From the IMG/VR virus record IMGVR_UViG_3300045988_150299, positions 1-37,040 of that record: a stretch of 37,040 nucleotides of DNA; one strand, given 5' to 3'. Shown one piece after another: positions 1-37,040 of the stretch; positions within the stretch are counted from its first letter, which is position 1; each line of letters opens with the position of its first letter. This DNA is from a virus. A model generated the notes under the pieces. That model saw nothing but the letters and a program-made list of their open reading frames with translations. It was not told where the DNA came from and ran no database searches. The position numbers and the translations under genes were made by a program.

Positions 1-36
1 CACCCCATCTAACTTTAATACCAAGTTTTTCAGCCT
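1..36. repeat. Terminal direct repeat: bases 1-36 are identical to 37005-37040 (circular closure overlap, unit length 37004 bp)
   Basis: caccccatctaactttaataccaagtttttcagcct occurs at both window ends. A minus-strand ORF reads in frame across the junction. Confidence 0.9.
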
Positions 37-319
37 CTTCTTTTAGTACATCAGCAACTTTTTTAAATCCCTCTAAGTCGTTCCAATCTTTAAATGGGTA
101 TGGAATAAAATCAAAAGCATATGATTTAGGTTTTTTACAATGCTTACTTTTGTTTGTCCAGCTAGTTCCCTTAGTTTGATTTTCCTTTGCCTCTTCCTCT
201 GTTCTAGCTCCATCTATTATAGAGAAGTCTATTCTTTTTATAGCTTGGCTTGCTATTAATATTAATCTATCATCACACTCTTCTAAGTGTTTTAAACTTC
301 TTTCACTAAATTTATACAT
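1..319 (-). CDS. Endolysin, peptidase M15 family (VanY / L-Ala-D-Glu peptidase-like), N-terminal part. The CDS wraps the circular junction and ends at 36919.
   Basis: ATG at 319 (MYKFSERSLKHLEECDDRL...). It is absent from the ORF track because the window edge cuts it. The joined product is 134 aa, with SKH...AFDF and DGGHFE zinc-ligand-type motifs. It lies next to the holin. Confidence 0.7.
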   Translation of the reverse strand, partial: MYKFSERSLKHLEECDDRLILIASQAIKRIDFSIIDGARTEEEAKENQTKGTSWTNKSKHCKKPKSYAFDFIPYPFKDWNDLEGFKKVADVLKEEAEKLGIKVRWG

Positions 320-338
320 ACTATCAACCCCTTATTTT

Positions 339-1190
339 CTAAATAGATACTTGTGATGTTTCAAGTTTTTTTAATTCTTCAATAAAATCATCTATAGTTA
401 AGTCTATTCTATCTTTAGTTTTTAACTTGTCAGCAACAACATAGCATTTAACAACAAAGTCTAAGCATTGTAATGCTAAAGAATTAAACTCTTCTATAGT
501 TAATAATAGACTATCAGAGCCATCATCATTAAATGACCAAGGAACATTTGTTATAGCCTGTCTAACATTATTAGCTATCATAATTCCAGACCCAGTTGAA
601 GATAACATAAGTAACTTTCTACTATCTAAGGTTTGTATGTGAGATTCTTCTCTTATAGTTACTTCACAACCTTTAGCAAGGACTTGCATTAGGAGTTCAT
701 CTCCTATGTATTTACCTATATAGTCTTTTCTTTCTTCTGAAGTTGCTTTATCTTCGTATATCCAAGTATCATAGTTCCACTCAATTCTTATTCCTTTAGG
801 TTTTTCAACCTTGACTATTTTGTTATCTTCAATTTTTTCTCCCTCTTGAAGTTTACTTCTGTCAATTACCCAATTAGGACTTTCCCATTTGTATTGCCAA
901 CTTGGTTGAGGAATTTTCTTAATAGTATCCCCCTCTAATATTTCCCCATCTGTTAGAGTTAAAAGCCCTAAATCTATAAGTTCTTTTTCAGTAGCTTTTC
1001 TAACTGTATCTCCCTCAACAATAGGGTGTCCTATTAGAACTGTATTTCCTGTATAAGTAACTACATTTTCATATAGTTCTGATTTTCCTTGTTCTTGTAT
1101 TTCTTCTTGAGTAAGAACTTTATCTTCTTGCCCTAAACAAAATAGTATTCCTTGTTCTGCTTTTTCTTTATCATAATAAAATACTGTCAT
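339..1190 (-). CDS. Hypothetical protein distal to the tail fibre genes (possible fibre assembly or receptor-binding accessory protein)
   Basis: 283-aa ORF in the late operon between the fibres and the endolysin. The W-rich segment WQYKWESPNWVIDRSKL is reminiscent of tail fibre assembly proteins. No firm motif. Confidence 0.4.
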   Translation of the reverse strand: MTVFYYDKEKAEQGILFCLGQEDKVLTQEEIQEQGKSELYENVVTYTGNTVLIGHPIVEGDTVRKATEKELIDLGLLTLTDGEILEGDTIKKIPQPSWQYKWESPNWVIDRSKLQEGEKIEDNKIVKVEKPKGIRIEWNYDTWIYEDKATSEERKDYIGKYIGDELLMQVLAKGCEVTIREESHIQTLDSRKLLMLSSTGSGIMIANNVRQAITNVPWSFNDDGSDSLLLTIEEFNSLALQCLDFVVKCYVVADKLKTKDRIDLTIDDFIEELKKLETSQVSI

Positions 1191-1200
1191 TTATACCTCC

Positions 1201-1602
1201 CTATTTGTAAAACAAAACTTGCAACGAATAATCTCTGTAATTTCTTTCTCCAAAGTTAACATTTATGTAATTTCCAGATATAGTTGTATTAAGTTCTGCT
1301 AATTTAGCAGAGCCAGTCATTATCATTTTAAATACTCTTCCATTAGTAATAGTAGCTTCATAACCTGCTATAGTTTTATATCCTGCATTTAAAATACAAT
1401 AATTCCACCCTCTATATTCTTCTGGTATCAAAAAACTTTTTCCAGTATTACTTGATGTTAAAGTAACTACTGCCCATTTCTTAGCGGTTTTCTCTAAGTT
1501 AGATAACCTATCATCTAACCCTTTCATAGTTATTGGAGTAGTAGAAGATTTTCCTTCCAGTGCTGATGTCCTATCATTTAAATTTTTCATAGTGATAGCC
1601 AT
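1201..1602 (-). CDS. Hypothetical virion or fibre-associated protein
   Basis: 133-aa ORF. Its start overlaps the stop of the upstream fibre gene by one base (both at 1602). Assignment is by position only. Confidence 0.4.
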   Translation of the reverse strand: MAITMKNLNDRTSALEGKSSTTPITMKGLDDRLSNLEKTAKKWAVVTLTSSNTGKSFLIPEEYRGWNYCILNAGYKTIAGYEATITNGRVFKMIMTGSAKLAELNTTISGNYINVNFGERNYRDYSLQVLFYK

Positions 1603-2714
1603 TATACCCTACCCCCTTTTAAATCTTCTATTTCCTTACTCATTTCTTTTACAGCTTCAATAAGTAAAGCTACTATATGTCCATACATAACAGTTAAATA
1701 ACCATTGTCCTCATTTTTGACCACAACTTCTGGCAATACTTTTTCAATCTCTTGAGCTATAACTCCAGCTTGTCTTTGTCCTGTACCTAACATAGTGAAT
1801 GTGTACCCATTGATTTGATTTACTTTTTTAAGAGCATTAGTTATCTTTGTTATATCAGTTTTTAATCTTCTATCTGAATAAGCCGTAACTTCTCCGTTTG
1901 AAACAATAGCTCCTGTTACTGTTAAGTTTCCATTAATAGTACCACCGGATTTTGGAAGTTTTGTATTATCAGCTATTGTAATATTGGCACTACCATCATA
2001 ACTAACTCCGTTGATAGTTCTAGCAGTTTGTAATTTTGTAGCAGTAGCAGAGTTCCCTGTACAAGCACCAGCACTATCAGCAGTTGTAGCACTCTTTGCT
2101 TTATCTTCTTTACCTAATTTACCATCTAATAAATTATTAGTTTCAGTTTTAGTATATACATCTGGTTTGTTTATTAATTTTTCATAATCGGTAGTCCCAG
2201 GTTGACCGCTTTGTCCTGGTATCCCTTGTTGACCTCTAGGGGCAGTAAAATCATATGTGCTACCATTAGTTAAAGTCACAGTATAAACATTTCCGCCATC
2301 TTCATTAGTATTCTTAAATGTTATACTTTTTACTCCTACTCCATCAACTCCTTTAGGACCTTGAATACCTTGCTCTCCAGTATCTCCTTTAGGACCTTTA
2401 GGACCAGTATTTCCAGTTATACCTTGTTCCCCTTTATCTCCCTTAGGTCCTTGAATACCTTGAGGACCTCGAGGACCTTGTGGTCCAGTATCTCCCTTAT
2501 CTCCTTTAGGACCTTGAATACCCTGCTCTCCAGTATCTCCCTTAGGACCTTGAGGACCTTGTATTCCTTGTTCTCCTTTTGCACCAGGTAAACCTTGAAT
2601 ACCTTGTTCCCCTTGTATTCCTTGTTCTCCTTTAGGACCTTGAGGTCCGATATCTCCTTGTTCTCCTTTAGGACCTTGAGGACCTACAACATTACCTATA
2701 ATTAATTTCGGCAT
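1602..2714 (-). CDS. Collagen-like tail fibre with a C-terminal intramolecular chaperone (peptidase S74) domain
   Basis: 38 uninterrupted Gly-X-Y triplets (aa 11-125). The C-terminus [13 protein letters not shown]...[15 protein letters not shown]...[15 protein letters not shown] matches the S74 auto-cleaving chaperone pattern (Ser codon at 1875-1877). Confidence 0.8.
2340..2684 (-). repeat. Gly-X-Y collagen-like triplet array 1 (coding repeat)
   Basis: Periodic ggaCCTtgaggacc-type 9-nt units on the plus strand, translating to [12 protein letters not shown] triplets on the minus strand. Confidence 0.9.
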
Positions 2715-2727
2715 AATTAAAACCTCC

Positions 2728-4107
2728 TTATTCTAAAATTTCTAATACTAAATTTCCATCTTCATCTATTGAAAAATTTGGTTGAGTATCATTCTCGTTA
2801 TAATATACAACTAAGTTTCCATCTTCTATTTGGAATATGTACTGACTATTTATAGGAGTGATTACAGCAGTTCCATTATCTCCTTTATCTCCCTTATCTC
2901 CTTTAGGACCTTGTATTCCTTGAGGACCTTGAGGTCCGATATCTCCCTGCTCTCCCTTAGGTCCTTGTTCTCCTTGTATTCCTTGAATGCCTTGTTCGCC
3001 TTTTAGTCCTTGAAGTCCTCTTTCTCCTTGAATGCCTTGTTCCCCTTGTATTCCTTGAATACCTTGAGGACCTGTTATTCCTTGAGGACCTTGAGGTCCA
3101 ACTTCTCCTTGTATTCCTTGCTCTCCTTGAATACCTTGAGGTCCATTTTCCCCTCTTTCTCCTTGGTCTCCTTTATCTCCTTTGAATCCTCTTTCTCCTC
3201 TTTCTCCTTTCGGTCCTTCTGGTCCATCATTGCCTTGAATACCTTGAGGACCTCTTCGTGCTAATAATTCTCCTATAATTTCTCCGTCTTCACGGTAGAC
3301 TGTATAGATGTTTCCTTCTGGTAATTCTTTATTAAAACCAACACTTGCTATTGAGTACCCTCTTTCTCCTTTTAAATCTTGCATATGATAGTCTATATAA
3401 TCTTGGATTTCTTTTTCTGCTTCTTCTATTTTTTCTTGTGTATATTTATCTAATTTTAAATAACTATCTGTTTTAAGATAATTATCAATAATTTCTTTTA
3501 AATCTTTTTCTAATTGAATAACTAGCTCTTTTACTCTATTATCCAAATCTTCAAGTAATATTTTTTTTGTATCTTCATAAATCTTATTGAGCAACTCTTG
3601 ATATTTCTCAAATAGTGTAGTTACAGGATAAGTAGCTATCCCATCATCTGACATATACCAGATAGAACCTTTTGGTAAATCTGGTAAACCTAATTGTTTG
3701 GGTATTCCACTATCTACAAATAATTGAGATTTTATAATTTCTTTTTCTGTTCCAAGTATTGCAGCTTTTATTTTAGTAAACATATTATTTAGATTTTCTG
3801 GTGTAATATCTCCTGTACTACTAAAAGTAAAATCTAAATCAAAATAAGGTTCAGACTTAACTATCTTAATATCTGTGTAATCATTCCATATGCCATCTGG
3901 GTAGTTAGTAAAATCAATGTTTCCAGCATTGTATGTGTAATAATCTTTAGGTATAAGGAATATAAAAGCTGTGCTAGTTATAGGATTTTGTTTTTTTCCG
4001 TAAACTTCACAACTTGTCATTAAGTCTGAAAAGCTAGTAGCATACTGTTGTCTATTCTCTTCTAACTTAAAATACTCTTTTTTAAAATTTAACATTTGCT
4101 TAAACAC
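2728..4107 (-). CDS. Collagen-like tail fibre or tail spike protein
   Basis: 459 aa: a non-repetitive N-terminal domain of about 285 aa, then 42 Gly-X-Y triplets (aa 286-412) and a short C-terminal knob. It sits directly after TerL and before the second fibre. Confidence 0.7.
2872..3252 (-). repeat. Gly-X-Y collagen-like triplet array 2 (coding repeat)
   Basis: 42 consecutive GXY triplets. It shares identical stretches of up to 23 bp with array 1 (for example ggaccttgaggtccgatatctcc at about 2636 and about 2921). Confidence 0.9.
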
Positions 4108-4115
4108 CTCTTTTC

Positions 4116-5627
4116 TTAATAATAAGTTGTTAGTGGTCCATCAAAACTATCTTTTAGATATATGCTAGCAAATATCATAGCAGTTCTAAATGAATCTGCG
4201 TCATCAGAAGCTTTATCATTTGCGTCGTGGTCTGGTATATCTAAGTAACAGTTCATGGACTTGTTATATTTTTTGACATAGCCTCCTAATTGTATAACTC
4301 CTATGTTACACTCGTTATTATCTATCTCTACATTGTCAAACTCCTTTCTTATATAGTTGATTTGATTTATTAATGTAGTCATATCATTTTTAGCTAGCTC
4401 TGTCTTAGACAGAGTTCTTACATCACTAAAATAATTTAATCTTATGTAGTCACTTCTTTTTGAAGTTGCACTCCATTCCTCGACATCTCCATCATGTGGT
4501 AGTACCATAGTAGGCTGCATATAGTACCCATTATCTTTGCACCATTTCTTTATATATTGGCAGCAGTGGTCTGGTCCTTGCCCAGTAACTCTATAATGTT
4601 TTATGAATCTAATTCTATTATTGTGAGGGTTTTTTTGAAAAAACCACAATACTGTATGGTCCCTTTTTCCTATATCCCAAGCAACATATAAAGGTTGTTG
4701 TGTCCAGAAATGCCCTGTGTATATTTGAGTATATCTTCTACTTACACTATCTAATAACTCTTCATACCTACCATAAAACTTTATCCTTTCATCTTCATAA
4801 GCTTTTTTTAGTTGTTCTCCATACCAAGCACCAACTAGATGAGTATTGATTTTACATTCCCACTCTTGAGCGTATGAATCTGGGTCCATAGTAAGAGCTT
4901 GTTTTCTAAGTTCTTTATCATTTATTACCCTCTCCCCTTTGTAGTTCAAAGAATCTTTTCCAGATTGAATATCTACATACCACATATCTTTAATTTCTTT
5001 ATTTTCTGGTTTACTTAGGATAGTGAAGTAATCTATAAAAAGTTTAGTAAACCAATTATATTTACCCCTCGGTGTAGAGATAAATATTACAAAACCGAAG
5101 TCGGTATTGTTAATAACCATATCAACTGCAGGTTTCATATATTGATAGAACTTTTCTTTTATAAGTGCTGCCTCTGTGTAAATAACTCCTCTAGCTCCTA
5201 CTCCTACACTTGCGTCTGGGTTATCTCCTCCACGAAAGAAGATTTTAGCTCCATTAAATAAAGTTACACTCCAATCGGATTTGTTAACTTTAGGTCCTCT
5301 TGGATTTGCTAGTATTTCATCTGGTATGAGGTTTTCAAGTAAAGGTAAACCGTTTAAGGTTTTCCCATCTACAACTATTTCTTTTACCTGTCTAAAGTAT
5401 GGTGCATAGATATAGTAGTTTCCTGGGTGTTGTATTGCAGCTAGTATCATAATGAGTAATGAAATAAAGTCCTTACCATATCTTCTATGAGCCATTAGTG
5501 CAAAATACTTTTTCTTATTTTCCAGGACATTGTCCAGAAGTTCTTTCTGTCCTTTGTGTAGATATTTAATAACTTTTTTATAACTGATAGTTACTCTTCT
5601 TTTTGCTGCTCTTCCTAAAAAATTCAA
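4116..5627 (-). CDS. terL: Terminase large subunit
   Basis: Walker A-like AHRRYGKD, Walker B-like GVIYTE, coupling motif ISTPRG, and nuclease motif [13 protein letters not shown] start 5 nt after the SD AAGGAGGTG. Confidence 0.75.
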
Positions 5628-5691
5628 AACTCCACCTCCTTACCTGTTTGATAGTTTGAAATTCCATCTTTTAAAAGTTGGAAAATAAAAA

Positions 5692-5717
5692 AAGGACAAC
5701 CCTTTTAGGTTGTCCTT
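5692..5717 (-). terminator. Rho-independent terminator (10-bp stem aaggacaacc/ggttgtcctt, 6-nt loop, U-run on the minus strand)
   Basis: Perfect stem read directly. The minus strand continues tttttttatttt. Confidence 0.7.
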
Positions 5718-5739
5718 TGATTTTTCTGTAAATGGAAAA

Positions 5740-5761
5740 AGGCAACTCTAAAAGGTTGCCT
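5740..5761 (-). terminator. Rho-independent terminator-like hairpin (aggcaac/gttgcct)
   Basis: 7-bp stem, 8-nt loop, followed by ttttcc on the minus strand. Confidence 0.5.
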
Positions 5762-5776
5762 GATTTTCTTAAAATT

Positions 5777-5805
5777 ATTATATCATTAAATACTAAAAAA
5801 GTCTA
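5777..5805 (-). promoter_or_regulatory. Sigma70-type promoter, extended -10 (TAGACT-17-TGaTATAAT)
   Basis: -35 is the reverse complement of 5800-5805. -10 is the reverse complement of 5777-5782. The spacer is exactly 17 bp and a TG lies one base upstream of the -10. Confidence 0.4.
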
Positions 5806-5806
5806 T

Positions 5807-5877
5807 AAAAAGAAAAAGGCTGGTATAGTTGCAGCTATACCAGCGATGAACATACTAAGTCTTTCGTTCTTCTTAGT
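5807..5877 (-). ncRNA. Predicted small RNA of about 70 nt, antisense in trans to the start of the small peptide ORF (candidate type I antitoxin RNA)
   Basis: Promoter TTGAAC-17-TGtTATAAT. A 5' hairpin (5877-5872/5859-5854) has the 12-nt loop AAGAACGAAAGA. A strong terminator follows (stem 5844-5835/5828-5819, then CUUUUUCUUUUU). Confidence 0.5.
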
Positions 5878-5883
5878 AATTAA

Positions 5884-5929
5884 ATTATAACAAAAATAAC
5901 TAGAAAGTTCAAGATATTTTTGTTATAAT
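5884..5929. promoter_or_regulatory. Back-to-back divergent promoters built on a perfect 14-bp inverted repeat
   Basis: attataacaaaaat (5884-5897) and atttttgttataat (5916-5929) are exact inverted repeats. Each arm supplies a TGtTATAAT extended -10. The -35 elements are gttcaa (5907-5912, minus strand) and tagaaa (5901-5906, plus strand), both at 17 bp. Confidence 0.55.
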
Positions 5930-5953
5930 AAGTCTAGCCCACCAAGAAAGGGG

Positions 5954-6034
5954 GTGAACATCATTAAGTCTTTCGTTCTAAGACTAATAATACTGGTTAT
6001 TCTGTTTTTCTTAGTAAACAGAGTTGCATTATAA
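5954..6034 (+). CDS. Small hydrophobic peptide (23-26 aa), candidate type I toxin
   Basis: SD AAGGGGGTG at 5948-5956. The frame is (GTG)-AAC-ATC-ATT-..., giving (M)NIIKSFVLRLIILVILFFLVNRVAL with TAA at 6032-6034. The likely start is ATC or ATT, 5-8 nt after the SD core. It has a single predicted TM helix. Confidence 0.4.
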   Translation: MNIIKSFVLRLIILVILFFLVNRVAL

Positions 6035-6046
6035 TTAGTCAAAAAA

Positions 6047-6075
6047 GGGGAGTGTTGCAGCACTCCTCCTTTTTT
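6047..6075. terminator. Bidirectional rho-independent terminator
   Basis: Stem ggagtg/cactcc with loop ttgcag. T-run 6070-6075 on the plus strand and an A-run at 6041-6046 (a U-run on the minus strand). It lies immediately after the stop of the 1633-aa gene. Confidence 0.65.
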
Positions 6076-9000
6076 ATTCTCCTACTATTTTTTCTGCTAA
6101 ACTATATCCTGTTTTAGCCATATTAACATTTGATGTACCTAGTCCTAGTTTTAAAATATTTGCTCCAGCTTTTTCAAAATCTCCTTTAGATAAATTTTGA
6201 GCTATCTGTATAGGTCTTCTTGCTACTGCTGAACCATTAACTAAAGCCCATGAGTTTATTTGAGAATCTAGCACTTCCCAAAATGCACTACCTGGACTAT
6301 CTATTAAATCATCTATTTTTTCATTGATAGTTGCTATTGGGTCAGTATAAAAATCTAAGTCAGTTACAAGTGCTAGTCCTCCATATAGTCCTGTTACTCC
6401 TAAGATATGTTTGAATAATCTTTTTTGCCATATCTTATTACCCCAATCAAAATGCCCATCTACTATATTAGAGGCGTATAAATCTCTTCCCAATCTTCTC
6501 CACTGTTCTTGTATAGAAGTTTTGAAGTTTCCCATCAACCTCATAAAATTTCTGTGGATAGGATTTTCAATATTTTCAATGACAGCTCTCATAGAAGCGT
6601 TGGTTTCAGTAGGTGAAATATCAGTAACTATTTTGTCATGTAACTTAGTTATTTTTTCAGTAATATTTTTTCTTATTAAGTCAAATTCTTCATTGTATAG
6701 AACTCTTCCTAATTGTTTTTCTACTTCTGATTTATTTATAAAATCAAATAAGTCAACTTCATTAAATACACCTAACTCATTAAATTCTGGAATATCTTTT
6801 AATTTTTTTATGAAATAAAAGTCTAAATCATCTATACCTACATTTTTAAATAAATTTTTCATATAGGCAGTATTATTTTTAAATAAATCATCTAAGTCTT
6901 GAAATTTACTCATATTTCTTAAAATCTCTGCACCCTCAAAAAAAGCTGCAAGTTTCATAACCTTTTGGCTCTCTCCATAAAAATTTAATTTATTAAGTCC
7001 TGTGTCTATTCCACTAATTATCTTTTCCCATTTTCTACCATACTTATTTATCCTTTCTGCTATCTCTCCTGTTACATCATCTGCCTTATCCATAATAGAG
7101 TTGAAAAATTTTAAAGGTACTGAATATTCAAATCTACTTCCTAAAGCTTTATCATATTTATCAAACATTTCTTTACTTAGATATAGCACTTGTGCAGCCT
7201 TTAAAAAATTTTTATAAGTTTCAGTAATACCTGCTGAATTATATAACATAGTGCTAGCCCTTGCCATTGTTGGTGCTTCAAATATAAAGTCCTTTGTAAA
7301 TTTAAGCCCTGTTAAACTAACTTTATTACTATAACTTAAAAAATTAGTAATAGCTTTGTCTGCTATTGTTTTTGGTGGTTTTGTAATTCTTCCTAAATCC
7401 ATTCCTATTCTATCATCTATTTTTTTCTCAATGGCTCTAACTAAAGTTTTATAAGTATCATTTGCAGTTTTTCTTTGAGTTTCATTCAAGATTCTTTCTA
7501 TACCATTCATTCCATGTCCTGGTAAATTATCTTTAATGGCTTTAGCTACTGAAATTTCTCTTATAAATCTTCTAATAGCTGTTCTATCAGAAGTCTTATT
7601 TTTATTTACAAGTCTTGTTAGATTTTTTCTTTTTATAATTTTTTCTCCATTAATAAAGTCATCAAATCTACCAAATCTATGAAGATGTCCTCCAAGAAAT
7701 TTATTTTTGTAACTTCCTTTCTTACTCATCATATCCATAGTATAAAAATATTTTGCATTATTTTTTCTACTTTCTAGTATATTTTGAGCTATAAGGTTAG
7801 TATCTACCTCTTTGTAAAAGTCTGATTTTTCAATAAATTCTTTTATTTGTGGTATTCCCTCAAGTTTATATTTTTTAACAAGTGCTTTCTTATCTGATGA
7901 ACTCATGCACTCGTTAGCTTTAGCCATTAATTTTATAATTTTTTCTTTAGGAGCTTTATTCTTTCCTTTAAGATTATTAATTAAAGTTTCTGGTGCTGAT
8001 TCAAAGAACTCTAAATTATCTTCTGCAAAAGCATTTCTTATAGTAAGCAATCTTTCTGGGATATTAAGTTCTACTAAATCATCATAACTCAAATCTCCTC
8101 TTATAAATTTATCTAAATCAACCTTTTTATCATCTCCTAGATACTTCAATATATCTTCTTGTCTTATATATTTTTCTGCACTTAGGTTATGGTCAAACAT
8201 AAAATTATTGACAATGTCATCTACTGTTATCTCATAACCATTTGTCAATTCTTTCATAGTGCTATAAAATTCTTCTCTTAATCTTAGTATCTCTGGTTCA
8301 AGCTCTTTTAAGCTATCTGGTAAACTTTTATAATTCCATCTAAATAGATAATGAGTTAGATTTTCTCCATTCTCTTCAAATAAACTTATTAATTTATCTG
8401 GATTCAATTTCTCGCCTTTATAAGTTATATTGAAAGCATTAGTTAGCATACCTTCCATTTGTTGCTTAGTTTTCTCGTATGGAATAAATAAATTTGTTTC
8501 AAGATATTCACTCATAAGTGATGAAGCTTGTCCAACGTCTTTAGCTTTCCAAAATATTTCTGGTATATCATTTTTCCACTTAGCATACTTACTAAAACTT
8601 TTTCTAAGTTCTGCTATTTTTTTACCTGGGTCTTTTATTCCTTTTACAGAATCAATCATATTTGAAAATGCTACTATGTCTTCAGTTCCTGTATTTTTAG
8701 GTAATTGTAAATCAAGTAATTCTACAGTTTCAGAATTTATTTTACCATCTTTTAACATGTTATTTATTTTGTCATTTATTATATAACTAATCTCAAAATT
8801 TACATCTGGATATTTAGAAAAATGTCCTTTTGTCATATCTTCTATAGCTTCTCCAAATGTCATATCTGCTATATCTTTTTTTTGAAATTTTATACTCTTA
8901 AATCCTGGAGCTTGGTATTTGTCTATTGCGTGTTCTATTTCATGCCTTAAAGTACCTAGTTTTAAATCTAAATCATCTTTCATCATTAATGGATTTAAAC

Positions 9001-10975
9001 TTATTTTTATTTCTCTTTGGTTACTTGAATTTATCCTACTTCTAGTAACTCCATAAACACTTGTAAATTGCTCTTCAGTTTCTCCTAAATATTCAAAATC
9101 TATTTTATATTTTTTCTTATAAAATTCAGCCATTTCTTCTGGAGTGTTTATATTATATTTTTTTCTAGCTATTTCTCCTGCTTTTTTTATTATTTTTTCA
9201 TGTACATCTCTTATTTGTGTCTTGTCAACTATACTATCAAGACCTAGTTCTTTATAAACTATTTTTTTTACTTCTTCAACACTAATAGGTTTTATTGGCT
9301 CTGGAGTTCCATTCATATCATCTACTATATTAGTTACTTTTCTTTGAGGTGTTATATTTTTTTGTGTTCCTGGTGCTGCATTAACATCAAGCTCGTATGT
9401 ATCTCCTAAATATCCATATTGCTCTGTAAGTCTATAATCTCCATAATATTTCTTACCATCTATTTCATATTCAAAGTTGATATGGGCATCTCCCTTTAAC
9501 CATTTTTTTCTAGTAATTGGAGTTCCATGTTCTGTAATATGTACTAAGTCTTGATATGGTGTTTTCTCAATAGCTCCTCTTACATACTTAACATTTGCAC
9601 CTGGTGGAATAATTCCATCTTTTTCAAGATTTGCTTGTAATGTTCCTGTTGGAAAATCTCTATAATTATGCTTTATTTTTCTTTTTTTTCTTTCAAAAGT
9701 TTCATTATCAACTATATGATGTTGTACTTTCATATCTTCAAATAAAGGTTCATAGCCACTATCATTGCCATTAAGATTTTTATCAACCTCTTCCATCATT
9801 CCTGGAACATCAACTCTTACATCAGTTATCTTGTCTGGGTTAGTCAAGTCTAAAAAGAACTCAAAAGCTTTCTTTTCTCCCTCTCCAAGCTTTCCACTAT
9901 CAATATATTCTTTTGCTAAATTTCTTATAAGAATCGGATTTTCATTTAAAATTTTATTGAAGTCAGCTCCGTTTTGAATAAAGTCTATATCTGGGTCATC
10001 TATCATTTTCAAGACAATAGACCTAGCATATAAGTCAGCTTGAAATTTATTAACATCATTTATATATAAATGCTTAAATAAAAATCTTTCACTACCTTGT
10101 GAGCCTTTATATTCATTTATAATACCTAGATTATCTTTTATTCCTACTGTATTTTCTAAATCTTTTATAGTCATATCTCCATTATTTAATATAGAGCTTT
10201 CTTGTATTTTTTTATCAGCCTCTGAAAATAGATCTATTATTATTTCTTGGGATTTCTTTTTTCTTGCTATATTATCAAACTTAGTTTCTATTTTATTAGC
10301 TACCTTACCTATTCCCATTCCTAGACCAGCAAATAAAAGTCCTGCACCAGCTCCACCAACTCCAGAATAAATAATCTCATCAAGTTCTGGAGTTCTACCC
10401 TCTGATATATAAACATCTGCACTTTCTTGCACCATATTTTCTATACCATTTAAAACTGCCGTTGTTCCAAGTCTACCAGCCACAGAAGTAGCTCCTATAT
10501 ATCCTGCAACATATGGAGTTAAAAGATTAGTTCCAAGTAACACAGGGAGTTGTCTTACATCAGTAGCAACTCTTAAACTCTCTGCTCCTGCACTCATAGC
10601 CCACTTTTGAGTTATATTGGGTTCTAATTCTATTTTTTTTCTAAAGCTATCTTTAAAGTTACTTGCAAAATCTTTATATTTTATATGGTTTTCCTCTGCT
10701 GTTTTTAAAAAATCTATAGGTTTTGTTTCTCCTGTTGCACTTTTATATGCAGCTCCTAACCAACTATAGTAAGTTGATTTTGCAATATTTTTAGAACTAG
10801 ATAATATATCTCCTATAATTTCTAATTGTGGTATATCATAAGATACTTTATTACCTACAACGTTGAATTTTTCTATATTTTCTTTGTTAGCCTCATAATA
10901 TTCTTTATTTATTTTAATTACATCATCATTACCCTCTAAAGATAATTTATTACCATAAGTTACAAGTCCTGCCAT
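6074..10975 (-). CDS. Giant internal virion / DNA-ejection protein (T7 gp16-like by position) with a zincin HExxH motif
   Basis: 1633 aa, last of a 178/708/1633-aa series after the tail tube genes. There is a Gly-rich TM region (GVGGAGAGLLFAGLGMGIG). HEIEH is at aa 678-682 (nt 8930-8944). Confidence 0.5.
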   Translation of the reverse strand: MAGLVTYGNKLSLEGNDDVIKINKEYYEANKENIEKFNVVGNKVSYDIPQLEIIGDILSSSKNIAKSTYYSWLGAAYKSATGETKPIDFLKTAEENHIKYKDFASNFKDSFRKKIELEPNITQKWAMSAGAESLRVATDVRQLPVLLGTNLLTPYVAGYIGATSVAGRLGTTAVLNGIENMVQESADVYISEGRTPELDEIIYSGVGGAGAGLLFAGLGMGIGKVANKIETKFDNIARKKKSQEIIIDLFSEADKKIQESSILNNGDMTIKDLENTVGIKDNLGIINEYKGSQGSERFLFKHLYINDVNKFQADLYARSIVLKMIDDPDIDFIQNGADFNKILNENPILIRNLAKEYIDSGKLGEGEKKAFEFFLDLTNPDKITDVRVDVPGMMEEVDKNLNGNDSGYEPLFEDMKVQHHIVDNETFERKKRKIKHNYRDFPTGTLQANLEKDGIIPPGANVKYVRGAIEKTPYQDLVHITEHGTPITRKKWLKGDAHINFEYEIDGKKYYGDYRLTEQYGYLGDTYELDVNAAPGTQKNITPQRKVTNIVDDMNGTPEPIKPISVEEVKKIVYKELGLDSIVDKTQIRDVHEKIIKKAGEIARKKYNINTPEEMAEFYKKKYKIDFEYLGETEEQFTSVYGVTRSRINSSNQREIKISLNPLMMKDDLDLKLGTLRHEIEHAIDKYQAPGFKSIKFQKKDIADMTFGEAIEDMTKGHFSKYPDVNFEISYIINDKINNMLKDGKINSETVELLDLQLPKNTGTEDIVAFSNMIDSVKGIKDPGKKIAELRKSFSKYAKWKNDIPEIFWKAKDVGQASSLMSEYLETNLFIPYEKTKQQMEGMLTNAFNITYKGEKLNPDKLISLFEENGENLTHYLFRWNYKSLPDSLKELEPEILRLREEFYSTMKELTNGYEITVDDIVNNFMFDHNLSAEKYIRQEDILKYLGDDKKVDLDKFIRGDLSYDDLVELNIPERLLTIRNAFAEDNLEFFESAPETLINNLKGKNKAPKEKIIKLMAKANECMSSSDKKALVKKYKLEGIPQIKEFIEKSDFYKEVDTNLIAQNILESRKNNAKYFYTMDMMSKKGSYKNKFLGGHLHRFGRFDDFINGEKIIKRKNLTRLVNKNKTSDRTAIRRFIREISVAKAIKDNLPGHGMNGIERILNETQRKTANDTYKTLVRAIEKKIDDRIGMDLGRITKPPKTIADKAITNFLSYSNKVSLTGLKFTKDFIFEAPTMARASTMLYNSAGITETYKNFLKAAQVLYLSKEMFDKYDKALGSRFEYSVPLKFFNSIMDKADDVTGEIAERINKYGRKWEKIISGIDTGLNKLNFYGESQKVMKLAAFFEGAEILRNMSKFQDLDDLFKNNTAYMKNLFKNVGIDDLDFYFIKKLKDIPEFNELGVFNEVDLFDFINKSEVEKQLGRVLYNEEFDLIRKNITEKITKLHDKIVTDISPTETNASMRAVIENIENPIHRNFMRLMGNFKTSIQEQWRRLGRDLYASNIVDGHFDWGNKIWQKRLFKHILGVTGLYGGLALVTDLDFYTDPIATINEKIDDLIDSPGSAFWEVLDSQINSWALVNGSAVARRPIQIAQNLSKGDFEKAGANILKLGLGTSNVNMAKTGYSLAEKIVGE

Positions 10976-13101
10976 TATTCCTCCTTAATAAACTCTTCTA
11001 CATCAAATACTGCATATCCGTTATCAGTAAATACAGGTTGCCCGCCATAGAAAAGTCTTACCTTTGTACTTCCTATGTCTTGTACAAAAGTTATATTTTT
11101 CTTATCTCCTATTTCTTTAATAGTTCCATTCAAATTAACTTTATATGTATTTTTAGCTATCATTTCATTTATAGCTTTTTGAGTTTTTTCTATATCTCTT
11201 TCTTTAACAACAAAACCTCTATCTATTTGACCTGTTATAAAGTTAGTTCTCTCCTCTTCTTTTATTATTTTAGGTGCAAATATAACTCTATTATTCCCTA
11301 GATTAATAGTATCTAGCCCCTCTGTCATAGCATTAACTACATTTTCTACCCTAGAATTTACAGTTTCTCTTATTGATTTATCATTTTCTAAAACTCCTTT
11401 TAGGAAAGTCCTTTGTTGCTCTGGGGTTAAACTAGCTATAGGTTGCCCTACATACTTCTCTTTTAGTCCTCCTTTATCAGCTAAATCATCTGTTATTACA
11501 CCACCATATTTAGAATACAATTCTAGTATTAGTGTGTCAGTTGCTATTTGAGTTATATCTTTAGTAGCTCTTGTAGCTGCTAAACTTCCATTATTGGCTG
11601 CAACTTGTAGTCCAGCTATTTTACCACCTGCAGCTATTGACATTGTCTTTTGTGGTTTTCTACTAACCTGGCCAGACATAAAACTTGTAGGAGTAGCATA
11701 ATATGGGTCATCTACTCCTTGAAATTCTGTATTATATTCTTTTAAAGTAGAAAAATCAGTTATTTGAACTTTATCAAAATTAGCAAGTATTTTTCTGTTA
11801 TCAGAACTATATACTTTGTCAAACTCATCTTTAAAGGTAGTATTCATCTGGTATGTTTCCATAAGCATACTTCCACCTATTATATTCTCATCTGTGGTAT
11901 CATAGAAGTTTTTTACTGCTCCATATCCATAACCATTAGCTAATCTTTCAGCTTCTTGTTGTCTAAAGTTCATTATTCCTTCTCCTGTTAAATTAGGATT
12001 TTTATATACTTCTGTGGTATCATTTAAACCTTTTTCTTTCCAAGGTGGGTTATATCCAGCCTCTATTAGTCCATTTATTGTGGTAGGTATATTTGGTATA
12101 CCCTCCAATCCATGTGCGTAATATGTAGCTTTTACATGTGTGCTTTCTGGAATATACCCATCTGCTGACACTTGGTCTTCTGTTAAAGCAATTTCTAAAG
12201 AGTTTGTTTTTTTCTTTTGTTCATACTTTAATCTCTCAACCATAGTATTTTGCTTATTTAATTTTTCTTTATTATTTATTCTTGTAATTCCACTTGTTAT
12301 AGTAGATTGAAATTTGTTATAGTCATCTACTGTCAAATAAAATTCTCCTGTATCATTTTTAAAGTTAAGTTCTGAAAACTTTTCCATAAATTGAGAAGTA
12401 TTCCAAGTAGACATATTTTCAAGAACTGATTTACCATTTGGTTGATTTACAAAAGATGATACATAACTTACTATAATATCTTGTCTTTGCTTGCTAGCGA
12501 GTTCAATAGCTTTTATCCCATCTATATATCCTGCTTCTATTGCTCTATCTAAATCTTGAGCTACATTGTAAAAACCTTGTACTGCTCCTTGATAATCTCC
12601 AAGCATAGCAACTGATGAAAGATTATCTCCTTTCATTCTTATAATTCTGTTAGCTTCATCTTTTTGAATTTTCTCATTATAGTCATTATATTCAACTAAA
12701 TAATTTACATTTGATTTTTCAAGTTCTCCTGTTACCATAGAACTATATTTTTCTAATATAGAATCATCTATTCCTAATTCTTTTCCATCTTTTTTAAATT
12801 GCTCTATATTATCTTTTATTTCACTTTCTAAAGAGTTATAAGAATCAAAATCATGGAATAATTTTTTATTTATTTTTCCCTGGTTATCTCTATCTAATAT
12901 CATTTTAGACATAGAGGCAGCAAATTGCTGCCCGAATGTTTCTGCTTGTATTAAGTCTTGTTTTTGTTTTTTTTGGAAAAGTTCCTCAAGTTTAGTAGCT
13001 GCATTTCTCTCTACTCCAAAATCTGCAGCTATATTTAATTGTGGTACTGCTCTACCACTTGGTCTATTTATTTTTAAAGGTTGTATTAGTGTTCCTGCCA
13101 T
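10975..13101 (-). CDS. Internal virion protein (T7 gp15-like by position and size)
   Basis: 708 aa. Its start and stop overlap both neighbours (ATGA-type coupling). Assigned by synteny only. Confidence 0.45.
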   Translation of the reverse strand: MAGTLIQPLKINRPSGRAVPQLNIAADFGVERNAATKLEELFQKKQKQDLIQAETFGQQFAASMSKMILDRDNQGKINKKLFHDFDSYNSLESEIKDNIEQFKKDGKELGIDDSILEKYSSMVTGELEKSNVNYLVEYNDYNEKIQKDEANRIIRMKGDNLSSVAMLGDYQGAVQGFYNVAQDLDRAIEAGYIDGIKAIELASKQRQDIIVSYVSSFVNQPNGKSVLENMSTWNTSQFMEKFSELNFKNDTGEFYLTVDDYNKFQSTITSGITRINNKEKLNKQNTMVERLKYEQKKKTNSLEIALTEDQVSADGYIPESTHVKATYYAHGLEGIPNIPTTINGLIEAGYNPPWKEKGLNDTTEVYKNPNLTGEGIMNFRQQEAERLANGYGYGAVKNFYDTTDENIIGGSMLMETYQMNTTFKDEFDKVYSSDNRKILANFDKVQITDFSTLKEYNTEFQGVDDPYYATPTSFMSGQVSRKPQKTMSIAAGGKIAGLQVAANNGSLAATRATKDITQIATDTLILELYSKYGGVITDDLADKGGLKEKYVGQPIASLTPEQQRTFLKGVLENDKSIRETVNSRVENVVNAMTEGLDTINLGNNRVIFAPKIIKEEERTNFITGQIDRGFVVKERDIEKTQKAINEMIAKNTYKVNLNGTIKEIGDKKNITFVQDIGSTKVRLFYGGQPVFTDNGYAVFDVEEFIKEE

Positions 13102-13637
13102 TATTTACCACCCCATAAACTTCCTATCATACTTCCATATCCTCCACCTCGAATACCTTTATTTTTATTTATACTTGTTATTTCGTCCATTTTTTTCATA
13201 TGTGTGTAGTCCATAAAGGCATTAGCTACACTTAACCCTGCACTCAATCCAAGTTGCTTATAAGTTGCTCCTAAATTATAATTATTTTGAGCTTTAGTTA
13301 GTTTAAGTCCTCCTTGTATCTCTGTTAGTGCTTCACTCTGTCCTGTCTTAGCTTCTAGGAATGATTTTTCATGTGCTGTCATTCCTTTGCTAAATAATGT
13401 GCTAGCTGTATCTATTCCAGCATTAGCAAAAGCTGCTTTTTGAGATTTCATTCTAGTAGTCATCTCTTCCATAGCTGATGTATAGCTCCTCATAGTATTG
13501 GTAGTTTCTTTAGCTGCATTTACTTCTGTTGTTAAATTATTTAATTTTGTTTGATTCTTTGCTCTTCCAGCGTCTGCCACTGAACCGAATAGACTTAGTC
13601 CAGTGCTTGCTAATTGCATTATCATTAATGGATTCAT
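13101..13637 (-). CDS. Small internal virion protein (T7 gp14-like by position)
   Basis: 178 aa with a hydrophobic N-terminus (MNPLMIMQLASTGLSLFG) and a Gly-rich C-terminus. Assigned by synteny. Confidence 0.4.
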   Translation of the reverse strand: MNPLMIMQLASTGLSLFGSVADAGRAKNQTKLNNLTTEVNAAKETTNTMRSYTSAMEEMTTRMKSQKAAFANAGIDTASTLFSKGMTAHEKSFLEAKTGQSEALTEIQGGLKLTKAQNNYNLGATYKQLGLSAGLSVANAFMDYTHMKKMDEITSINKNKGIRGGGYGSMIGSLWGGK

Positions 13638-13652
13638 ATTCTCACACTCCTA

Positions 13653-15449
13653 TTATCCTATTTCTGCAAATATTCCTACTATTTCAATTTTCTCATCATT
13701 GAGTTGCTCTATAACTAATTCCTCTTTTCCAATGTTGGCCATGTCTATGTAGTGAATTTTTTCATAAAAATTATCTGTATTTTCTCCAAAGCCTACTGAT
13801 TTAGTTTGGTTATTTATTTTTAAGTTATAATTTCCATAACACAAAATCTTACAATTTTTAAATCTTGCTTTCATTAAAAATTCTGGAATTGGCATTTGGT
13901 AGTTTTGCGACATAGTTGTTTTTGGTAGTTTTAACTTTAAAGGTTCTACCTCTGTACTTGAATAAGTGTATATATCTATATTTTCATTATTAGCATTGAA
14001 GATATAGAGTTTATCATCTATATTAAGATATTCATTTATTCCAGGCAATTTAGGTACTCTAGTCCAACATAATATATTTTCCGAATAATTATAACTTAAT
14101 GCTCTTCCACCACTTACTGTATCTACTCCTATAATGTTGTTTTTACCAATTTTATGAAAGTAAATATCATTGATGTTATCCATTAAGTGTCCAGAATATA
14201 GTGTTACTTCCTGCACTACATAAGCACTATCTGCCCCTACGTCTTGTATTTGATAGATTCTATTGGAACTGTCAACATAGTATATTGCGTCGTCTGCCTC
14301 TGTCCAATACCCAAGCCCTTTAGGTCTTGGTAGTTTTTGGTCGTACAGTGCTGATGTTTCAGTAGTTAGTCCCTCATTTAATTGTGTGGAATAAATTCCT
14401 CTATCTGTTATTACTATCAAGGATTTATAAGCTATAAACTCTTTAACAGTATTAACTTCATTACCAGTAACAAAGGTAGTAAATCCATCATTATCATCTG
14501 TTGATTGTCTGAAATTAGTAGAATCATAAACTCTACTTGATACTATCGCTGATGGGTTACCTGCAACATTCCCAAATATAACTCTTCCTTTATACTCTGC
14601 CACTACTGCTGGATATCCTCCATTGAATAGGGATTCAGAGAAAGTTATATCAAGGATATTTATTTTTCTTTCAGCTTCTGGAGTTGATGAGGTAGGAATA
14701 TCTATTCCAGTTGCTGGTGCTGTAACTTGTGTAGTAGTTATCTTTTGTTTTCCATCTCTATTCTCTATTTTATTGATTCTAAATTCTCCAGCCATATAGG
14801 AAATAGTTCCCTCTTTTAATTTGTCCAGGAATGTAGGTTTAAATACAGGACTTGAGATAGTAGATTCAAAGACAACACTTGCTCCAGATTGATACCATTG
14901 AAATACTTGTTTTTCTTCATCTGTATATTGATATTGAGTTTCCACTCTTTTTACTGGAGGATTTACTATATTTTCCCAATACTCTACTACATCAAACTCT
15001 TGACTATCTTCTGTAACTCTTATCATCTCTGGTTTTTTATTAGCTACACAAGTTATAACACTATTTTGGAATTGTGCTATACTTAGATTCTCAATCTCTT
15101 CATCTGTGTAATTTACTTCTATTTCCTTTATAACTTCAAAGTTATCTTCTCTTAATATAATTACTTTTAATTCGTTAAATAAAAAAAGATACCCACTAAG
15201 CGAGGTATCTTTCTTTTGAATTTTATATTTAAAAATCTTGAAAGCATTTATAATAGTTTTAGTTGTAACTGCTTGAATAGTAGCAACTTTTTTTAATGCT
15301 GGGAAATTAGTTATTCCTGCTGAAGAGGTTATAAGTCCATTTTCTAAATAGGCTAATCCTCTGTTTGGTATATCTGTATCTACCCTAAAACATAGTGGTG
15401 GGTCTATCTCCCCTAAAGAGAACCTCCCCTTTTTTTCATAATATTTCAT
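13653..15449 (-). CDS. Tail tubular protein B / nozzle-like protein
   Basis: 598 aa, immediately after the putative adaptor and before the ejection proteins. Assigned by synteny with T7-like virion modules. Confidence 0.4.
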   Translation of the reverse strand: MKYYEKKGRFSLGEIDPPLCFRVDTDIPNRGLAYLENGLITSSAGITNFPALKKVATIQAVTTKTIINAFKIFKYKIQKKDTSLSGYLFLFNELKVIILREDNFEVIKEIEVNYTDEEIENLSIAQFQNSVITCVANKKPEMIRVTEDSQEFDVVEYWENIVNPPVKRVETQYQYTDEEKQVFQWYQSGASVVFESTISSPVFKPTFLDKLKEGTISYMAGEFRINKIENRDGKQKITTTQVTAPATGIDIPTSSTPEAERKINILDITFSESLFNGGYPAVVAEYKGRVIFGNVAGNPSAIVSSRVYDSTNFRQSTDDNDGFTTFVTGNEVNTVKEFIAYKSLIVITDRGIYSTQLNEGLTTETSALYDQKLPRPKGLGYWTEADDAIYYVDSSNRIYQIQDVGADSAYVVQEVTLYSGHLMDNINDIYFHKIGKNNIIGVDTVSGGRALSYNYSENILCWTRVPKLPGINEYLNIDDKLYIFNANNENIDIYTYSSTEVEPLKLKLPKTTMSQNYQMPIPEFLMKARFKNCKILCYGNYNLKINNQTKSVGFGENTDNFYEKIHYIDMANIGKEELVIEQLNDEKIEIVGIFAEIG

Positions 15450-15458
15450 TGTTGCCTC

Positions 15459-15977
15459 CTATCTTAAATCCTCTATATTAATTATTGGAGGATTGTCATG
15501 TATAAATTTATTTTGCTCTGCTAAGAAAAGTTCATACAATCTACTTAATTCTCCAGCTTTAGAAAGTGGAGCTGCCATCATAATGGCTAAAGATATACTA
15601 GCAAGTCTTGTATATTTCTCCTCTATTTCTTCTGGGTCTATCTTTTTCAAGTATTTAAATAAAAAATTATTTTTTGAACTGATTAATTTATCCCTATAAG
15701 CCTCTACACCACTTGTTAGTGATTTTATATACCCATCTGGTTTTAAGTAAATTATCTTCCCAGGCATATTTTGTACATCAGCTTTTCTTAGTACCACTTT
15801 ATCTATATTAATTCCATAATTTTCATTTTGTAACATATCATTTATCATCATCATATAATAATTATTTCCTGTCTTATAAGCTGATGCCGTTTCCTGGTCT
15901 GCCTCATCATAAGGAAAGCCAAGCTCTAGCATAGCTGCTCTAATCACTTCGTGCTTTTTCAATATTAATACCTCCAT
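15459..15977 (-). CDS. Head-tail adaptor / tail tubular protein A-like protein
   Basis: 172 aa, assigned by position. A TTG at 15962 preceded by GGAGG is an alternative start. Confidence 0.35.
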   Translation of the reverse strand: MEVLILKKHEVIRAAMLELGFPYDEADQETASAYKTGNNYYMMMINDMLQNENYGINIDKVVLRKADVQNMPGKIIYLKPDGYIKSLTSGVEAYRDKLISSKNNFLFKYLKKIDPEEIEEKYTRLASISLAIMMAAPLSKAGELSRLYELFLAEQNKFIHDNPPIINIEDLR

Positions 15978-16134
15978 CTATAAGTTTTTCTATGACAGAT
16001 AATTGTTCAAGAGTAGTCGCTGCTTCAATCCCTACTCTTCCAACAACTAAAAAGAAAGTTCTAGTTTTAATATATTTCTTTTTTAATAGATACCTCATTA
16101 ATTTATAAAACATTAAAAATAATTTATTTCTCAT
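15940..16134 (-). CDS. Hypothetical small protein (uncertain)
   Basis: 64-aa ORF with SD GAGGAGG 6 nt upstream of its ATG. It overlaps the end of the recombinase gene and the start of the next gene. Confidence 0.3.
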   Translation of the reverse strand: MRNKLFLMFYKLMRYLLKKKYIKTRTFFLVVGRVGIEAATTLEQLSVIEKLIDGGINIEKARSD

Positions 16135-16819
16135 TTTGTGCCTCCTCTAGTATAATATTTTTCTTATACTTGTAATATGTATTCTTAGTTATTCCTAGCA
16201 GTGTAAAGACTTCTATATCTTTAAGATTTCCTCCAAAATCTTTAGCTAGTTTTTTTATTTTCTCTCTCATCTCCTTTTCTTTCTTGGTAGTATAAGTATC
16301 TCCTTGTTTTCTACCTAATACAGTTCCTTTAGCTTTGGTAACTCTTAGTCCCTCTTTTGTTCTTTCTCTAAGGTCTAATACTTCCTTTTCAGCCTGGTCA
16401 AATGCTATTTTAATTTGTTCTTGAGCTAATATCTTCAATACTTCATTGGTTGCGTCTATGTATATATCAGCTATTTTATTTCCTGTTGAATCTATTTTAT
16501 TCTCTAAAGCTTTTTTATAAAGGGCTGTATTGATATATCCCTCTTTTAAAAATATAAGTTCAATATCTCTTTCTACAAAATTAAAATATTCTTTTATTCC
16601 CTCTTCTGCATTTCTACTCATTCTACTAACAGAATCAAATATAATTGTATCTCCGGGTTTAACCATTTTTTTTAGCTTACTCCATTCTTTTCTATCTGTT
16701 GTAGTTCCTGTATATGCTTCTTGAAATACTTTAGCAGTTGGATATATCTTTATGATATTTTCCACCTGTCTTAAAATATTTTGTTTTTTTGTAGATACTC
16801 TGCAATAACCATATATCAT
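16124..16819 (-). CDS. Small serine recombinase (resolvase/invertase family)
   Basis: N-terminal catalytic motif YCRVSTKKQ, then FDSVSRMSRN and LRERTKEGL. C-terminal HTH (LGITKNTYYKYKK). At 231 aa it has no large-serine-integrase extension. Confidence 0.85.
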   Translation of the reverse strand: MIYGYCRVSTKKQNILRQVENIIKIYPTAKVFQEAYTGTTTDRKEWSKLKKMVKPGDTIIFDSVSRMSRNAEEGIKEYFNFVERDIELIFLKEGYINTALYKKALENKIDSTGNKIADIYIDATNEVLKILAQEQIKIAFDQAEKEVLDLRERTKEGLRVTKAKGTVLGRKQGDTYTTKKEKEMREKIKKLAKDFGGNLKDIEVFTLLGITKNTYYKYKKNIILEEAQNEK

Positions 16820-16865
16820 CTTTTATCTCTCCTTTTAGTATTTATTCTGTCGTTCGTTTCACTTA

Positions 16866-16902
16866 ATACCATAATTATACTATTTTTAGAGATAAAAAAC
16901 AA
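16866..16902 (-). promoter_or_regulatory. Recombinase promoter (TTGTTT-17-TATAAT) overlapping an imperfect 18-bp palindrome (candidate res or operator site)
   Basis: -35 is the reverse complement of 16897-16902. -10 is the reverse complement of 16874-16879. The palindrome ATAccATAATTATacTAT is at 16866-16883. Confidence 0.4.
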
Positions 16903-16921
16903 TGTACTTTTAATACTTTTT

Positions 16922-17173
16922 TTAATAGGTTTGTTTTGATACTTTTTTGTGTTTTCTACTTTTTATATTAGTAGTTAAAACTACAAGTAAAAATTGTTTA
17001 GGTACAAAGTCACAATCTTTGTATTTTTTACACCTACAATATCTAACTTTACTTATAACACTTACTATTTTTTTACCTCTTGGTAAAACTTTATATTTTA
17101 CTTTGCTATGGTGCTTAGGTTTTTTCTTTTTGTTCCAGGTTTTCATTTTACCACGGCCAATCTGAAAATACAC
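16922..17173 (-). CDS. Highly basic small protein (probable start at the ATG at 17146)
   Basis: KTWNKKKKPKHHSKVKYKVLPRGKK... with a CRCKKYKDC cysteine cluster. The internal ATG follows the upstream stop by one base. Confidence 0.4.
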   Translation of the reverse strand: MYFQIGRGKMKTWNKKKKPKHHSKVKYKVLPRGKKIVSVISKVRYCRCKKYKDCDFVPKQFLLVVLTTNIKSRKHKKVSKQTY

Positions 17174-17810
17174 TTTCTAGGCAAATTGATTCTCCATCTG
17201 TGCTTTCCATACCTATTATATTTGTAAACCAAAAGTTAATTTCTTCAAATCCGTTTGCCACTTTTTTTAAATGTTCTTTAGGAATAATTATTCCTGTTTT
17301 AATTTTATCAGAACCATTACCACATAAAGCTCCCCCAATTCTAGTAAACTCTTCTAAAGAAGTTAGAATTATAAATTCATTATCTAAATTTTTTCTTATA
17401 AAGTTAGCAACATTTCTACCAGTAAATCCAATAACTTCATCAGAATATAATTTTTCAAATATTCCTTTCATCATATGAATTAATGCACTTGTATTAATAA
17501 ATGAATATACACAAGTTTCTCCAGTAGGTTTAATTAGTAATTTTATGTCTATACTATGTTCAACTGCTATTACTTCTTTGATTATCTTTTTAGTTATGCC
17601 AAGTATATTCTTTTCATCAACTTCTTTTTTCTTTTTTTCTATTCCTAATATATCAATTATTTTAACTCTTTCATCTTCATAACCTTTTAAATTTAAAATA
17701 TCTTCCAATGATTCTATTTTTATTTTTTTTAGGGTTTTAAAAGGAGTGGCACAAATACCATAAGGTGGCATATTTCTATAATTCATCATTTTTTTCATCT
17801 CCCATTCCAT
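17148..17810 (-). CDS. Hypothetical protein
   Basis: 220-aa ORF. The likely start is Met-8 at 17789, preceded by GGGAG. No recognisable motif. Confidence 0.5.
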   Translation of the reverse strand: MEWEMKKMMNYRNMPPYGICATPFKTLKKIKIESLEDILNLKGYEDERVKIIDILGIEKKKKEVDEKNILGITKKIIKEVIAVEHSIDIKLLIKPTGETCVYSFINTSALIHMMKGIFEKLYSDEVIGFTGRNVANFIRKNLDNEFIILTSLEEFTRIGGALCGNGSDKIKTGIIIPKEHLKKVANGFEEINFWFTNIIGMESTDGESICLESVFSDWPW

Positions 17811-18393
17811 AAAATCTTACCTTTGTTTCTCCTTTTGGTACTGGTGTAGTCAATCCTTCATAATATCTTCTGTTTTTTTCTAAGTTTTTAGCTATCAACT
17901 CATCACACCTTTCAGAAATTTTTTTAGCTCTTTCTATCTCTTTTATTTTCTTTTCAATAATAGGTGCAACTCCCCAAGGACACTCAATAGGTTCTTTATC
18001 TATTCTTTTAAGTAATTTTTTTAATATATCAAGATACTCTTTAGATGGTTTTTTAACACTATCAATTCTCATTATATAGTTGTTCAAATGGAATAACTCT
18101 TCTATAACCTCTTGTTCTGTTAAGAAAAACTTTTCATAATACCTTCCCAAAACTCTTGCTGGTTCTATGTATGTTTTTTCAGTTATTAAAACTAATGTTA
18201 AGTCATATTTCAATCCACAAGCATATATTTTTTTAACTGTTCTTACACCTAAAAATTCTCCTAATATATAAGTAGTAACCTCTTCTCCAAAATCATTAAC
18301 GTCTTTTTGAATTGGTATTTTTGGTAAATCAAACGCTTCAAACATTGCCACTGCTATCTTTAAATCATCTTCTAAAAAACTCATATTATTCAC
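17776..18393 (-). CDS. Hypothetical protein
   Basis: 205-aa ORF in the accessory block. No recognisable motif. Confidence 0.5.
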   Translation of the reverse strand: MNNMSFLEDDLKIAVAMFEAFDLPKIPIQKDVNDFGEEVTTYILGEFLGVRTVKKIYACGLKYDLTLVLITEKTYIEPARVLGRYYEKFFLTEQEVIEELFHLNNYIMRIDSVKKPSKEYLDILKKLLKRIDKEPIECPWGVAPIIEKKIKEIERAKKISERCDELIAKNLEKNRRYYEGLTTPVPKGETKVRFYGMGDEKNDEL

Positions 18394-18396
18394 TCC

Positions 18397-18597
18397 TTAG
18401 TCCATTTCACAACCTATTGTTATGGGCCTACCACAATAAGGGCAAATTACGTTTTCATTGTCAGAATATAATTCTTTCCACCTTTTACTATATCTTTTAA
18501 CTTTTTCTTGTTCTCCACAACATCTAGCATAAAAAATATATTTATTGTCGTCCAAGTCTATCCCTATATTAAACCATTTACAATATTTACTTTCCAT
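18397..18597 (-). CDS. Small zinc-ribbon protein
   Basis: 66 aa with cysteine pairs CKW...CCGE...CPYCG...C. Confidence 0.5.
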   Translation of the reverse strand: MESKYCKWFNIGIDLDDNKYIFYARCCGEQEKVKRYSKRWKELYSDNENVICPYCGRPITIGCEMD

Positions 18598-18615
18598 TTA
18601 TCCCCCTTTTATACC

Positions 18616-18846
18616 TCAAGGTATAATTTTAACTCTTGAGTGTTTATCTGCTTCTTTCCAAAATCTTTGTAATTTTCTTTTTTGCAATATAGAACTTATA
18701 GTTCTACCTAATTTTAAACTAATATCTTTTAAATCGTTTCTATAATCTAGTGCATACTCTAAGTCTTTACTTGTCCAAGGTTTGTTATGATTAAAATGAT
18801 ATTTAGGGTTGTAATTAATTAAATCTTTATTTTTTACTTTTTCCAA
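18616..18846 (-). CDS. Hypothetical small protein, possible Myb/SANT-like HTH
   Basis: 76 aa. TTG start 5 nt after the AAGGGGGT SD core. The pattern KPWTSKDLEYAL...ISLKLGRTISSI resembles a DNA-binding repeat. Confidence 0.35.
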   Translation of the reverse strand: MEKVKNKDLINYNPKYHFNHNKPWTSKDLEYALDYRNDLKDISLKLGRTISSILQKRKLQRFWKEADKHSRVKIIP

Positions 18847-18848
18847 CT

Positions 18849-18926
18849 CTACCCCCTTATCTTTTGTAATACATCAATTACTATTACTGCTACTACTAAC
18901 ATTAATATAATTTTAGGTCTTGTCAT
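18849..18926 (-). CDS. Unlisted 25-aa hydrophobic peptide ORF (MTRPKIILMLVVAVIVIDVLQKIRG)
   Basis: Its ATG overlaps the mazG-like stop (ATGA). SD AAGGAG lies 5 nt upstream. It fills the gap to the next gene exactly. Confidence 0.35.
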   Translation of the reverse strand: MTRPKIILMLVVAVIVIDVLQKIRG

Positions 18927-19348
18927 TTCATCTCCTTGTTTTTGACTTTGATTCTTTTTATATTCCTATCCATTTTTCTTTTATACTCTTCTTCTAACTC
19001 TTCATCATCAAAGTTATAAATTTCTTTTAAAAGTTGGAGGCAGATATAAACGTCTGCCATCTCTTCTTTTATCTCTTCTCTCCTATCAAAACCTCTTAAA
19101 TCCTTACAGATTTCTTTTTGCAACTCTGATAATTCCTCTACTGCTATCATTTTGTTGACGTCAACACTTTGGTTTTCTAATAAGAGTTTTATATCTGGAT
19201 TCGATTTTATTAATTTATCATTTTTTACTTTAGTATTTACTTGTTTTACTCCAGTGTATTTTTCAAAATCTTTTCTTCTTGCTTCTTCCATTTTTTCTTT
19301 ATTATTTTTGAATAAGCCATGAGATAAGCCAGTAATACCGTGTAACAT
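18923..19348 (-). CDS. MazG-like nucleotide pyrophosphohydrolase
   Basis: The acidic helix pairs EELSELQKEI and EEMADVYICLQLL are typical of the all-alpha NTP-PPase (MazG) fold. Confidence 0.6.
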   Translation of the reverse strand: MLHGITGLSHGLFKNNKEKMEEARRKDFEKYTGVKQVNTKVKNDKLIKSNPDIKLLLENQSVDVNKMIAVEELSELQKEICKDLRGFDRREEIKEEMADVYICLQLLKEIYNFDDEELEEEYKRKMDRNIKRIKVKNKEMK

Positions 19349-19369
19349 TTTAATTTCTTTCCTCCTCTC

Positions 19370-19876
19370 CTAGAATGGAAACTCATCATCATGTTCTATT
19401 ACCTTTCCATACTTTTCACGATATTTATTCCAAGTTACTGGAGTATCAACACCATCTTTATTTTCCTTTGCAGTTCTTTTATATTTCATATCTACAAAAG
19501 TTTGGATTCTTCTTTCTACTCTTCCATCATTTTGTTTACATTCAACTATAACTCCAATACCTGCACCTTCAAGTTCTTCAATAACCAATTTCTCTCCTCT
19601 AACTACTGGATTTAGTTCTGGTTTGTGCTTAGTTAAATACATAAGATGTGCTATGTGTCTTAAATTAAATGCTATATCTTTTCCATCTTTAGCTTTAAAG
19701 AAAAGACTTAGAGGCAATATATCTTCATTTACCTTTATTGTAAGATTTAATGCTACTGCCTTGCTATCTCTTGTCTCAAATAACTCTGCCTTTGTTATAA
19801 CTCCTGTATAACAACCGCTCTCTTCAATTATTACGCTATCTGCCTGTTCATTTAAGTATTTTTCATCTAATGTCAT
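19370..19876 (-). CDS. Hypothetical protein (possibly a DUF669-type ssDNA-binding-like protein)
   Basis: 168 aa. Only a weak pattern resemblance (GCYTGVITKAE...ALNLTIKV). Confidence 0.3.
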   Translation of the reverse strand: MTLDEKYLNEQADSVIIEESGCYTGVITKAELFETRDSKAVALNLTIKVNEDILPLSLFFKAKDGKDIAFNLRHIAHLMYLTKHKPELNPVVRGEKLVIEELEGAGIGVIVECKQNDGRVERRIQTFVDMKYKRTAKENKDGVDTPVTWNKYREKYGKVIEHDDEFPF

Positions 19877-19878
19877 AA

Positions 19879-20223
19879 TTACACCTCTTTATGTTCCCAA
19901 GTTATTATAAATATAAATTCAATATTATTTTTAAATACTGTTATATCTGTTACCTTTCTTGTAAAACTTTCTCCTGTTTCTTTGTTTTCTATTTCTATAT
20001 AAAGTTTAATATCTTCTGGTATTTTATAATTATTCTCCAATGATAACTTGTAAATATCTGATAAAAGATTAAAACGACTATCTTCTGAATAAGAAAAATA
20101 ATTATCATCTACAACTCTTACTGTATTATTTTTTATTCCACTTTTTTCTTTTTCATAAAAAACAGGTTTACTTTTGAACTTTACTTTCATTTCTTTTATC
20201 ATAACTAAGCCTCCTGCTCCCAT
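19879..20223 (-). CDS. Hypothetical protein (probable start at 20202)
   Basis: An internal ATG is preceded by AGGAGG at 7 nt. No motif. Confidence 0.45.
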   Translation of the reverse strand: MGAGGLVMIKEMKVKFKSKPVFYEKEKSGIKNNTVRVVDDNYFSYSEDSRFNLLSDIYKLSLENNYKIPEDIKLYIEIENKETGESFTRKVTDITVFKNNIEFIFIITWEHKEV

Positions 20224-20468
20224 TTATCTTTTTGAAATTTTTTATTAAATATTTTAGGTGGATTTACAAACCACTCTACACTGTCAAAGCCTGTATAGAT
20301 ATAGTTGTTAGGTTCTACTTTCTCATAATCTATCATTATGCAGTCCTCAACTTTTCTAACTTGATGGTCTGATAATACCTCTGCTACTTCCTTGTGGTTT
20401 TTACCATTAAAAAATACTGCTTTTACTCTGAAATTACTTTCAATATTTCTATATATCATTCCACTCAT
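20205..20468 (-). CDS. Hypothetical protein
   Basis: 87-aa ORF that overlaps its neighbours on both sides (translational coupling). Confidence 0.45.
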   Translation of the reverse strand: MSGMIYRNIESNFRVKAVFFNGKNHKEVAEVLSDHQVRKVEDCIMIDYEKVEPNNYIYTGFDSVEWFVNPPKIFNKKFQKDKWEQEA

Positions 20469-20803
20469 TATTTCTTTTCTCCTTTTTTCTCTTTATCAAA
20501 TGGTAACTGCTCTTTTTTTATAGCTTCCTCTATCTCTTCCGGACTTAGTCCTGCTTCAAATTTTTCAAGGAATTTATCATAATCTACATTTTTATATTTT
20601 CCTTGAGATTTTTCACTATCAAAATATACTTGTAATGCTTGTTTCTTAGATAGTTTTATAGATATTTCTAAATCTCCATCTTTGTATTTTAAGATAACAT
20701 TAGCATTACTTACTTGATGTCCAGAAGGAACTAACTTAGTTGTAGGTTTATATTTTTTTCTAAATGATGTATCTACAACCTCCATAACTTTAATATCTAC
20801 CAT
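20468..20803 (-). CDS. Hypothetical protein
   Basis: 111-aa ORF with a Lys/Glu-rich C-terminus. Confidence 0.45.
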   Translation of the reverse strand: MVDIKVMEVVDTSFRKKYKPTTKLVPSGHQVSNANVILKYKDGDLEISIKLSKKQALQVYFDSEKSQGKYKNVDYDKFLEKFEAGLSPEEIEEAIKKEQLPFDKEKKGEKK

Positions 20804-21087
20804 TTTTCATCAACTCCTTTTAAAGCTCTTCTAGCTTTCTTTGTTTTTTTATCTTTTATTTTTTTTAATAAGTTTTCAATACTAATTTCTTTCCAGCCCT
20901 CTGCTCCTCTTTCTAGTATTGTTATAGGATTTTTAGCTTTAGGTTTCATTCTAAAAAAATATCTAGCTGCCTCATACATAGTTATAAATGATTCTTTAAA
21001 TTCCATTCTTTTATACTCTTCTCCATTTATAACTACTATTTCTTTGATTGATTCCACTATGTAGTTATAGCTTTCTAAATTTATCAT
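20797..21087 (-). CDS. Hypothetical protein
   Basis: 96-aa ORF with SD AAGGGGGT upstream of its ATG. Confidence 0.45.
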   Translation of the reverse strand: MINLESYNYIVESIKEIVVINGEEYKRMEFKESFITMYEAARYFFRMKPKAKNPITILERGAEGWKEISIENLLKKIKDKKTKKARRALKGVDEKW

Positions 21088-21199
21088 TATTACCCCCTTT
21101 TTTTGCTTATAATCTAATTAAAACATTCAAGTCTTTAAATATTTTAACTAGAGCATAAGCTCTAGCTTTATGTGTGTTGTAAGTTATTTTAAGAAAGTT

Positions 21200-21649
21200 T
21201 TATTTTTTATGTGCCATTCCTAAAGCAAATCCAAGTCCATACCATATTTGATTTTTAACTCTTTCTAATAGAATTTCAGCTCCTATTTCCTCTGAATAGT
21301 TTTTATCATCTACACTAGAAGTTGATTCTATTCCAGTAAATCCATTAGCTAGTTTATATTCCATTACAGTAGTTTTCTTACCAAACATAATTTTAGTGTA
21401 GATATTTTTCTCTACTATGAAGTCATCTACTAATTTTTCTGGAATTTTATTATTCTCTATTTCATATGCTTGCTCTAAAAATCTATCTTTAGGACACATA
21501 GAAACATATCCATCTTCATAGAATACTTTGAATACTCTTTCATCTCCATCTTCATTAGCTGGTAACTCCCAACCTCTGCTTTGACAATATTCTTTCCTAC
21601 TCATTTCCTCTACTTCTACAACCTTAGTTGTTAGAAATTGCTTTTTCAT
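21200..21649 (-). CDS. N4 Gp49 / Sf6 gp66-like phage protein
   Basis: The N-terminus VVEVEEMSRKEYCQSRGWELP and the C-terminus DDKNYSEEIGAEILLERVKNQIWYGLGF fit the pattern of that family. Confidence 0.4.
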   Translation of the reverse strand: MKKQFLTTKVVEVEEMSRKEYCQSRGWELPANEDGDERVFKVFYEDGYVSMCPKDRFLEQAYEIENNKIPEKLVDDFIVEKNIYTKIMFGKKTTVMEYKLANGFTGIESTSSVDDKNYSEEIGAEILLERVKNQIWYGLGFALGMAHKK

Positions 21650-21671
21650 TCCTACTACCTCCTACCAATTC

Positions 21672-21779
21672 CTACTTATTTTTTATCTTATAATCTCTTT
21701 TACATTTTCTATATCCCCATACAAAACCACCAGCTACTGCAATGACTGCTCCAAATAATTCAATTATTAATCTACTCAT
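21672..21779 (-). CDS. Unlisted 35-aa membrane peptide ORF (MSRLIIELFGAVIAVAGGFVWGYRKCKRDYKIKNK)
   Basis: AGGAGG lies 5 nt upstream of the ATG. One TM helix followed by a basic tail. Confidence 0.4.
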   Translation of the reverse strand: MSRLIIELFGAVIAVAGGFVWGYRKCKRDYKIKNK

Positions 21780-21788
21780 ATTTTCCTC

Positions 21789-22097
21789 CTATAAATCTAC
21801 TTCTATTTTTTTTAATTGCTTTTCTAAAACTGCTATCATTTTATCTACAAATTCAGGTGTTTTAATACCTTGATAGTTCCCATTTTCTTTTATTTTTTTG
21901 TGATATTCCAACTCTTGCCCCCAAATTTGTTTTAACATTTTTGCATACATTCTACATATTGCCTTTTTAGTTAGATCATCTATGTCTTTTCTTTCTTTAT
22001 TTTCTTGGTATAAATTATCCCATTCAGTTACAAAATACCCCTCCATTCCTGGGTCTAATTCTAATATAAATACATTTAAGCCTTTTATCTTTTCCAT
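21789..22097 (-). CDS. Hypothetical protein
   Basis: 102-aa ORF with SD AAGGAGG 5 nt upstream. It is the first gene after the capsid terminator. Confidence 0.45.
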   Translation of the reverse strand: MEKIKGLNVFILELDPGMEGYFVTEWDNLYQENKERKDIDDLTKKAICRMYAKMLKQIWGQELEYHKKIKENGNYQGIKTPEFVDKMIAVLEKQLKKIEVDL

Positions 22098-22110
22098 ATT
22101 TTCCTCCTTA

Positions 22111-22145
22111 TAAAAAATAGAGGGAAAATGCAGTATCCCTCTATT
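22111..22145 (-). terminator. Rho-independent terminator after the major capsid gene
   Basis: 10-bp stem aatagaggga/tccctctatt (22116-22125/22136-22145), followed by a U-run on the minus strand. Confidence 0.6.
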
Positions 22146-22181
22146 CAGTTGTAATGGTTAAATTAAATTGTTGCTTCCTGT

Positions 22182-23453
22182 CTATTCTGATTTTTTAGCT
22201 GCTTTTGTAGTTGTAGTAGTTGTTGCTGGTGCTTCTTGTGTTTCAGTAACTGCTGCTTGTTTGTTAGCTGCTCTTAATCTTTCTAGTTCTAACTCTTTTT
22301 CTACTCTCTCCATTCTCATTTTCTCAATCTCTTTTTCCTGCTCTAGTTGTTCATTATTTGCTAATGACATTGTATTCATAGCCATAGCAGATACTGGTTC
22401 TACTGAGGCTGCAGCTGCTCCTGTTGTTCTCTTATACTTGAAAAAGAATACTCCCTCTGGATTTAATAATTCTGTTGAGTTATACACTTCAACATCTAAT
22501 AAGTATGATTTTTTATCAGCTATATAGTTAGCTTCTGGTGTTACTGATACATCTTTGTTATCTTGTCCAAAACTTCTTTCAACCATAACTACAAAATATC
22601 CTACTCCTTCACTACCTGTTGGATATAAAGTTTTGTCAAATTGGAATAAGCTTTCTACATGTCCACCCATCAACATAGATAATGGTTTTCCTGTTTTTCT
22701 TGTTTCTCCCTCTCCAAAATCTTTACTTGAGAATCTTTCAGCATTTGCAAGCTCTGTATTCCCTTCTACACCAGACACTATAGCTATTCTCAATCCTTGA
22801 GCTTCTGCTGCTTCTTGAGCTTGTAACATCATTTGTCTGAATAGTTTTATATTTTCTGGAGTATCAAACTCTTTTGTTTCATCTCCGTAAAATTGACTTT
22901 CTGGAATAGTTAAATCAAATGTTTTGTTGTTATTGTCATAAACTGTTCTTTTCTTATTTGTTATACAATCTTTGAAAAGTTCAGCTATTCTTTTAGCACA
23001 TTTTCCACGAGTTGCAGCTATTTGTGCATCTATTATTACCGATTTTTCATCTAGTTGAGAACGGTCGAAATCTCTTCTCTTAACATATACAGGACATTCC
23101 ATTCCTGTTGGATATACTCTAATACTTTGTAAGAAAGTTCCTGTATCTTGCCCTTTAACCTCTCCTGGTGTATAATTAGGTCCAGACATAGCTTGTGTGT
23201 CATCTATATCTCTAGCTTCTAATCTTCCAGATACATAGAATAAAGAATAAGCCTCTTTTGTTGAAGCTGATTTTTCAAACCAACCCTCAAGTGGCATTTT
23301 GTTTGTTGTATTTAAGGCTCTTTTTACACTATTTACATATTTAGCCTGTTCTCCTGCTGAAAGGTTTACGTTTCCGTATTCATATCCTCCAGCTCCAGCA
23401 AATAGCTGGATATTTAATCCTGTGCTTCCTAATAAAGTTTTTTCATTTCTCAA
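22182..23453 (-). CDS. Major capsid protein
   Basis: 423 aa, located after the portal and scaffold genes. It carries the N-terminal L27-like leader LNIQLFA. A terminator lies directly downstream. Confidence 0.55.
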   Translation of the reverse strand: MRNEKTLLGSTGLNIQLFAGAGGYEYGNVNLSAGEQAKYVNSVKRALNTTNKMPLEGWFEKSASTKEAYSLFYVSGRLEARDIDDTQAMSGPNYTPGEVKGQDTGTFLQSIRVYPTGMECPVYVKRRDFDRSQLDEKSVIIDAQIAATRGKCAKRIAELFKDCITNKKRTVYDNNNKTFDLTIPESQFYGDETKEFDTPENIKLFRQMMLQAQEAAEAQGLRIAIVSGVEGNTELANAERFSSKDFGEGETRKTGKPLSMLMGGHVESLFQFDKTLYPTGSEGVGYFVVMVERSFGQDNKDVSVTPEANYIADKKSYLLDVEVYNSTELLNPEGVFFFKYKRTTGAAAASVEPVSAMAMNTMSLANNEQLEQEKEIEKMRMERVEKELELERLRAANKQAAVTETQEAPATTTTTTKAAKKSE

Positions 23454-23471
23454 GTATTCCTCCTTAAAATC

Positions 23472-24167
23472 TTATTTTATAAAATCCCAATAAAATGGGT
23501 CATCTTGCTTTTTAGCTTGTGCATATTCTTTTAATTTATTCATTAAACCTTTATCATTTGTATCTAAAGATTGATTATAAGCCTCAATGAATCCATCATG
23601 TGTATAATCTGTTGAAAGCTGTGTTTTTCCAACTCCTACTACACTTCCTGTACTTCCTGCTTTCATTTCCATGTATTCCTTTAGGATTTGAGCTCCTATT
23701 GCATTTTCTGCCATAGCTCTATATACTATCTGTCTATCTGTGTCTTTCTCTGCTCCTATGAAGTTATTTATTGCTTCCATACTTGCATTAAGTTCTGGAG
23801 TGAAAGCTGCTTTTTGTTCTGCTAGATAAGCTTTTCTATCATCTAGTCTTGATTTAATGTACTCTGGAGTGTAACCTTTTTCTTGAGCCTCTGTGATATA
23901 TGGTGCTATATCTCCAATCTCTTGGTAATCTTCTGCTTTTATTCCTTCCCAAGTTAATGGCTCTACTTTAGGTTCTGCCCCTGCTCCATTATCTCCACTT
24001 GGTTGTGGTGGTTCTCCCCCAGCTCCTGTATTTACTGTTGGCTCTGGATTTGGTGTAGGTTCTCCTCCTGTATCTCCTCCCTCTGCTCCTCCAAATAATT
24101 GGATATTAAATTTAAATCTTTCTTTATCAGTCATTTTCTTCTTTTGCCTCCTTTGTAAATATCTCAA
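23472..24167 (-). CDS. Scaffolding protein (probable true start at the ATG at 24134)
   Basis: It lies between the portal and capsid genes. From 24134 the N-terminus reads MTDKERFKFNIQLFGG, followed by a Gly/Pro-rich linker and a helical C-terminus. Confidence 0.5.
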   Translation of the reverse strand: MRYLQRRQKKKMTDKERFKFNIQLFGGAEGGDTGGEPTPNPEPTVNTGAGGEPPQPSGDNGAGAEPKVEPLTWEGIKAEDYQEIGDIAPYITEAQEKGYTPEYIKSRLDDRKAYLAEQKAAFTPELNASMEAINNFIGAEKDTDRQIVYRAMAENAIGAQILKEYMEMKAGSTGSVVGVGKTQLSTDYTHDGFIEAYNQSLDTNDKGLMNKLKEYAQAKKQDDPFYWDFIK

Positions 24168-24348
24168 TATATAAACTGTTTGCTCCTGTTATCTCCTTTA
24201 CTTTACCTGTTGTATCAATTCCTTTTTCATTCATAATAGATACTTTGTTATGCTCAAGTATTAGATATAACTCAAACAATCTTTTTAAAGCTCTATCATC
24301 TCTATATCTTCTCTTTAGGATTTCAAATTCTTTTACATCTTCTGTCAT
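24127..24348 (-). CDS. Hypothetical small head-module protein
   Basis: 73 aa. Its ATG overlaps the portal stop (ATGA). Confidence 0.4.
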   Translation of the reverse strand: MTEDVKEFEILKRRYRDDRALKRLFELYLILEHNKVSIMNEKGIDTTGKVKEITGANSLYIEIFTKEAKEEND

Positions 24349-25856
24349 TGCTCTATCATTCCCCCTTGTTGTTGTGCAGCTATCATAGCGTTCATTTCCT
24401 CAACTTGCTTTTCTGTTTCCTCTCCAGATTTCCACTCTTTGTTATTGATTCTAAACCTTTTTTGTTGAGCATTTATGTATTCTGCTTGGTTCATATTAGC
24501 TGCTGCAACTTGAGGTCCCAGAGTGCTTGCTATATTTTGAAAATACAACATATTTCTTTCAAGGTCGTCTTGGTCTTGAGCAATAGTCAAGGCATTGTAG
24601 AATCTTATCTTTAATCTTGGGTTTTCCTGTAAAGCTTTAATTTTAGATATATCTATAATGCTAATCTTTTGTAAGCATTGAAAAACTTTTATAACTATCT
24701 CTCTTAAAAGTTCCCTTTGCATTAGTGCATATGTTGGCTCTATTTGCTTAGCGAACTCTGTTGTTACTAGCTGTGTTGTTGTAGCAGTAACATTCTTTAG
24801 CTGGTCTAAGTTTTGAGCCGTTTCAAATATGTTGATGTAGAATATATCTCTTAAAAGTTCCTTGTACATGTCTAGGTTAAAGAACTCCATGTTAGCGTTC
24901 TCTCCCCTGTTGAATGGTATTATCTGATTTTGCCCTGGCGATTGTCCCATCATAGATATAGCTCCTGGCTCATCTATTCTTGAGTTCTGAATATATTTAG
25001 CTTGCCCATAACCTAAATAGCTTGGTCTAGCTTGTTTCTTAGCAATACGTCTGATGTTAGCTTTAACTTCTTTTAGTCCCTCAATCTCCATTATCGCTTT
25101 AACACAAGGTCCTATGCCATATGGACTATCTCCAATACTTTCATATCTTGCAACTATCCAAGGATTATAGTTATCAATTCTATAATCTAAAATATCTTCA
25201 AACTCATTTGAAGTAGATACTACATAGTGAAACTTTTTAGTTTCTTGGTCGTATATTGTTCCCTCCCATAGTTCAATCTCGTCATCTCGCGACATTTTTT
25301 GAACTTTTTCAGAGTTATAAGCCTTTTCTCCAAAAAGATTAAGAATTTGATGTTTTCTCACTTTACCTGCATTGTAGAATGTATCTCCAGGTTGTTTACC
25401 TCTTCTTTTAGTAAGATAAACATTTATATTGGGTACTGGTTGAAATTCCACGGGATTTGCAATTTTACCAGTAAATCTAACTTTAAAAACTGCCGTTCCT
25501 ATTAGGTAGTCCATAAGAATTACAGCTTTCTCTGTTTCAAAGTTCGAATTTTCTTGAATCTCATCAAATACTATTTCTGTTATGTGTCTAAAGATAATCT
25601 TGTCATCTCTTGATATATCTTCAAACCTTGGTGTTTCTATCCAAGCCCAGATATGATTACTATTAAGTATCATAGCTGATAACTTGTTAGCTAACTTAGT
25701 AGCATATGCTAGTCCTGTACTGTCTACACCATTAAGATTAATTTCTCTTGGTAGAAAGTGTGCTCTAGCTTTCAAATACCAAGCTAGTATTACATTTCTT
25801 TCCTGTTGTGCCTCCTGGAATCTACTACGAAATAGATTTTTAATTCTATCTTCCAT
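24345..25856 (-). CDS. Portal (head-to-tail connector) protein
   Basis: 503 aa, upstream of scaffold and capsid as in T7-like modules. Size and position are typical. Confidence 0.6.
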   Translation of the reverse strand: MEDRIKNLFRSRFQEAQQERNVILAWYLKARAHFLPREINLNGVDSTGLAYATKLANKLSAMILNSNHIWAWIETPRFEDISRDDKIIFRHITEIVFDEIQENSNFETEKAVILMDYLIGTAVFKVRFTGKIANPVEFQPVPNINVYLTKRRGKQPGDTFYNAGKVRKHQILNLFGEKAYNSEKVQKMSRDDEIELWEGTIYDQETKKFHYVVSTSNEFEDILDYRIDNYNPWIVARYESIGDSPYGIGPCVKAIMEIEGLKEVKANIRRIAKKQARPSYLGYGQAKYIQNSRIDEPGAISMMGQSPGQNQIIPFNRGENANMEFFNLDMYKELLRDIFYINIFETAQNLDQLKNVTATTTQLVTTEFAKQIEPTYALMQRELLREIVIKVFQCLQKISIIDISKIKALQENPRLKIRFYNALTIAQDQDDLERNMLYFQNIASTLGPQVAAANMNQAEYINAQQKRFRINNKEWKSGEETEKQVEEMNAMIAAQQQGGMIEQ

Positions 25857-25865
25857 AGTATCTCC

Positions 25866-26141
25866 TTATCCTATTGTCTGGGTACTACTTTTCTTTAGTA
25901 GTCCTAAATTACCTTGTCTTATGCTCTCTTGGAATTGTATCGCAGTATTCTTTTGCTTGTCTTTTTCTGCTTGCTGCTTTTTAGCCTCTGCCTCTTGTTG
26001 TTTTTTTAGTTCCTCTTCCATTCTCTTTTGCTGCTTTTTAGTACCACTAAAGTCAGTAGCTCCAAGCGTAATGGTATCAACAAGTCCTCCTAATACATTT
26101 CCACCACCACCAAACAATTGGATATTTGGTTTAAATTTTAT
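25866..26141 (-). CDS. Small head-module protein with an L27-like leader (the track ORF starts at the TTG at 26117; ATA at 26141 is the proposed start)
   Basis: The frame is open upstream of the TTG. GGAGG lies 9 nt before ATA. Reading from ATA gives (M)KFKPNIQLFGGGG, which matches the leaders of the capsid and scaffold proteins. Confidence 0.45.
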   Translation of the reverse strand: MKFKPNIQLFGGGGNVLGGLVDTITLGATDFSGTKKQQKRMEEELKKQQEAEAKKQQAEKDKQKNTAIQFQESIRQGNLGLLKKSSTQTIG

Positions 26142-26142
26142 A

Positions 26143-26622
26143 TTATCTCTCCTCCTTTTCCCATGCTTCTACATCATAGAATTTATCAAGGATTTTTCTT
26201 GCTTTTCTAAAAGTCCCAACTTTTCTAAAGTTATATCTTTTAAAAAACTTCATAGCCAGTTTATATGCTGGACTTTCTGGAACTATATTTAATTCTATTT
26301 TTTTGTAGAGCTTATCAAGCATACTACAAAATTTAGCGAAATCATCTAAGAACTCTTTTCTCTCTGTGAGGTTATCTCCTAGAAAAATAAAGTCTAGTGA
26401 TATTATTTTGTCATGTGGTATGTTATAGATACAGCCCATATAACCTACTATGTGTCCATCATGGATAGATAACATCATCAGTTCATCTAGCCCTTTTATA
26501 TTTAGGTCATCTAATGAACCTGTGAAAAACTTATATTTTTCAATGTTTGCTTGTTGCTCCTCTTCTAGTATTTCTTTTAGCACTAGAAAAGCTTTATCTT
26601 CTCTTGATACTCCCTCAAGCAT
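26143..26622 (-). CDS. GNAT-fold acetyltransferase-like protein
   Basis: HIVGYMG strand and the C-terminus AYKLAMKFFKRYNFRKVGTFRKA...FYDVEAWE are typical of GNAT. The canonical Q/RxxGxG/A motif is not obvious. Confidence 0.4.
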   Translation of the reverse strand: MLEGVSREDKAFLVLKEILEEEQQANIEKYKFFTGSLDDLNIKGLDELMMLSIHDGHIVGYMGCIYNIPHDKIISLDFIFLGDNLTERKEFLDDFAKFCSMLDKLYKKIELNIVPESPAYKLAMKFFKRYNFRKVGTFRKARKILDKFYDVEAWEKEER

Positions 26623-27111
26623 TTACACAACCCCCTCAACTTGTAAGAATTTCTTAGTCTTGTCATCTCTTTGCTCTTGCTTGTCCTCTGTCTTTTCTCC
26701 CAGCTCTAATGAAACCTCAATGTTATTAGTTCCACCTTGCTTGTCCCAGCCTGCCAGAGTTTCTATTCTCTCTGATAGCTGAACTGCTGCTTTAAAATCT
26801 ACAAATTTACCTGTTTTTTCTAGTAGTCCTTTGTCTGTAAGTCTTATAATCTTTGTATCTTCTAGTCCTGCTGCCTGTTCAAATAGCCCTTGCATTATTG
26901 CTAAGTGTCCCATTTTATCTCTTCCAAGCATAAAGTCCACCATTTCCAAGTGTTCCTCTATTTGCTTGTTGATTTTCTTGCTACTCATTAGCTTGTGCAT
27001 TAGCTTTAGGTCGAATGGGATTCCAGCAGCTTGCATGGCTTTAAGTCCATTTTTGCAAACTAGAAATGATGATATGAACTTCTCTTCTTGCTCTTTGGTT
27101 ATTCCTGCCAT
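26623..27111 (-). CDS. Terminase small subunit-like DNA-binding protein
   Basis: The N-terminus EEKFISSFLVCKNGLKAMQAAGIP resembles the Terminase_2 HTH. It is the second gene of the late operon. Confidence 0.4.
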   Translation of the reverse strand: MAGITKEQEEKFISSFLVCKNGLKAMQAAGIPFDLKLMHKLMSSKKINKQIEEHLEMVDFMLGRDKMGHLAIMQGLFEQAAGLEDTKIIRLTDKGLLEKTGKFVDFKAAVQLSERIETLAGWDKQGGTNNIEVSLELGEKTEDKQEQRDDKTKKFLQVEGVV

Positions 27112-28187
27112 TCTAACTCTGCCCCCTCTTCTCCTAGTCTTATTTTTATACTAACTTTAGCTATTTTTTTGAGTAGTTTTTCCAATCTTTCAAAGTTCTT
27201 GGAATAAGACTTTTTAATCTCTCCAAGTTTTTCTAACTCTTCCAGCTTTTCAATAACTTTCTTTTTCTGGTATTGAATAGCTCTTTTTTTAATACTCATA
27301 TTATTTTCAGTCATTACAACATCAAGTAATCTAATATCAAATATTAAATACTCTTTCATCATAAGTCTTTCTGCTAACCCCTTAGTTCCTGGAGCAACTA
27401 TCTTTTTTAATTCTGCGATGTCATAGTTTAACTCTTTGACTATCTGCTCTGTAAGTATTGCTCCTATTGTTTTTCTAAGTGATGAAGCTAGATTATCTTT
27501 AGTTATTCCACCTAAATGATTTAAGTTGTAGGTCTTGAGGTGCGGAGGTCTTAGTGTCAACTCTCCTCTTAATGCTTGTCTTTTCTTTACTCCCTCTTTT
27601 CCCGTATCTTCCATCTCTTTTCTTTTGGAATAGATTTTAAAGTAAGCCTTGCTATCTCTTGGTCTTTTACCTTTTTCTCTAAAGTCTACTCCGTCAAGTT
27701 CCAATCTTTTTTTGTTGTCTGTATCAAAATACATTCTTGAGGTTGGAAAGATATTTTTATAGGCTCTGTATATCAAATTTAAAACTTGATAATAATTTCT
27801 AATGTTCTCAACTTCTAATTGGTTTGAGAGGTCTAGACTTGTTATAACTATATCCTCTTCTCTTACAAGTTCCCCTGTTATGCTTCTAAGTATTAAGATT
27901 AATTCTTGATGTACTTGAGCAATAACTTTTTTATTTGTTACTAGCTTGTAATTGTCATTGTTATCATATCTGGAATAACTAAAAGATATTGTTATAGTTA
28001 TAGAGTTTCTTTTCTCCTCTACTCCTATAAAGTTTAACCAGCTAAATTTTTTTAGCTGGATATTTTTATATAATATTCTTTTATTTTCTGCTTGTGCCTC
28101 TTCTTTCAGTAATAGATTAGCTGACCCGATTATAAAATCAAAGTCAGTTTGTCTAACTGAATAATTTATACTTGCGGTATCTACAAT
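27099..28187 (-). CDS. Rep_trans (pT181 RepC-like) rolling-circle replication initiator-like protein (the track ORF begins at the TTG at 27776; the ATT at 28187 is the proposed start)
   Basis: 137 stop-free codons lie upstream of the TTG and contain no ATG, GTG or TTG. SD AAGGGGGTG (28202-28194) lies 6 nt before the ATT that follows a TAG. Motifs ITSLDLS, RMYFDTD, KIYSKRKEMED and LRGELTL parallel RepC TRLDLAF, KYFGVRD, RIYNKKQERKD and WRVEIEL. Confidence 0.5.
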   Translation of the reverse strand: MVDTASINYSVRQTDFDFIIGSANLLLKEEAQAENKRILYKNIQLKKFSWLNFIGVEEKRNSITITISFSYSRYDNNDNYKLVTNKKVIAQVHQELILILRSITGELVREEDIVITSLDLSNQLEVENIRNYYQVLNLIYRAYKNIFPTSRMYFDTDNKKRLELDGVDFREKGKRPRDSKAYFKIYSKRKEMEDTGKEGVKKRQALRGELTLRPPHLKTYNLNHLGGITKDNLASSLRKTIGAILTEQIVKELNYDIAELKKIVAPGTKGLAERLMMKEYLIFDIRLLDVVMTENNMSIKKRAIQYQKKKVIEKLEELEKLGEIKKSYSKNFERLEKLLKKIAKVSIKIRLGEEGAELEWQE

Positions 28188-28391
28188 CTAACCCACCCCC
28201 TTTTAATTTTCTAAAAGATAGCTTTAAGTTTTAAAACTATCTCTAAGAAAATCAGGTATATTTTATTTTTTTATATGCTGCTCTCTCTAATATAAACGGG
28301 AGCATTATATATAATTTTATGTCAAAAAATTTTTTTAAAAACATAGAATTTATGCTAGTTTCAGAAGATTTTTTCTTACTTTTATACCCTC

Positions 28392-28417
28392 AAAAACGCA
28401 ATTTTTTTTGCGTTTTT
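28392..28417. terminator. Bidirectional terminator hairpin (aaaaacgcaa/ttgcgttttt)
   Basis: Perfect 10-bp stem with a T6 loop, A/T runs on both sides. Confidence 0.55.
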
Positions 28418-28445
28418 TGGGTAAAAAAATATTTATTAGTATGTT

Positions 28446-28583
28446 TTAAAATTCTATATCTCTTATTTTTCTTTCATAGAACATCATTAACATATGTTCT
28501 TTGACTTCATTTCTCAAGTCCATTTTGTCTAGCTCTTCTTTAAAATACTTCAATGTCTCAACGAGTTCTTTTGTTTCTTCCAT
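28446..28583 (-). CDS. Unlisted 45-aa ORF downstream of the XRE gene
   Basis: SD AAGGAGGTG lies 5 nt before the ATG. Sequence MEETKELVETLKYFKEELDKMDLRNEVKEHMLMMFYERKIRDIEF. Confidence 0.45.
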   Translation of the reverse strand: MEETKELVETLKYFKEELDKMDLRNEVKEHMLMMFYERKIRDIEF

Positions 28584-28619
28584 TCCTGCACCTCCTTTCG
28601 TTTTCCTGGTGTTAAAATG

Positions 28620-28856
28620 TTATTTAACTAAATCAGCAACTGAAACATCAAGGGCATTTGCTAGTTCAAATAAAGTTGATGTTGTTATCCCGTCGCCTTT
28701 TTCTAATTTTTTTAGTCTATTATGCACATTCTGGGGAGTAGTCCCAGTTTTTCTAGCTAATTCACTAGAATTTATTTTTTTCACTTCCATTTCTTTTAAA
28801 ATATTTTTATAAATTATTAAATTAAAATATTTAATTCCATTCATTATATACCTCAT
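28620..28856 (-). CDS. XRE-family HTH regulator (Cro-like)
   Basis: INSSELARKTGTTPQNVHNRLKK...TLFELANALDVSVADLV is a typical HTH_3 pattern. Confidence 0.75.
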   Translation of the reverse strand: MRYIMNGIKYFNLIIYKNILKEMEVKKINSSELARKTGTTPQNVHNRLKKLEKGDGITTSTLFELANALDVSVADLVK

Positions 28857-29010
28857 TTTTATTTTTTTATATATATTTTTAAACCATTTTAATTATATTA
28901 ATAACTTAAAAATTTAATAAAGTCAATATTTATTTTTTATATAAAAATAAAAAAGTTATAAAAACATTCTATTTTTCTAGCTTTTCAAAAGATAAAAAAT
29001 ATATAAAAAA

Positions 29011-29033
29011 AGAGGAGAAAAAAATTCTCCTCT
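29011..29033 (-). terminator. Rho-independent terminator after the membrane protein gene
   Basis: Stem agaggaga/tctcctct with a 7-nt loop, followed by a U7 run on the minus strand. Confidence 0.6.
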
Positions 29034-29071
29034 TGTTTATTCTTGTGATAATTATTTTATTTCTTTATTTT

Positions 29072-29788
29072 TTAAATAATTTCTAATTTTAAAATCATTG
29101 TTTCTTCTTTAGGGTCTAATATTACACAAATTGTTAATTTATAAGTTTTTAAATAATCATATTTTTCTAATTTGGTTATATCAGTTATGATATACTCTTC
29201 TCTTAAAGTTTCATCTTTCACATACATTCCTGTTTTTTTGATAGTAAAATCTTTGAATTCTTTTTCTAATTCTATATTCAATCCTGCAAATAATGAAGCA
29301 TAATAAAATTGTGCCAAACCTTTATTGTTTATATTTTTATGATTAAATTCTGGCGTTTTATATCTTGCAACTTTAAAATAAATGATATTTTTTTTATCAT
29401 AAAAATTATTAATCATATTTTCTATTTTAGGATTTTTATTTTTCAAAAAAGAATCCAAAAAAAAGTTAAATTTTTCTTTTTCTTCATCAAATAAATTTTC
29501 GAAAATGACTTCATCTACTGCTTGCTCCTCTCTACATTCTGGAACAGCCAAAGGTTTCATTGATATATCTTCAGGCATTTTTATTTCATAGTCATATACT
29601 CCTTTTGTATAATTATCGTTCTTCTCTTTTTCTTTTTGTTCTCTTTTTTCTTTTTCCCATTTTCTTATTTTACTTTCTTGTATTTGGTCATGAATAAACG
29701 ACCATACAAAAGCTATCACTAAAATAAAAATAGCTCCAACAATCGTTTCTCCTACTAAATAAATCAAATCATTTAAACTTCTTATCAT
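29072..29788 (-). CDS. Membrane-anchored protein of unknown function, co-transcribed with the repressor-like gene
   Basis: 238 aa with one N-terminal TM helix (VGETIVGAIFILVIAFVWSFI), a KE-rich linker, and a C-terminal domain of about 150 aa with no recognisable motif. Confidence 0.5.
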   Translation of the reverse strand: MIRSLNDLIYLVGETIVGAIFILVIAFVWSFIHDQIQESKIRKWEKEKREQKEKEKNDNYTKGVYDYEIKMPEDISMKPLAVPECREEQAVDEVIFENLFDEEKEKFNFFLDSFLKNKNPKIENMINNFYDKKNIIYFKVARYKTPEFNHKNINNKGLAQFYYASLFAGLNIELEKEFKDFTIKKTGMYVKDETLREEYIITDITKLEKYDYLKTYKLTICVILDPKEETMILKLEII

Positions 29789-29811
29789 ATCCCCGCCTTT
29801 ATATATAACCG

Positions 29812-30129
29812 TTATTGTTTTAAAAATTTAATAGCATCTAACATATGATTTAATTTTTTATTCTCTTCTTTTAATCTTTTTACCTCTTCTATCATTTCTG
29901 GGCTCATTCTATCGAAGTTCCAAGCTTCCCATGCTTCATTAGTTTCTTTCTCATTCAATTTTAAAAACTCTATTATTTTTTGCCAAGTTTCATATTTAGC
30001 AGTCTTTTTCCCATTTCTCATATAACTTAAATATACTTGGCTTATTCCTGCATACTCTGCCATATCTTTTAAATTTACATTTTTAGCAACTGAATATTTT
30101 TTTAAAAAAATCTCTGTATTAGTCATCAT
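29812..30129 (-). CDS. XRE-family HTH repressor (CI-like)
   Basis: LKDMAEYAGISQVYLSYMRNGKK is an HTH. The C-terminus is a coiled coil. The gene is divergent from the early operon. Confidence 0.65.
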   Translation of the reverse strand: MMTNTEIFLKKYSVAKNVNLKDMAEYAGISQVYLSYMRNGKKTAKYETWQKIIEFLKLNEKETNEAWEAWNFDRMSPEMIEEVKRLKEENKKLNHMLDAIKFLKQ

Positions 30130-30159
30130 AACACCTCGTTTTTACACTTTTTTATTTAT

Positions 30160-30188
30160 ATTATAGCACAAGCTATTAAATTTAGTAA
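30160..30188 (-). promoter_or_regulatory. Leftward promoter for the CI-like operon (TTACTA-17-TGcTATAAT)
   Basis: Extended -10 is the reverse complement of 30160-30168. The -35 is the reverse complement of 30183-30188. Confidence 0.45.
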
Positions 30189-30231
30189 ATAACCTAGTTT
30201 TTATTTTTAAACTTTTTTATTTAAAAAACTA

Positions 30232-30260
30232 TTGACAAATTAAAAAAAATTCTATATAAT
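30232..30260 (+). promoter_or_regulatory. Rightward early promoter, perfect consensus TTGACA-17-TATAAT
   Basis: TTGACA at 30232-30237, exact 17-bp spacer, TATAAT at 30255-30260. Confidence 0.7.
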
Positions 30261-30280
30261 TCAATTAAGAAATTAAACTA

Positions 30281-30304
30281 AAAGGTTTAAAAAAATAAAC
30301 CTTT
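30281..30304 (+). promoter_or_regulatory. 9-bp perfect inverted repeat in the early leader (operator or RNA hairpin)
   Basis: aaaggttta (30281-30289), A6 loop, taaaccttt (30296-30304). It lies between the predicted +1 and the radC SD. Confidence 0.35.
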
Positions 30305-30325
30305 AAATTTATAGGAGTTGGTAAT

Positions 30326-30841
30326 ATGAAAAAATTATTAAATTATTTAGGGTGCAGAAGTAAACAAGACTTAATATATCAATTTAAAAATAGTGATTCC
30401 GAAGAGATAGCAGAGTTGAGAATGGCTTTTGAATTAATAGCAGAGGATAGAGTAATGGATGATGAAATAAGATTAAAAGATAAGAAAAGTTTACTTGATT
30501 TTCTTAAATTCAAAGTAGGTTTTAAAGAAAGAGAAGAGTTTGTAGTAATTTTCTTAAATAATTACAACGTAATGACAGGATATGAAGTATTATTCACAGG
30601 AACAATAGATAAAAGTGCTGTATATCCAAGAGAGATAGCAGAAAGAGTTTTTAAATATAAAGCTAAGGGAGTAATATTTGCACATAATCATCCAAGCGGA
30701 AATTTAAGACCAAGTAAGCAAGATATTCAAATAACAGAACATATGCAAGAGTTCCTGGAAATGATAGATGTAAAACTTCTTGAGCATATAATTATCACAA
30801 AAGATGGACATTTTAGTTTTTTACAAGAGGGAATAATTTAA
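30326..30841 (+). CDS. radC: RadC-like JAB/JAMM domain protein
   Basis: The motif FAHNHPSGNLRPSKQD (HxHPSG...S..D) and size are typical. Confidence 0.85.
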   Translation: MKKLLNYLGCRSKQDLIYQFKNSDSEEIAELRMAFELIAEDRVMDDEIRLKDKKSLLDFLKFKVGFKEREEFVVIFLNNYNVMTGYEVLFTGTIDKSAVYPREIAERVFKYKAKGVIFAHNHPSGNLRPSKQDIQITEHMQEFLEMIDVKLLEHIIITKDGHFSFLQEGII

Positions 30842-30851
30842 GTTTTTATAG

Positions 30852-30874
30852 GTTCCCCAAGAGCCTTGGGGGAC
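30852..30874 (+). other. GC-rich stem-loop directly after radC (gttccccaag agc cttgggggac)
   Basis: 10-bp stem including one G-U pair, with a 3-nt loop. It has no clear U-run, so it may be an attenuator or processing site rather than a terminator. Confidence 0.3.
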
Positions 30875-30904
30875 TTGTTAAAAACTAAAAAGGGAGTTGG
30901 TATT

Positions 30905-31000
30905 ATGCCAGAATATTTAATGACAGATGAGGAGCTAGAAGCACTAGCAGAACAAATTTTTATTGAAAATCTTATTGAAGAGGGGGTTCTAGTATGGTAA
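30905..31000 (+). CDS. Unlisted 31-aa acidic peptide ORF (MPEYLMTDEELEALAEQIFIENLIEEGVLVW)
   Basis: SD AAGGGAG lies 8 nt upstream. Its stop overlaps the yqaJ-like start (ATGGTAA). Confidence 0.35.
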   Translation: MPEYLMTDEELEALAEQIFIENLIEEGVLVW

Positions 31001-31953
31001 ATCAAATGAGTATTTATGACATACCAAAGCATAATGGAATAACAGTATTCAAGGGAGATACTACAAATAGAGGGGAATGGTTAAAGCACCGTGTAATCGG
31101 TGCCTCTTCTATCCATAATCTTGTAGAAGTTGACAGATATAGAAAAGGTTGGATAGATAAAAAACCAGAATATTCAAGTCCTTGGTTATTGTATAAAAGT
31201 TTAAAAGGAGAATACGAACCTCAATTCAGTGAAATAACTCAAGATAAATTAGAGTTTGGACATTTTGCAGAAGATTTTATAAGAGCTAAATTTCCAGAAA
31301 AAGCAAAATTTAAAGTTTATGAAGTTATTCCAGGAGATGAAGTTATAAAGCATAAAGAATATGATTTCGCAACTTGTACCCCAGATGGCTGGGTTTCAAC
31401 TGATGAGGGTTGGTTCCCTATGGAGTGTAAAACTGGAGATAGTTTCCAATGGGATAAATGGAGTGGGGACACTGTACCAGATGAATATTATAGTCAATGC
31501 CAATGGATTTTAGAAGTTACAGGAAAAGAAAAAATGTATATACTTGGTTGGATAAACAACAGATTTACCAAAGTTTTTACAGTAGTTAAAGACCAAGAGT
31601 TCATAGACTATATGTTTTCTTTAGCTAAAGAGTTTTGGAAGAAATTCCAAAATAATATAGAACCAGAATTGATAGGAAATAAAGCAGAAGCTGAAGCACT
31701 TGGAATGGCTTATGAGATTCCAAAAGAAACTACTGAAAAAATAAAGTCAGAACTAGCACTTAACCTAGCTGATGAGCTACTTAACTCAATGCTAGAATTA
31801 AAAGAAATTGAAGAGAAAGCAAAACCAAAAGCTGATAGTATAAAACTTATGATAAAAAAAGAAATGCTAGAAAAAGGTGTTACACTTATGGAACTTGGAA
31901 ACGGACTTATAGCAAAATTAAATAAACGTGGAGCTTTAACAATAGGAGGATAA
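30994..31953 (+). CDS. YqaJ-type (lambda Exo-like, PD-(D/E)XK) recombination exonuclease
   Basis: TCTPDGWV...FPMECKTGD provides the D...ExK motif. It is paired with an annealase gene. Confidence 0.75.
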   Translation: MVNQMSIYDIPKHNGITVFKGDTTNRGEWLKHRVIGASSIHNLVEVDRYRKGWIDKKPEYSSPWLLYKSLKGEYEPQFSEITQDKLEFGHFAEDFIRAKFPEKAKFKVYEVIPGDEVIKHKEYDFATCTPDGWVSTDEGWFPMECKTGDSFQWDKWSGDTVPDEYYSQCQWILEVTGKEKMYILGWINNRFTKVFTVVKDQEFIDYMFSLAKEFWKKFQNNIEPELIGNKAEAEALGMAYEIPKETTEKIKSELALNLADELLNSMLELKEIEEKAKPKADSIKLMIKKEMLEKGVTLMELGNGLIAKLNKRGALTIGG

Positions 31954-31954
31954 T

Positions 31955-32914
31955 ATGGAAGTAATAGCTAAAAACAATATGATGGGAAAGAAACAGGTTT
32001 CAGAGATGAAGCCTGTTAAAGAGATAAAGGCAGAACAAATGGAAATGGGGATTGAAAGTAGATTACTTGAGGAAGTAAAGGCAGCAGTATTTTTAGCAAA
32101 ACAATTTCCTAGAGATGAAATAAAAGCAGAAAATAAAATACTAGAGCTATGTAAAAGAAAGAATTTTGCTGATACTGCCTTATATTCATTTCCTAGAGGT
32201 GGAGAAGTTGTGCAAGGTTTAACTATAAGATTTGCTGAAGCAGTTGCAAGAGCTTGGGGTAATATTCAATACTCGGTAATAGAATTAGATACAGATGATG
32301 GAAAATCTACAATGTTAGCTTATGCCTGGGACGTTGAAAACAATATCAAAACTACAAAGCAATTTGATGTATCTATGAAAAGATATACAAAAAAAGGTGC
32401 TTATGTTTTAACAGATATGAGGGACCAATACGAGATGAAAGCAAGTTATGGAGCTAGATTTTTAAGAGGTTGTATCTTGAATTTAATACCTAATTATATT
32501 TTAGATTCCTGCATAGAAGAGATAAAAACAACTATGGAAAGAGAGATTGAAAGCATAGAGGATATTTCACAAGCTAAAGAACAGATATTAATTTTCTTGG
32601 AAAATAAATTAAATCTTTCTAAGCAAGAACTAGAAAATTTTTTAAACTGTCCATATGAGAGCTGGACTTCTAGCCATCTAGTTAATTTAAAATTAGCTTA
32701 TAATGGTATTAAAGAGGGGCAATTAAAAATATCTGATTTAAAAGAAGTTACTCCAGTAAGTGATATTACAGAAGAGCAAATCCAAGAGTTATTAAAATTA
32801 GATAAACAAGGTATTTTACTTATGGAGTGTAAAAGAAAATATAATAAAGTATTACTTGAAAGATTGAATAATAAAGAATATGAAGAGTTAAAAGAGTTAC
32901 TAACAAGTAAATAA
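31955..32914 (+). CDS. RecT/Red-beta superfamily single-strand annealing protein (putative)
   Basis: It lies immediately downstream of the exonuclease. YEMKASYGARFLRGCILNLIP resembles RecT EEMAKKTAIRRLFKYLP. Confidence 0.5.
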   Translation: MEVIAKNNMMGKKQVSEMKPVKEIKAEQMEMGIESRLLEEVKAAVFLAKQFPRDEIKAENKILELCKRKNFADTALYSFPRGGEVVQGLTIRFAEAVARAWGNIQYSVIELDTDDGKSTMLAYAWDVENNIKTTKQFDVSMKRYTKKGAYVLTDMRDQYEMKASYGARFLRGCILNLIPNYILDSCIEEIKTTMEREIESIEDISQAKEQILIFLENKLNLSKQELENFLNCPYESWTSSHLVNLKLAYNGIKEGQLKISDLKEVTPVSDITEEQIQELLKLDKQGILLMECKRKYNKVLLERLNNKEYEELKELLTSK

Positions 32915-32917
32915 AAA

Positions 32918-32937
32918 TGGCAGGTTTATTCCTGCCA
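32918..32937 (+). terminator. Rho-independent terminator after the recombination genes
   Basis: Stem tggcagg/cctgcca, loop tttatt, followed by cttttatt. Confidence 0.6.
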
Positions 32938-33102
32938 CTTTTATTAAAGAATCTCGAATAACATATGACGATTAAAAAAAGCATCTTATATGGGGTTAAA
33001 AATTTGGATACAGTAGTATAATATACTTTTGGGTATAAGTCAATATCTTTTTAAAATTATAATACCACGAAGTTTTGTCAAAAATAAAAAAATCTCTAAA
33101 AT

Positions 33103-33152
33103 AGTTTAGAGAGTTTATATATAATATAGTTTATAATAGTTTATAGAGTTTA
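33103..33152 (+). repeat. Five AGTTTA(T) short direct repeats in the AT-rich segment of the origin
   Basis: Copies are at 33103, 33112, 33128, 33138 and 33147. The palindrome tctctaaa/tttagaga (33094-33113) is adjacent. Confidence 0.4.
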
Positions 33153-33194
33153 CAGTCCTCTCCAGCTCTTAATTTTAGAGAGCTAGAAACAAGA

Positions 33195-33329
33195 TACTGT
33201 GAAGTTTTGTCAGAATAGTGTGAAGTTTTGTCAGAAATAGAGGGGTATAGTGTGAAGTTTTGTCAGCCCATACTGTGAAGTTTTGTCAGAATAGTGTGAA
33301 GTTTTGTCAATAGTGTGAAGTTTTGTCAG
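33195..33329 (+). repeat. Iteron array: six 19-bp direct repeats TA(G/C)TGTGAAGTTTTGTCA(G/A)
   Basis: Copies start at 33195, 33216, 33248, 33271, 33292 and 33311, mostly 19-23 bp apart. A truncated copy lies at 33338-33345 and a core-only copy at 33069-33080. The array is directly upstream of the Rep_3 gene. Confidence 0.85.
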
Positions 33330-33418
33330 TTTATTAATAGTGTGAAAAAAAATAAAAAAATGTTGTATAAAAAGAAAATATAAGTTAAAATTATATCAGA
33401 GTGAAAAGGGGGTAAGAC

Positions 33419-34378
33419 ATGGAAATTAAAAATGAAGTTGTAGAATACTCAAAAGATTTTGCTACCAGCTTCAATGAGTTTGGAAGTTATGAACTTGATT
33501 TAATTGTAACTTTAGCTTATGCTGCTAGAAAAAAAATTAAAGACCATATGAATGTAAATACAAATGAGAATGTAAATTTGTTTTTAGACCCTAAAGTCAT
33601 AAAAAAAATGGTTCAAGGAAATGTAAGTACCAAAAGAATAGAAGAGGCTTTGAAAAACATTTTTAATACAAGTGTTCAAATAAAAAAAGATGGGTACAAG
33701 CTGCATAAACACATATTTGAAACTTTGATGTATACAGAAGATAAAACAGAAATTATATTTGAATTAAAAAAAGATTTTATCCCACTTTTTTTTAATTTAA
33801 GCAATAATTTTACAAGACATGAATTACTAGAATTTACAGGTTTAAAGGGTAGACATTCCAAGAGGCTCTATCAAATAGTTATGAGTTATAAAAATTTAAA
33901 GTCTTGGGAATTTGCACCAGATGAATTTTTAAAAATTTTAAATACTCAATATAGATGGGTAGATGTAGAAACTAAGATAATAAAAAAAGCTGCAGAAGAA
34001 CTAGCAGAGAAAACTAATATAAAAAATCTAAAAATGGAAAGAGTAAGAACAGGAAAATTTATTACTAAAATAATTTTGAGTTGGGATATAGAGCAAATGG
34101 AAGTGCTAGATAAAGATGGAACTGAAACAGAAATAAAAGAGGCTGAAAAAGTTGAATCATTAACATTTGAACAGTTAGAAGATTTGGAAAAAGCTTTAGA
34201 AAAAGCTAGAAAAAATAGGTTTATAGAACCTTATTTAACACTTGAAAATGTTGGAAAACTTATGGAGAACTTTCCATATGAGCAATTGAAAAAAGGCTTG
34301 ATTTCATGTTACAAAAATATCAATATTGAGATTAGAAGTTTTAGTTACATATTTAATCATATTAAGGGGGTAAAATGA
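33419..34378 (+). CDS. Rep_3 / RepB-family iteron-binding plasmid replication initiator
   Basis: The N-terminus EYSKDFATSFNEFGSYELDLIVTLAY and the central FTRHELLEFTGLKGRHSKRLYQIVMSYKN...FAPDEFLKILN fit the Rep_3 winged-helix pattern. Iterons lie upstream. Confidence 0.7.
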   Translation: MEIKNEVVEYSKDFATSFNEFGSYELDLIVTLAYAARKKIKDHMNVNTNENVNLFLDPKVIKKMVQGNVSTKRIEEALKNIFNTSVQIKKDGYKLHKHIFETLMYTEDKTEIIFELKKDFIPLFFNLSNNFTRHELLEFTGLKGRHSKRLYQIVMSYKNLKSWEFAPDEFLKILNTQYRWVDVETKIIKKAAEELAEKTNIKNLKMERVRTGKFITKIILSWDIEQMEVLDKDGTETEIKEAEKVESLTFEQLEDLEKALEKARKNRFIEPYLTLENVGKLMENFPYEQLKKGLISCYKNINIEIRSFSYIFNHIKGVK

Positions 34379-35184
34379 AAGTAGTATCATTTATAAATCA
34401 AAAGGGTGGAACAGGAAAAACAACAGGGGCAAGGGAAGTCGCTGGAATGTTAGCACTTAATTTTAATAAAAAAATATTGCTGATAGATTGCGACTACCAG
34501 CAGAACTTAACACAAAGTTTTATATTTGATGATGAAGAAAAAGACTTATTCAAAGCTTTAAAAGAAAAGTCTTTAGCAAATAATATAATACAAATACATG
34601 AACTAAAAATAGTAGAAAATAAAGATACAGGTATTAATGAAGTAGAAAAAGGAAGATATATTTTAGATTTTATCAAAGGTAGTTATGACCTAAGAAACCT
34701 AGATTTAACAATGGATAAATGGGACCAAGAAATGATATATTTCAATCTAAAATCAGAGCTTGAAAAATTAGATTATGACTATGTAATATTTGATTGTAGA
34801 CCTAGTATAGATTCTTTAGAAAGAGCTGTGTTATCTCTTAGCAATTATGTTTTAACTCCAATAATACCACATATATATAGTGTTCAAGGGTTAAATATAA
34901 TGCTGCAATTTATAGAAGCTTTAAAAGAAAATTTAAACACTCCATTTATACACCTTGGATATTTTAACCAGGTGCCACTTGATAAAGATATTTTAAAAGA
35001 TATAGAAGAGATTAGAGAGGGGTATTCCAATATTTTAAAAACTCAAATTAGAGATAATGGGAAATTAAAATATTGTGCTAGAGATGGATATTTTATAGGA
35101 CAATATAGCCCTACAAGTAATGGAGCTAAAGACTTTAAAAATCTTACTAAGGAGTTGTTAGAGATATGGGAAAACCAACAATAA
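34375..35184 (+). CDS. parA: ParA-family partition ATPase
   Basis: Deviant Walker A NQKGGTGKTT. Its start overlaps the rep stop. Confidence 0.85.
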   Translation: MKVVSFINQKGGTGKTTGAREVAGMLALNFNKKILLIDCDYQQNLTQSFIFDDEEKDLFKALKEKSLANNIIQIHELKIVENKDTGINEVEKGRYILDFIKGSYDLRNLDLTMDKWDQEMIYFNLKSELEKLDYDYVIFDCRPSIDSLERAVLSLSNYVLTPIIPHIYSVQGLNIMLQFIEALKENLNTPFIHLGYFNQVPLDKDILKDIEEIREGYSNILKTQIRDNGKLKYCARDGYFIGQYSPTSNGAKDFKNLTKELLEIWENQQ

Positions 35185-35840
35185 AAAGAAGTAGTTTAGG
35201 TATTAGAAATATAACTAAACCAGCAACACTACAAGAAACACAAACCACTAAAGAATTAGTAACAACTGAACTTTTATTTGATTATTCAGTATTGGAAAAC
35301 TTTTCCCAAGATGATGTAAGAGAACTGATAAATATAGAGAAAAAAATAATTACAAATAAAAAAGAAGTTGGGAAATTAGCAATAGAAACAGGTAGAATGT
35401 TAGATGAAGCTAGAGGACTTTTTGATAGATACTCTGAAAATCCTCAAAGTTATATGGAATGGTACCAAGCTTTAGGATTCAATAAAGATCAAGTGTCATT
35501 ACTAAGAGGAAGATATAAACTATCTTTAGAATATCCAGAAAGTAAAATTATACAGACTTTATCAGACGCAGAGATTAAGCAAATAACAAACAAAAAAGCA
35601 CCAAGTGATGTTATAGCAAGAGTGGTAAATGGTGAAATAAGAACAGCTCAAGGGATAAAAAAAGCTATTTCGAGAGCTCTCGAAATAGAAGATGCCGAGA
35701 TAGTAGAGGAATCTGAAAAAGATAAGCTGGTATCCAGACTATCGGAGGTAGAGGCGAAAATCAGAAAATTAGAGGAAGAGTTGAAAGAGTTGAAAACTGT
35801 TAAGGCTGAACTAAAAGAAAAGATAAAGGGGTTGAGCTAA
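35166..35840 (+). CDS. Putative partition adaptor / centromere-binding protein (ParB-like by position)
   Basis: 224 aa. It overlaps the end of parA and has a C-terminal coiled coil. No canonical ParB box was recognised. Confidence 0.35.
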   Translation: MGKPTIKRSSLGIRNITKPATLQETQTTKELVTTELLFDYSVLENFSQDDVRELINIEKKIITNKKEVGKLAIETGRMLDEARGLFDRYSENPQSYMEWYQALGFNKDQVSLLRGRYKLSLEYPESKIIQTLSDAEIKQITNKKAPSDVIARVVNGEIRTAQGIKKAISRALEIEDAEIVEESEKDKLVSRLSEVEAKIRKLEEELKELKTVKAELKEKIKGLS

Positions 35841-36097
35841 TGAAATTAAAGGATTTATTAAAAGGAAATAGAGAAAACATTCAAAGTATAACTATAACAA
35901 ATGGGTTGATAACATATTTTAAAAATGATGTAGAAGTTTTAGATATTATAGACATACAAGATGGATATAAAATTATTGTTGGAGATATTACTTTAAAATT
36001 AGATGAGTTCCAAGCAAATACAGAAAGTTATTACAGTACAGATAAAATATTTTATTTTGACTTAATTGATTTTAAGGTTGATTTAAAATTAAAATAG
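35840..36097 (+). CDS. Hypothetical protein
   Basis: 85-aa ORF overlapping the upstream stop (TAATG). Confidence 0.4.
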   Translation: MKLKDLLKGNRENIQSITITNGLITYFKNDVEVLDIIDIQDGYKIIVGDITLKLDEFQANTESYYSTDKIFYFDLIDFKVDLKLK

Positions 36098-36130
36098 AGC
36101 CTTTAAAATCGTTTTTAAGAGGTTTAAAAA

Positions 36131-36154
36131 AGAGAGGTATATATTTACCTCTCT
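36131..36154. terminator. Bidirectional terminator between the convergent plasmid operon and lysis genes
   Basis: Stem agagaggta/tacctctct with a 6-nt loop, an A-run upstream and ttttgtttt downstream. Confidence 0.7.
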
Positions 36155-36198
36155 TTTTGTTTTGACCTACCCTATTCTAAGGCTCATAAGCTCACATT

Positions 36199-36708
36199 TT
36201 ATTTTTTCTTATACTCTTGATATTGAACTAATACTTTTTTTATTTTCTCTGGAATAGGCACTCCACAGATACTTGCATTTTCTAATATAGAAAGTCCCTC
36301 ATTTGAAATAAAAACTCCTATTGTTAAAGTCTTTATTCCTAATTTACTACCAAGTAGTATGTCCAGATGATAAGCTAATACTATAACTAGAATTATCATA
36401 ACCTTTTTTAACATTCCTATTATACCTAGTTTACTATTAGCAGTACAAGTAATATAAGCTTTGATAACTCCAGATATATAATCAACTGCCATAAGTATAA
36501 GTAATATTCTTAAAGCTTCATCTTGCCCACCTGTAATCATAAAGATAAAGGCTACTAAACTTCCTATTCCTATTGCTACACAATTACTTAAAATTTTTAT
36601 TACATCAACCAACAACCAAAAGAAATCTGTTGCTATTCTAGTAAAATCTCCCATTAATTTCCTCCTATCATATAGTCTAGTATCTTTTCGAAAATGTTGT
36701 AAAACCAA
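36199..36708 (-). CDS. Holin, phage_holin_4_1-like (probable true start at the ATG at 36654, 151 aa)
   Basis: Three or four TM segments and the motif VDYISGVIKAY. The ATG at 36654 overlaps the upstream stop (TAATG) and follows AGGAGG. Confidence 0.65.
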   Translation of the reverse strand: MVLQHFRKDTRLYDRRKLMGDFTRIATDFFWLLVDVIKILSNCVAIGIGSLVAFIFMITGGQDEALRILLILMAVDYISGVIKAYITCTANSKLGIIGMLKKVMIILVIVLAYHLDILLGSKLGIKTLTIGVFISNEGLSILENASICGVPIPEKIKKVLVQYQEYKKK

Positions 36709-36905
36709 GGTGTTATTTGTAAATTTAAGATATTATCTAATATAAGCAATAAAAGTATTATCATAAAGGCAGTACCAAGGTAATAGTTAAAACTTGTTAG
36801 TTTTTGCTTTTCTATCTCTTGGTCTACCTCGGCATTTCTAGTCCTTTTAAAGATTATACCTAGAGTATCTTTTATAACTTCTATTACTGAACCTATAATA
36901 TTCAA
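36654..36905 (-). CDS. Small single-TM membrane protein in the lysis cassette
   Basis: 83 aa with the TM segment LGTAFMIILLLLILDNIL. It lies between the endolysin and the holin. Confidence 0.45.
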   Translation of the reverse strand: MNIIGSVIEVIKDTLGIIFKRTRNAEVDQEIEKQKLTSFNYYLGTAFMIILLLLILDNILNLQITPWFYNIFEKILDYMIGGN

Positions 36906-36918
36906 GTTATCACTTCCC

Positions 36919-37040
36919 TTAATCTTCCATCAACTCAAAATGTCCTCCATCAAATGAGCCTCTTGCTATCTCATCATCATATTTGCCATTCATATTCCAA
37001 TCTCCACCCCATCTAACTTTAATACCAAGTTTTTCAGCCT
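36919..37040 (-). CDS. Endolysin (peptidase M15), C-terminal part. It continues from 1-319 across the circular junction.
   Basis: In-frame continuation ...AEKLGIKVRWGGDWNMNGKYDDEIARGSFDGGHFELMED, with the stop at 36919-36921. The joined length is 405 nt once the 36-bp overlap is counted only once. Confidence 0.7.
   Translation of the reverse strand, partial: AEKLGIKVRWGGDWNMNGKYDDEIARGSFDGGHFELMED
37005..37040. repeat. Second copy of the 36-bp terminal overlap (identical to 1-36)
   Basis: Direct sequence identity. Confidence 0.9.

Follow-up and report, generated by a model that had tools for sequence, protein, structure and literature searches.

A candidate type I toxin-antitoxin-like cassette with co-varying start-site pairing next to the TerL gene of a putative phage-plasmid

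A short cassette located between the TerL gene and a gene coding for a 1633-aa protein in viral record IMGVR_UViG_3300045988_150299 (positions 1-37,040, the whole stretch of DNA analyzed, referred to as the window) probably represents a new type I toxin-antitoxin-like module, combining the gene layout of tisB/istR with start-site pairing as in par/Fst. In the proposed mechanism, the plus strand would be transcribed into a highly structured mRNA of ~140 nt for a hydrophobic peptide of 23-26 residues with a single helix, presumably a membrane toxin, while the 5' end of this mRNA would itself lock the SD core. The minus strand would be transcribed from a mirror-image promoter, yielding a terminated small RNA of ~70 nt. 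Because of a direct repeat in the DNA, nt 8-36 of the small RNA and nt 15-44 of the mRNA are predicted to form a duplex of ~28 bp. This duplex would stop ribosome entry and probably yield a substrate for RNase III.

The gap between TerL (4116-5627, minus strand; phrog_2 match, E=1.8e-27) and the 1633-aa gene (6074-10975, minus strand) was re-measured at 5628-6073, in agreement with the 446 bp free of genes reported for it in an earlier note. The cassette itself (5806-6073, ~270 bp) consists of two divergent transcription units with a terminator each and is carried by 47 near-identical human-gut contigs, in six alleles. Of the relatives whose TerL is 56-68% identical, seven were examined (L019/L020, L021/L022, L101, L102, L136, L138 and L139); none has the cassette at the corresponding position, and most retain just a conserved TerL leader with a promoter and two hairpins (5628-5805 here). 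The cassette was previously placed inside the virion operon. More precisely, it is a self-contained accessory insertion at an operon boundary, immediately upstream of a conserved, separate TerL promoter and leader. This third promoter, P3 (5777-5805, minus strand; TAGACT-17-TGaTATAAT), is part of the conserved leader and lies outside the cassette; its equivalent precedes TerL in relatives L019, L022, L101, L102, L136 and L139. The leader further contains two tandem terminator-like hairpins (5691-5761, minus strand; 5761-5740 and 5718-5691), a nearly invariant GTTGCCTTTTTCCATTT and the TerL ribosome-binding site AAGGAGGTGG followed by a TTG start (5625-5641, minus strand). Folded as a consensus of 7 relatives, the hairpin region has 23 pairs, 10 of which show compensatory changes. 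P3 and the two hairpins upstream of TerL had been overlooked earlier, as had the abutment of GUG and SD described below.

The two cassette promoters are positioned back to back in an inverted repeat (5884-5929). The perfect 14-bp repeat described before (5884-5897/5916-5929) is present and forms the core of 22-nt arms that are 91% complementary. Also the two mirror-image promoters with 17-bp spacing were recovered at the positions given for them: the peptide mRNA promoter (5901-5929, plus strand; TAGAAA-17-TGtTATAAT) and the small RNA promoter (5884-5912, minus strand; TTGAAC-17-TGtTATAAT), both of the extended -10 type and both recognized by consensus match only. Their -10 and -35 elements are retained across all alleles; substitutions in the promoter region are found in the spacers or leave the -35 match intact (TTGAAC, TTGAAT or TTGAAA). 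Terminator-like sites are strongly enriched (7 observed, 0.4 expected). By themselves the promoter matches are not above chance in DNA of 30% GC, with 4 promoter-like sites observed versus 3.5 expected in the shuffled comparison. This lack of enrichment fits the explanation that the locus is no functional unit, merely leftover duplicated DNA with virion-operon terminators and chance AT-rich promoter-like sequences, the repeats being kept alike by gene conversion. The small-RNA block indeed resembles the ORF copy with an internal deletion (repeats D1 and D6), and the small-RNA unit is weakly similar to the P3 unit, with 23 of 500 shuffles equalling its score. Nevertheless, such an origin is considered very improbable. 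The relatives examined lack the cassette DNA entirely, so that it is unnecessary as operon punctuation. Moreover, the genomes carrying it are mosaic: the neighbouring 1633-aa gene shows ~40-50 differences per 100 nt between them, yet the cassette has been retained without change. Further arguments are provided by the variation within the cassette, discussed below.

The predicted small RNA (~70 nt, 5807-5877, minus strand; fold z = -3.15), the candidate antitoxin of the module, ends at an intrinsic terminator (5819-5844, minus strand) with a 10-bp stem followed by CUUUUUCUUU, which is kept in all alleles. Both its size and its strong terminator are as proposed earlier. The 5' hairpin ascribed to it, however, is weak (-3.2 kcal/mol), forms only if the 33 nt of the 5' end are folded in isolation, and is altered in alleles T3 and T4. 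Since a 16-codon ORF in the small RNA is frameshifted in allele T4, the small RNA is regarded as non-coding. The hairpin claimed for the target (5963-5988) is missing from the minimum-energy and centroid folds; folding does not recover the kissing-loop design built on these elements, nor do the alleles conserve it, and a loop-loop initiation as in par/Fst receives no support from folding.

What had been noted as an imperfect duplication includes an exact direct repeat of 15 nt, TAAGTCTTTCGTTCT, at 5856-5870 and 5965-5979. The pairing block of the small RNA (5842-5870, minus strand; nt 8-36) and the target block of the mRNA (5950-5979, plus strand; nt 15-44) are predicted to form a 28-bp duplex that takes in the GUG, the SD core ahead of it and codons 2-9. 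In the 37-kb window, the start region of the ORF is the best non-self target of the small RNA (-39 kcal/mol, the runner-up reaching -25 kcal/mol), which bears out the earlier claim of trans complementarity at the start of the peptide. Cognate duplexes range from -33 to -39 kcal/mol (RNAduplex), and pairs formed across the groups {T1, T1b, T1c, T2} and {T3, T4} from -20 to -26 kcal/mol.

Covariation of the complementary blocks, named earlier as a test of the model, was analyzed with the six alleles from the 47 contigs over 28 intermolecular pairs (167 cells). The blocks do co-vary: standard pairs were found in 98.8% of the cells, leaving 2 cells unpaired. Changes on both sides are compensatory in 5 pairs (9 cells), and one-sided changes, occurring in 6 pairs, are without exception compatible with a G·U wobble. 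Neither the observed pairing percentage nor the covariation score was reached by any of 500 shuffles. These shuffle values should not be read as probabilities, and there are only six, mutually related, alleles. Shifting the partner by 1-3 columns reduced pairing to 41-53%. G·U pairs are present in 9 pair columns and A·C pairs in 0 (binomial p=0.004), and pairing drops to 86% when the opposite strands are taken as the RNAs. This indicates selection on RNA transcribed from the strands predicted by the promoters, and the strand asymmetry argues against simple DNA gene conversion: the 9:0 ratio is unexpected if the repeats were homogenized at the DNA level. At exactly those positions where C-G and A-U in T1 correspond to U-A and G-C in T2, allele T1c displays U·G and G·U. 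It is a wobble intermediate on a stepwise compensatory path between T1 and T2, pointing to compensation at the RNA level rather than to leftover DNA. Variation also gathers where the RNAs would pair. The pairing blocks make up 59 of the 268 nt of the cassette and contain 20 of its 33 variable positions (Fisher p=2.6e-7), while the adjoining 101 nt (5976-6076) are without variation in all 47 contigs; 5800-5999 forms a local divergence peak between genomes that are otherwise near-identical. Indels are confined to the small-RNA copy, with block lengths of 37, 38 or 39 nt in the different alleles; the ORF copy is constant in length. Taken together, the divergent arrangement of a small RNA and a small hydrophobic ORF with complementarity in trans is strongly supported.

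The predicted peptide mRNA (~140 nt, 5936-6075, plus strand), with its start placed 7 nt past the -10 element and a predicted 5' UTR of ~18 nt, has a minimum free energy of -45.6 kcal/mol (z = -5.89). It carries the SD, the 23-26 codon ORF and the bidirectional terminator attributed to it before. The ORF has 26 codons from a GUG start (5954-6034, plus strand; MNIIKSFVLRLIILVILFFLVNRVAL), or 23 codons from an in-frame AUU or AUA at 5963, and none of the six alleles disrupts its frame. Differences between alleles affect the N-terminus (MNIIKSFVLR, MNIIKNSILR, MEIIKNFVLR or MEAIKNFVLR), whereas the remainder of the peptide is invariant. Its GRAVY value is 2.06, and 2.81 in the top-scoring 19-aa window, with an unbroken hydrophobic stretch of just 11 residues (LIILVILFFLV) between R10 and N22-R23. 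The terminator (6047-6068) lies directly past the stop of the convergent 1633-aa gene and is invariant in all contigs, even next to a very different allele of that gene. In a helix at 5937-5956 (plus strand), GCCCACC from the 5' end pairs with the SD-like run AGAAAGGGGGUG, sequestering the SD core; the GGGGG core has an unpaired probability of 0.01-0.17 in the four alleles tested, and a C/U polymorphism at 5943 preserves the helix as C-G or U·G. Sequestration of the SD by the 5' end, a strong fold and a hydrophobic product are, as far as predicted here, traits in common with known type I toxin mRNAs.

Translation of the ORF may be very weak or even absent, since the GUG at 5954, the sole canonical start, touches the GGGGG core with zero spacing and the in-frame codons at a suitable distance (AUU or AUA, at 5963) are no more than near-cognate. 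Moreover, the C-terminal two-thirds of the ORF are invariant in all contigs and offer no substitution pattern for a coding test. It could thus be argued that neither transcript is coding and that the ORF is incidental. The pair would then be an RNA-RNA regulatory or specificity device whose target lies elsewhere in the phage or host, either an immunity or incompatibility determinant like P1 c4 or P4 CI RNA, or an RNA sponge. The unusually structured plus-strand RNA would agree with this, and the allelic, co-varying specificity is reminiscent of P1/P7 heteroimmunity. Several data make this explanation decidedly unlikely. Other good targets for the small RNA are lacking in the 37-kb genome, both partners co-vary freely, arguing against a constrained third target, and the plus-strand RNA terminates without a downstream gene, unlike c4/icd-ant. 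Furthermore, the indels tolerated by the small-RNA copy never strike the ORF, the ORF is strongly hydrophobic, and 13 of 15 positions of the SD-like run agree with the canonical sequence complementary to the 3' end of 16S rRNA.

Weak translation would also suit a small membrane peptide that is expressed at a low level and is not an addiction toxin, but acts in superinfection exclusion, lysis timing or modulation of the host membrane, with the small RNA merely tuning or silencing its expression. The evidence for RNA pairing applies equally to such a peptide. In addition, cargo is carried at this junction in other genomes: relative L136 has an unrelated gene for a 160-aa multi-pass membrane protein there, in opposite orientation to the late genes, and what is inserted at this site could have other roles in the prophage, exclusion for example. 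Still, this is judged rather unlikely, as a start-site duplex of ~28 bp together with SD sequestration is a far tighter lock than tuning requires, and diversifying, co-varying specificity alleles are better suited to a kill-and-rescue pair than to a housekeeping membrane factor. With 23-26 residues, the peptide is also very small compared to the exclusion proteins known.

As a type I toxin-antitoxin-like module, the cassette resembles several known systems. Like tisB/istR-1, shoB/ohsC, zorO/orzO and dinQ/agrB of E. coli, it has non-overlapping genes with divergent adjacent promoters, short complementarity acting in trans, a tiny hydrophobic product (26-29 aa in E. coli) and a structured mRNA with an occluded ribosome-binding site (PMC4147584; PMC3919570). 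The likeness to tisB/istR, shoB/ohsC and zor/orz proposed earlier thus holds for the gene layout but not for the pairing site: the E. coli antitoxins have their pairing site within a long 5' UTR, clear of the initiation site and coding sequence (PMC4147584), whereas in the cassette the 5' UTR is ~18 nt and the predicted pairing is on the SD core, start codon and codons 2-9. The E. coli loci are chromosomal and enterobacterial, while the cassette is on a phage-plasmid, probably of Fusobacterium, and has both promoters mirror-imaged inside one palindrome. Similarity in sequence to these loci was found neither in Pfam nor in Rfam (ohsC 19.3 bits, gathering score 50). The par locus (Fst/RNA I-RNA II) of E. 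faecalis pAD1, a plasmid-stabilizing module with a small hydrophobic toxin, likewise owes its complementarity to direct repeats (DRa, DRb) read in opposite directions. Its pairing blocks ribosome binding at the toxin initiation region (PMC4147584), as proposed for the cassette. However, the par RNAs are convergent, with a shared bidirectional terminator that also pairs, whereas the cassette genes are divergent and have separate terminators. The peptide is without any Pfam match, which is relevant to this family if the library includes Fst-type families.

The Ibs toxins of E. coli are also very short toxic peptides (18-19 aa), with a hydrophobic core rich in Ile, Leu and Val, similar to RLIILVILFFLV. 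Their Sib antitoxins are fully overlapping cis-antisense RNAs, unlike the small RNA of the cassette, and SIB_RNA scored 14.9 bits in Rfam against a gathering score of 56. As predicted for the cassette, the antisense RNA of P1/P7 immI (c4 on icd-ant) acts in trans and is encoded by a phage-plasmid, and from one related phage to another c4 co-varies with its target, setting specificity types. However, c4 is cut from the transcript of its own target and controls a downstream antirepressor, while in the cassette the two units are separate and divergent, and the ORF is the last gene before the terminator. In Clostridioides difficile prophages, the type I pairs are cis-antisense (overlapping) and the toxins have ~50 aa. 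They show no sequence similarity to the cassette and belong to integrated prophages, not to a Rep3/ParA phage-plasmid; the likeness lies in a type I module carried by a temperate phage of a gut anaerobe, as in phiCD630-1 (PMC7699646). The peptide gave no match in Pfam, PADLOC or tblastn, neither RNA has an Rfam match reaching the gathering score, and a degenerate 12-codon pattern was not matched in 185,579 species genomes and in IMG/VR matched only this phage.

The genome carries genes for a Rep3 initiator, ParA, an HTH repressor-like protein and a serine recombinase; a tyrosine integrase was not found among the ORFs scanned. This gene content gives the element the appearance of a phage-plasmid, backing the plasmid-prophage setting suggested earlier. 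Its host is probably Fusobacterium, judging from the name given by one source to a TerL of 68% identity. Stabilization of prophages by type I toxin-antitoxin systems is known from C. difficile, where such a system was shown to help keep the mobile element (PMC7699646). For an element with Rep3 and ParA, the likeliest role of the cassette would be either post-segregational killing or a means to exclude incompatible variants that compete with the element; this addiction role, like the toxicity of the peptide and the relative stabilities of the two RNAs, is presumed. The co-varying alleles may then act as at least two specificity groups.

The earlier note had described a 446-bp gene-free gap between the end of the 1633-aa internal-virion (ejection) protein gene at 6074 and the TerL start at 5627 (phrog_2, E=1.8e-27), in a window whose minus strand carries nearly all genes. 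This anatomy was recovered on re-analysis. The gap holds a palindrome at 5884-5929 (perfect 14-bp core; 22 nt at 91 %) with two back-to-back extended -10 promoters, each with a 17-nt spacer, a hydrophobic plus-strand ORF of 26 codons (5954..6034), a minus-strand terminator (5844-5819), a bidirectional terminator (6047-6068) and an exact 15-nt direct repeat, TAAGTCTTTCGTTCT, at 5856 and 5965. The two transcripts predicted from the promoters at 5884-5929 do not overlap, the small-RNA gene lying ~60 bp upstream of the mRNA start, beyond the promoters. Terminator-like sites are far above chance (7 seen, 0.4 expected); promoter-like sites are not (4 seen, 3.5 expected), so that pattern matching alone is insufficient for the promoters. 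A third minus-strand promoter, P3 (5805->5777), two further hairpins (5761-5740 and 5718-5691) and the contact between the GUG start and the GGGGG core of the SD had been missed at first reading. The 8-mer GCTGCAAC (minus-strand reading) is central to both cassette terminators, at 5825-5838 and 6052-6063, and CAACC...GGTTG is common to both hairpins of the TerL leader; these shared motifs indicate that the terminators may have arisen in pairs by local duplication.

The small RNA is computed to pair through its nt 8-36 with nt 15-44 of the peptide mRNA, covering the SD core, the GUG and codons 2-9. This duplex of 28 bp is not perfectly complementary (it contains a bulge and G·U pairs) and reflects a direct repeat (5847-5870 / 5955-5979) that covers the start region. 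Own template aside, the peptide mRNA was computed to be the best target of the small RNA in the genome. The mRNA is unusually structured (fold z-score -5.89). In the four alleles tested its 5'-terminal GCCCACC pairs with the GGGGG SD core, leaving the core with an unpaired probability of 0.01-0.17, and a C/U polymorphism at 5943 preserves a pair in this helix. Folding places the 5' end of the mRNA in a base-paired state and that of the small RNA in an open state or in a hairpin of -3.2 kcal/mol. The kissing-loop design proposed earlier, with loop-loop pairing as in par/Fst, was not supported by folding: neither the minimum-energy nor the centroid fold contains the target hairpin, and the 5' hairpin of the small RNA is weak and differs in alleles T3 and T4.

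Natural variation in the cassette (5806-6073) was analyzed in 47 contigs, duplicate fetches removed, from IMG/VR, JGI, ENA, NCBI and Logan assemblies and many independent samples; 6 of the 99 member sequences of the TerL cluster were sampled. The contigs carry six alleles of the central region (T1, T1b, T1c, T2, T3 and T4), while 5976-6076, with the C-terminal 19 codons of the ORF, the 3' UTR and the terminator, is invariant. The cassette region forms a local divergence peak in genomes that are otherwise ~99 % identical, and 20 of its 33 variable positions fall in the two pairing blocks, which make up 59 of 268 nt (Fisher p=2.6e-7). For the covariation analysis the 5' parts of small RNA and mRNA were concatenated per allele and the RNAduplex pairing of the window's allele was imposed. 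Over the 28 intermolecular pairs, 98.8 % of 167 cells were standard pairs and 2 cells were unpaired. Five pairs changed on both sides and six on one side, the latter all wobble-compatible. None of the shuffles attained the pairing or the covariation score that was observed, and sliding the partner by 1-3 columns reduced pairing to only 41-53 %. Allele T1c has U·G and G·U at sites that are C-G and A-U in T1 and U-A and G-C in T2; by its sequence it is a textbook intermediate between the two.

As the pairing blocks are direct repeats in DNA, gene conversion between them could in principle mimic covariation. It cannot explain the strand asymmetry that was found: G·U occurs in nine pair columns and A·C in none (p=0.004). 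When the opposite strands were taken as the RNAs, pairing dropped to 86 %. Asymmetry and drop together argue that selection acts on RNA from exactly the strands that both promoters predict, and the asymmetry is the strongest indirect evidence for transcription obtained in this analysis. The predicted duplex energies agree with such strand-specific selection at the RNA level, with -33 to -39 kcal/mol for cognate alleles and -20 to -26 kcal/mol for combinations of T1, T1b, T1c or T2 with T3 or T4. By these energies T2 cross-reacts in part with the T1 group. The duplex matrix is asymmetric here, the T2 small RNA pairing well with T1-type mRNA and the T1 small RNA poorly with T2 mRNA. There may be at least two or three specificity groups, namely T1/T1b/T1c, the partly cross-reactive T2, and T3/T4. 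The base pairing that marks the RNA antitoxins of type I toxin-antitoxin (TA) systems is thus present as a predicted duplex with covariation, both strands being presumably transcribed, and an antisense RNA pair is well supported and very probable.

Several other ideas on the gap were weighed and dropped. A coding function of the small RNA is contradicted by its 16-codon ORF, MFIAGIAATIPAFFFL, which is frameshifted in T4. A 52-aa plus-strand ORF (5732..5890) crosses three terminator hairpins and is unconserved in L019, one of seven relatives compared. Antisense-induced attenuation of the pT181/pIP501 type was rejected after sequence inspection, which found no alternative anti-terminator pairing for the hairpin at 5819-5844, and copy-number control was rejected since rep lies 27 kb away from the cassette. 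Origin as a duplicate of the P3 unit was also discarded, the local alignment being marginal (23 of 500 shuffles equally good). Read on the plus strand, 5847-5885 resembles a pseudo-copy of the peptide ORF with an internal deletion, ATGAACATACTAAGTCTTTCGTTCT...TCTTAGTAA (repeats D1 and D6), which suggests partial duplication of the putative toxin gene as the origin of the putative antitoxin gene.

The peptide ORF has a GRAVY of 2.06 and a best 19-aa Kyte-Doolittle window of 2.81, and so fits the type I toxin pattern of a hydrophobic protein of <60 aa with a transmembrane helix predicted. It is intact in all six alleles. The sole coding-type signal is that indels occur in the small-RNA copy of the repeat (block of 37, 38 or 39 nt) and never in the ORF copy. 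No spacer separates the GUG from the SD core, and the in-frame codons at a suitable distance are AUU or AUA (codon 4). The ORF may therefore be translated very inefficiently or be spurious. The peptide matched no toxin family in Pfam at E<=10, by which search it falls outside the Fst/Ldr superfamily, and had no match in PADLOC. A tblastn search of phage and plasmid collections gave no match, with a low-complexity filter that may have masked the query. Degenerate back-translation of the peptide core matched only four IMG/VR contigs, all of this phage, and none of the contigs of species genomes. Rfam at permissive thresholds returned 37 weak matches, none of them close to the gathering score of its family; those to RatA, SymR, Sib and OhsC are all at noise level (ohsC 19.3 against a gathering score of 50, symR 17.5 against 61). 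By these comparisons the peptide and both RNAs are orphans.

Type I TA families are regarded as narrow in distribution, and homology searches have difficulty in detecting them (PMC5367252). The likeness to tisB/istR-1, shoB/ohsC and zor/orz drawn in the earlier note stands for the divergent, non-overlapping genes, a layout also shared with dinQ/agrB, and fails for pairing site and homology. The trans-acting antitoxins of these four systems pair in a long 5' UTR, clear of the initiation site and coding sequence (PMC4147584), whereas the 5' UTR of the peptide mRNA is predicted to be ~18 nt and pairing lies over the initiation region. No homology to these systems was detected for the peptide (Pfam, E<=10) or the small RNA (Rfam gathering scores). 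With par/Fst of pAD1 the cassette shares direct repeats that give complementarity at the toxin initiation region, and start-site occlusion (PMC4147584). However, the par RNAs are convergent with a shared bidirectional terminator, while those of the cassette are divergent with separate terminators (5819-5844 and 6047-6068), and the peptide lacks a Pfam match to any toxin family. Unlike hok/sok, ibs/sib, txpA/ratA and the C. difficile pairs, the cassette is not cis-antisense: its putative antitoxin is not encoded opposite the putative toxin gene and the duplex is imperfect. It differs from P1 c4/icd-ant because no gene follows the ORF. The cassette is best filed by function as a candidate type I TA system and by family with none of the described ones.

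The small-RNA/peptide unit lies next to a conserved TerL leader on the minus strand (5628-5805), which consists of P3 (TAGACT, 17 nt, TGaTATAAT), two tandem terminator-like hairpins and a ribosome-binding site. Of seven relatives with 56-68 % TerL identity, most have at this junction only a promoter, terminator-like hairpins (one or two) and the ribosome-binding site of TerL, a stretch homologous to 5628-5805. The same leader architecture was found in five (L019, L022, L101, L136 and L139; 58-68 % TerL identity), L102 (56 %) has kept the promoter and one hairpin, and L138 lacks the leader. Among the relatives 10 of 23 pairs in the leader hairpins show compensatory changes, and both TAAGAAA, at the 5' end of the leader transcript, and GTTGCCTTTTTCCATTT are nearly invariant. 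The leader is similar to an arrangement in which a late promoter precedes terminators requiring antitermination, as at lambda PR'-tR'. Nothing like 5806-6073 is present in the junctions of the seven relatives. L136 (60 % TerL identity) has at the same junction an oppositely oriented, unrelated gene for a 160-aa multi-pass membrane protein (755-1237, minus in that locus), which has no Pfam or PADLOC match. By these comparisons the unit is a moron-like accessory element, inserted between the gene for the internal virion protein and the conserved leader of TerL, and the junction looks like a hot spot for accessory (moron) insertion.

The surroundings of the cassette vary as well. Mosaic genomes keep the cassette unchanged next to a version of the 1633-aa gene with ~40-50 differing positions in every 100 nt. 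In contigs L003 and L004 this divergence covers the 3' part of the gene (~6080-8070) up to the cassette terminator, with cassette and TerL nearly identical; the bidirectional terminator appears to mark a recombination breakpoint. The predicted products of the counterparts of the 1633-aa gene range from 1245 to 1844 aa among contigs. Downstream of the second leader hairpin and ahead of the ribosome-binding site of TerL, a 29-nt stretch (5654-5682) is polymorphic for insertion/deletion; L001, four contigs of the L004 group, L104 and L126 have the deletion form. Some contigs with the T2 allele (L113-L119, ~1195-1203) start TerL with ATG (GGAGGTGGAAAATGAATTTT), compared to TTG (GGAGGTGGAGTTTTGAATTTT) in the window.

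The genome has virion genes for TerL, a T7-type portal, tail and collagen-like tail fibres, and further encodes a Rep3 initiator (Rep3_N/Rep3_C), ParA, RecE/YqaJ, RadC, an HTH repressor-like protein, a serine recombinase and a holin. A plasmid-type module at 29812-35840 harbours the HTH repressor-like gene, divergent from RadC, together with the RecE/YqaJ exonuclease, a phrog_3657 protein, the Rep3 initiator, ParA and its 224-aa partner; the serine recombinase/invertase (16124-16819) lies among the virion genes. The gene content thus combines virion genes with plasmid-type replication and partition genes, and no tyrosine integrase was found among the scanned part of the ORFs. This suggests a podovirus-like phage-plasmid of ~37 kb with a T7-type portal. 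The gene order is unusual in that TerL lies between internal virion proteins and fibres; two consecutive collagen-repeat tail-fibre genes follow TerL (1602-4107, minus), the second ending in a Peptidase_S74 intramolecular chaperone domain. The window has 30 % GC. Record names that state an origin give human gut, and a TerL of 68 % identity is labelled Fusobacterium varium by its source, which makes Fusobacterium the likely host. No DNA match to 5400-6400 was found in GenBank phage and PLSDB plasmid collections, and a TerL scan of 185,579 species genomes gave no relative, the phage being absent from species-representative genomes.

We infer that the best explanation of the locus is toxin-antitoxin function or addiction, which is probable, if less so than the antisense pairing itself. 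Type I TAs of C. difficile prophages show that such modules can stabilise prophages (PMC7699646). In the proposed mechanism both promoters would fire in the plasmid state, and the 5'-end lock would hold translation low until the mRNA is processed. Binding of the small RNA would block 30S entry, and the duplex with the mRNA would be a substrate for RNase III. Post-segregational killing needs an antitoxin RNA that decays faster than the toxin mRNA. On loss of the element, the small RNA, being less structured, would decay first and the peptide would kill the cell. During lytic growth, transcripts reading through from the convergent virion operon would run antisense to the mRNA of the peptide. The allelic specificity groups would fit addiction modules acting in competition between incompatible plasmids. 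A bolder and rather unlikely reading holds that the co-varying alleles form an RNA-based compatibility code among competing phage-plasmids that are otherwise near-identical. A resident element would kill cells that lose it to a variant with a small RNA unable to neutralise the resident's peptide mRNA. Divergent alleles would then be kept, by balancing or diversifying selection, in a 130-bp island flanked by invariant DNA.

The literature searched held no description of a type I TA system in Fusobacterium and nothing relevant on a Fusobacterium phage-plasmid. If correct, the compatibility code would be the first described type I TA system in Fusobacteriota and on a podovirus-type phage-plasmid, and a natural case of stepwise compensatory evolution via G·U intermediates that switches antitoxin specificity. 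The addiction reading, if true, would add a sequence-novel family that joins the divergent layout of tisB/istR to the start-site occlusion of par/Fst through direct repeats, on an uncultured phage-plasmid widespread in the human gut (47 contigs, many independent samples). A 26-residue toxin and its matched RNA switch could serve as a counter-selection or plasmid-stabilisation tool in Fusobacterium genetics. Should the peptide be non-toxic, the locus would still be a well-supported trans-antisense RNA pair in a phylum with few known. Specialists will know the architecture; what makes the case worthwhile and easily testable is its phylum, its setting on a phage-plasmid and its natural series of alleles that differ in specificity. 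With its wobble intermediate, the allelic series would be a ready-made experiment on the evolution of antitoxin specificity, and would also probe addiction modules as mediators of competition between incompatible phage-plasmids.

Follow-up and report, generated by a model that had tools for sequence, protein, structure and literature searches.

L27-type leaders on three head proteins of a Fusobacterium podophage suggest borrowing of the host protease Prp

Three proteins of one phage head module begin with a similar short leader, which raises the question of whether a bacterial virus can have its head precursors trimmed by a housekeeping enzyme of its host. The candidate enzyme is Prp (MEROPS C108; PF04327), a cysteine protease whose cleavage of ribosomal protein L27 is essential for functional ribosomes (PMC9405229). 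In phage 80alpha the capsid protein (gp47) and the scaffold (gp46) are cut by host Prp at the sites KLNLQHF↓A and KFNLQFF↓A (PMC5744158; PMC9405229 Table 1; the arrow marks the cleaved bond throughout), within leaders of 13-14 aa, and the Staphylococcus L27 site is LKLNLQFF↓A (PMC5744158; PMC9405229). The precedent that the original prediction invoked, a capsid and a scaffold with L27-like Prp sites, is therefore on record. The leaders described here make a well-supported case, argued from sequence, for a predicted hijack of the 80alpha type that would be new both for the phylum and for the type of phage.

The window, that is the whole 37,040-nucleotide stretch of DNA analysed, is a complete, circular or circularly permuted genome of ~37 kb with a G+C content of ~30%, and represents a podophage with T7-like organisation. 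An assembly contig of Fusobacterium gonidiaformans (JAXYYL010000044.1) is 96-99% identical to it over 9.2 kb and spans the junction of the window ends. The holin and a 283-aa protein fall into clusters of at least 90% identity with F. gonidiaformans RefSeq proteins, and the best full-length PLSDB matches of Rep3 are plasmids of Fusobacterium, Cetobacterium and Leptotrichia. The host had been predicted as a Prp-containing, low-GC lineage such as Fusobacterium or Clostridia, and the contig narrows this choice to Fusobacterium. The early region encodes RadC, YqaJ, Rep3 and ParA; the genome has a plasmid-type Rep3, iterons and ParA. The virus is a podophage of Fusobacterium and probably also a phage-plasmid. 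The structural genes are arranged in the order portal, scaffold, capsid, tail tube A and B (phrog_394 and phrog_376), internal proteins and terminase, with three large proteins where T7 has gp14-16, followed by TerL. With respect to the Autographiviridae, the T7-type portal and the head and tail gene order are present, and the phage single-subunit RNA polymerase was not found, as RNA polymerase families gave no match in any ORF scanned.

Translated in six frames, the window contains the string N-I-Q-L-F-[A/G] exactly three times, and the wider pattern N[ILV]Q[LF]F[AG] recovers the same three copies and none elsewhere; chance expectation, from 200 mononucleotide shuffles, is a mean of 0.015 copies with a maximum of 1. 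Every copy forms the N-terminus of a minus-strand head-module gene, encoding the capsid (LNIQLF↓A, nt 23417-23397), the scaffold (FNIQLF↓G, nt 24110-24090) or a small pre-portal protein (PNIQLF↓G, nt 26129-26109), which are the placements first proposed. The relaxed pattern Q[LFIVMHY][FLY][AGS] is present in no other gene N-terminus among 45 inspected. The leaders (Table 1) place the sites within the first ~10-20 residues, as Prp substrates require, and all three contain N-I-Q-L-F, in agreement with the Prp consensus (D/N)-[L/I]-Q-[F/L]-F followed by a small residue. Such sites have hydrophobic residues at P4 and P6; P6 is Leu in the capsid and Phe in the scaffold, and the feature is matched only in part by the Pro of the small protein. 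P1' is Ala in the capsid (codon 23399-23397) and Gly in both the scaffold (24092-24090; relatives have F↓AEGG) and the small protein (26111-26109). We know of no documented Prp substrate with Gly at P1', the documented ones having Ala or Ser. In crystal-structure work on Prp, P1' is described as having to be small (PMC9405229).

Table 1. Features of the head module and its surroundings (window coordinates)
Feature	Coordinates	Strand	Evidence
Major capsid protein gene, 423 aa, TTG start, HK97 fold	22182..23453	-	ORF, model, Foldseek
Capsid leader MRNEKTLLGSTGLNIQLF, 18 aa, predicted Prp cut after F18	23400..23453	-	motif, conservation profile
Scaffolding protein gene, 220 aa, ATG start	23472..24134	-	synteny, phrog_2303, capsid co-variation
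Scaffold leader MTDKERFKFNIQLF, 14 aa, predicted cut after F14	24093..24134	-	motif
73-aa ORF between portal and scaffold, conserved in relatives, without leader	24127..24348	-	
Portal protein, 503 aa, T7-type head-to-tail connector, without leader	24345..25856	-	PF12236 1.1e-29; phrog_332 1e-40
Small pre-portal protein, 91 aa from probable ATA start	25866..26141	-	position, PHROG matches
Small-protein leader (M)KFKPNIQLF, 10 aa	26112..26141	-	motif, synonymous substitutions
GNAT-like 159-aa ORF	26143..26622	-	PF13420 Acetyltransf_4
Shine-Dalgarno GGAGG, 9 nt upstream of small-protein ATA	26151..26155	-	conserved in all relatives

The capsid assignment is borne out by structure prediction. The AlphaFold2 model (mean pLDDT 73; residues 1-27 disordered) has 318 Foldseek matches in the PDB at E<=1e-3, headed by phage capsids and encapsulins. 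The capsid gene starts at a TTG (23453) five nucleotides past AAGGAGG, its product ends in a coiled-coil extension, and 33 homologues were found. The name of scaffold rests on the position of the gene between portal and capsid, on the match of one relative's protein to phrog_2303 'head scaffolding protein' (3.6e-5), and on the C-terminal 45 aa, which co-vary with a swapped capsid type in the near-identical phage L020. A Gly/Pro-rich linker follows the scaffold leader. The ATG at 24134, chosen from the outset as the scaffold start, is upheld; a TTG at 24167 is ruled out by a stop codon that relatives carry three codons before this ATG and 12 codons upstream of the motif Asn (P5).

Fusobacterium L27 precursors begin MQFLFNIQLF↓AHKK or MKFILNIQLF↓AHKK (also PMC9405229 Table 2; PMC12341114). 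In five Fusobacterium loci (L024-L026, L028 and L029) an rplU-prp-rpmA operon encodes an L27 with [FL]NIQLF↓AHKK, and the PF04327 Peptidase_Prp gene, with catalytic motifs GHA...VCAA, lies directly upstream of rpmA. Since the L27 of the genus begins likewise and a Prp gene precedes rpmA, the phage leaders appear to copy the host's own Prp site, as the original prediction of L27-type mimicry would have it. The alignment with the rpmA product, made with F. necrophorum and other Fusobacterium sequences rather than F. gonidiaformans L27, bears this out at genus level: the capsid has LNIQLF↓A exactly as F. necrophorum L27 does at P6-P1', and the scaffold shares its FNIQLF with the L27 of F. nucleatum and F. 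animalis (PMC9405229 Table 2; PMC12341114). The small-protein leader equals F. necrophorum MKFILNIQLF in length and matches it at eight of ten positions, the ATA initiator being counted as Met. As the L27 proteins of Leptotrichiaceae and of the tabulated Firmicutes, Erysipelothrix (DIQLF) excepted, have NLQ[LF]F (PMC9405229 for the Firmicutes), the Ile at P4 seems tuned to a Fusobacterium host. Past the cut, Fusobacterium L27 goes on with AHKKG and the phage proteins with Gly/Ala-rich linkers, and there is no homology beyond the leader. A point against cleavage of the phage leaders is the high specificity that Prp enzymes reportedly show towards the L27 of their own species (PMC9405229).

A profile of 23 distinct capsid leaders, from homologues down to ~39% identity, shows P6-P1 to be near-invariant as L-N-I-Q-[LVI]-F: L at P6 in 20/23, N at P5 and I at P4 in 21/23 each, and Q at P3 and F at P1 in 23/23. 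P1' is A, G or S only (Gly in 3/23), and positions P10-P7 and P2'-P8' are variable. The residues reported to determine Prp recognition are P6, P5, P4, P3, P1 and a small P1' (PMC9405229), and these are the conserved positions. Capsid homologues without a leader (MAG...) match the family profile only from about position 18-24, at or just past the predicted cut, and leave the leader region uncovered; those of the small protein have their MG.. start at the predicted cut. The leader is not obligatory for this type of head, given that L020 has a leaderless capsid, that the scaffolds of two relatives (L012 and L018) have degenerate sites without the P3 Gln (KLKVLFD↓A and ERILFD↓T), and that in Fusobacterium phage FNU4 the head genes stand in the same order and lack leaders.

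It is likely that the phage borrows host Prp to trim capsid, scaffold and small protein in the manner of 80alpha. The three would be made as precursors with leaders of 18, 14 and 10 residues that end in the host L27 maturation site, [L/F/P]-N-I-Q-L-F↓A/G. Host Prp, which normally strips MxFxxNIQLF from L27, would recognise the P6-P1' stretch in each leader and cleave behind the Phe, thereby releasing a 405-aa capsid protein, a 206-aa scaffold and an 81-aa small protein. For this account to hold, Prp would have to cut the leaders and accept Gly at P1', and translation of the small protein would have to begin at ATA.

In all relatives the gene of the small protein immediately precedes that of the portal. 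The protein is conserved at its C-terminus (..ESIRQGNLGLL..QTIG) and matches PHROGs annotated 'virion structural' and 'internal virion protein' at E~1e-3. Such matches and the conserved place lend weak support to its earlier designation as a third head protein; probably it is a minor component of the virion or of the head interior. There is no in-frame ATG, GTG or TTG upstream of its motif in the window, and the initiator Met originally given in parentheses is an ATA (26141-26139). The protein most likely starts at this non-canonical codon. The four substitutions that relatives show in the leader codons are all synonymous, whereas the codon just upstream of the ATA has a non-synonymous change. 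The ATA also stands one nucleotide past the TAA of the 159-aa ORF, which suggests translational coupling; this ORF scores 14.2 bits with PF13420 Acetyltransf_4 and its L019 homologue 25.3 bits (cut-off 24.3 bits). It is very unlikely that only the capsid and scaffold leaders are translated, with the small ORF starting at TTG 26117 (MFGGGG...) and KFKPNIQ left as an untranslated remnant of a duplication. Automatic gene calls do give products of 82-83 aa, a TAG breaks the ATG-ATG frame that is open in L019, and MFGGGG is like the MGG.. start of leaderless homologues. However, the strong GGAGG lies 33 nt from the TTG and 9 nt from the ATA, termination-reinitiation fits the ATA, and an intact NIQLFG would be improbable without selection. 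The leader is a recent gain of the small protein: more distant homologues do not have it, and it looks like the scaffold leader (KFK[FP]NIQLFGG), so that the portability of the tag is directly visible here.

That an unrecognised protease of the phage, not host Prp, cuts the NIQLF site is highly improbable. Some half of the ORFs could be assigned to no family, and Streptococcus phage Cp-1 trims its capsid with its own enzyme, a member of Prp's MEROPS clan (PMC9405229). Against this, no ORF of the window matches a prohead or other protease family in Pfam or PHROGs, phmmer --max with two Fusobacterium Prp queries finds no Prp homologue among all ORFs of at least 30 aa (best E 0.019, no included domain), and a phage enzyme would leave unexplained the match to the host L27 site with its genus-specific P4 Ile. 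The lack of a recognisable prohead protease had been taken to mean that maturation depends on the host; the lack is confirmed, but the argument drawn from it is weak. T7-type heads normally assemble without proteolysis, and the PF12236 portal marks this head module as T7-like. The argument is weakened further by the leaderless L020 capsid and FNU4, and by 80alpha, in which leader cleavage itself is dispensable (PMC5744158). By analogy, the leader itself, in folding or co-assembly for example, may matter more than its removal. That it is mainly a signal for assembly, folding or co-localisation, with removal incidental or absent, is unlikely; such a tag might bring the three proteins to a common chaperone, possibly with Prp as the binder. 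The tag is indeed common to three co-assembling proteins, the L012 and L018 scaffolds retain a leader-like N-terminus despite the lost P3 Gln, and in 80alpha the N-terminal sequence of the scaffold is essential for assembly, while the phage tolerates both mutations that prevent cleavage and capsid protein that is already cleaved (PMC5744158). Yet the conserved positions are exactly those of protease recognition, the small P1' included, and leaderless homologues begin at the cut site, as they should if the leader is missing from the mature proteins; a signal of this kind is, moreover, compatible with cleavage. Little credence can be given to the leaders as competitive decoys, whereby abundant late proteins would titrate Prp, block pre-L27 maturation and stop the assembly of new host ribosomes. 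The essential role of L27 cleavage, the very high copy number of a capsid with the exact L27 P6-P1' site, and the place of Prp among the major targets of positive selection in F. animalis, where selected sites lie in its substrate pocket (PMC12341114), speak for such an effect, which could also add to simple processing. But the phage still needs ribosomes late in infection, quickly turned-over substrates are poor inhibitors, and 80alpha has no reported host shut-off phenotype tied to its leaders.

Beyond predicted trimming by host Prp, there is a slim chance that L27-type leaders serve as a 'Prp tag', portable and tuned to the host, which phage head proteins gain, retune to the L27 of each host and lose again, with a role beyond trimming. 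The gain seen here would be a scaffold leader copied onto a minor head protein, and the tag may turn the essential protease of ribosome maturation into a hub for assembly, or act as a competitor of pre-L27. If true, Prp would be an interface of phage-host conflict, which could account for the reported positive selection on the substrate pocket of the Fusobacterium enzyme (PMC12341114).

Among known systems, 80alpha shares with this phage leaders on an HK97-fold capsid and a scaffold, copies of the L27 site, similar leader lengths and the lack of a phage prohead protease. It is a siphovirus of a Firmicutes host, whereas the present phage is a T7-like-organised podovirus of a Fusobacteriota host, with an NIQLF-tuned site, a third small tagged protein, Gly at two of the P1' positions and a cleavage that is predicted from sequence. 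To our knowledge, the borrowing of host Prp has so far been documented for staphylococcal phages only. The motif is also carried by the capsid protein of phage 80 and the major tail protein of phi13, which makes the tag portable across non-homologous structural proteins (PMC5744158); those cases are staphylococcal, and the present one is fusobacterial. The head module resembles that of T7 in its PF12236 portal, gene order and lack of a protease. T7 head proteins, however, are not N-terminally processed, the present phage has no RNA polymerase match and carries Rep3, iterons and ParA, and BLASTP of its small protein, scaffold and capsid against T7 gp6.7, gp9 and gp10 gave nothing significant. 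In HK97, T4 and lambda (C protein), N-terminal segments of head proteins are likewise removed during morphogenesis, but there the phage encodes and packages the protease, which takes off long segments with a scaffold function, whereas this phage has leaders of 10-18 aa, a separate scaffold and, as predicted, a housekeeping enzyme of its host.

The motif N-I-Q-L-F-[A/G] is found in the N-termini of three minus-strand proteins of the window, a capsid protein, a putative scaffold protein and the product of a small ORF situated upstream of the portal gene, and in each it ends a short leader resembling the one that the host cysteine protease Prp trims from ribosomal protein L27 (the rpmA product). 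The features discussed here are collected in the table, in which a slash marks the predicted cut after Phe; residues before the cut are designated P6 to P1 and the residue after it P1′. In a six-frame translation N[ILV]Q[LF]F[AG] occurs three times, at these sites only, against a shuffled-sequence expectation of 0.015 on average and 1 at most (200 shuffles), and even a relaxed version of the motif is absent from the remaining 42 gene N-termini. The coordinates originally predicted for the motif were exact for all three leaders.

Features of the window, with leaders written up to the predicted cut and from P1′ onward
Feature	Coordinates	Strand	Leader or remarks
Two collagen-repeat tail-fibre genes	1602-4107	minus	
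ORF-poor stretch	5628-6073		between TerL and 1633-aa gene
Resolvase (small serine recombinase)	16124-16819		
Capsid C-terminal extension	22182-22420		residues ~345-423
423-aa capsid protein	22182-23453	minus	MRNEKTLLGSTGLNIQLF/AGAGG
220-aa putative scaffold protein	23472-24134	minus	MTDKERFKFNIQLF/GGAEGG
Small pre-portal protein	25866-26141	minus	(M)KFKPNIQLF/GGGGN
GNAT-like ORF (159 aa)	26143-26622	minus	
ORF-poor stretch	27777-28445		upstream of structural operon
Plasmid-type maintenance module	33194-35184		iterons, Rep3 and ParA
Iterons, ~six of 19-21 bp	33194-33329		ATAGTGTGAAGTTTTGTCAGA; directly upstream of Rep3
Rep3 initiator	33419-34378		
ParA ATPase	34375-35184		

Translation of the capsid gene begins from a TTG, with AAGGAGG five nucleotides before it. 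For the scaffold gene the start is the ATG at 24134, as first proposed; the TTG at 24167 is excluded because several relatives carry an intervening stop codon, 12 codons upstream of the motif Asn (P5) and three codons before the ATG. In the small ORF, no canonical start codon precedes the motif. Four substitutions among relatives fall in its leader codons (Pro, Asn, Ile and Gln) and all are synonymous, and the codon just 5′ of an ATA (26141-26139) changes from AAT to AGC. This ATA lies 9 nt past GGAGG and one nucleotide past the TAA of the GNAT-like gene; further upstream, L019 (a relative of the window phage) has an in-frame ATG-ATG, which in the window is interrupted by a TAG. The ATA is accordingly the most likely start of the small protein, with translation probably coupled through termination and reinitiation; so weak a start would be fitting for a protein needed in few copies. 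There is no need to invoke a programmed frameshift joining the GNAT-like ORF to the small ORF, as a slippery site is absent and the strong SD sequence with the ATA suffices. The GNAT-like ORF itself lies between a TerS-like gene and the small protein in all relatives; it scores 25.3 bits against PF13420 in the L019 homologue and 14.2 bits in the window, and has no match among PDB sequences. An acetyltransferase in a head module, beside proteins that would acquire new Gly/Ala N-termini, is a curious neighbour.

Pfam and PHROG scans gave no match for the 423-aa protein. Its AlphaFold2 model (23 homologues; mean pLDDT 73), in which residues 1-27 are disordered, yielded 318 PDB matches at E<=1e-3 with Foldseek, headed by phage capsids and encapsulins, and on the strength of this model the protein is identified as an HK97-fold major capsid protein. 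The model also predicts a long helix (366-405) within a C-terminal extension of ~80 aa that capsid relatives of 334-347 aa do not have; its position recalls the T7 gp10B extension, and it may act as an integral decoration or cementing arm. The neighbouring protein of 503 aa is identified as a T7-type portal by PF12236 (1e-29) and phrog_332 (1e-40), and the 220-aa protein between portal and capsid is taken to be the scaffold on the basis of its layout (a conserved body behind a Gly/Pro-rich linker), the match of one relative to phrog_2303 ‘head scaffolding protein’, and its C-terminal co-divergence with the capsid. In the near-identical phage L020 about 170 scaffold residues are identical and the last 45 have diverged alongside a capsid gene of different subtype, behaviour that would be expected of a capsid-binding scaffold C-terminus. 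A profile search of the PDB with the scaffold alignment gave chance matches only. The small protein lies directly upstream of the portal in every relative and has weak PHROG matches to ‘virion structural protein’ and ‘internal virion protein’; the original label of a third head protein is thus plausible. The small protein can be likened to T7 gp6.7 by position only, because in BLASTP searches neither it nor the scaffold or capsid was significantly similar to gp6.7, gp7.3, gp9 or gp10A.

The host had been predicted to be a low-GC, Prp-containing lineage such as Fusobacterium or Clostridia, and Fusobacterium is indicated by several findings. The holin and a 283-aa protein of the window cluster (at least 90% identity) with WP_337743018.1 and WP_337743021.1, RefSeq proteins of Fusobacterium gonidiaformans; a 9.2-kb contig (JAXYYL010000044.1 of GCA_037419695.1) is 96-99% identical to the window; and the G+C content is ~30%. 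Because the contig spans both window ends, the window represents an entire genome, either circular or circularly permuted. The best full-length Rep3 matches in PLSDB are from plasmids of Fusobacterium varium, Cetobacterium and Leptotrichia (23-29% identity). The MAG bins of the related loci L001 (Faecalimonas) and L002 (Filifactoraceae) were set aside as host evidence, these being short or binned contigs of 40-47% identity only. Among GenBank phages no match was obtained by tblastn with the capsid or a 25-aa leader query or by an 8-kb megablast, and the portal found five distant matches only; a 25-kb megablast of PLSDB gave none.

The proteins retrieved with a Fusobacterium-type L27 probe were genuine L27, and all named matches among the best 120 were from Fusobacteriota. 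Proteins labelled Fusobacterium or Fusobacteriaceae and their nearest unnamed relatives begin MQFLFNIQLF/AHKK, MQFLLNIQLF/AHKK, MKFILNIQLF/AHKK (F. necrophorum) or similar variants, whereas Leptotrichiaceae L27 has NLQLF, not NIQLF. The F. nucleatum protein has been listed as M-QFLFNIQLF'AHKK in a table in which nearly all Firmicutes L27 carry NLQ[FL]F (PMC9405229, Table 2), and that of F. animalis as LFNIQLFAHKK (PMC12341114). Five loci have rplU and then a 111-aa PF04327 Peptidase_Prp gene directly before L27, and the Fusobacterium Prp sequences have the GHA...VCAA catalytic motifs. The capsid LNIQLF/A is identical to P6-P1′ of F. necrophorum L27, the scaffold FNIQLF is the F. nucleatum site, and the 10-residue leader of the small protein, equal in length to MKFILNIQLF, matches it at 8 of 10 positions. 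Set against Fusobacterium L27 N-termini, the tag matches the site of the host genus residue for residue.

The motif persists, within varied flanks, in capsid homologues as distant as 39% identity, and gene calls without it are mostly mis-started at a TTG within QLF, for example P0015 (‘MFAREAG’). Among 23 distinct capsid leaders used for a conservation profile, Gln at P3, Leu, Val or Ile at P2, Phe at P1 and only Ala, Gly or Ser at P1′ are found in all, Asn at P5 and Ile at P4 in 21 each, and Leu at P6 in 20; P10-P7 and P2′-P8′ are variable. These conserved positions are the same as the specificity determinants seen in the S. aureus Prp structure, where P1 Phe is stacked on the catalytic His, P3 Gln forms hydrogen bonds, P4 and P6 are hydrophobic and the size of P1′ is limited (PMC9405229).

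The relatives indicate that the leader can be both gained and lost. An exhaustive profile search of the wider capsid family returned 25 representative clusters only, with the leader-bearing proteins P0241, P0243, P0244 and P0250 interspersed among leaderless members that begin MAG...; the leaderless members align to the family profile from about position 18-24 only and do not cover the leader. Scaffolds of distant relatives also have the site (LNIQIF/A, LNIQLF/A), which in two lineages, L012 and L018, is degenerate and without P3 Gln (KLKVLFD/A, ERILFD/T). The small-protein leader is confined to the window clade and L019 and resembles the scaffold leader in protein and DNA (KFK[FP]NIQLFGG); since the homologues in L001, L002, L012, L017 and L018 begin MG.. 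at or just past the predicted cut, it is a recent gain. A natural module swap is seen in L020 (4154-6009; sample ERZ27273350), where the capsid gene and the last ~45 scaffold residues are replaced and the capsid found there, P0033, is of a leaderless subtype (55% of the query aligned, at 39% identity), leaders being kept on the scaffold and small protein; the leaderless capsid gene has a proper RBS and ATG. The sole Fusobacterium-host phage among the five distant portal matches, vB_FnuS_FNU4 (OQ808964.1; L027 1397-5361), shares the head order of the window (small protein, portal, small ORF, scaffold, capsid), has a small pre-portal protein of the MG.. type, and bears an L27-like leader on none of its head proteins. 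Because the L020 capsid and FNU4 are leaderless, the leader is not obligatory for the head architecture.

Pfam and PHROG scans of the window ORFs found no protease, and a phmmer --max search of all ORFs of at least 30 aa, using two Fusobacterium Prp proteins as queries, gave a best E of 0.019 and no included domain, in agreement with the earlier view that no prohead protease is recognisable. T7-type heads, however, normally assemble without a prohead protease, so that this absence carries little weight, and the argument that maturation depends on the host for want of a phage protease is a weak one even though none was found. In the best-supported reading, capsid, scaffold and small protein are each synthesised with an L27-type leader matched to the host, and cutting after Phe by host Prp is predicted to remove it from all three; P1′ is Ala in the capsid and Gly in the other two. 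In the staphylococcal phage 80alpha, Prp removes 13-14 residues from capsid and scaffold proteins, yet cleavage is dispensable and it is the intact N-terminus of the scaffold that is needed for assembly, and a role of the leader in coordinated folding or chaperone association was suggested (PMC5744158). By analogy the leader may have a folding or chaperone role in the window phage, an idea that the degenerate scaffold sites of L012 and L018 fit.

The remaining gene order is T7-like, with tail tube A and B followed by 178-, 708- and 1633-aa proteins, the large terminase subunit and collagen-repeat fibres; the three proteins have no family match and occupy the place held by the internal core proteins gp14-16 in T7. 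The order of head and tail genes is common to both, and the window genome has no recognisable RNA polymerase. The distal fibre gene ends in a Peptidase_S74 intramolecular chaperone domain, and the tandem repeats of this region are collagen Gly-X-Y codons. The two ORF-poor stretches (~0.45-0.67 kb each) contain no convincing ORF and may hold packaging or regulatory sites. Given the maintenance module, a serine recombinase without any integrase, metagenomic copies that are all ~38 kb or below, and the Fusobacterium contig joining the window ends, the window looks like a podovirus-type phage-plasmid of Fusobacterium; a full-text literature search found no paper apparently describing one.

Prp is a pursued antibiotic target, and its inhibitors might affect phage production in Fusobacterium hosts. 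The motif variant, NIQLF versus NLQ[LF]F, can be used as a marker in predicting the hosts of uncultured phages from gut and mouth, and the relatives offer a natural series for probing tag function (with leader, without leader, with a degenerate site, with Ala or Gly at P1′). In F. animalis, Prp ranks with the strongest targets of positive selection, and its substrate pocket contains selected sites (PMC12341114); phage pressure might shape its evolution, and phage substrates of the window type could be the selective agent.

Trimming of phage structural proteins by host Prp is established experimentally for staphylococcal siphoviruses alone. In the literature consulted, mimicry of the host Prp site by such proteins has been documented for staphylococcal phages only (PMC5744158; PMC12324487), the 2025 wording still being ‘some staphylococcal bacteriophages’ (PMC12324487), and full-text searches using NIQLF and similar strings yielded no report on a phage. 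The window case is therefore, judging by its genes, a known phenomenon in a new host phylum (Fusobacteriota) and a new phage morphotype. It extends the mimicry from staphylococcal siphoviruses to a podovirus with a T7-type head, normally free of proteolysis, adds a third tagged protein beyond capsid and scaffold, and presents evidence of tag gain and loss together with a site tuned to the L27 of its own host genus.

Follow-up and report, generated by a model that had tools for sequence, protein, structure and literature searches.

A predicted ATT-initiated, very divergent Rep_trans-like protein encoded at the head of the structural genes of a gut phage-plasmid

The Rep_trans superfamily takes in the pT181 initiators RepC and RepD, the gpII proteins of inoviruses, and the MOBT relaxases. 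Inoviruses are single-stranded DNA phages that have gpII as their sole replication system, and the genes for MOBT relaxases lie directly 3' of their hairpin-containing target site. In phage P1, repA and parAB serve the plasmid state and repL serves lytic replication. For RepDE, the catalytic and metal-binding residues are Tyr191, Lys193, Glu196, Arg212, Glu214, and Asp142, with the metal held by carboxylates on separate strands (Glu214, Asp142, and Asp46), and the Rep_trans beta-sheet has been likened to TBP (PMC4797284). Work on near-cognate initiation in Staphylococcus aureus has established that conserved AUU and AUA start codons accompany an extended Shine-Dalgarno sequence and give ~10% of the output of AUG (PMC13009471).

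The DNA analyzed here (the window) is the whole 37,040-nt stretch of one IMG/VR virus record, a 37-kb element that is a gut phage-plasmid with both Rep_3 and ParA present. As the original prediction had it, a Rep_3 plasmid initiator is encoded (33419..34378, plus strand), above the Pfam cut-offs for both Rep3_N (E 5e-16; 59.7 bits, cut-off 22.4) and Rep3_C (E 4e-7; 30.5 bits, cut-off 21.1), and a ParA-type partition ATPase is found beside it (34375..35184, plus strand; AAA_31, E 2e-35; phrog_164, ParA-like, E 6.5e-45); the second replication system that was proposed would follow from the gene described below. The window also encodes a T7-like portal, a RecE-like exonuclease, and, closing the same-strand block at its far end, a terminase large subunit (4116..5627, minus strand; phrog_2, E 1.8e-27, with Terminase_3 sub-threshold). 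No annealase was identified in the window, and the scan of window proteins turned up no genes for conjugation or coupling proteins. As the best phage matches of the portal are merely 22-25% identical, there is no characterized close relative. The gene order HTH, gap, Rep_trans-like gene, TerS-like gene, portal is kept in all clades. The Rep_trans-like gene itself occupies 27099..28187 on the minus strand, with 362 codons and a TAA stop, and the overlap with its downstream neighbor that had been described proved to be one of 13 nt, between its stop and the ATG at 27111 of a 162-residue gene (26623..27111, minus strand). The likeness of this neighbor to TerS is weak: the window protein matches PF03592 (Terminase_2) at E 0.01, scoring 16.9 bits where the cut-off is 26.1 and covering positions 3-103 of the 141 in the model; among its 13 syntenic homologs, six give sub-threshold PF03592 matches (best E 0.006); and PHROGs gave no match for the window protein.

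The original prediction held that the frame of an ORF listed from a TTG at 27776 stays open for a further 137 codons with no ATG, GTG, or TTG, and this is the case, with the TTG in frame. The frame runs uninterrupted from the ATT at 28187-28185 down to the TAA at 27101-27099, and the N-terminal 137 codons (27777..28187, minus strand), which ORF callers overlook, include beta-strand 1 with Asp3, an SFSYSRY motif, and an LDLSNQ motif. At the base composition of the sequence (GC 28-30%), the probability that 137 codons run without a stop is ~2e-6, and only one of 100,000 shuffles reached this length. The lack of start-type codons over the same stretch is less extreme (P ~0.008 under the codon usage of the window), and 2.7% of 137-codon windows in other genes are likewise without ATG, GTG, or TTG. 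We found 49 homolog clusters; homologs span 100% of the full-length coding sequence, many span the N-terminus fully, and the N-terminal stretch is kept in homologs of as little as 17-23% identity. Measured against the homologous loci L001-L005, dN/dS for the extension is 0.14-0.32. The AlphaFold2 model of the 362-residue protein has a pLDDT of 90.1 and a pTM of 0.86, with residues 2-11 forming a beta-strand and the first ten residues averaging a pLDDT of 93. Given the homologs that cover the N-terminus, the purifying selection, and the confident model, the first 137 codons are coding sequence, as had been proposed. A 416-residue, apparently longer homolog (P0001) was set aside as a chimeric low-coverage contig, in which an unrelated, GC-richer N-terminal ORF is fused at SINYSV. 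Pfam, NCBIfam, and PHROGs, each compared with the complete protein, the extension alone, and the short ORF, returned phrog_36664 as the sole significant match, collinear with residues 44-350 and itself of unassigned function. No match came from tblastn and megablast against phage and plasmid collections, and a scan of genome contig collections found nothing, while one of metagenomes found two loci only.

It is clear from comparison of the loci that the weakness of the start is shared. The ATT (28185..28187, minus strand) is directly preceded by an in-frame TAG (28188..28190), which is also found in L035 and L036, and lies 6 nt downstream of an extended Shine-Dalgarno sequence, AAGGGGGTG (28194..28202), exactly where it had been placed. 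The GGGGG core ends 8 nt upstream of the ATT, within the usual range for this element: among 36 window genes examined, 30 have a recognizable core, and spacing is 4-10 nt in 27 of those 30. A GTG embedded in the Shine-Dalgarno sequence (28196-28194) would have a spacing of 0, as against 4-17 nt for the other genes of the window, and the in-frame TAG directly before the ATT excludes it as the start. An extended Shine-Dalgarno sequence is found upstream in all 30 loci, with a GGAGG-type core ending ~5-10 nt before the start codon and GGGGGTG, GGAGGTG, or GGAGGG ahead of it, and the homologous codon is ATT, ATC, or ATA in 28 loci and GTG in L021 and L022. In five lineages, comprising 14 of the 30 loci, the sequence from the preceding stop to the homologous start codon holds neither ATG nor GTG nor TTG (the window; L035/L036; L006-L010 with L012-L013; L024-L026; and L027). 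Distant clades have Met or GTG aligned exactly at the ATT column, and in many relatives an in-frame GTG within the Shine-Dalgarno sequence misleads gene callers. Taken over the 30 loci, the comparison indicates that ATT is the initiation codon, as the original prediction proposed, and that a weak start is a family trait. Suppression or recoding of the TAG was considered and ruled out, as TAG ends six of 31 window genes and the window carries no tRNA genes.

In keeping a weak near-cognate start, the family resembles infC (AUU/AUA), pcnB (AUU), and S. aureus cvfC1 (AUU) and ccpN (AUA), and in those genes, as in this family, the weak codon always comes with a strong, extended Shine-Dalgarno sequence that is properly spaced (PMC13009471). 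It differs from those genes in being a phage family that alternates among AUU, AUC, AUA, and GUG at one codon, and in having a start predicted from sequence comparison. An AUU/AUC start also sets the family apart from pT181, as does the lack of any sign of antisense attenuation. Translation would begin at AUU, positioned by the extended Shine-Dalgarno sequence AAGGGGGUG, and, by analogy with the staphylococcal genes, the AUU start probably holds output to roughly one tenth of the AUG level.

Two readings would deny the window a full-length product. Under one, only a 225-residue protein is made from the TTG at 27776, the sole ORF listed by a standard caller, and the 411 nt before that codon form a leader that is not translated. 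There is no Shine-Dalgarno sequence at that TTG, however, and the supposed leader is under purifying selection, is conserved family-wide, and contributes one half of the beta-sheet together with one or more of the predicted metal ligands, so that we find this reading scarcely credible. The other holds that the window gene is dead, full-length translation having been ended by a TGG-to-TAG nonsense change at codon 3 of a GTG-initiated gene. It draws on the close relatives L001-L005, which read GTG GGT TGG ATT, with TGG in place of the TAG of the window and the GTG in frame, and which gene callers annotate as MGW... or VGW.... However, that GTG belongs to the Shine-Dalgarno sequence itself, with a spacing of 0 that falls outside the 4-17 nt range, and the 362 codons of the window are free of other stops or frameshifts. 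The TAG-ATT arrangement with an intact 362-codon frame recurs in L035 and L036, which come from two samples and encode a protein of 72% identity, and three further lineages likewise lack a canonical start, all of which makes loss of the gene very improbable.

The encoded protein resembles Rep_trans proteins in fold and in active-site signature, as the original prediction proposed, and it does so at a level that current profile libraries do not reach. The two top PDB matches of the model in Foldseek are the RepDE structures 4cwc (E 7.6e-6) and 4cwe (E 1.3e-5), each with probability 1.0 and with TM-scores on the target of 0.45-0.47, although TM-scores are modest overall (0.35-0.47), rmsd is high, and identity is ~12-14%; TBP appears at rank 8. 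Among the ten best BFVD matches, the named ones are solely inovirus G2P, inovirus Rep, and an uncharacterized Inoviridae protein. Aligned by hhalign with a Rep_trans alignment, the family gave a probability of 88.6% (E 2.7e-6, 175 columns), as against only 13-25% with the single RepC sequence; the Rep_trans alignment was diversified from plasmid tblastn matches, since a search for RepC homologs gave only relatives at least 81% identical. The profile search suggested alongside the original prediction went the other way, with neither PF02486 nor PF05144 matching the window protein even at E ≤ 10, and no NCBIfam HMM matched it. Among the 32 family members, distant ones gave one Rep_trans match (E 0.0044) and two Phage_CRI matches (E 0.07), all three sub-threshold. 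When 1.84 billion representatives were searched exhaustively with a profile, 31 proteins were recovered, with no known Rep or Rep_trans protein among them, and the family profile produced chance matches only against PDB sequences. Homology to Rep_trans is, then, visible solely through fold search and profile-profile comparison.

As in the pT181-family initiators, a beta-sheet catalytic domain is followed by a helical C-terminal domain. In the model, the catalytic domain matches at fold level the extended, pseudo-symmetric beta-sheet of Rep_trans proteins (RepDE, RepSTK1), and the C-terminal domain (27102..27500, minus strand; approximately residues 230-362) has helices at residues 230-264, 301-321, and 331-343. 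Residues 285-342 were placed by hhalign on the C-terminal DNA-binding domain of RepC, and this part is a probable DNA-binding and specificity domain. The protein differs from the pT181-family initiators in being ~50 residues longer, with inserted segments separating the acidic strand from the Tyr strand. Judging from model and alignment, the protein belongs, as a very divergent representative, to the Rep_trans superfamily and is a very distant relative of rolling-circle nicking enzymes.

The alignment of the family with RepC pairs Tyr186 with Tyr191, Lys188 with Lys193, Glu191 with Glu196, Arg207 with Arg212, Glu209 with Glu214, and Asp119 with Asp142. All four motifs that had been listed (ITSLDLS, RMYFDTD, KIYSKRKEMED, and LRGELTL) are found in the protein, although their assignment has to be revised. 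The catalytic tyrosine had been sought in RMYFDTD (Tyr153), which has Phe in P0006 and P0008, and Tyr191 of RepC had been assigned to KYFGVRD; with the RepC sequence rebuilt from pT181 to place this residue, Tyr191 is the Y of RIYNKKQE (PMC4797284). Its counterpart in KIYSKRKE, Tyr186 (27630..27632, minus strand), is invariant in 32 sequences at identities down to 17%, as are Glu209 and Gly166; Lys188 is conserved in at least 90% of the family, and Glu191 is conserved. As in RepC, the Y-x-K-x-x-E motif of Tyr186 is followed by R-x-E (Arg207, Glu209) with a Tyr-Arg spacing of 21 residues, and the whole arrangement of Y-x-K-x-x-E, 15 residues, and R-x-E-x-x-L has spacing identical to that of pT181 RepC/RepD/RepDE (PF02486; 4CWC, 4CWE). 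An acidic residue in an L-D-x-x-x-[DQ] strand is likewise shared with the pT181-family initiators: Asp119 of LDLSNQ (27831..27833) is Asp or Glu in every family member and is aligned by hhalign with TRLDLAFD of RepC. From these correspondences, Tyr186 is predicted to be the catalytic tyrosine, and Asp119 and Glu209 of LRGELTL (27561..27563, equivalent to Glu214 of RepDE) are predicted metal ligands. Asp3 of IVDT (28179..28181) is a candidate third ligand; it is Asp in each member whose called protein extends there. Because hhalign is unreliable in the N-terminus (zero-confidence columns), we infer the equivalence of Asp3 with Asp46 of RepDE (Asp9 of RepSTK1) from its conservation and its position in beta-strand 1. 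The ETxYxGxRxS motif (Thr176, Tyr178, Gly180) that Rep_trans proteins carry upstream of the catalytic Tyr is not clearly recognizable in this family: in the corresponding stretch, LDGVDFREKGKRPRDSKAYF, only Gly166 is invariant and the T-x-Y-x-G pattern is absent.

Conserved hairpins adjoin the gene, as they do in the pT181 family. The 12-bp inverted repeat that had been put forward as an operator or nick-site hairpin is real and larger than described: leader hairpin B (28206..28252, minus strand), immediately 5' of the Shine-Dalgarno sequence, has arms of 22 nt each (28206-28227 and 28231-28252) that are 86% complementary around a 3-nt loop, with a folding z-score of -4.6. The consensus from ten clade representatives comprises 23 pairs, of which 17 show compensatory changes, and 96.1% of cells are paired as against 70.8% in shuffles, a level attained by none of 500. 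Approximately 15% of the paired cells are sense-strand G·U. This covariation, together with the many sense-strand G·U pairs, fits an element acting as RNA or as a single strand better than a double-stranded operator, and hairpin B is probably an RNA leader element that would most likely act in the mRNA, through stability, processing, or translational control. Hairpin A (28380..28429, minus strand) is a long, sequence-conserved palindrome present in every clade representative examined and in single copy in the window, in the order T-run, TACCC, AAAACG, stem-loop, CGTTTT, GGGTA, A-run; its candidate functions are those of a terminator, an origin, or a pac site. Rfam returned spurious miRNA-hairpin matches only for the leader, a scan for consensus promoters and terminators was uninformative, and the motif GTAAATATATAA is not enriched within the window. 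A perfect intragenic hairpin at 28035-28062 was considered as a pT181-like internal origin and rejected, being missing from the five longest inverted repeats of L001 and L005.

How such a protein would serve a phage-plasmid is best approached through the systems that it resembles. Like filamentous-phage gpII/G2P and CTXphi RstA (PF05144/Rep_trans), which are nickases that start rolling-circle synthesis, it is encoded by a phage; unlike the inoviruses, its carrier is a double-stranded DNA tailed phage-plasmid with a separate Rep_3 replicon, and the window protein has no significant sequence match to gpII/G2P or RstA. The small pT181 plasmids offer another contrast, since the present gene is carried by a 37-kb tailed phage-plasmid and opens its structural-gene block. 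Compared through the shared Rep_trans profile, the MOBT relaxases (NicK of ICEBs1, RelSt3) belong to the same superfamily, whereas no conjugation genes were seen in the window. P1, as generally understood, offers the parallel of a Rep and ParA maintenance module beside a second, differently regulated initiator, although RepL is not a Rep_trans nickase and a lytic role for the protein described here is putative. A lytic rolling-circle role for the nickase-like protein is plausible. Rep_3 and ParA would keep the element as a plasmid prophage. Transcription of the structural-gene block would then allow a little of the nickase to be made, which would cut one strand at its cognate site, for which one of the two conserved hairpins just 5' of the gene is a candidate. 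The free 3'-OH would prime rolling-circle (sigma) synthesis by host enzymes, and sigma synthesis would supply concatemers for the TerS-like and TerL packaging proteins. We regard it as reasonably probable that the gene encodes an ATT-started, divergent Rep_trans nickase that primes rolling-circle synthesis for packaging, with the leader hairpin acting in the mRNA. A broader proposal, which we hold as a tentative possibility, is that the IF3-sensitive AUU/AUC start and the covarying hairpin throttle a nickase translationally coupled to TerS, and that throughout the lineage this governs a switch of the Rep_3/ParA plasmid prophage from theta to rolling-circle replication, with nicking at one of the conserved upstream hairpins bringing the lytic origin and the start of packaging together.

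The same nickase may not be a vegetative initiator at all, and could instead be a MOBT-like relaxase that mobilizes the plasmid prophage by conjugation, or a site-specific nickase that, together with the TerS-like protein, creates or marks the start of packaging. Rep_trans proteins include ICE relaxases (PMC4797284), the pairing with the TerS-like gene and its 13-nt overlap is kept in every clade, and the unique, conserved hairpin A is close by on the upstream side, a common location for pac, cos, or oriT sites. A Rep_3 replicon is already there, and the RecE-like exonuclease with a neighboring gene might allow concatemers to arise by recombination. However, the window proteins scanned include no conjugation or coupling-protein genes, and the nearest structural relatives are replication initiators. 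Terminase systems are also not known to employ Rep_trans nickases, and a nickase outside replication appears unlikely on balance. More distant still is a non-catalytic DNA-binding protein of Rep_trans/TBP-like fold, such as a late-transcription activator or organizer at the head of the structural operon. The position of the gene at a regulatory junction would suit such a protein, as would the lack of clear counterparts to Thr176, Tyr178, and Gly180 and the resemblance of the Rep_trans beta-sheet to TBP (PMC4797284), itself among the Foldseek matches at rank 8. Yet the tyrosine, the Lys at +2, the Glu at +5, the R-x-E, and the acidic ligand show little or no variation down to 17% identity, and an active-site set so preserved in a family this diverged leads us to expect an enzyme. 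Low, AUU-driven output would also fit a nickase better than a stoichiometric activator, and we consider a non-catalytic role improbable.

For a Rep_trans nickase priming rolling-circle synthesis, the consequences reach beyond this one locus. Gene callers cut the family to ~225-350 residues, or begin it at a GTG inside the ribosome-binding site, and all database copies are labeled "hypothetical." With its conserved AUU/AUC start, the family gives a clear comparative example from a phage gene, and it obeys the extended Shine-Dalgarno rule that was shown experimentally in S. aureus (PMC13009471). The protein also extends the Rep_trans superfamily to a branch invisible to current HMMs. For the biology of these elements, a second, rolling-circle-type initiator is indicated in uncharacterized 37-kb gut phage-plasmids with T7-like portals, and, if this is true, how a plasmid prophage produces its packaging substrates becomes a directly testable question.

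The minus-strand frame that opens at an ATT codon (28187-28185), directly after an in-frame TAG (28190-28188), runs to a TAA at 27101-27099, and its 362 codons constitute a single gene whose 5' end reads ...AAAAGGGGGTGGGT TAG ATT GTA GAT ACC.... The listed ORF begins in the same frame at a TTG (27776), 137 codons downstream of the ATT. Given the base composition (GC 28-30%), the probability of a stop-free run this long is ~2e-6, and 1 of 100,000 shuffles reached one. The absence of ATG, GTG, and TTG from codons 1-137 (27777-28187), compared with 10 in the remaining 225 codons (27102-27776), is only mildly unusual (P ~0.008, with 2.7% of equally long windows in other genes likewise lacking them); start-type codons are present in the N-terminal part of relatives, and the depletion is thus not conserved. 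That the extension is coding, as originally predicted, is established by its homologs. Among 5.8 billion proteins searched, homologs fell into 49 clusters at 33-98% identity, many of them 356-374 residues long with 100% query coverage, and the alignment is unbroken from a conserved N-terminus, I-V-D-T-A-x-I-x-Y, onward. PHROG 36664 (370 positions, unknown function) is collinear with residues 44-350, and the extension alone matches it with an E-value of 7e-4. Between the window and its close relatives, L001-L005, dN/dS is 0.14-0.32 over codons 1-137 and 0.17-0.34 over the rest of the gene. An AlphaFold2 model built from the family alignment is also confident (mean pLDDT 90.1, pTM 0.86), with a first beta-strand at residues 2-11 and a mean pLDDT of 93 over the first ten residues. 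One longer apparent homolog, the 416-residue P0001, was set aside: in its contig (L011, 5x coverage), DNA of ~410 nt that is unrelated and richer in GC (L011:1-410) precedes the phage gene, and the N-terminal ORF it includes (MLNESIKKLVTYGMETGLVPECERNYTINLLLDLF...) is joined to the gene in frame at SINYSV. A chimera formed during assembly is the most likely cause, ahead of an attachment junction.

The DNA at the N-terminus was read in 30 loci, which represent about a dozen lineages. In all 30, a strong, often extended Shine-Dalgarno sequence precedes the codon homologous to the ATT at 28187 at a near-constant distance, the gap from the end of GGGGGTG/GGAGGTG/GGAGGG being 6 nt in most. This codon is ATT in the window, L001-L005, L014-L020, L024-L027, L029, L035, and L036; ATC in L006-L010, L012, and L013; ATA in L028; and GTG in L021 and L022, the most distant among the loci read. 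In fourteen of the 30 loci, representing five lineages, the stretch from the last in-frame stop to the homologous codon lacks ATG, GTG, and TTG. The in-frame codons up to the start are TAG ATT in the window, L035, and L036; TAA (AAA CAA) GGA GGG TTT AAA ATC in L006-L010, L012, and L013; TGA GTA GAA ATT in L024-L026; and TAA AAA GAA GGT GAT ATA TCA ATT in L027. The remaining relatives contain a GTG in frame, which gene callers chose, producing N-termini annotated, for example, as 'MGWIVDT' or 'MQIVDT'; this triplet is the GUG that belongs to the extended Shine-Dalgarno motif, GGAGGUG. In the window, 8 nt separate the GGGGG core from the ATT, and spacing is 4-10 nt in 27 of 30 other genes with a recognizable core; the GTG at 28196 has a spacing of 0. 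Relatives at 17-23% identity carry a Met aligned on, or at most 3 residues from, Ile1 (MLDTA, MIDTA, MVDNG). From these sequence comparisons, we conclude that the family initiates translation at AUU, or in one clade at AUC, in agreement with the ATT start of the original prediction. Conserved AUU/AUA starts in S. aureus always occur with extended Shine-Dalgarno motifs and in experiments yield ~10% of AUG expression (PMC13009471); the pairing of a near-cognate start with an extended Shine-Dalgarno sequence is common to those genes and this family.

The protein had been likened to Rep_trans rolling-circle initiators, and the HMM search suggested as a check on this fails, as the window protein matches neither Rep_trans nor Phage_CRI in Pfam even at E<=10, nor any NCBIfam model. 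Distant family members give sub-threshold Pfam matches (Rep_trans, E 0.0044; Phage_CRI, E 0.07). When 1.84 billion cluster representatives were searched exhaustively with a HMMER profile, only 31 proteins, all ~360 residues, were recovered, and by this measure the family is small and isolated. The relationship itself is supported by structure and profile comparison. The two best PDB matches of the model are structures of RepDE, a pT181-family Rep_trans initiator (4cwc, E 7.6e-6; 4cwe, E 1.3e-5; probability 1.0; TM on target 0.45-0.47), and TBP appears at rank 8, as expected for a Rep_trans fold (PMC4797284). Among the ten best matches in a viral structure library, the only named ones are inovirus G2P, 'REP', and an uncharacterized Inoviridae protein. 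For the active-site comparison, RepC (314 residues) was rebuilt from pT181 and a Rep_trans alignment was assembled from plasmid matches down to 20% identity; hhalign paired this with the target family (32 sequences) over 175 columns (probability 88.6%, E 2.7e-6), spanning residues 110-342 of the window protein and 133-306 of RepC, and hence both the catalytic and C-terminal domains. The catalytic tyrosine of RepC/RepDE, Tyr191, aligns with invariant Tyr186; beside it, Lys193, critical for religation, and Glu196 align with Lys188 (>=90%) and conserved Glu191; and the metal ligands Glu214 and Asp142 align with invariant Glu209 and with Asp119, which is Asp or Glu throughout (RepDE roles from PMC4797284). 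Arg212, a conserved motif residue of the Rep_trans alignment, corresponds to Arg207 (>=90%), and the Arg lies 21 residues after the Tyr in each protein. A third metal ligand lies in the first strand of RepDE (Asp46) and RepSTK1 (Asp9) (PMC4797284). The near-universal Asp3 of IVDT is a candidate counterpart, in a region where hhalign is unreliable; its presence in the active site, if right, would explain the strong conservation of the extreme N-terminus. The catalytic residue itself had been misplaced in the original prediction, as Tyr191 is the Y of RIYNKKQE in rebuilt RepC rather than part of KYFGVRD, and Phe takes the place of the proposed Tyr153 (RMYFDTD) in the homologs P0006 and P0008. 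The family offers no clear counterpart of the Rep_trans motif ETxYxGxRxS. Our verdict is that the protein represents a divergent branch of the Rep_trans superfamily, outside PF02486 as now defined.

The window is a phage-plasmid. A Rep_3 initiator gene (Rep3_N and Rep3_C, 33419-34378) and ParA (34375-35184) lie on the plus strand and form a replicon co-resident with the target gene, and genes for a RecE-like exonuclease and a RadC-like protein are on the same strand. The minus strand carries HTH regulators, a 430-nt gap, the target gene, a 162-residue gene (13-nt overlap with the target), a 159-residue gene (26143-26622), a T7-type portal (PF12236), and tail genes, with TerL (4116-5627) at the far end of the block. 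The order of HTH, gap, target, ~165-residue gene, ~160-residue gene, and portal is the same in all clades, often on ~37-kb contigs from human-gut samples. The neighbor can be called TerS-like only weakly, as Terminase_2 was matched by 6 of 13 syntenic homologs of the 162-residue protein, all below threshold. Characterized phages are all distant, and portal identity to members of the phage collection does not exceed 25%. In L035:2535-2620 and L036:1293-1380, the TerS-like gene has GTA at the position of the window's ATG start, yet the next ~20 codons (ITKDQEEKFISSFLVC...) are conserved and in frame. Gene callers shorten the gene to 137 residues, and non-canonical or coupled initiation may occur here for a second time in the operon. 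The 159-residue gene has no match in its window version, and its homolog at L035:3020-3499 weakly matches Acetyltransf_4 (GNAT), an unexpected neighbor for a portal and a TerS-like gene. In two relatives (L021:14060-14570, L012:12274-12498), anti-defense-type genes (Tad2-like PF11195, Sequestin PF21825) and a dUTPase_2 gene lie inside the structural block, directly after the portal.

The leader of the target gene contains a hairpin (hairpin B, 28206-28252, minus strand) with 22-nt arms and a folding z of -4.6. The 12-bp inverted repeat noted in the original prediction is real but forms part of this larger structure. Ten clade representatives have a hairpin at the same place, with a conserved base (TGTAaTTCTTrG ... 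CTnTrGAAtTATA) and a clade-specific upper stem, and RNAalifold gives 23 pairs among them, 17 with compensatory changes. Paired cells amount to 96.1%, compared with 70.8 ± 2.1 in shuffles, none of 500 of which reached 96.1%, and with 38-49% when the partners were slid. Sense-strand G·U pairs make up ~15% of paired cells, two positions being G·U in 7-9 of the 10 sequences. Because the opposite strand would have A·C mismatches at such pairs, the structure is specific to one strand, and this favors an mRNA leader (or ssDNA of the sense strand) rather than a symmetric cruciform or the double-stranded operator suggested earlier. In the window (28188-28262, minus strand) and L001, the UACCU that abuts hairpin B on its 5' side is able to base-pair with the Shine-Dalgarno GGGGU, which would lengthen the helix and partly sequester the ribosome-binding site; no such pairing was seen in other clades.

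Farther upstream lies a long palindrome, hairpin A (28380-28429, minus strand), present once in the window and 200-400 nt upstream of the target gene in every clade representative examined (L001:2756-2805, L012:5745-5790, L014:110-167, L015:381-433, L017:1008-1083, L018:1234-1285, L021:9602-9655, L024:1063-1122, L027:1174-1229, L028:868-920, and L029:1087-1138). Its sequence is conserved in the layout T-run, TACCC, AAAACG, variable stem-loop, CGTTTT, GGGTA, A-run. A normal terminator has these two runs in the opposite order on the sense strand, and candidate functions for the palindrome are a variant terminator, an origin or nick site, and a packaging (pac) site. Between the two hairpins, most clades have an AT-rich motif, (A)GTAAATATATAA (window ~28290-28330, minus strand; also L001, L005, L012, L015, L018, L024, L027, L028, and L029), which may be the -10 element of the operon promoter. 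The loop of a small inverted repeat, differing from clade to clade, holds the motif in several of them, and a T-rich tract follows. Elsewhere in the window the motif shows no enrichment (33 matches, 24 expected), and one near-perfect copy (36137-36148, minus strand) lies upstream of a holin-like gene. A near-perfect hairpin within the N-terminal coding region, CCAGCTAAA aaaa TTTAGCTGG (28035-28062), sits where pT181 has its origin and is probably incidental, as it is missing from the five longest inverted repeats listed for L001 and L005.

The protein is predicted to be an active Mg-dependent nickase, made in low amounts, that would cut a nearby hairpin and begin sigma replication, and the resulting concatemers would serve the terminase. 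A relaxase or packaging-linked nickase, which sequence alone cannot tell from this explanation, is conceivable but considerably less probable. A non-catalytic DNA binder would sit uneasily with the invariant Tyr and Glu, and we consider it improbable. The codon preceding the ATT is TGG in L001-L005 and TAG in the window, which from those relatives alone could suggest a nonsense mutation; this is countered by L035 and L036, from two samples and with a protein 72% identical, which have the same GGGGGTGGGTTAG-ATT and a fully intact gene. TAG is the stop of 6 of the 31 window genes, and the window has no tRNA genes. A pseudogene in the window is accordingly quite doubtful, and production of the short product only, from a TTG that the spacing analysis of window genes found to have no Shine-Dalgarno sequence, is the least credible alternative of all.

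Rep_trans initiators, AUU starts, and two-replicon phage-plasmids were each already known separately. What is new is a Rep_trans superfamily branch that is invisible to HMMs and encoded in tailed phage-plasmids, a covarying leader hairpin, and the use of AUU/AUC throughout the target family, where it has been systematically mis-annotated.
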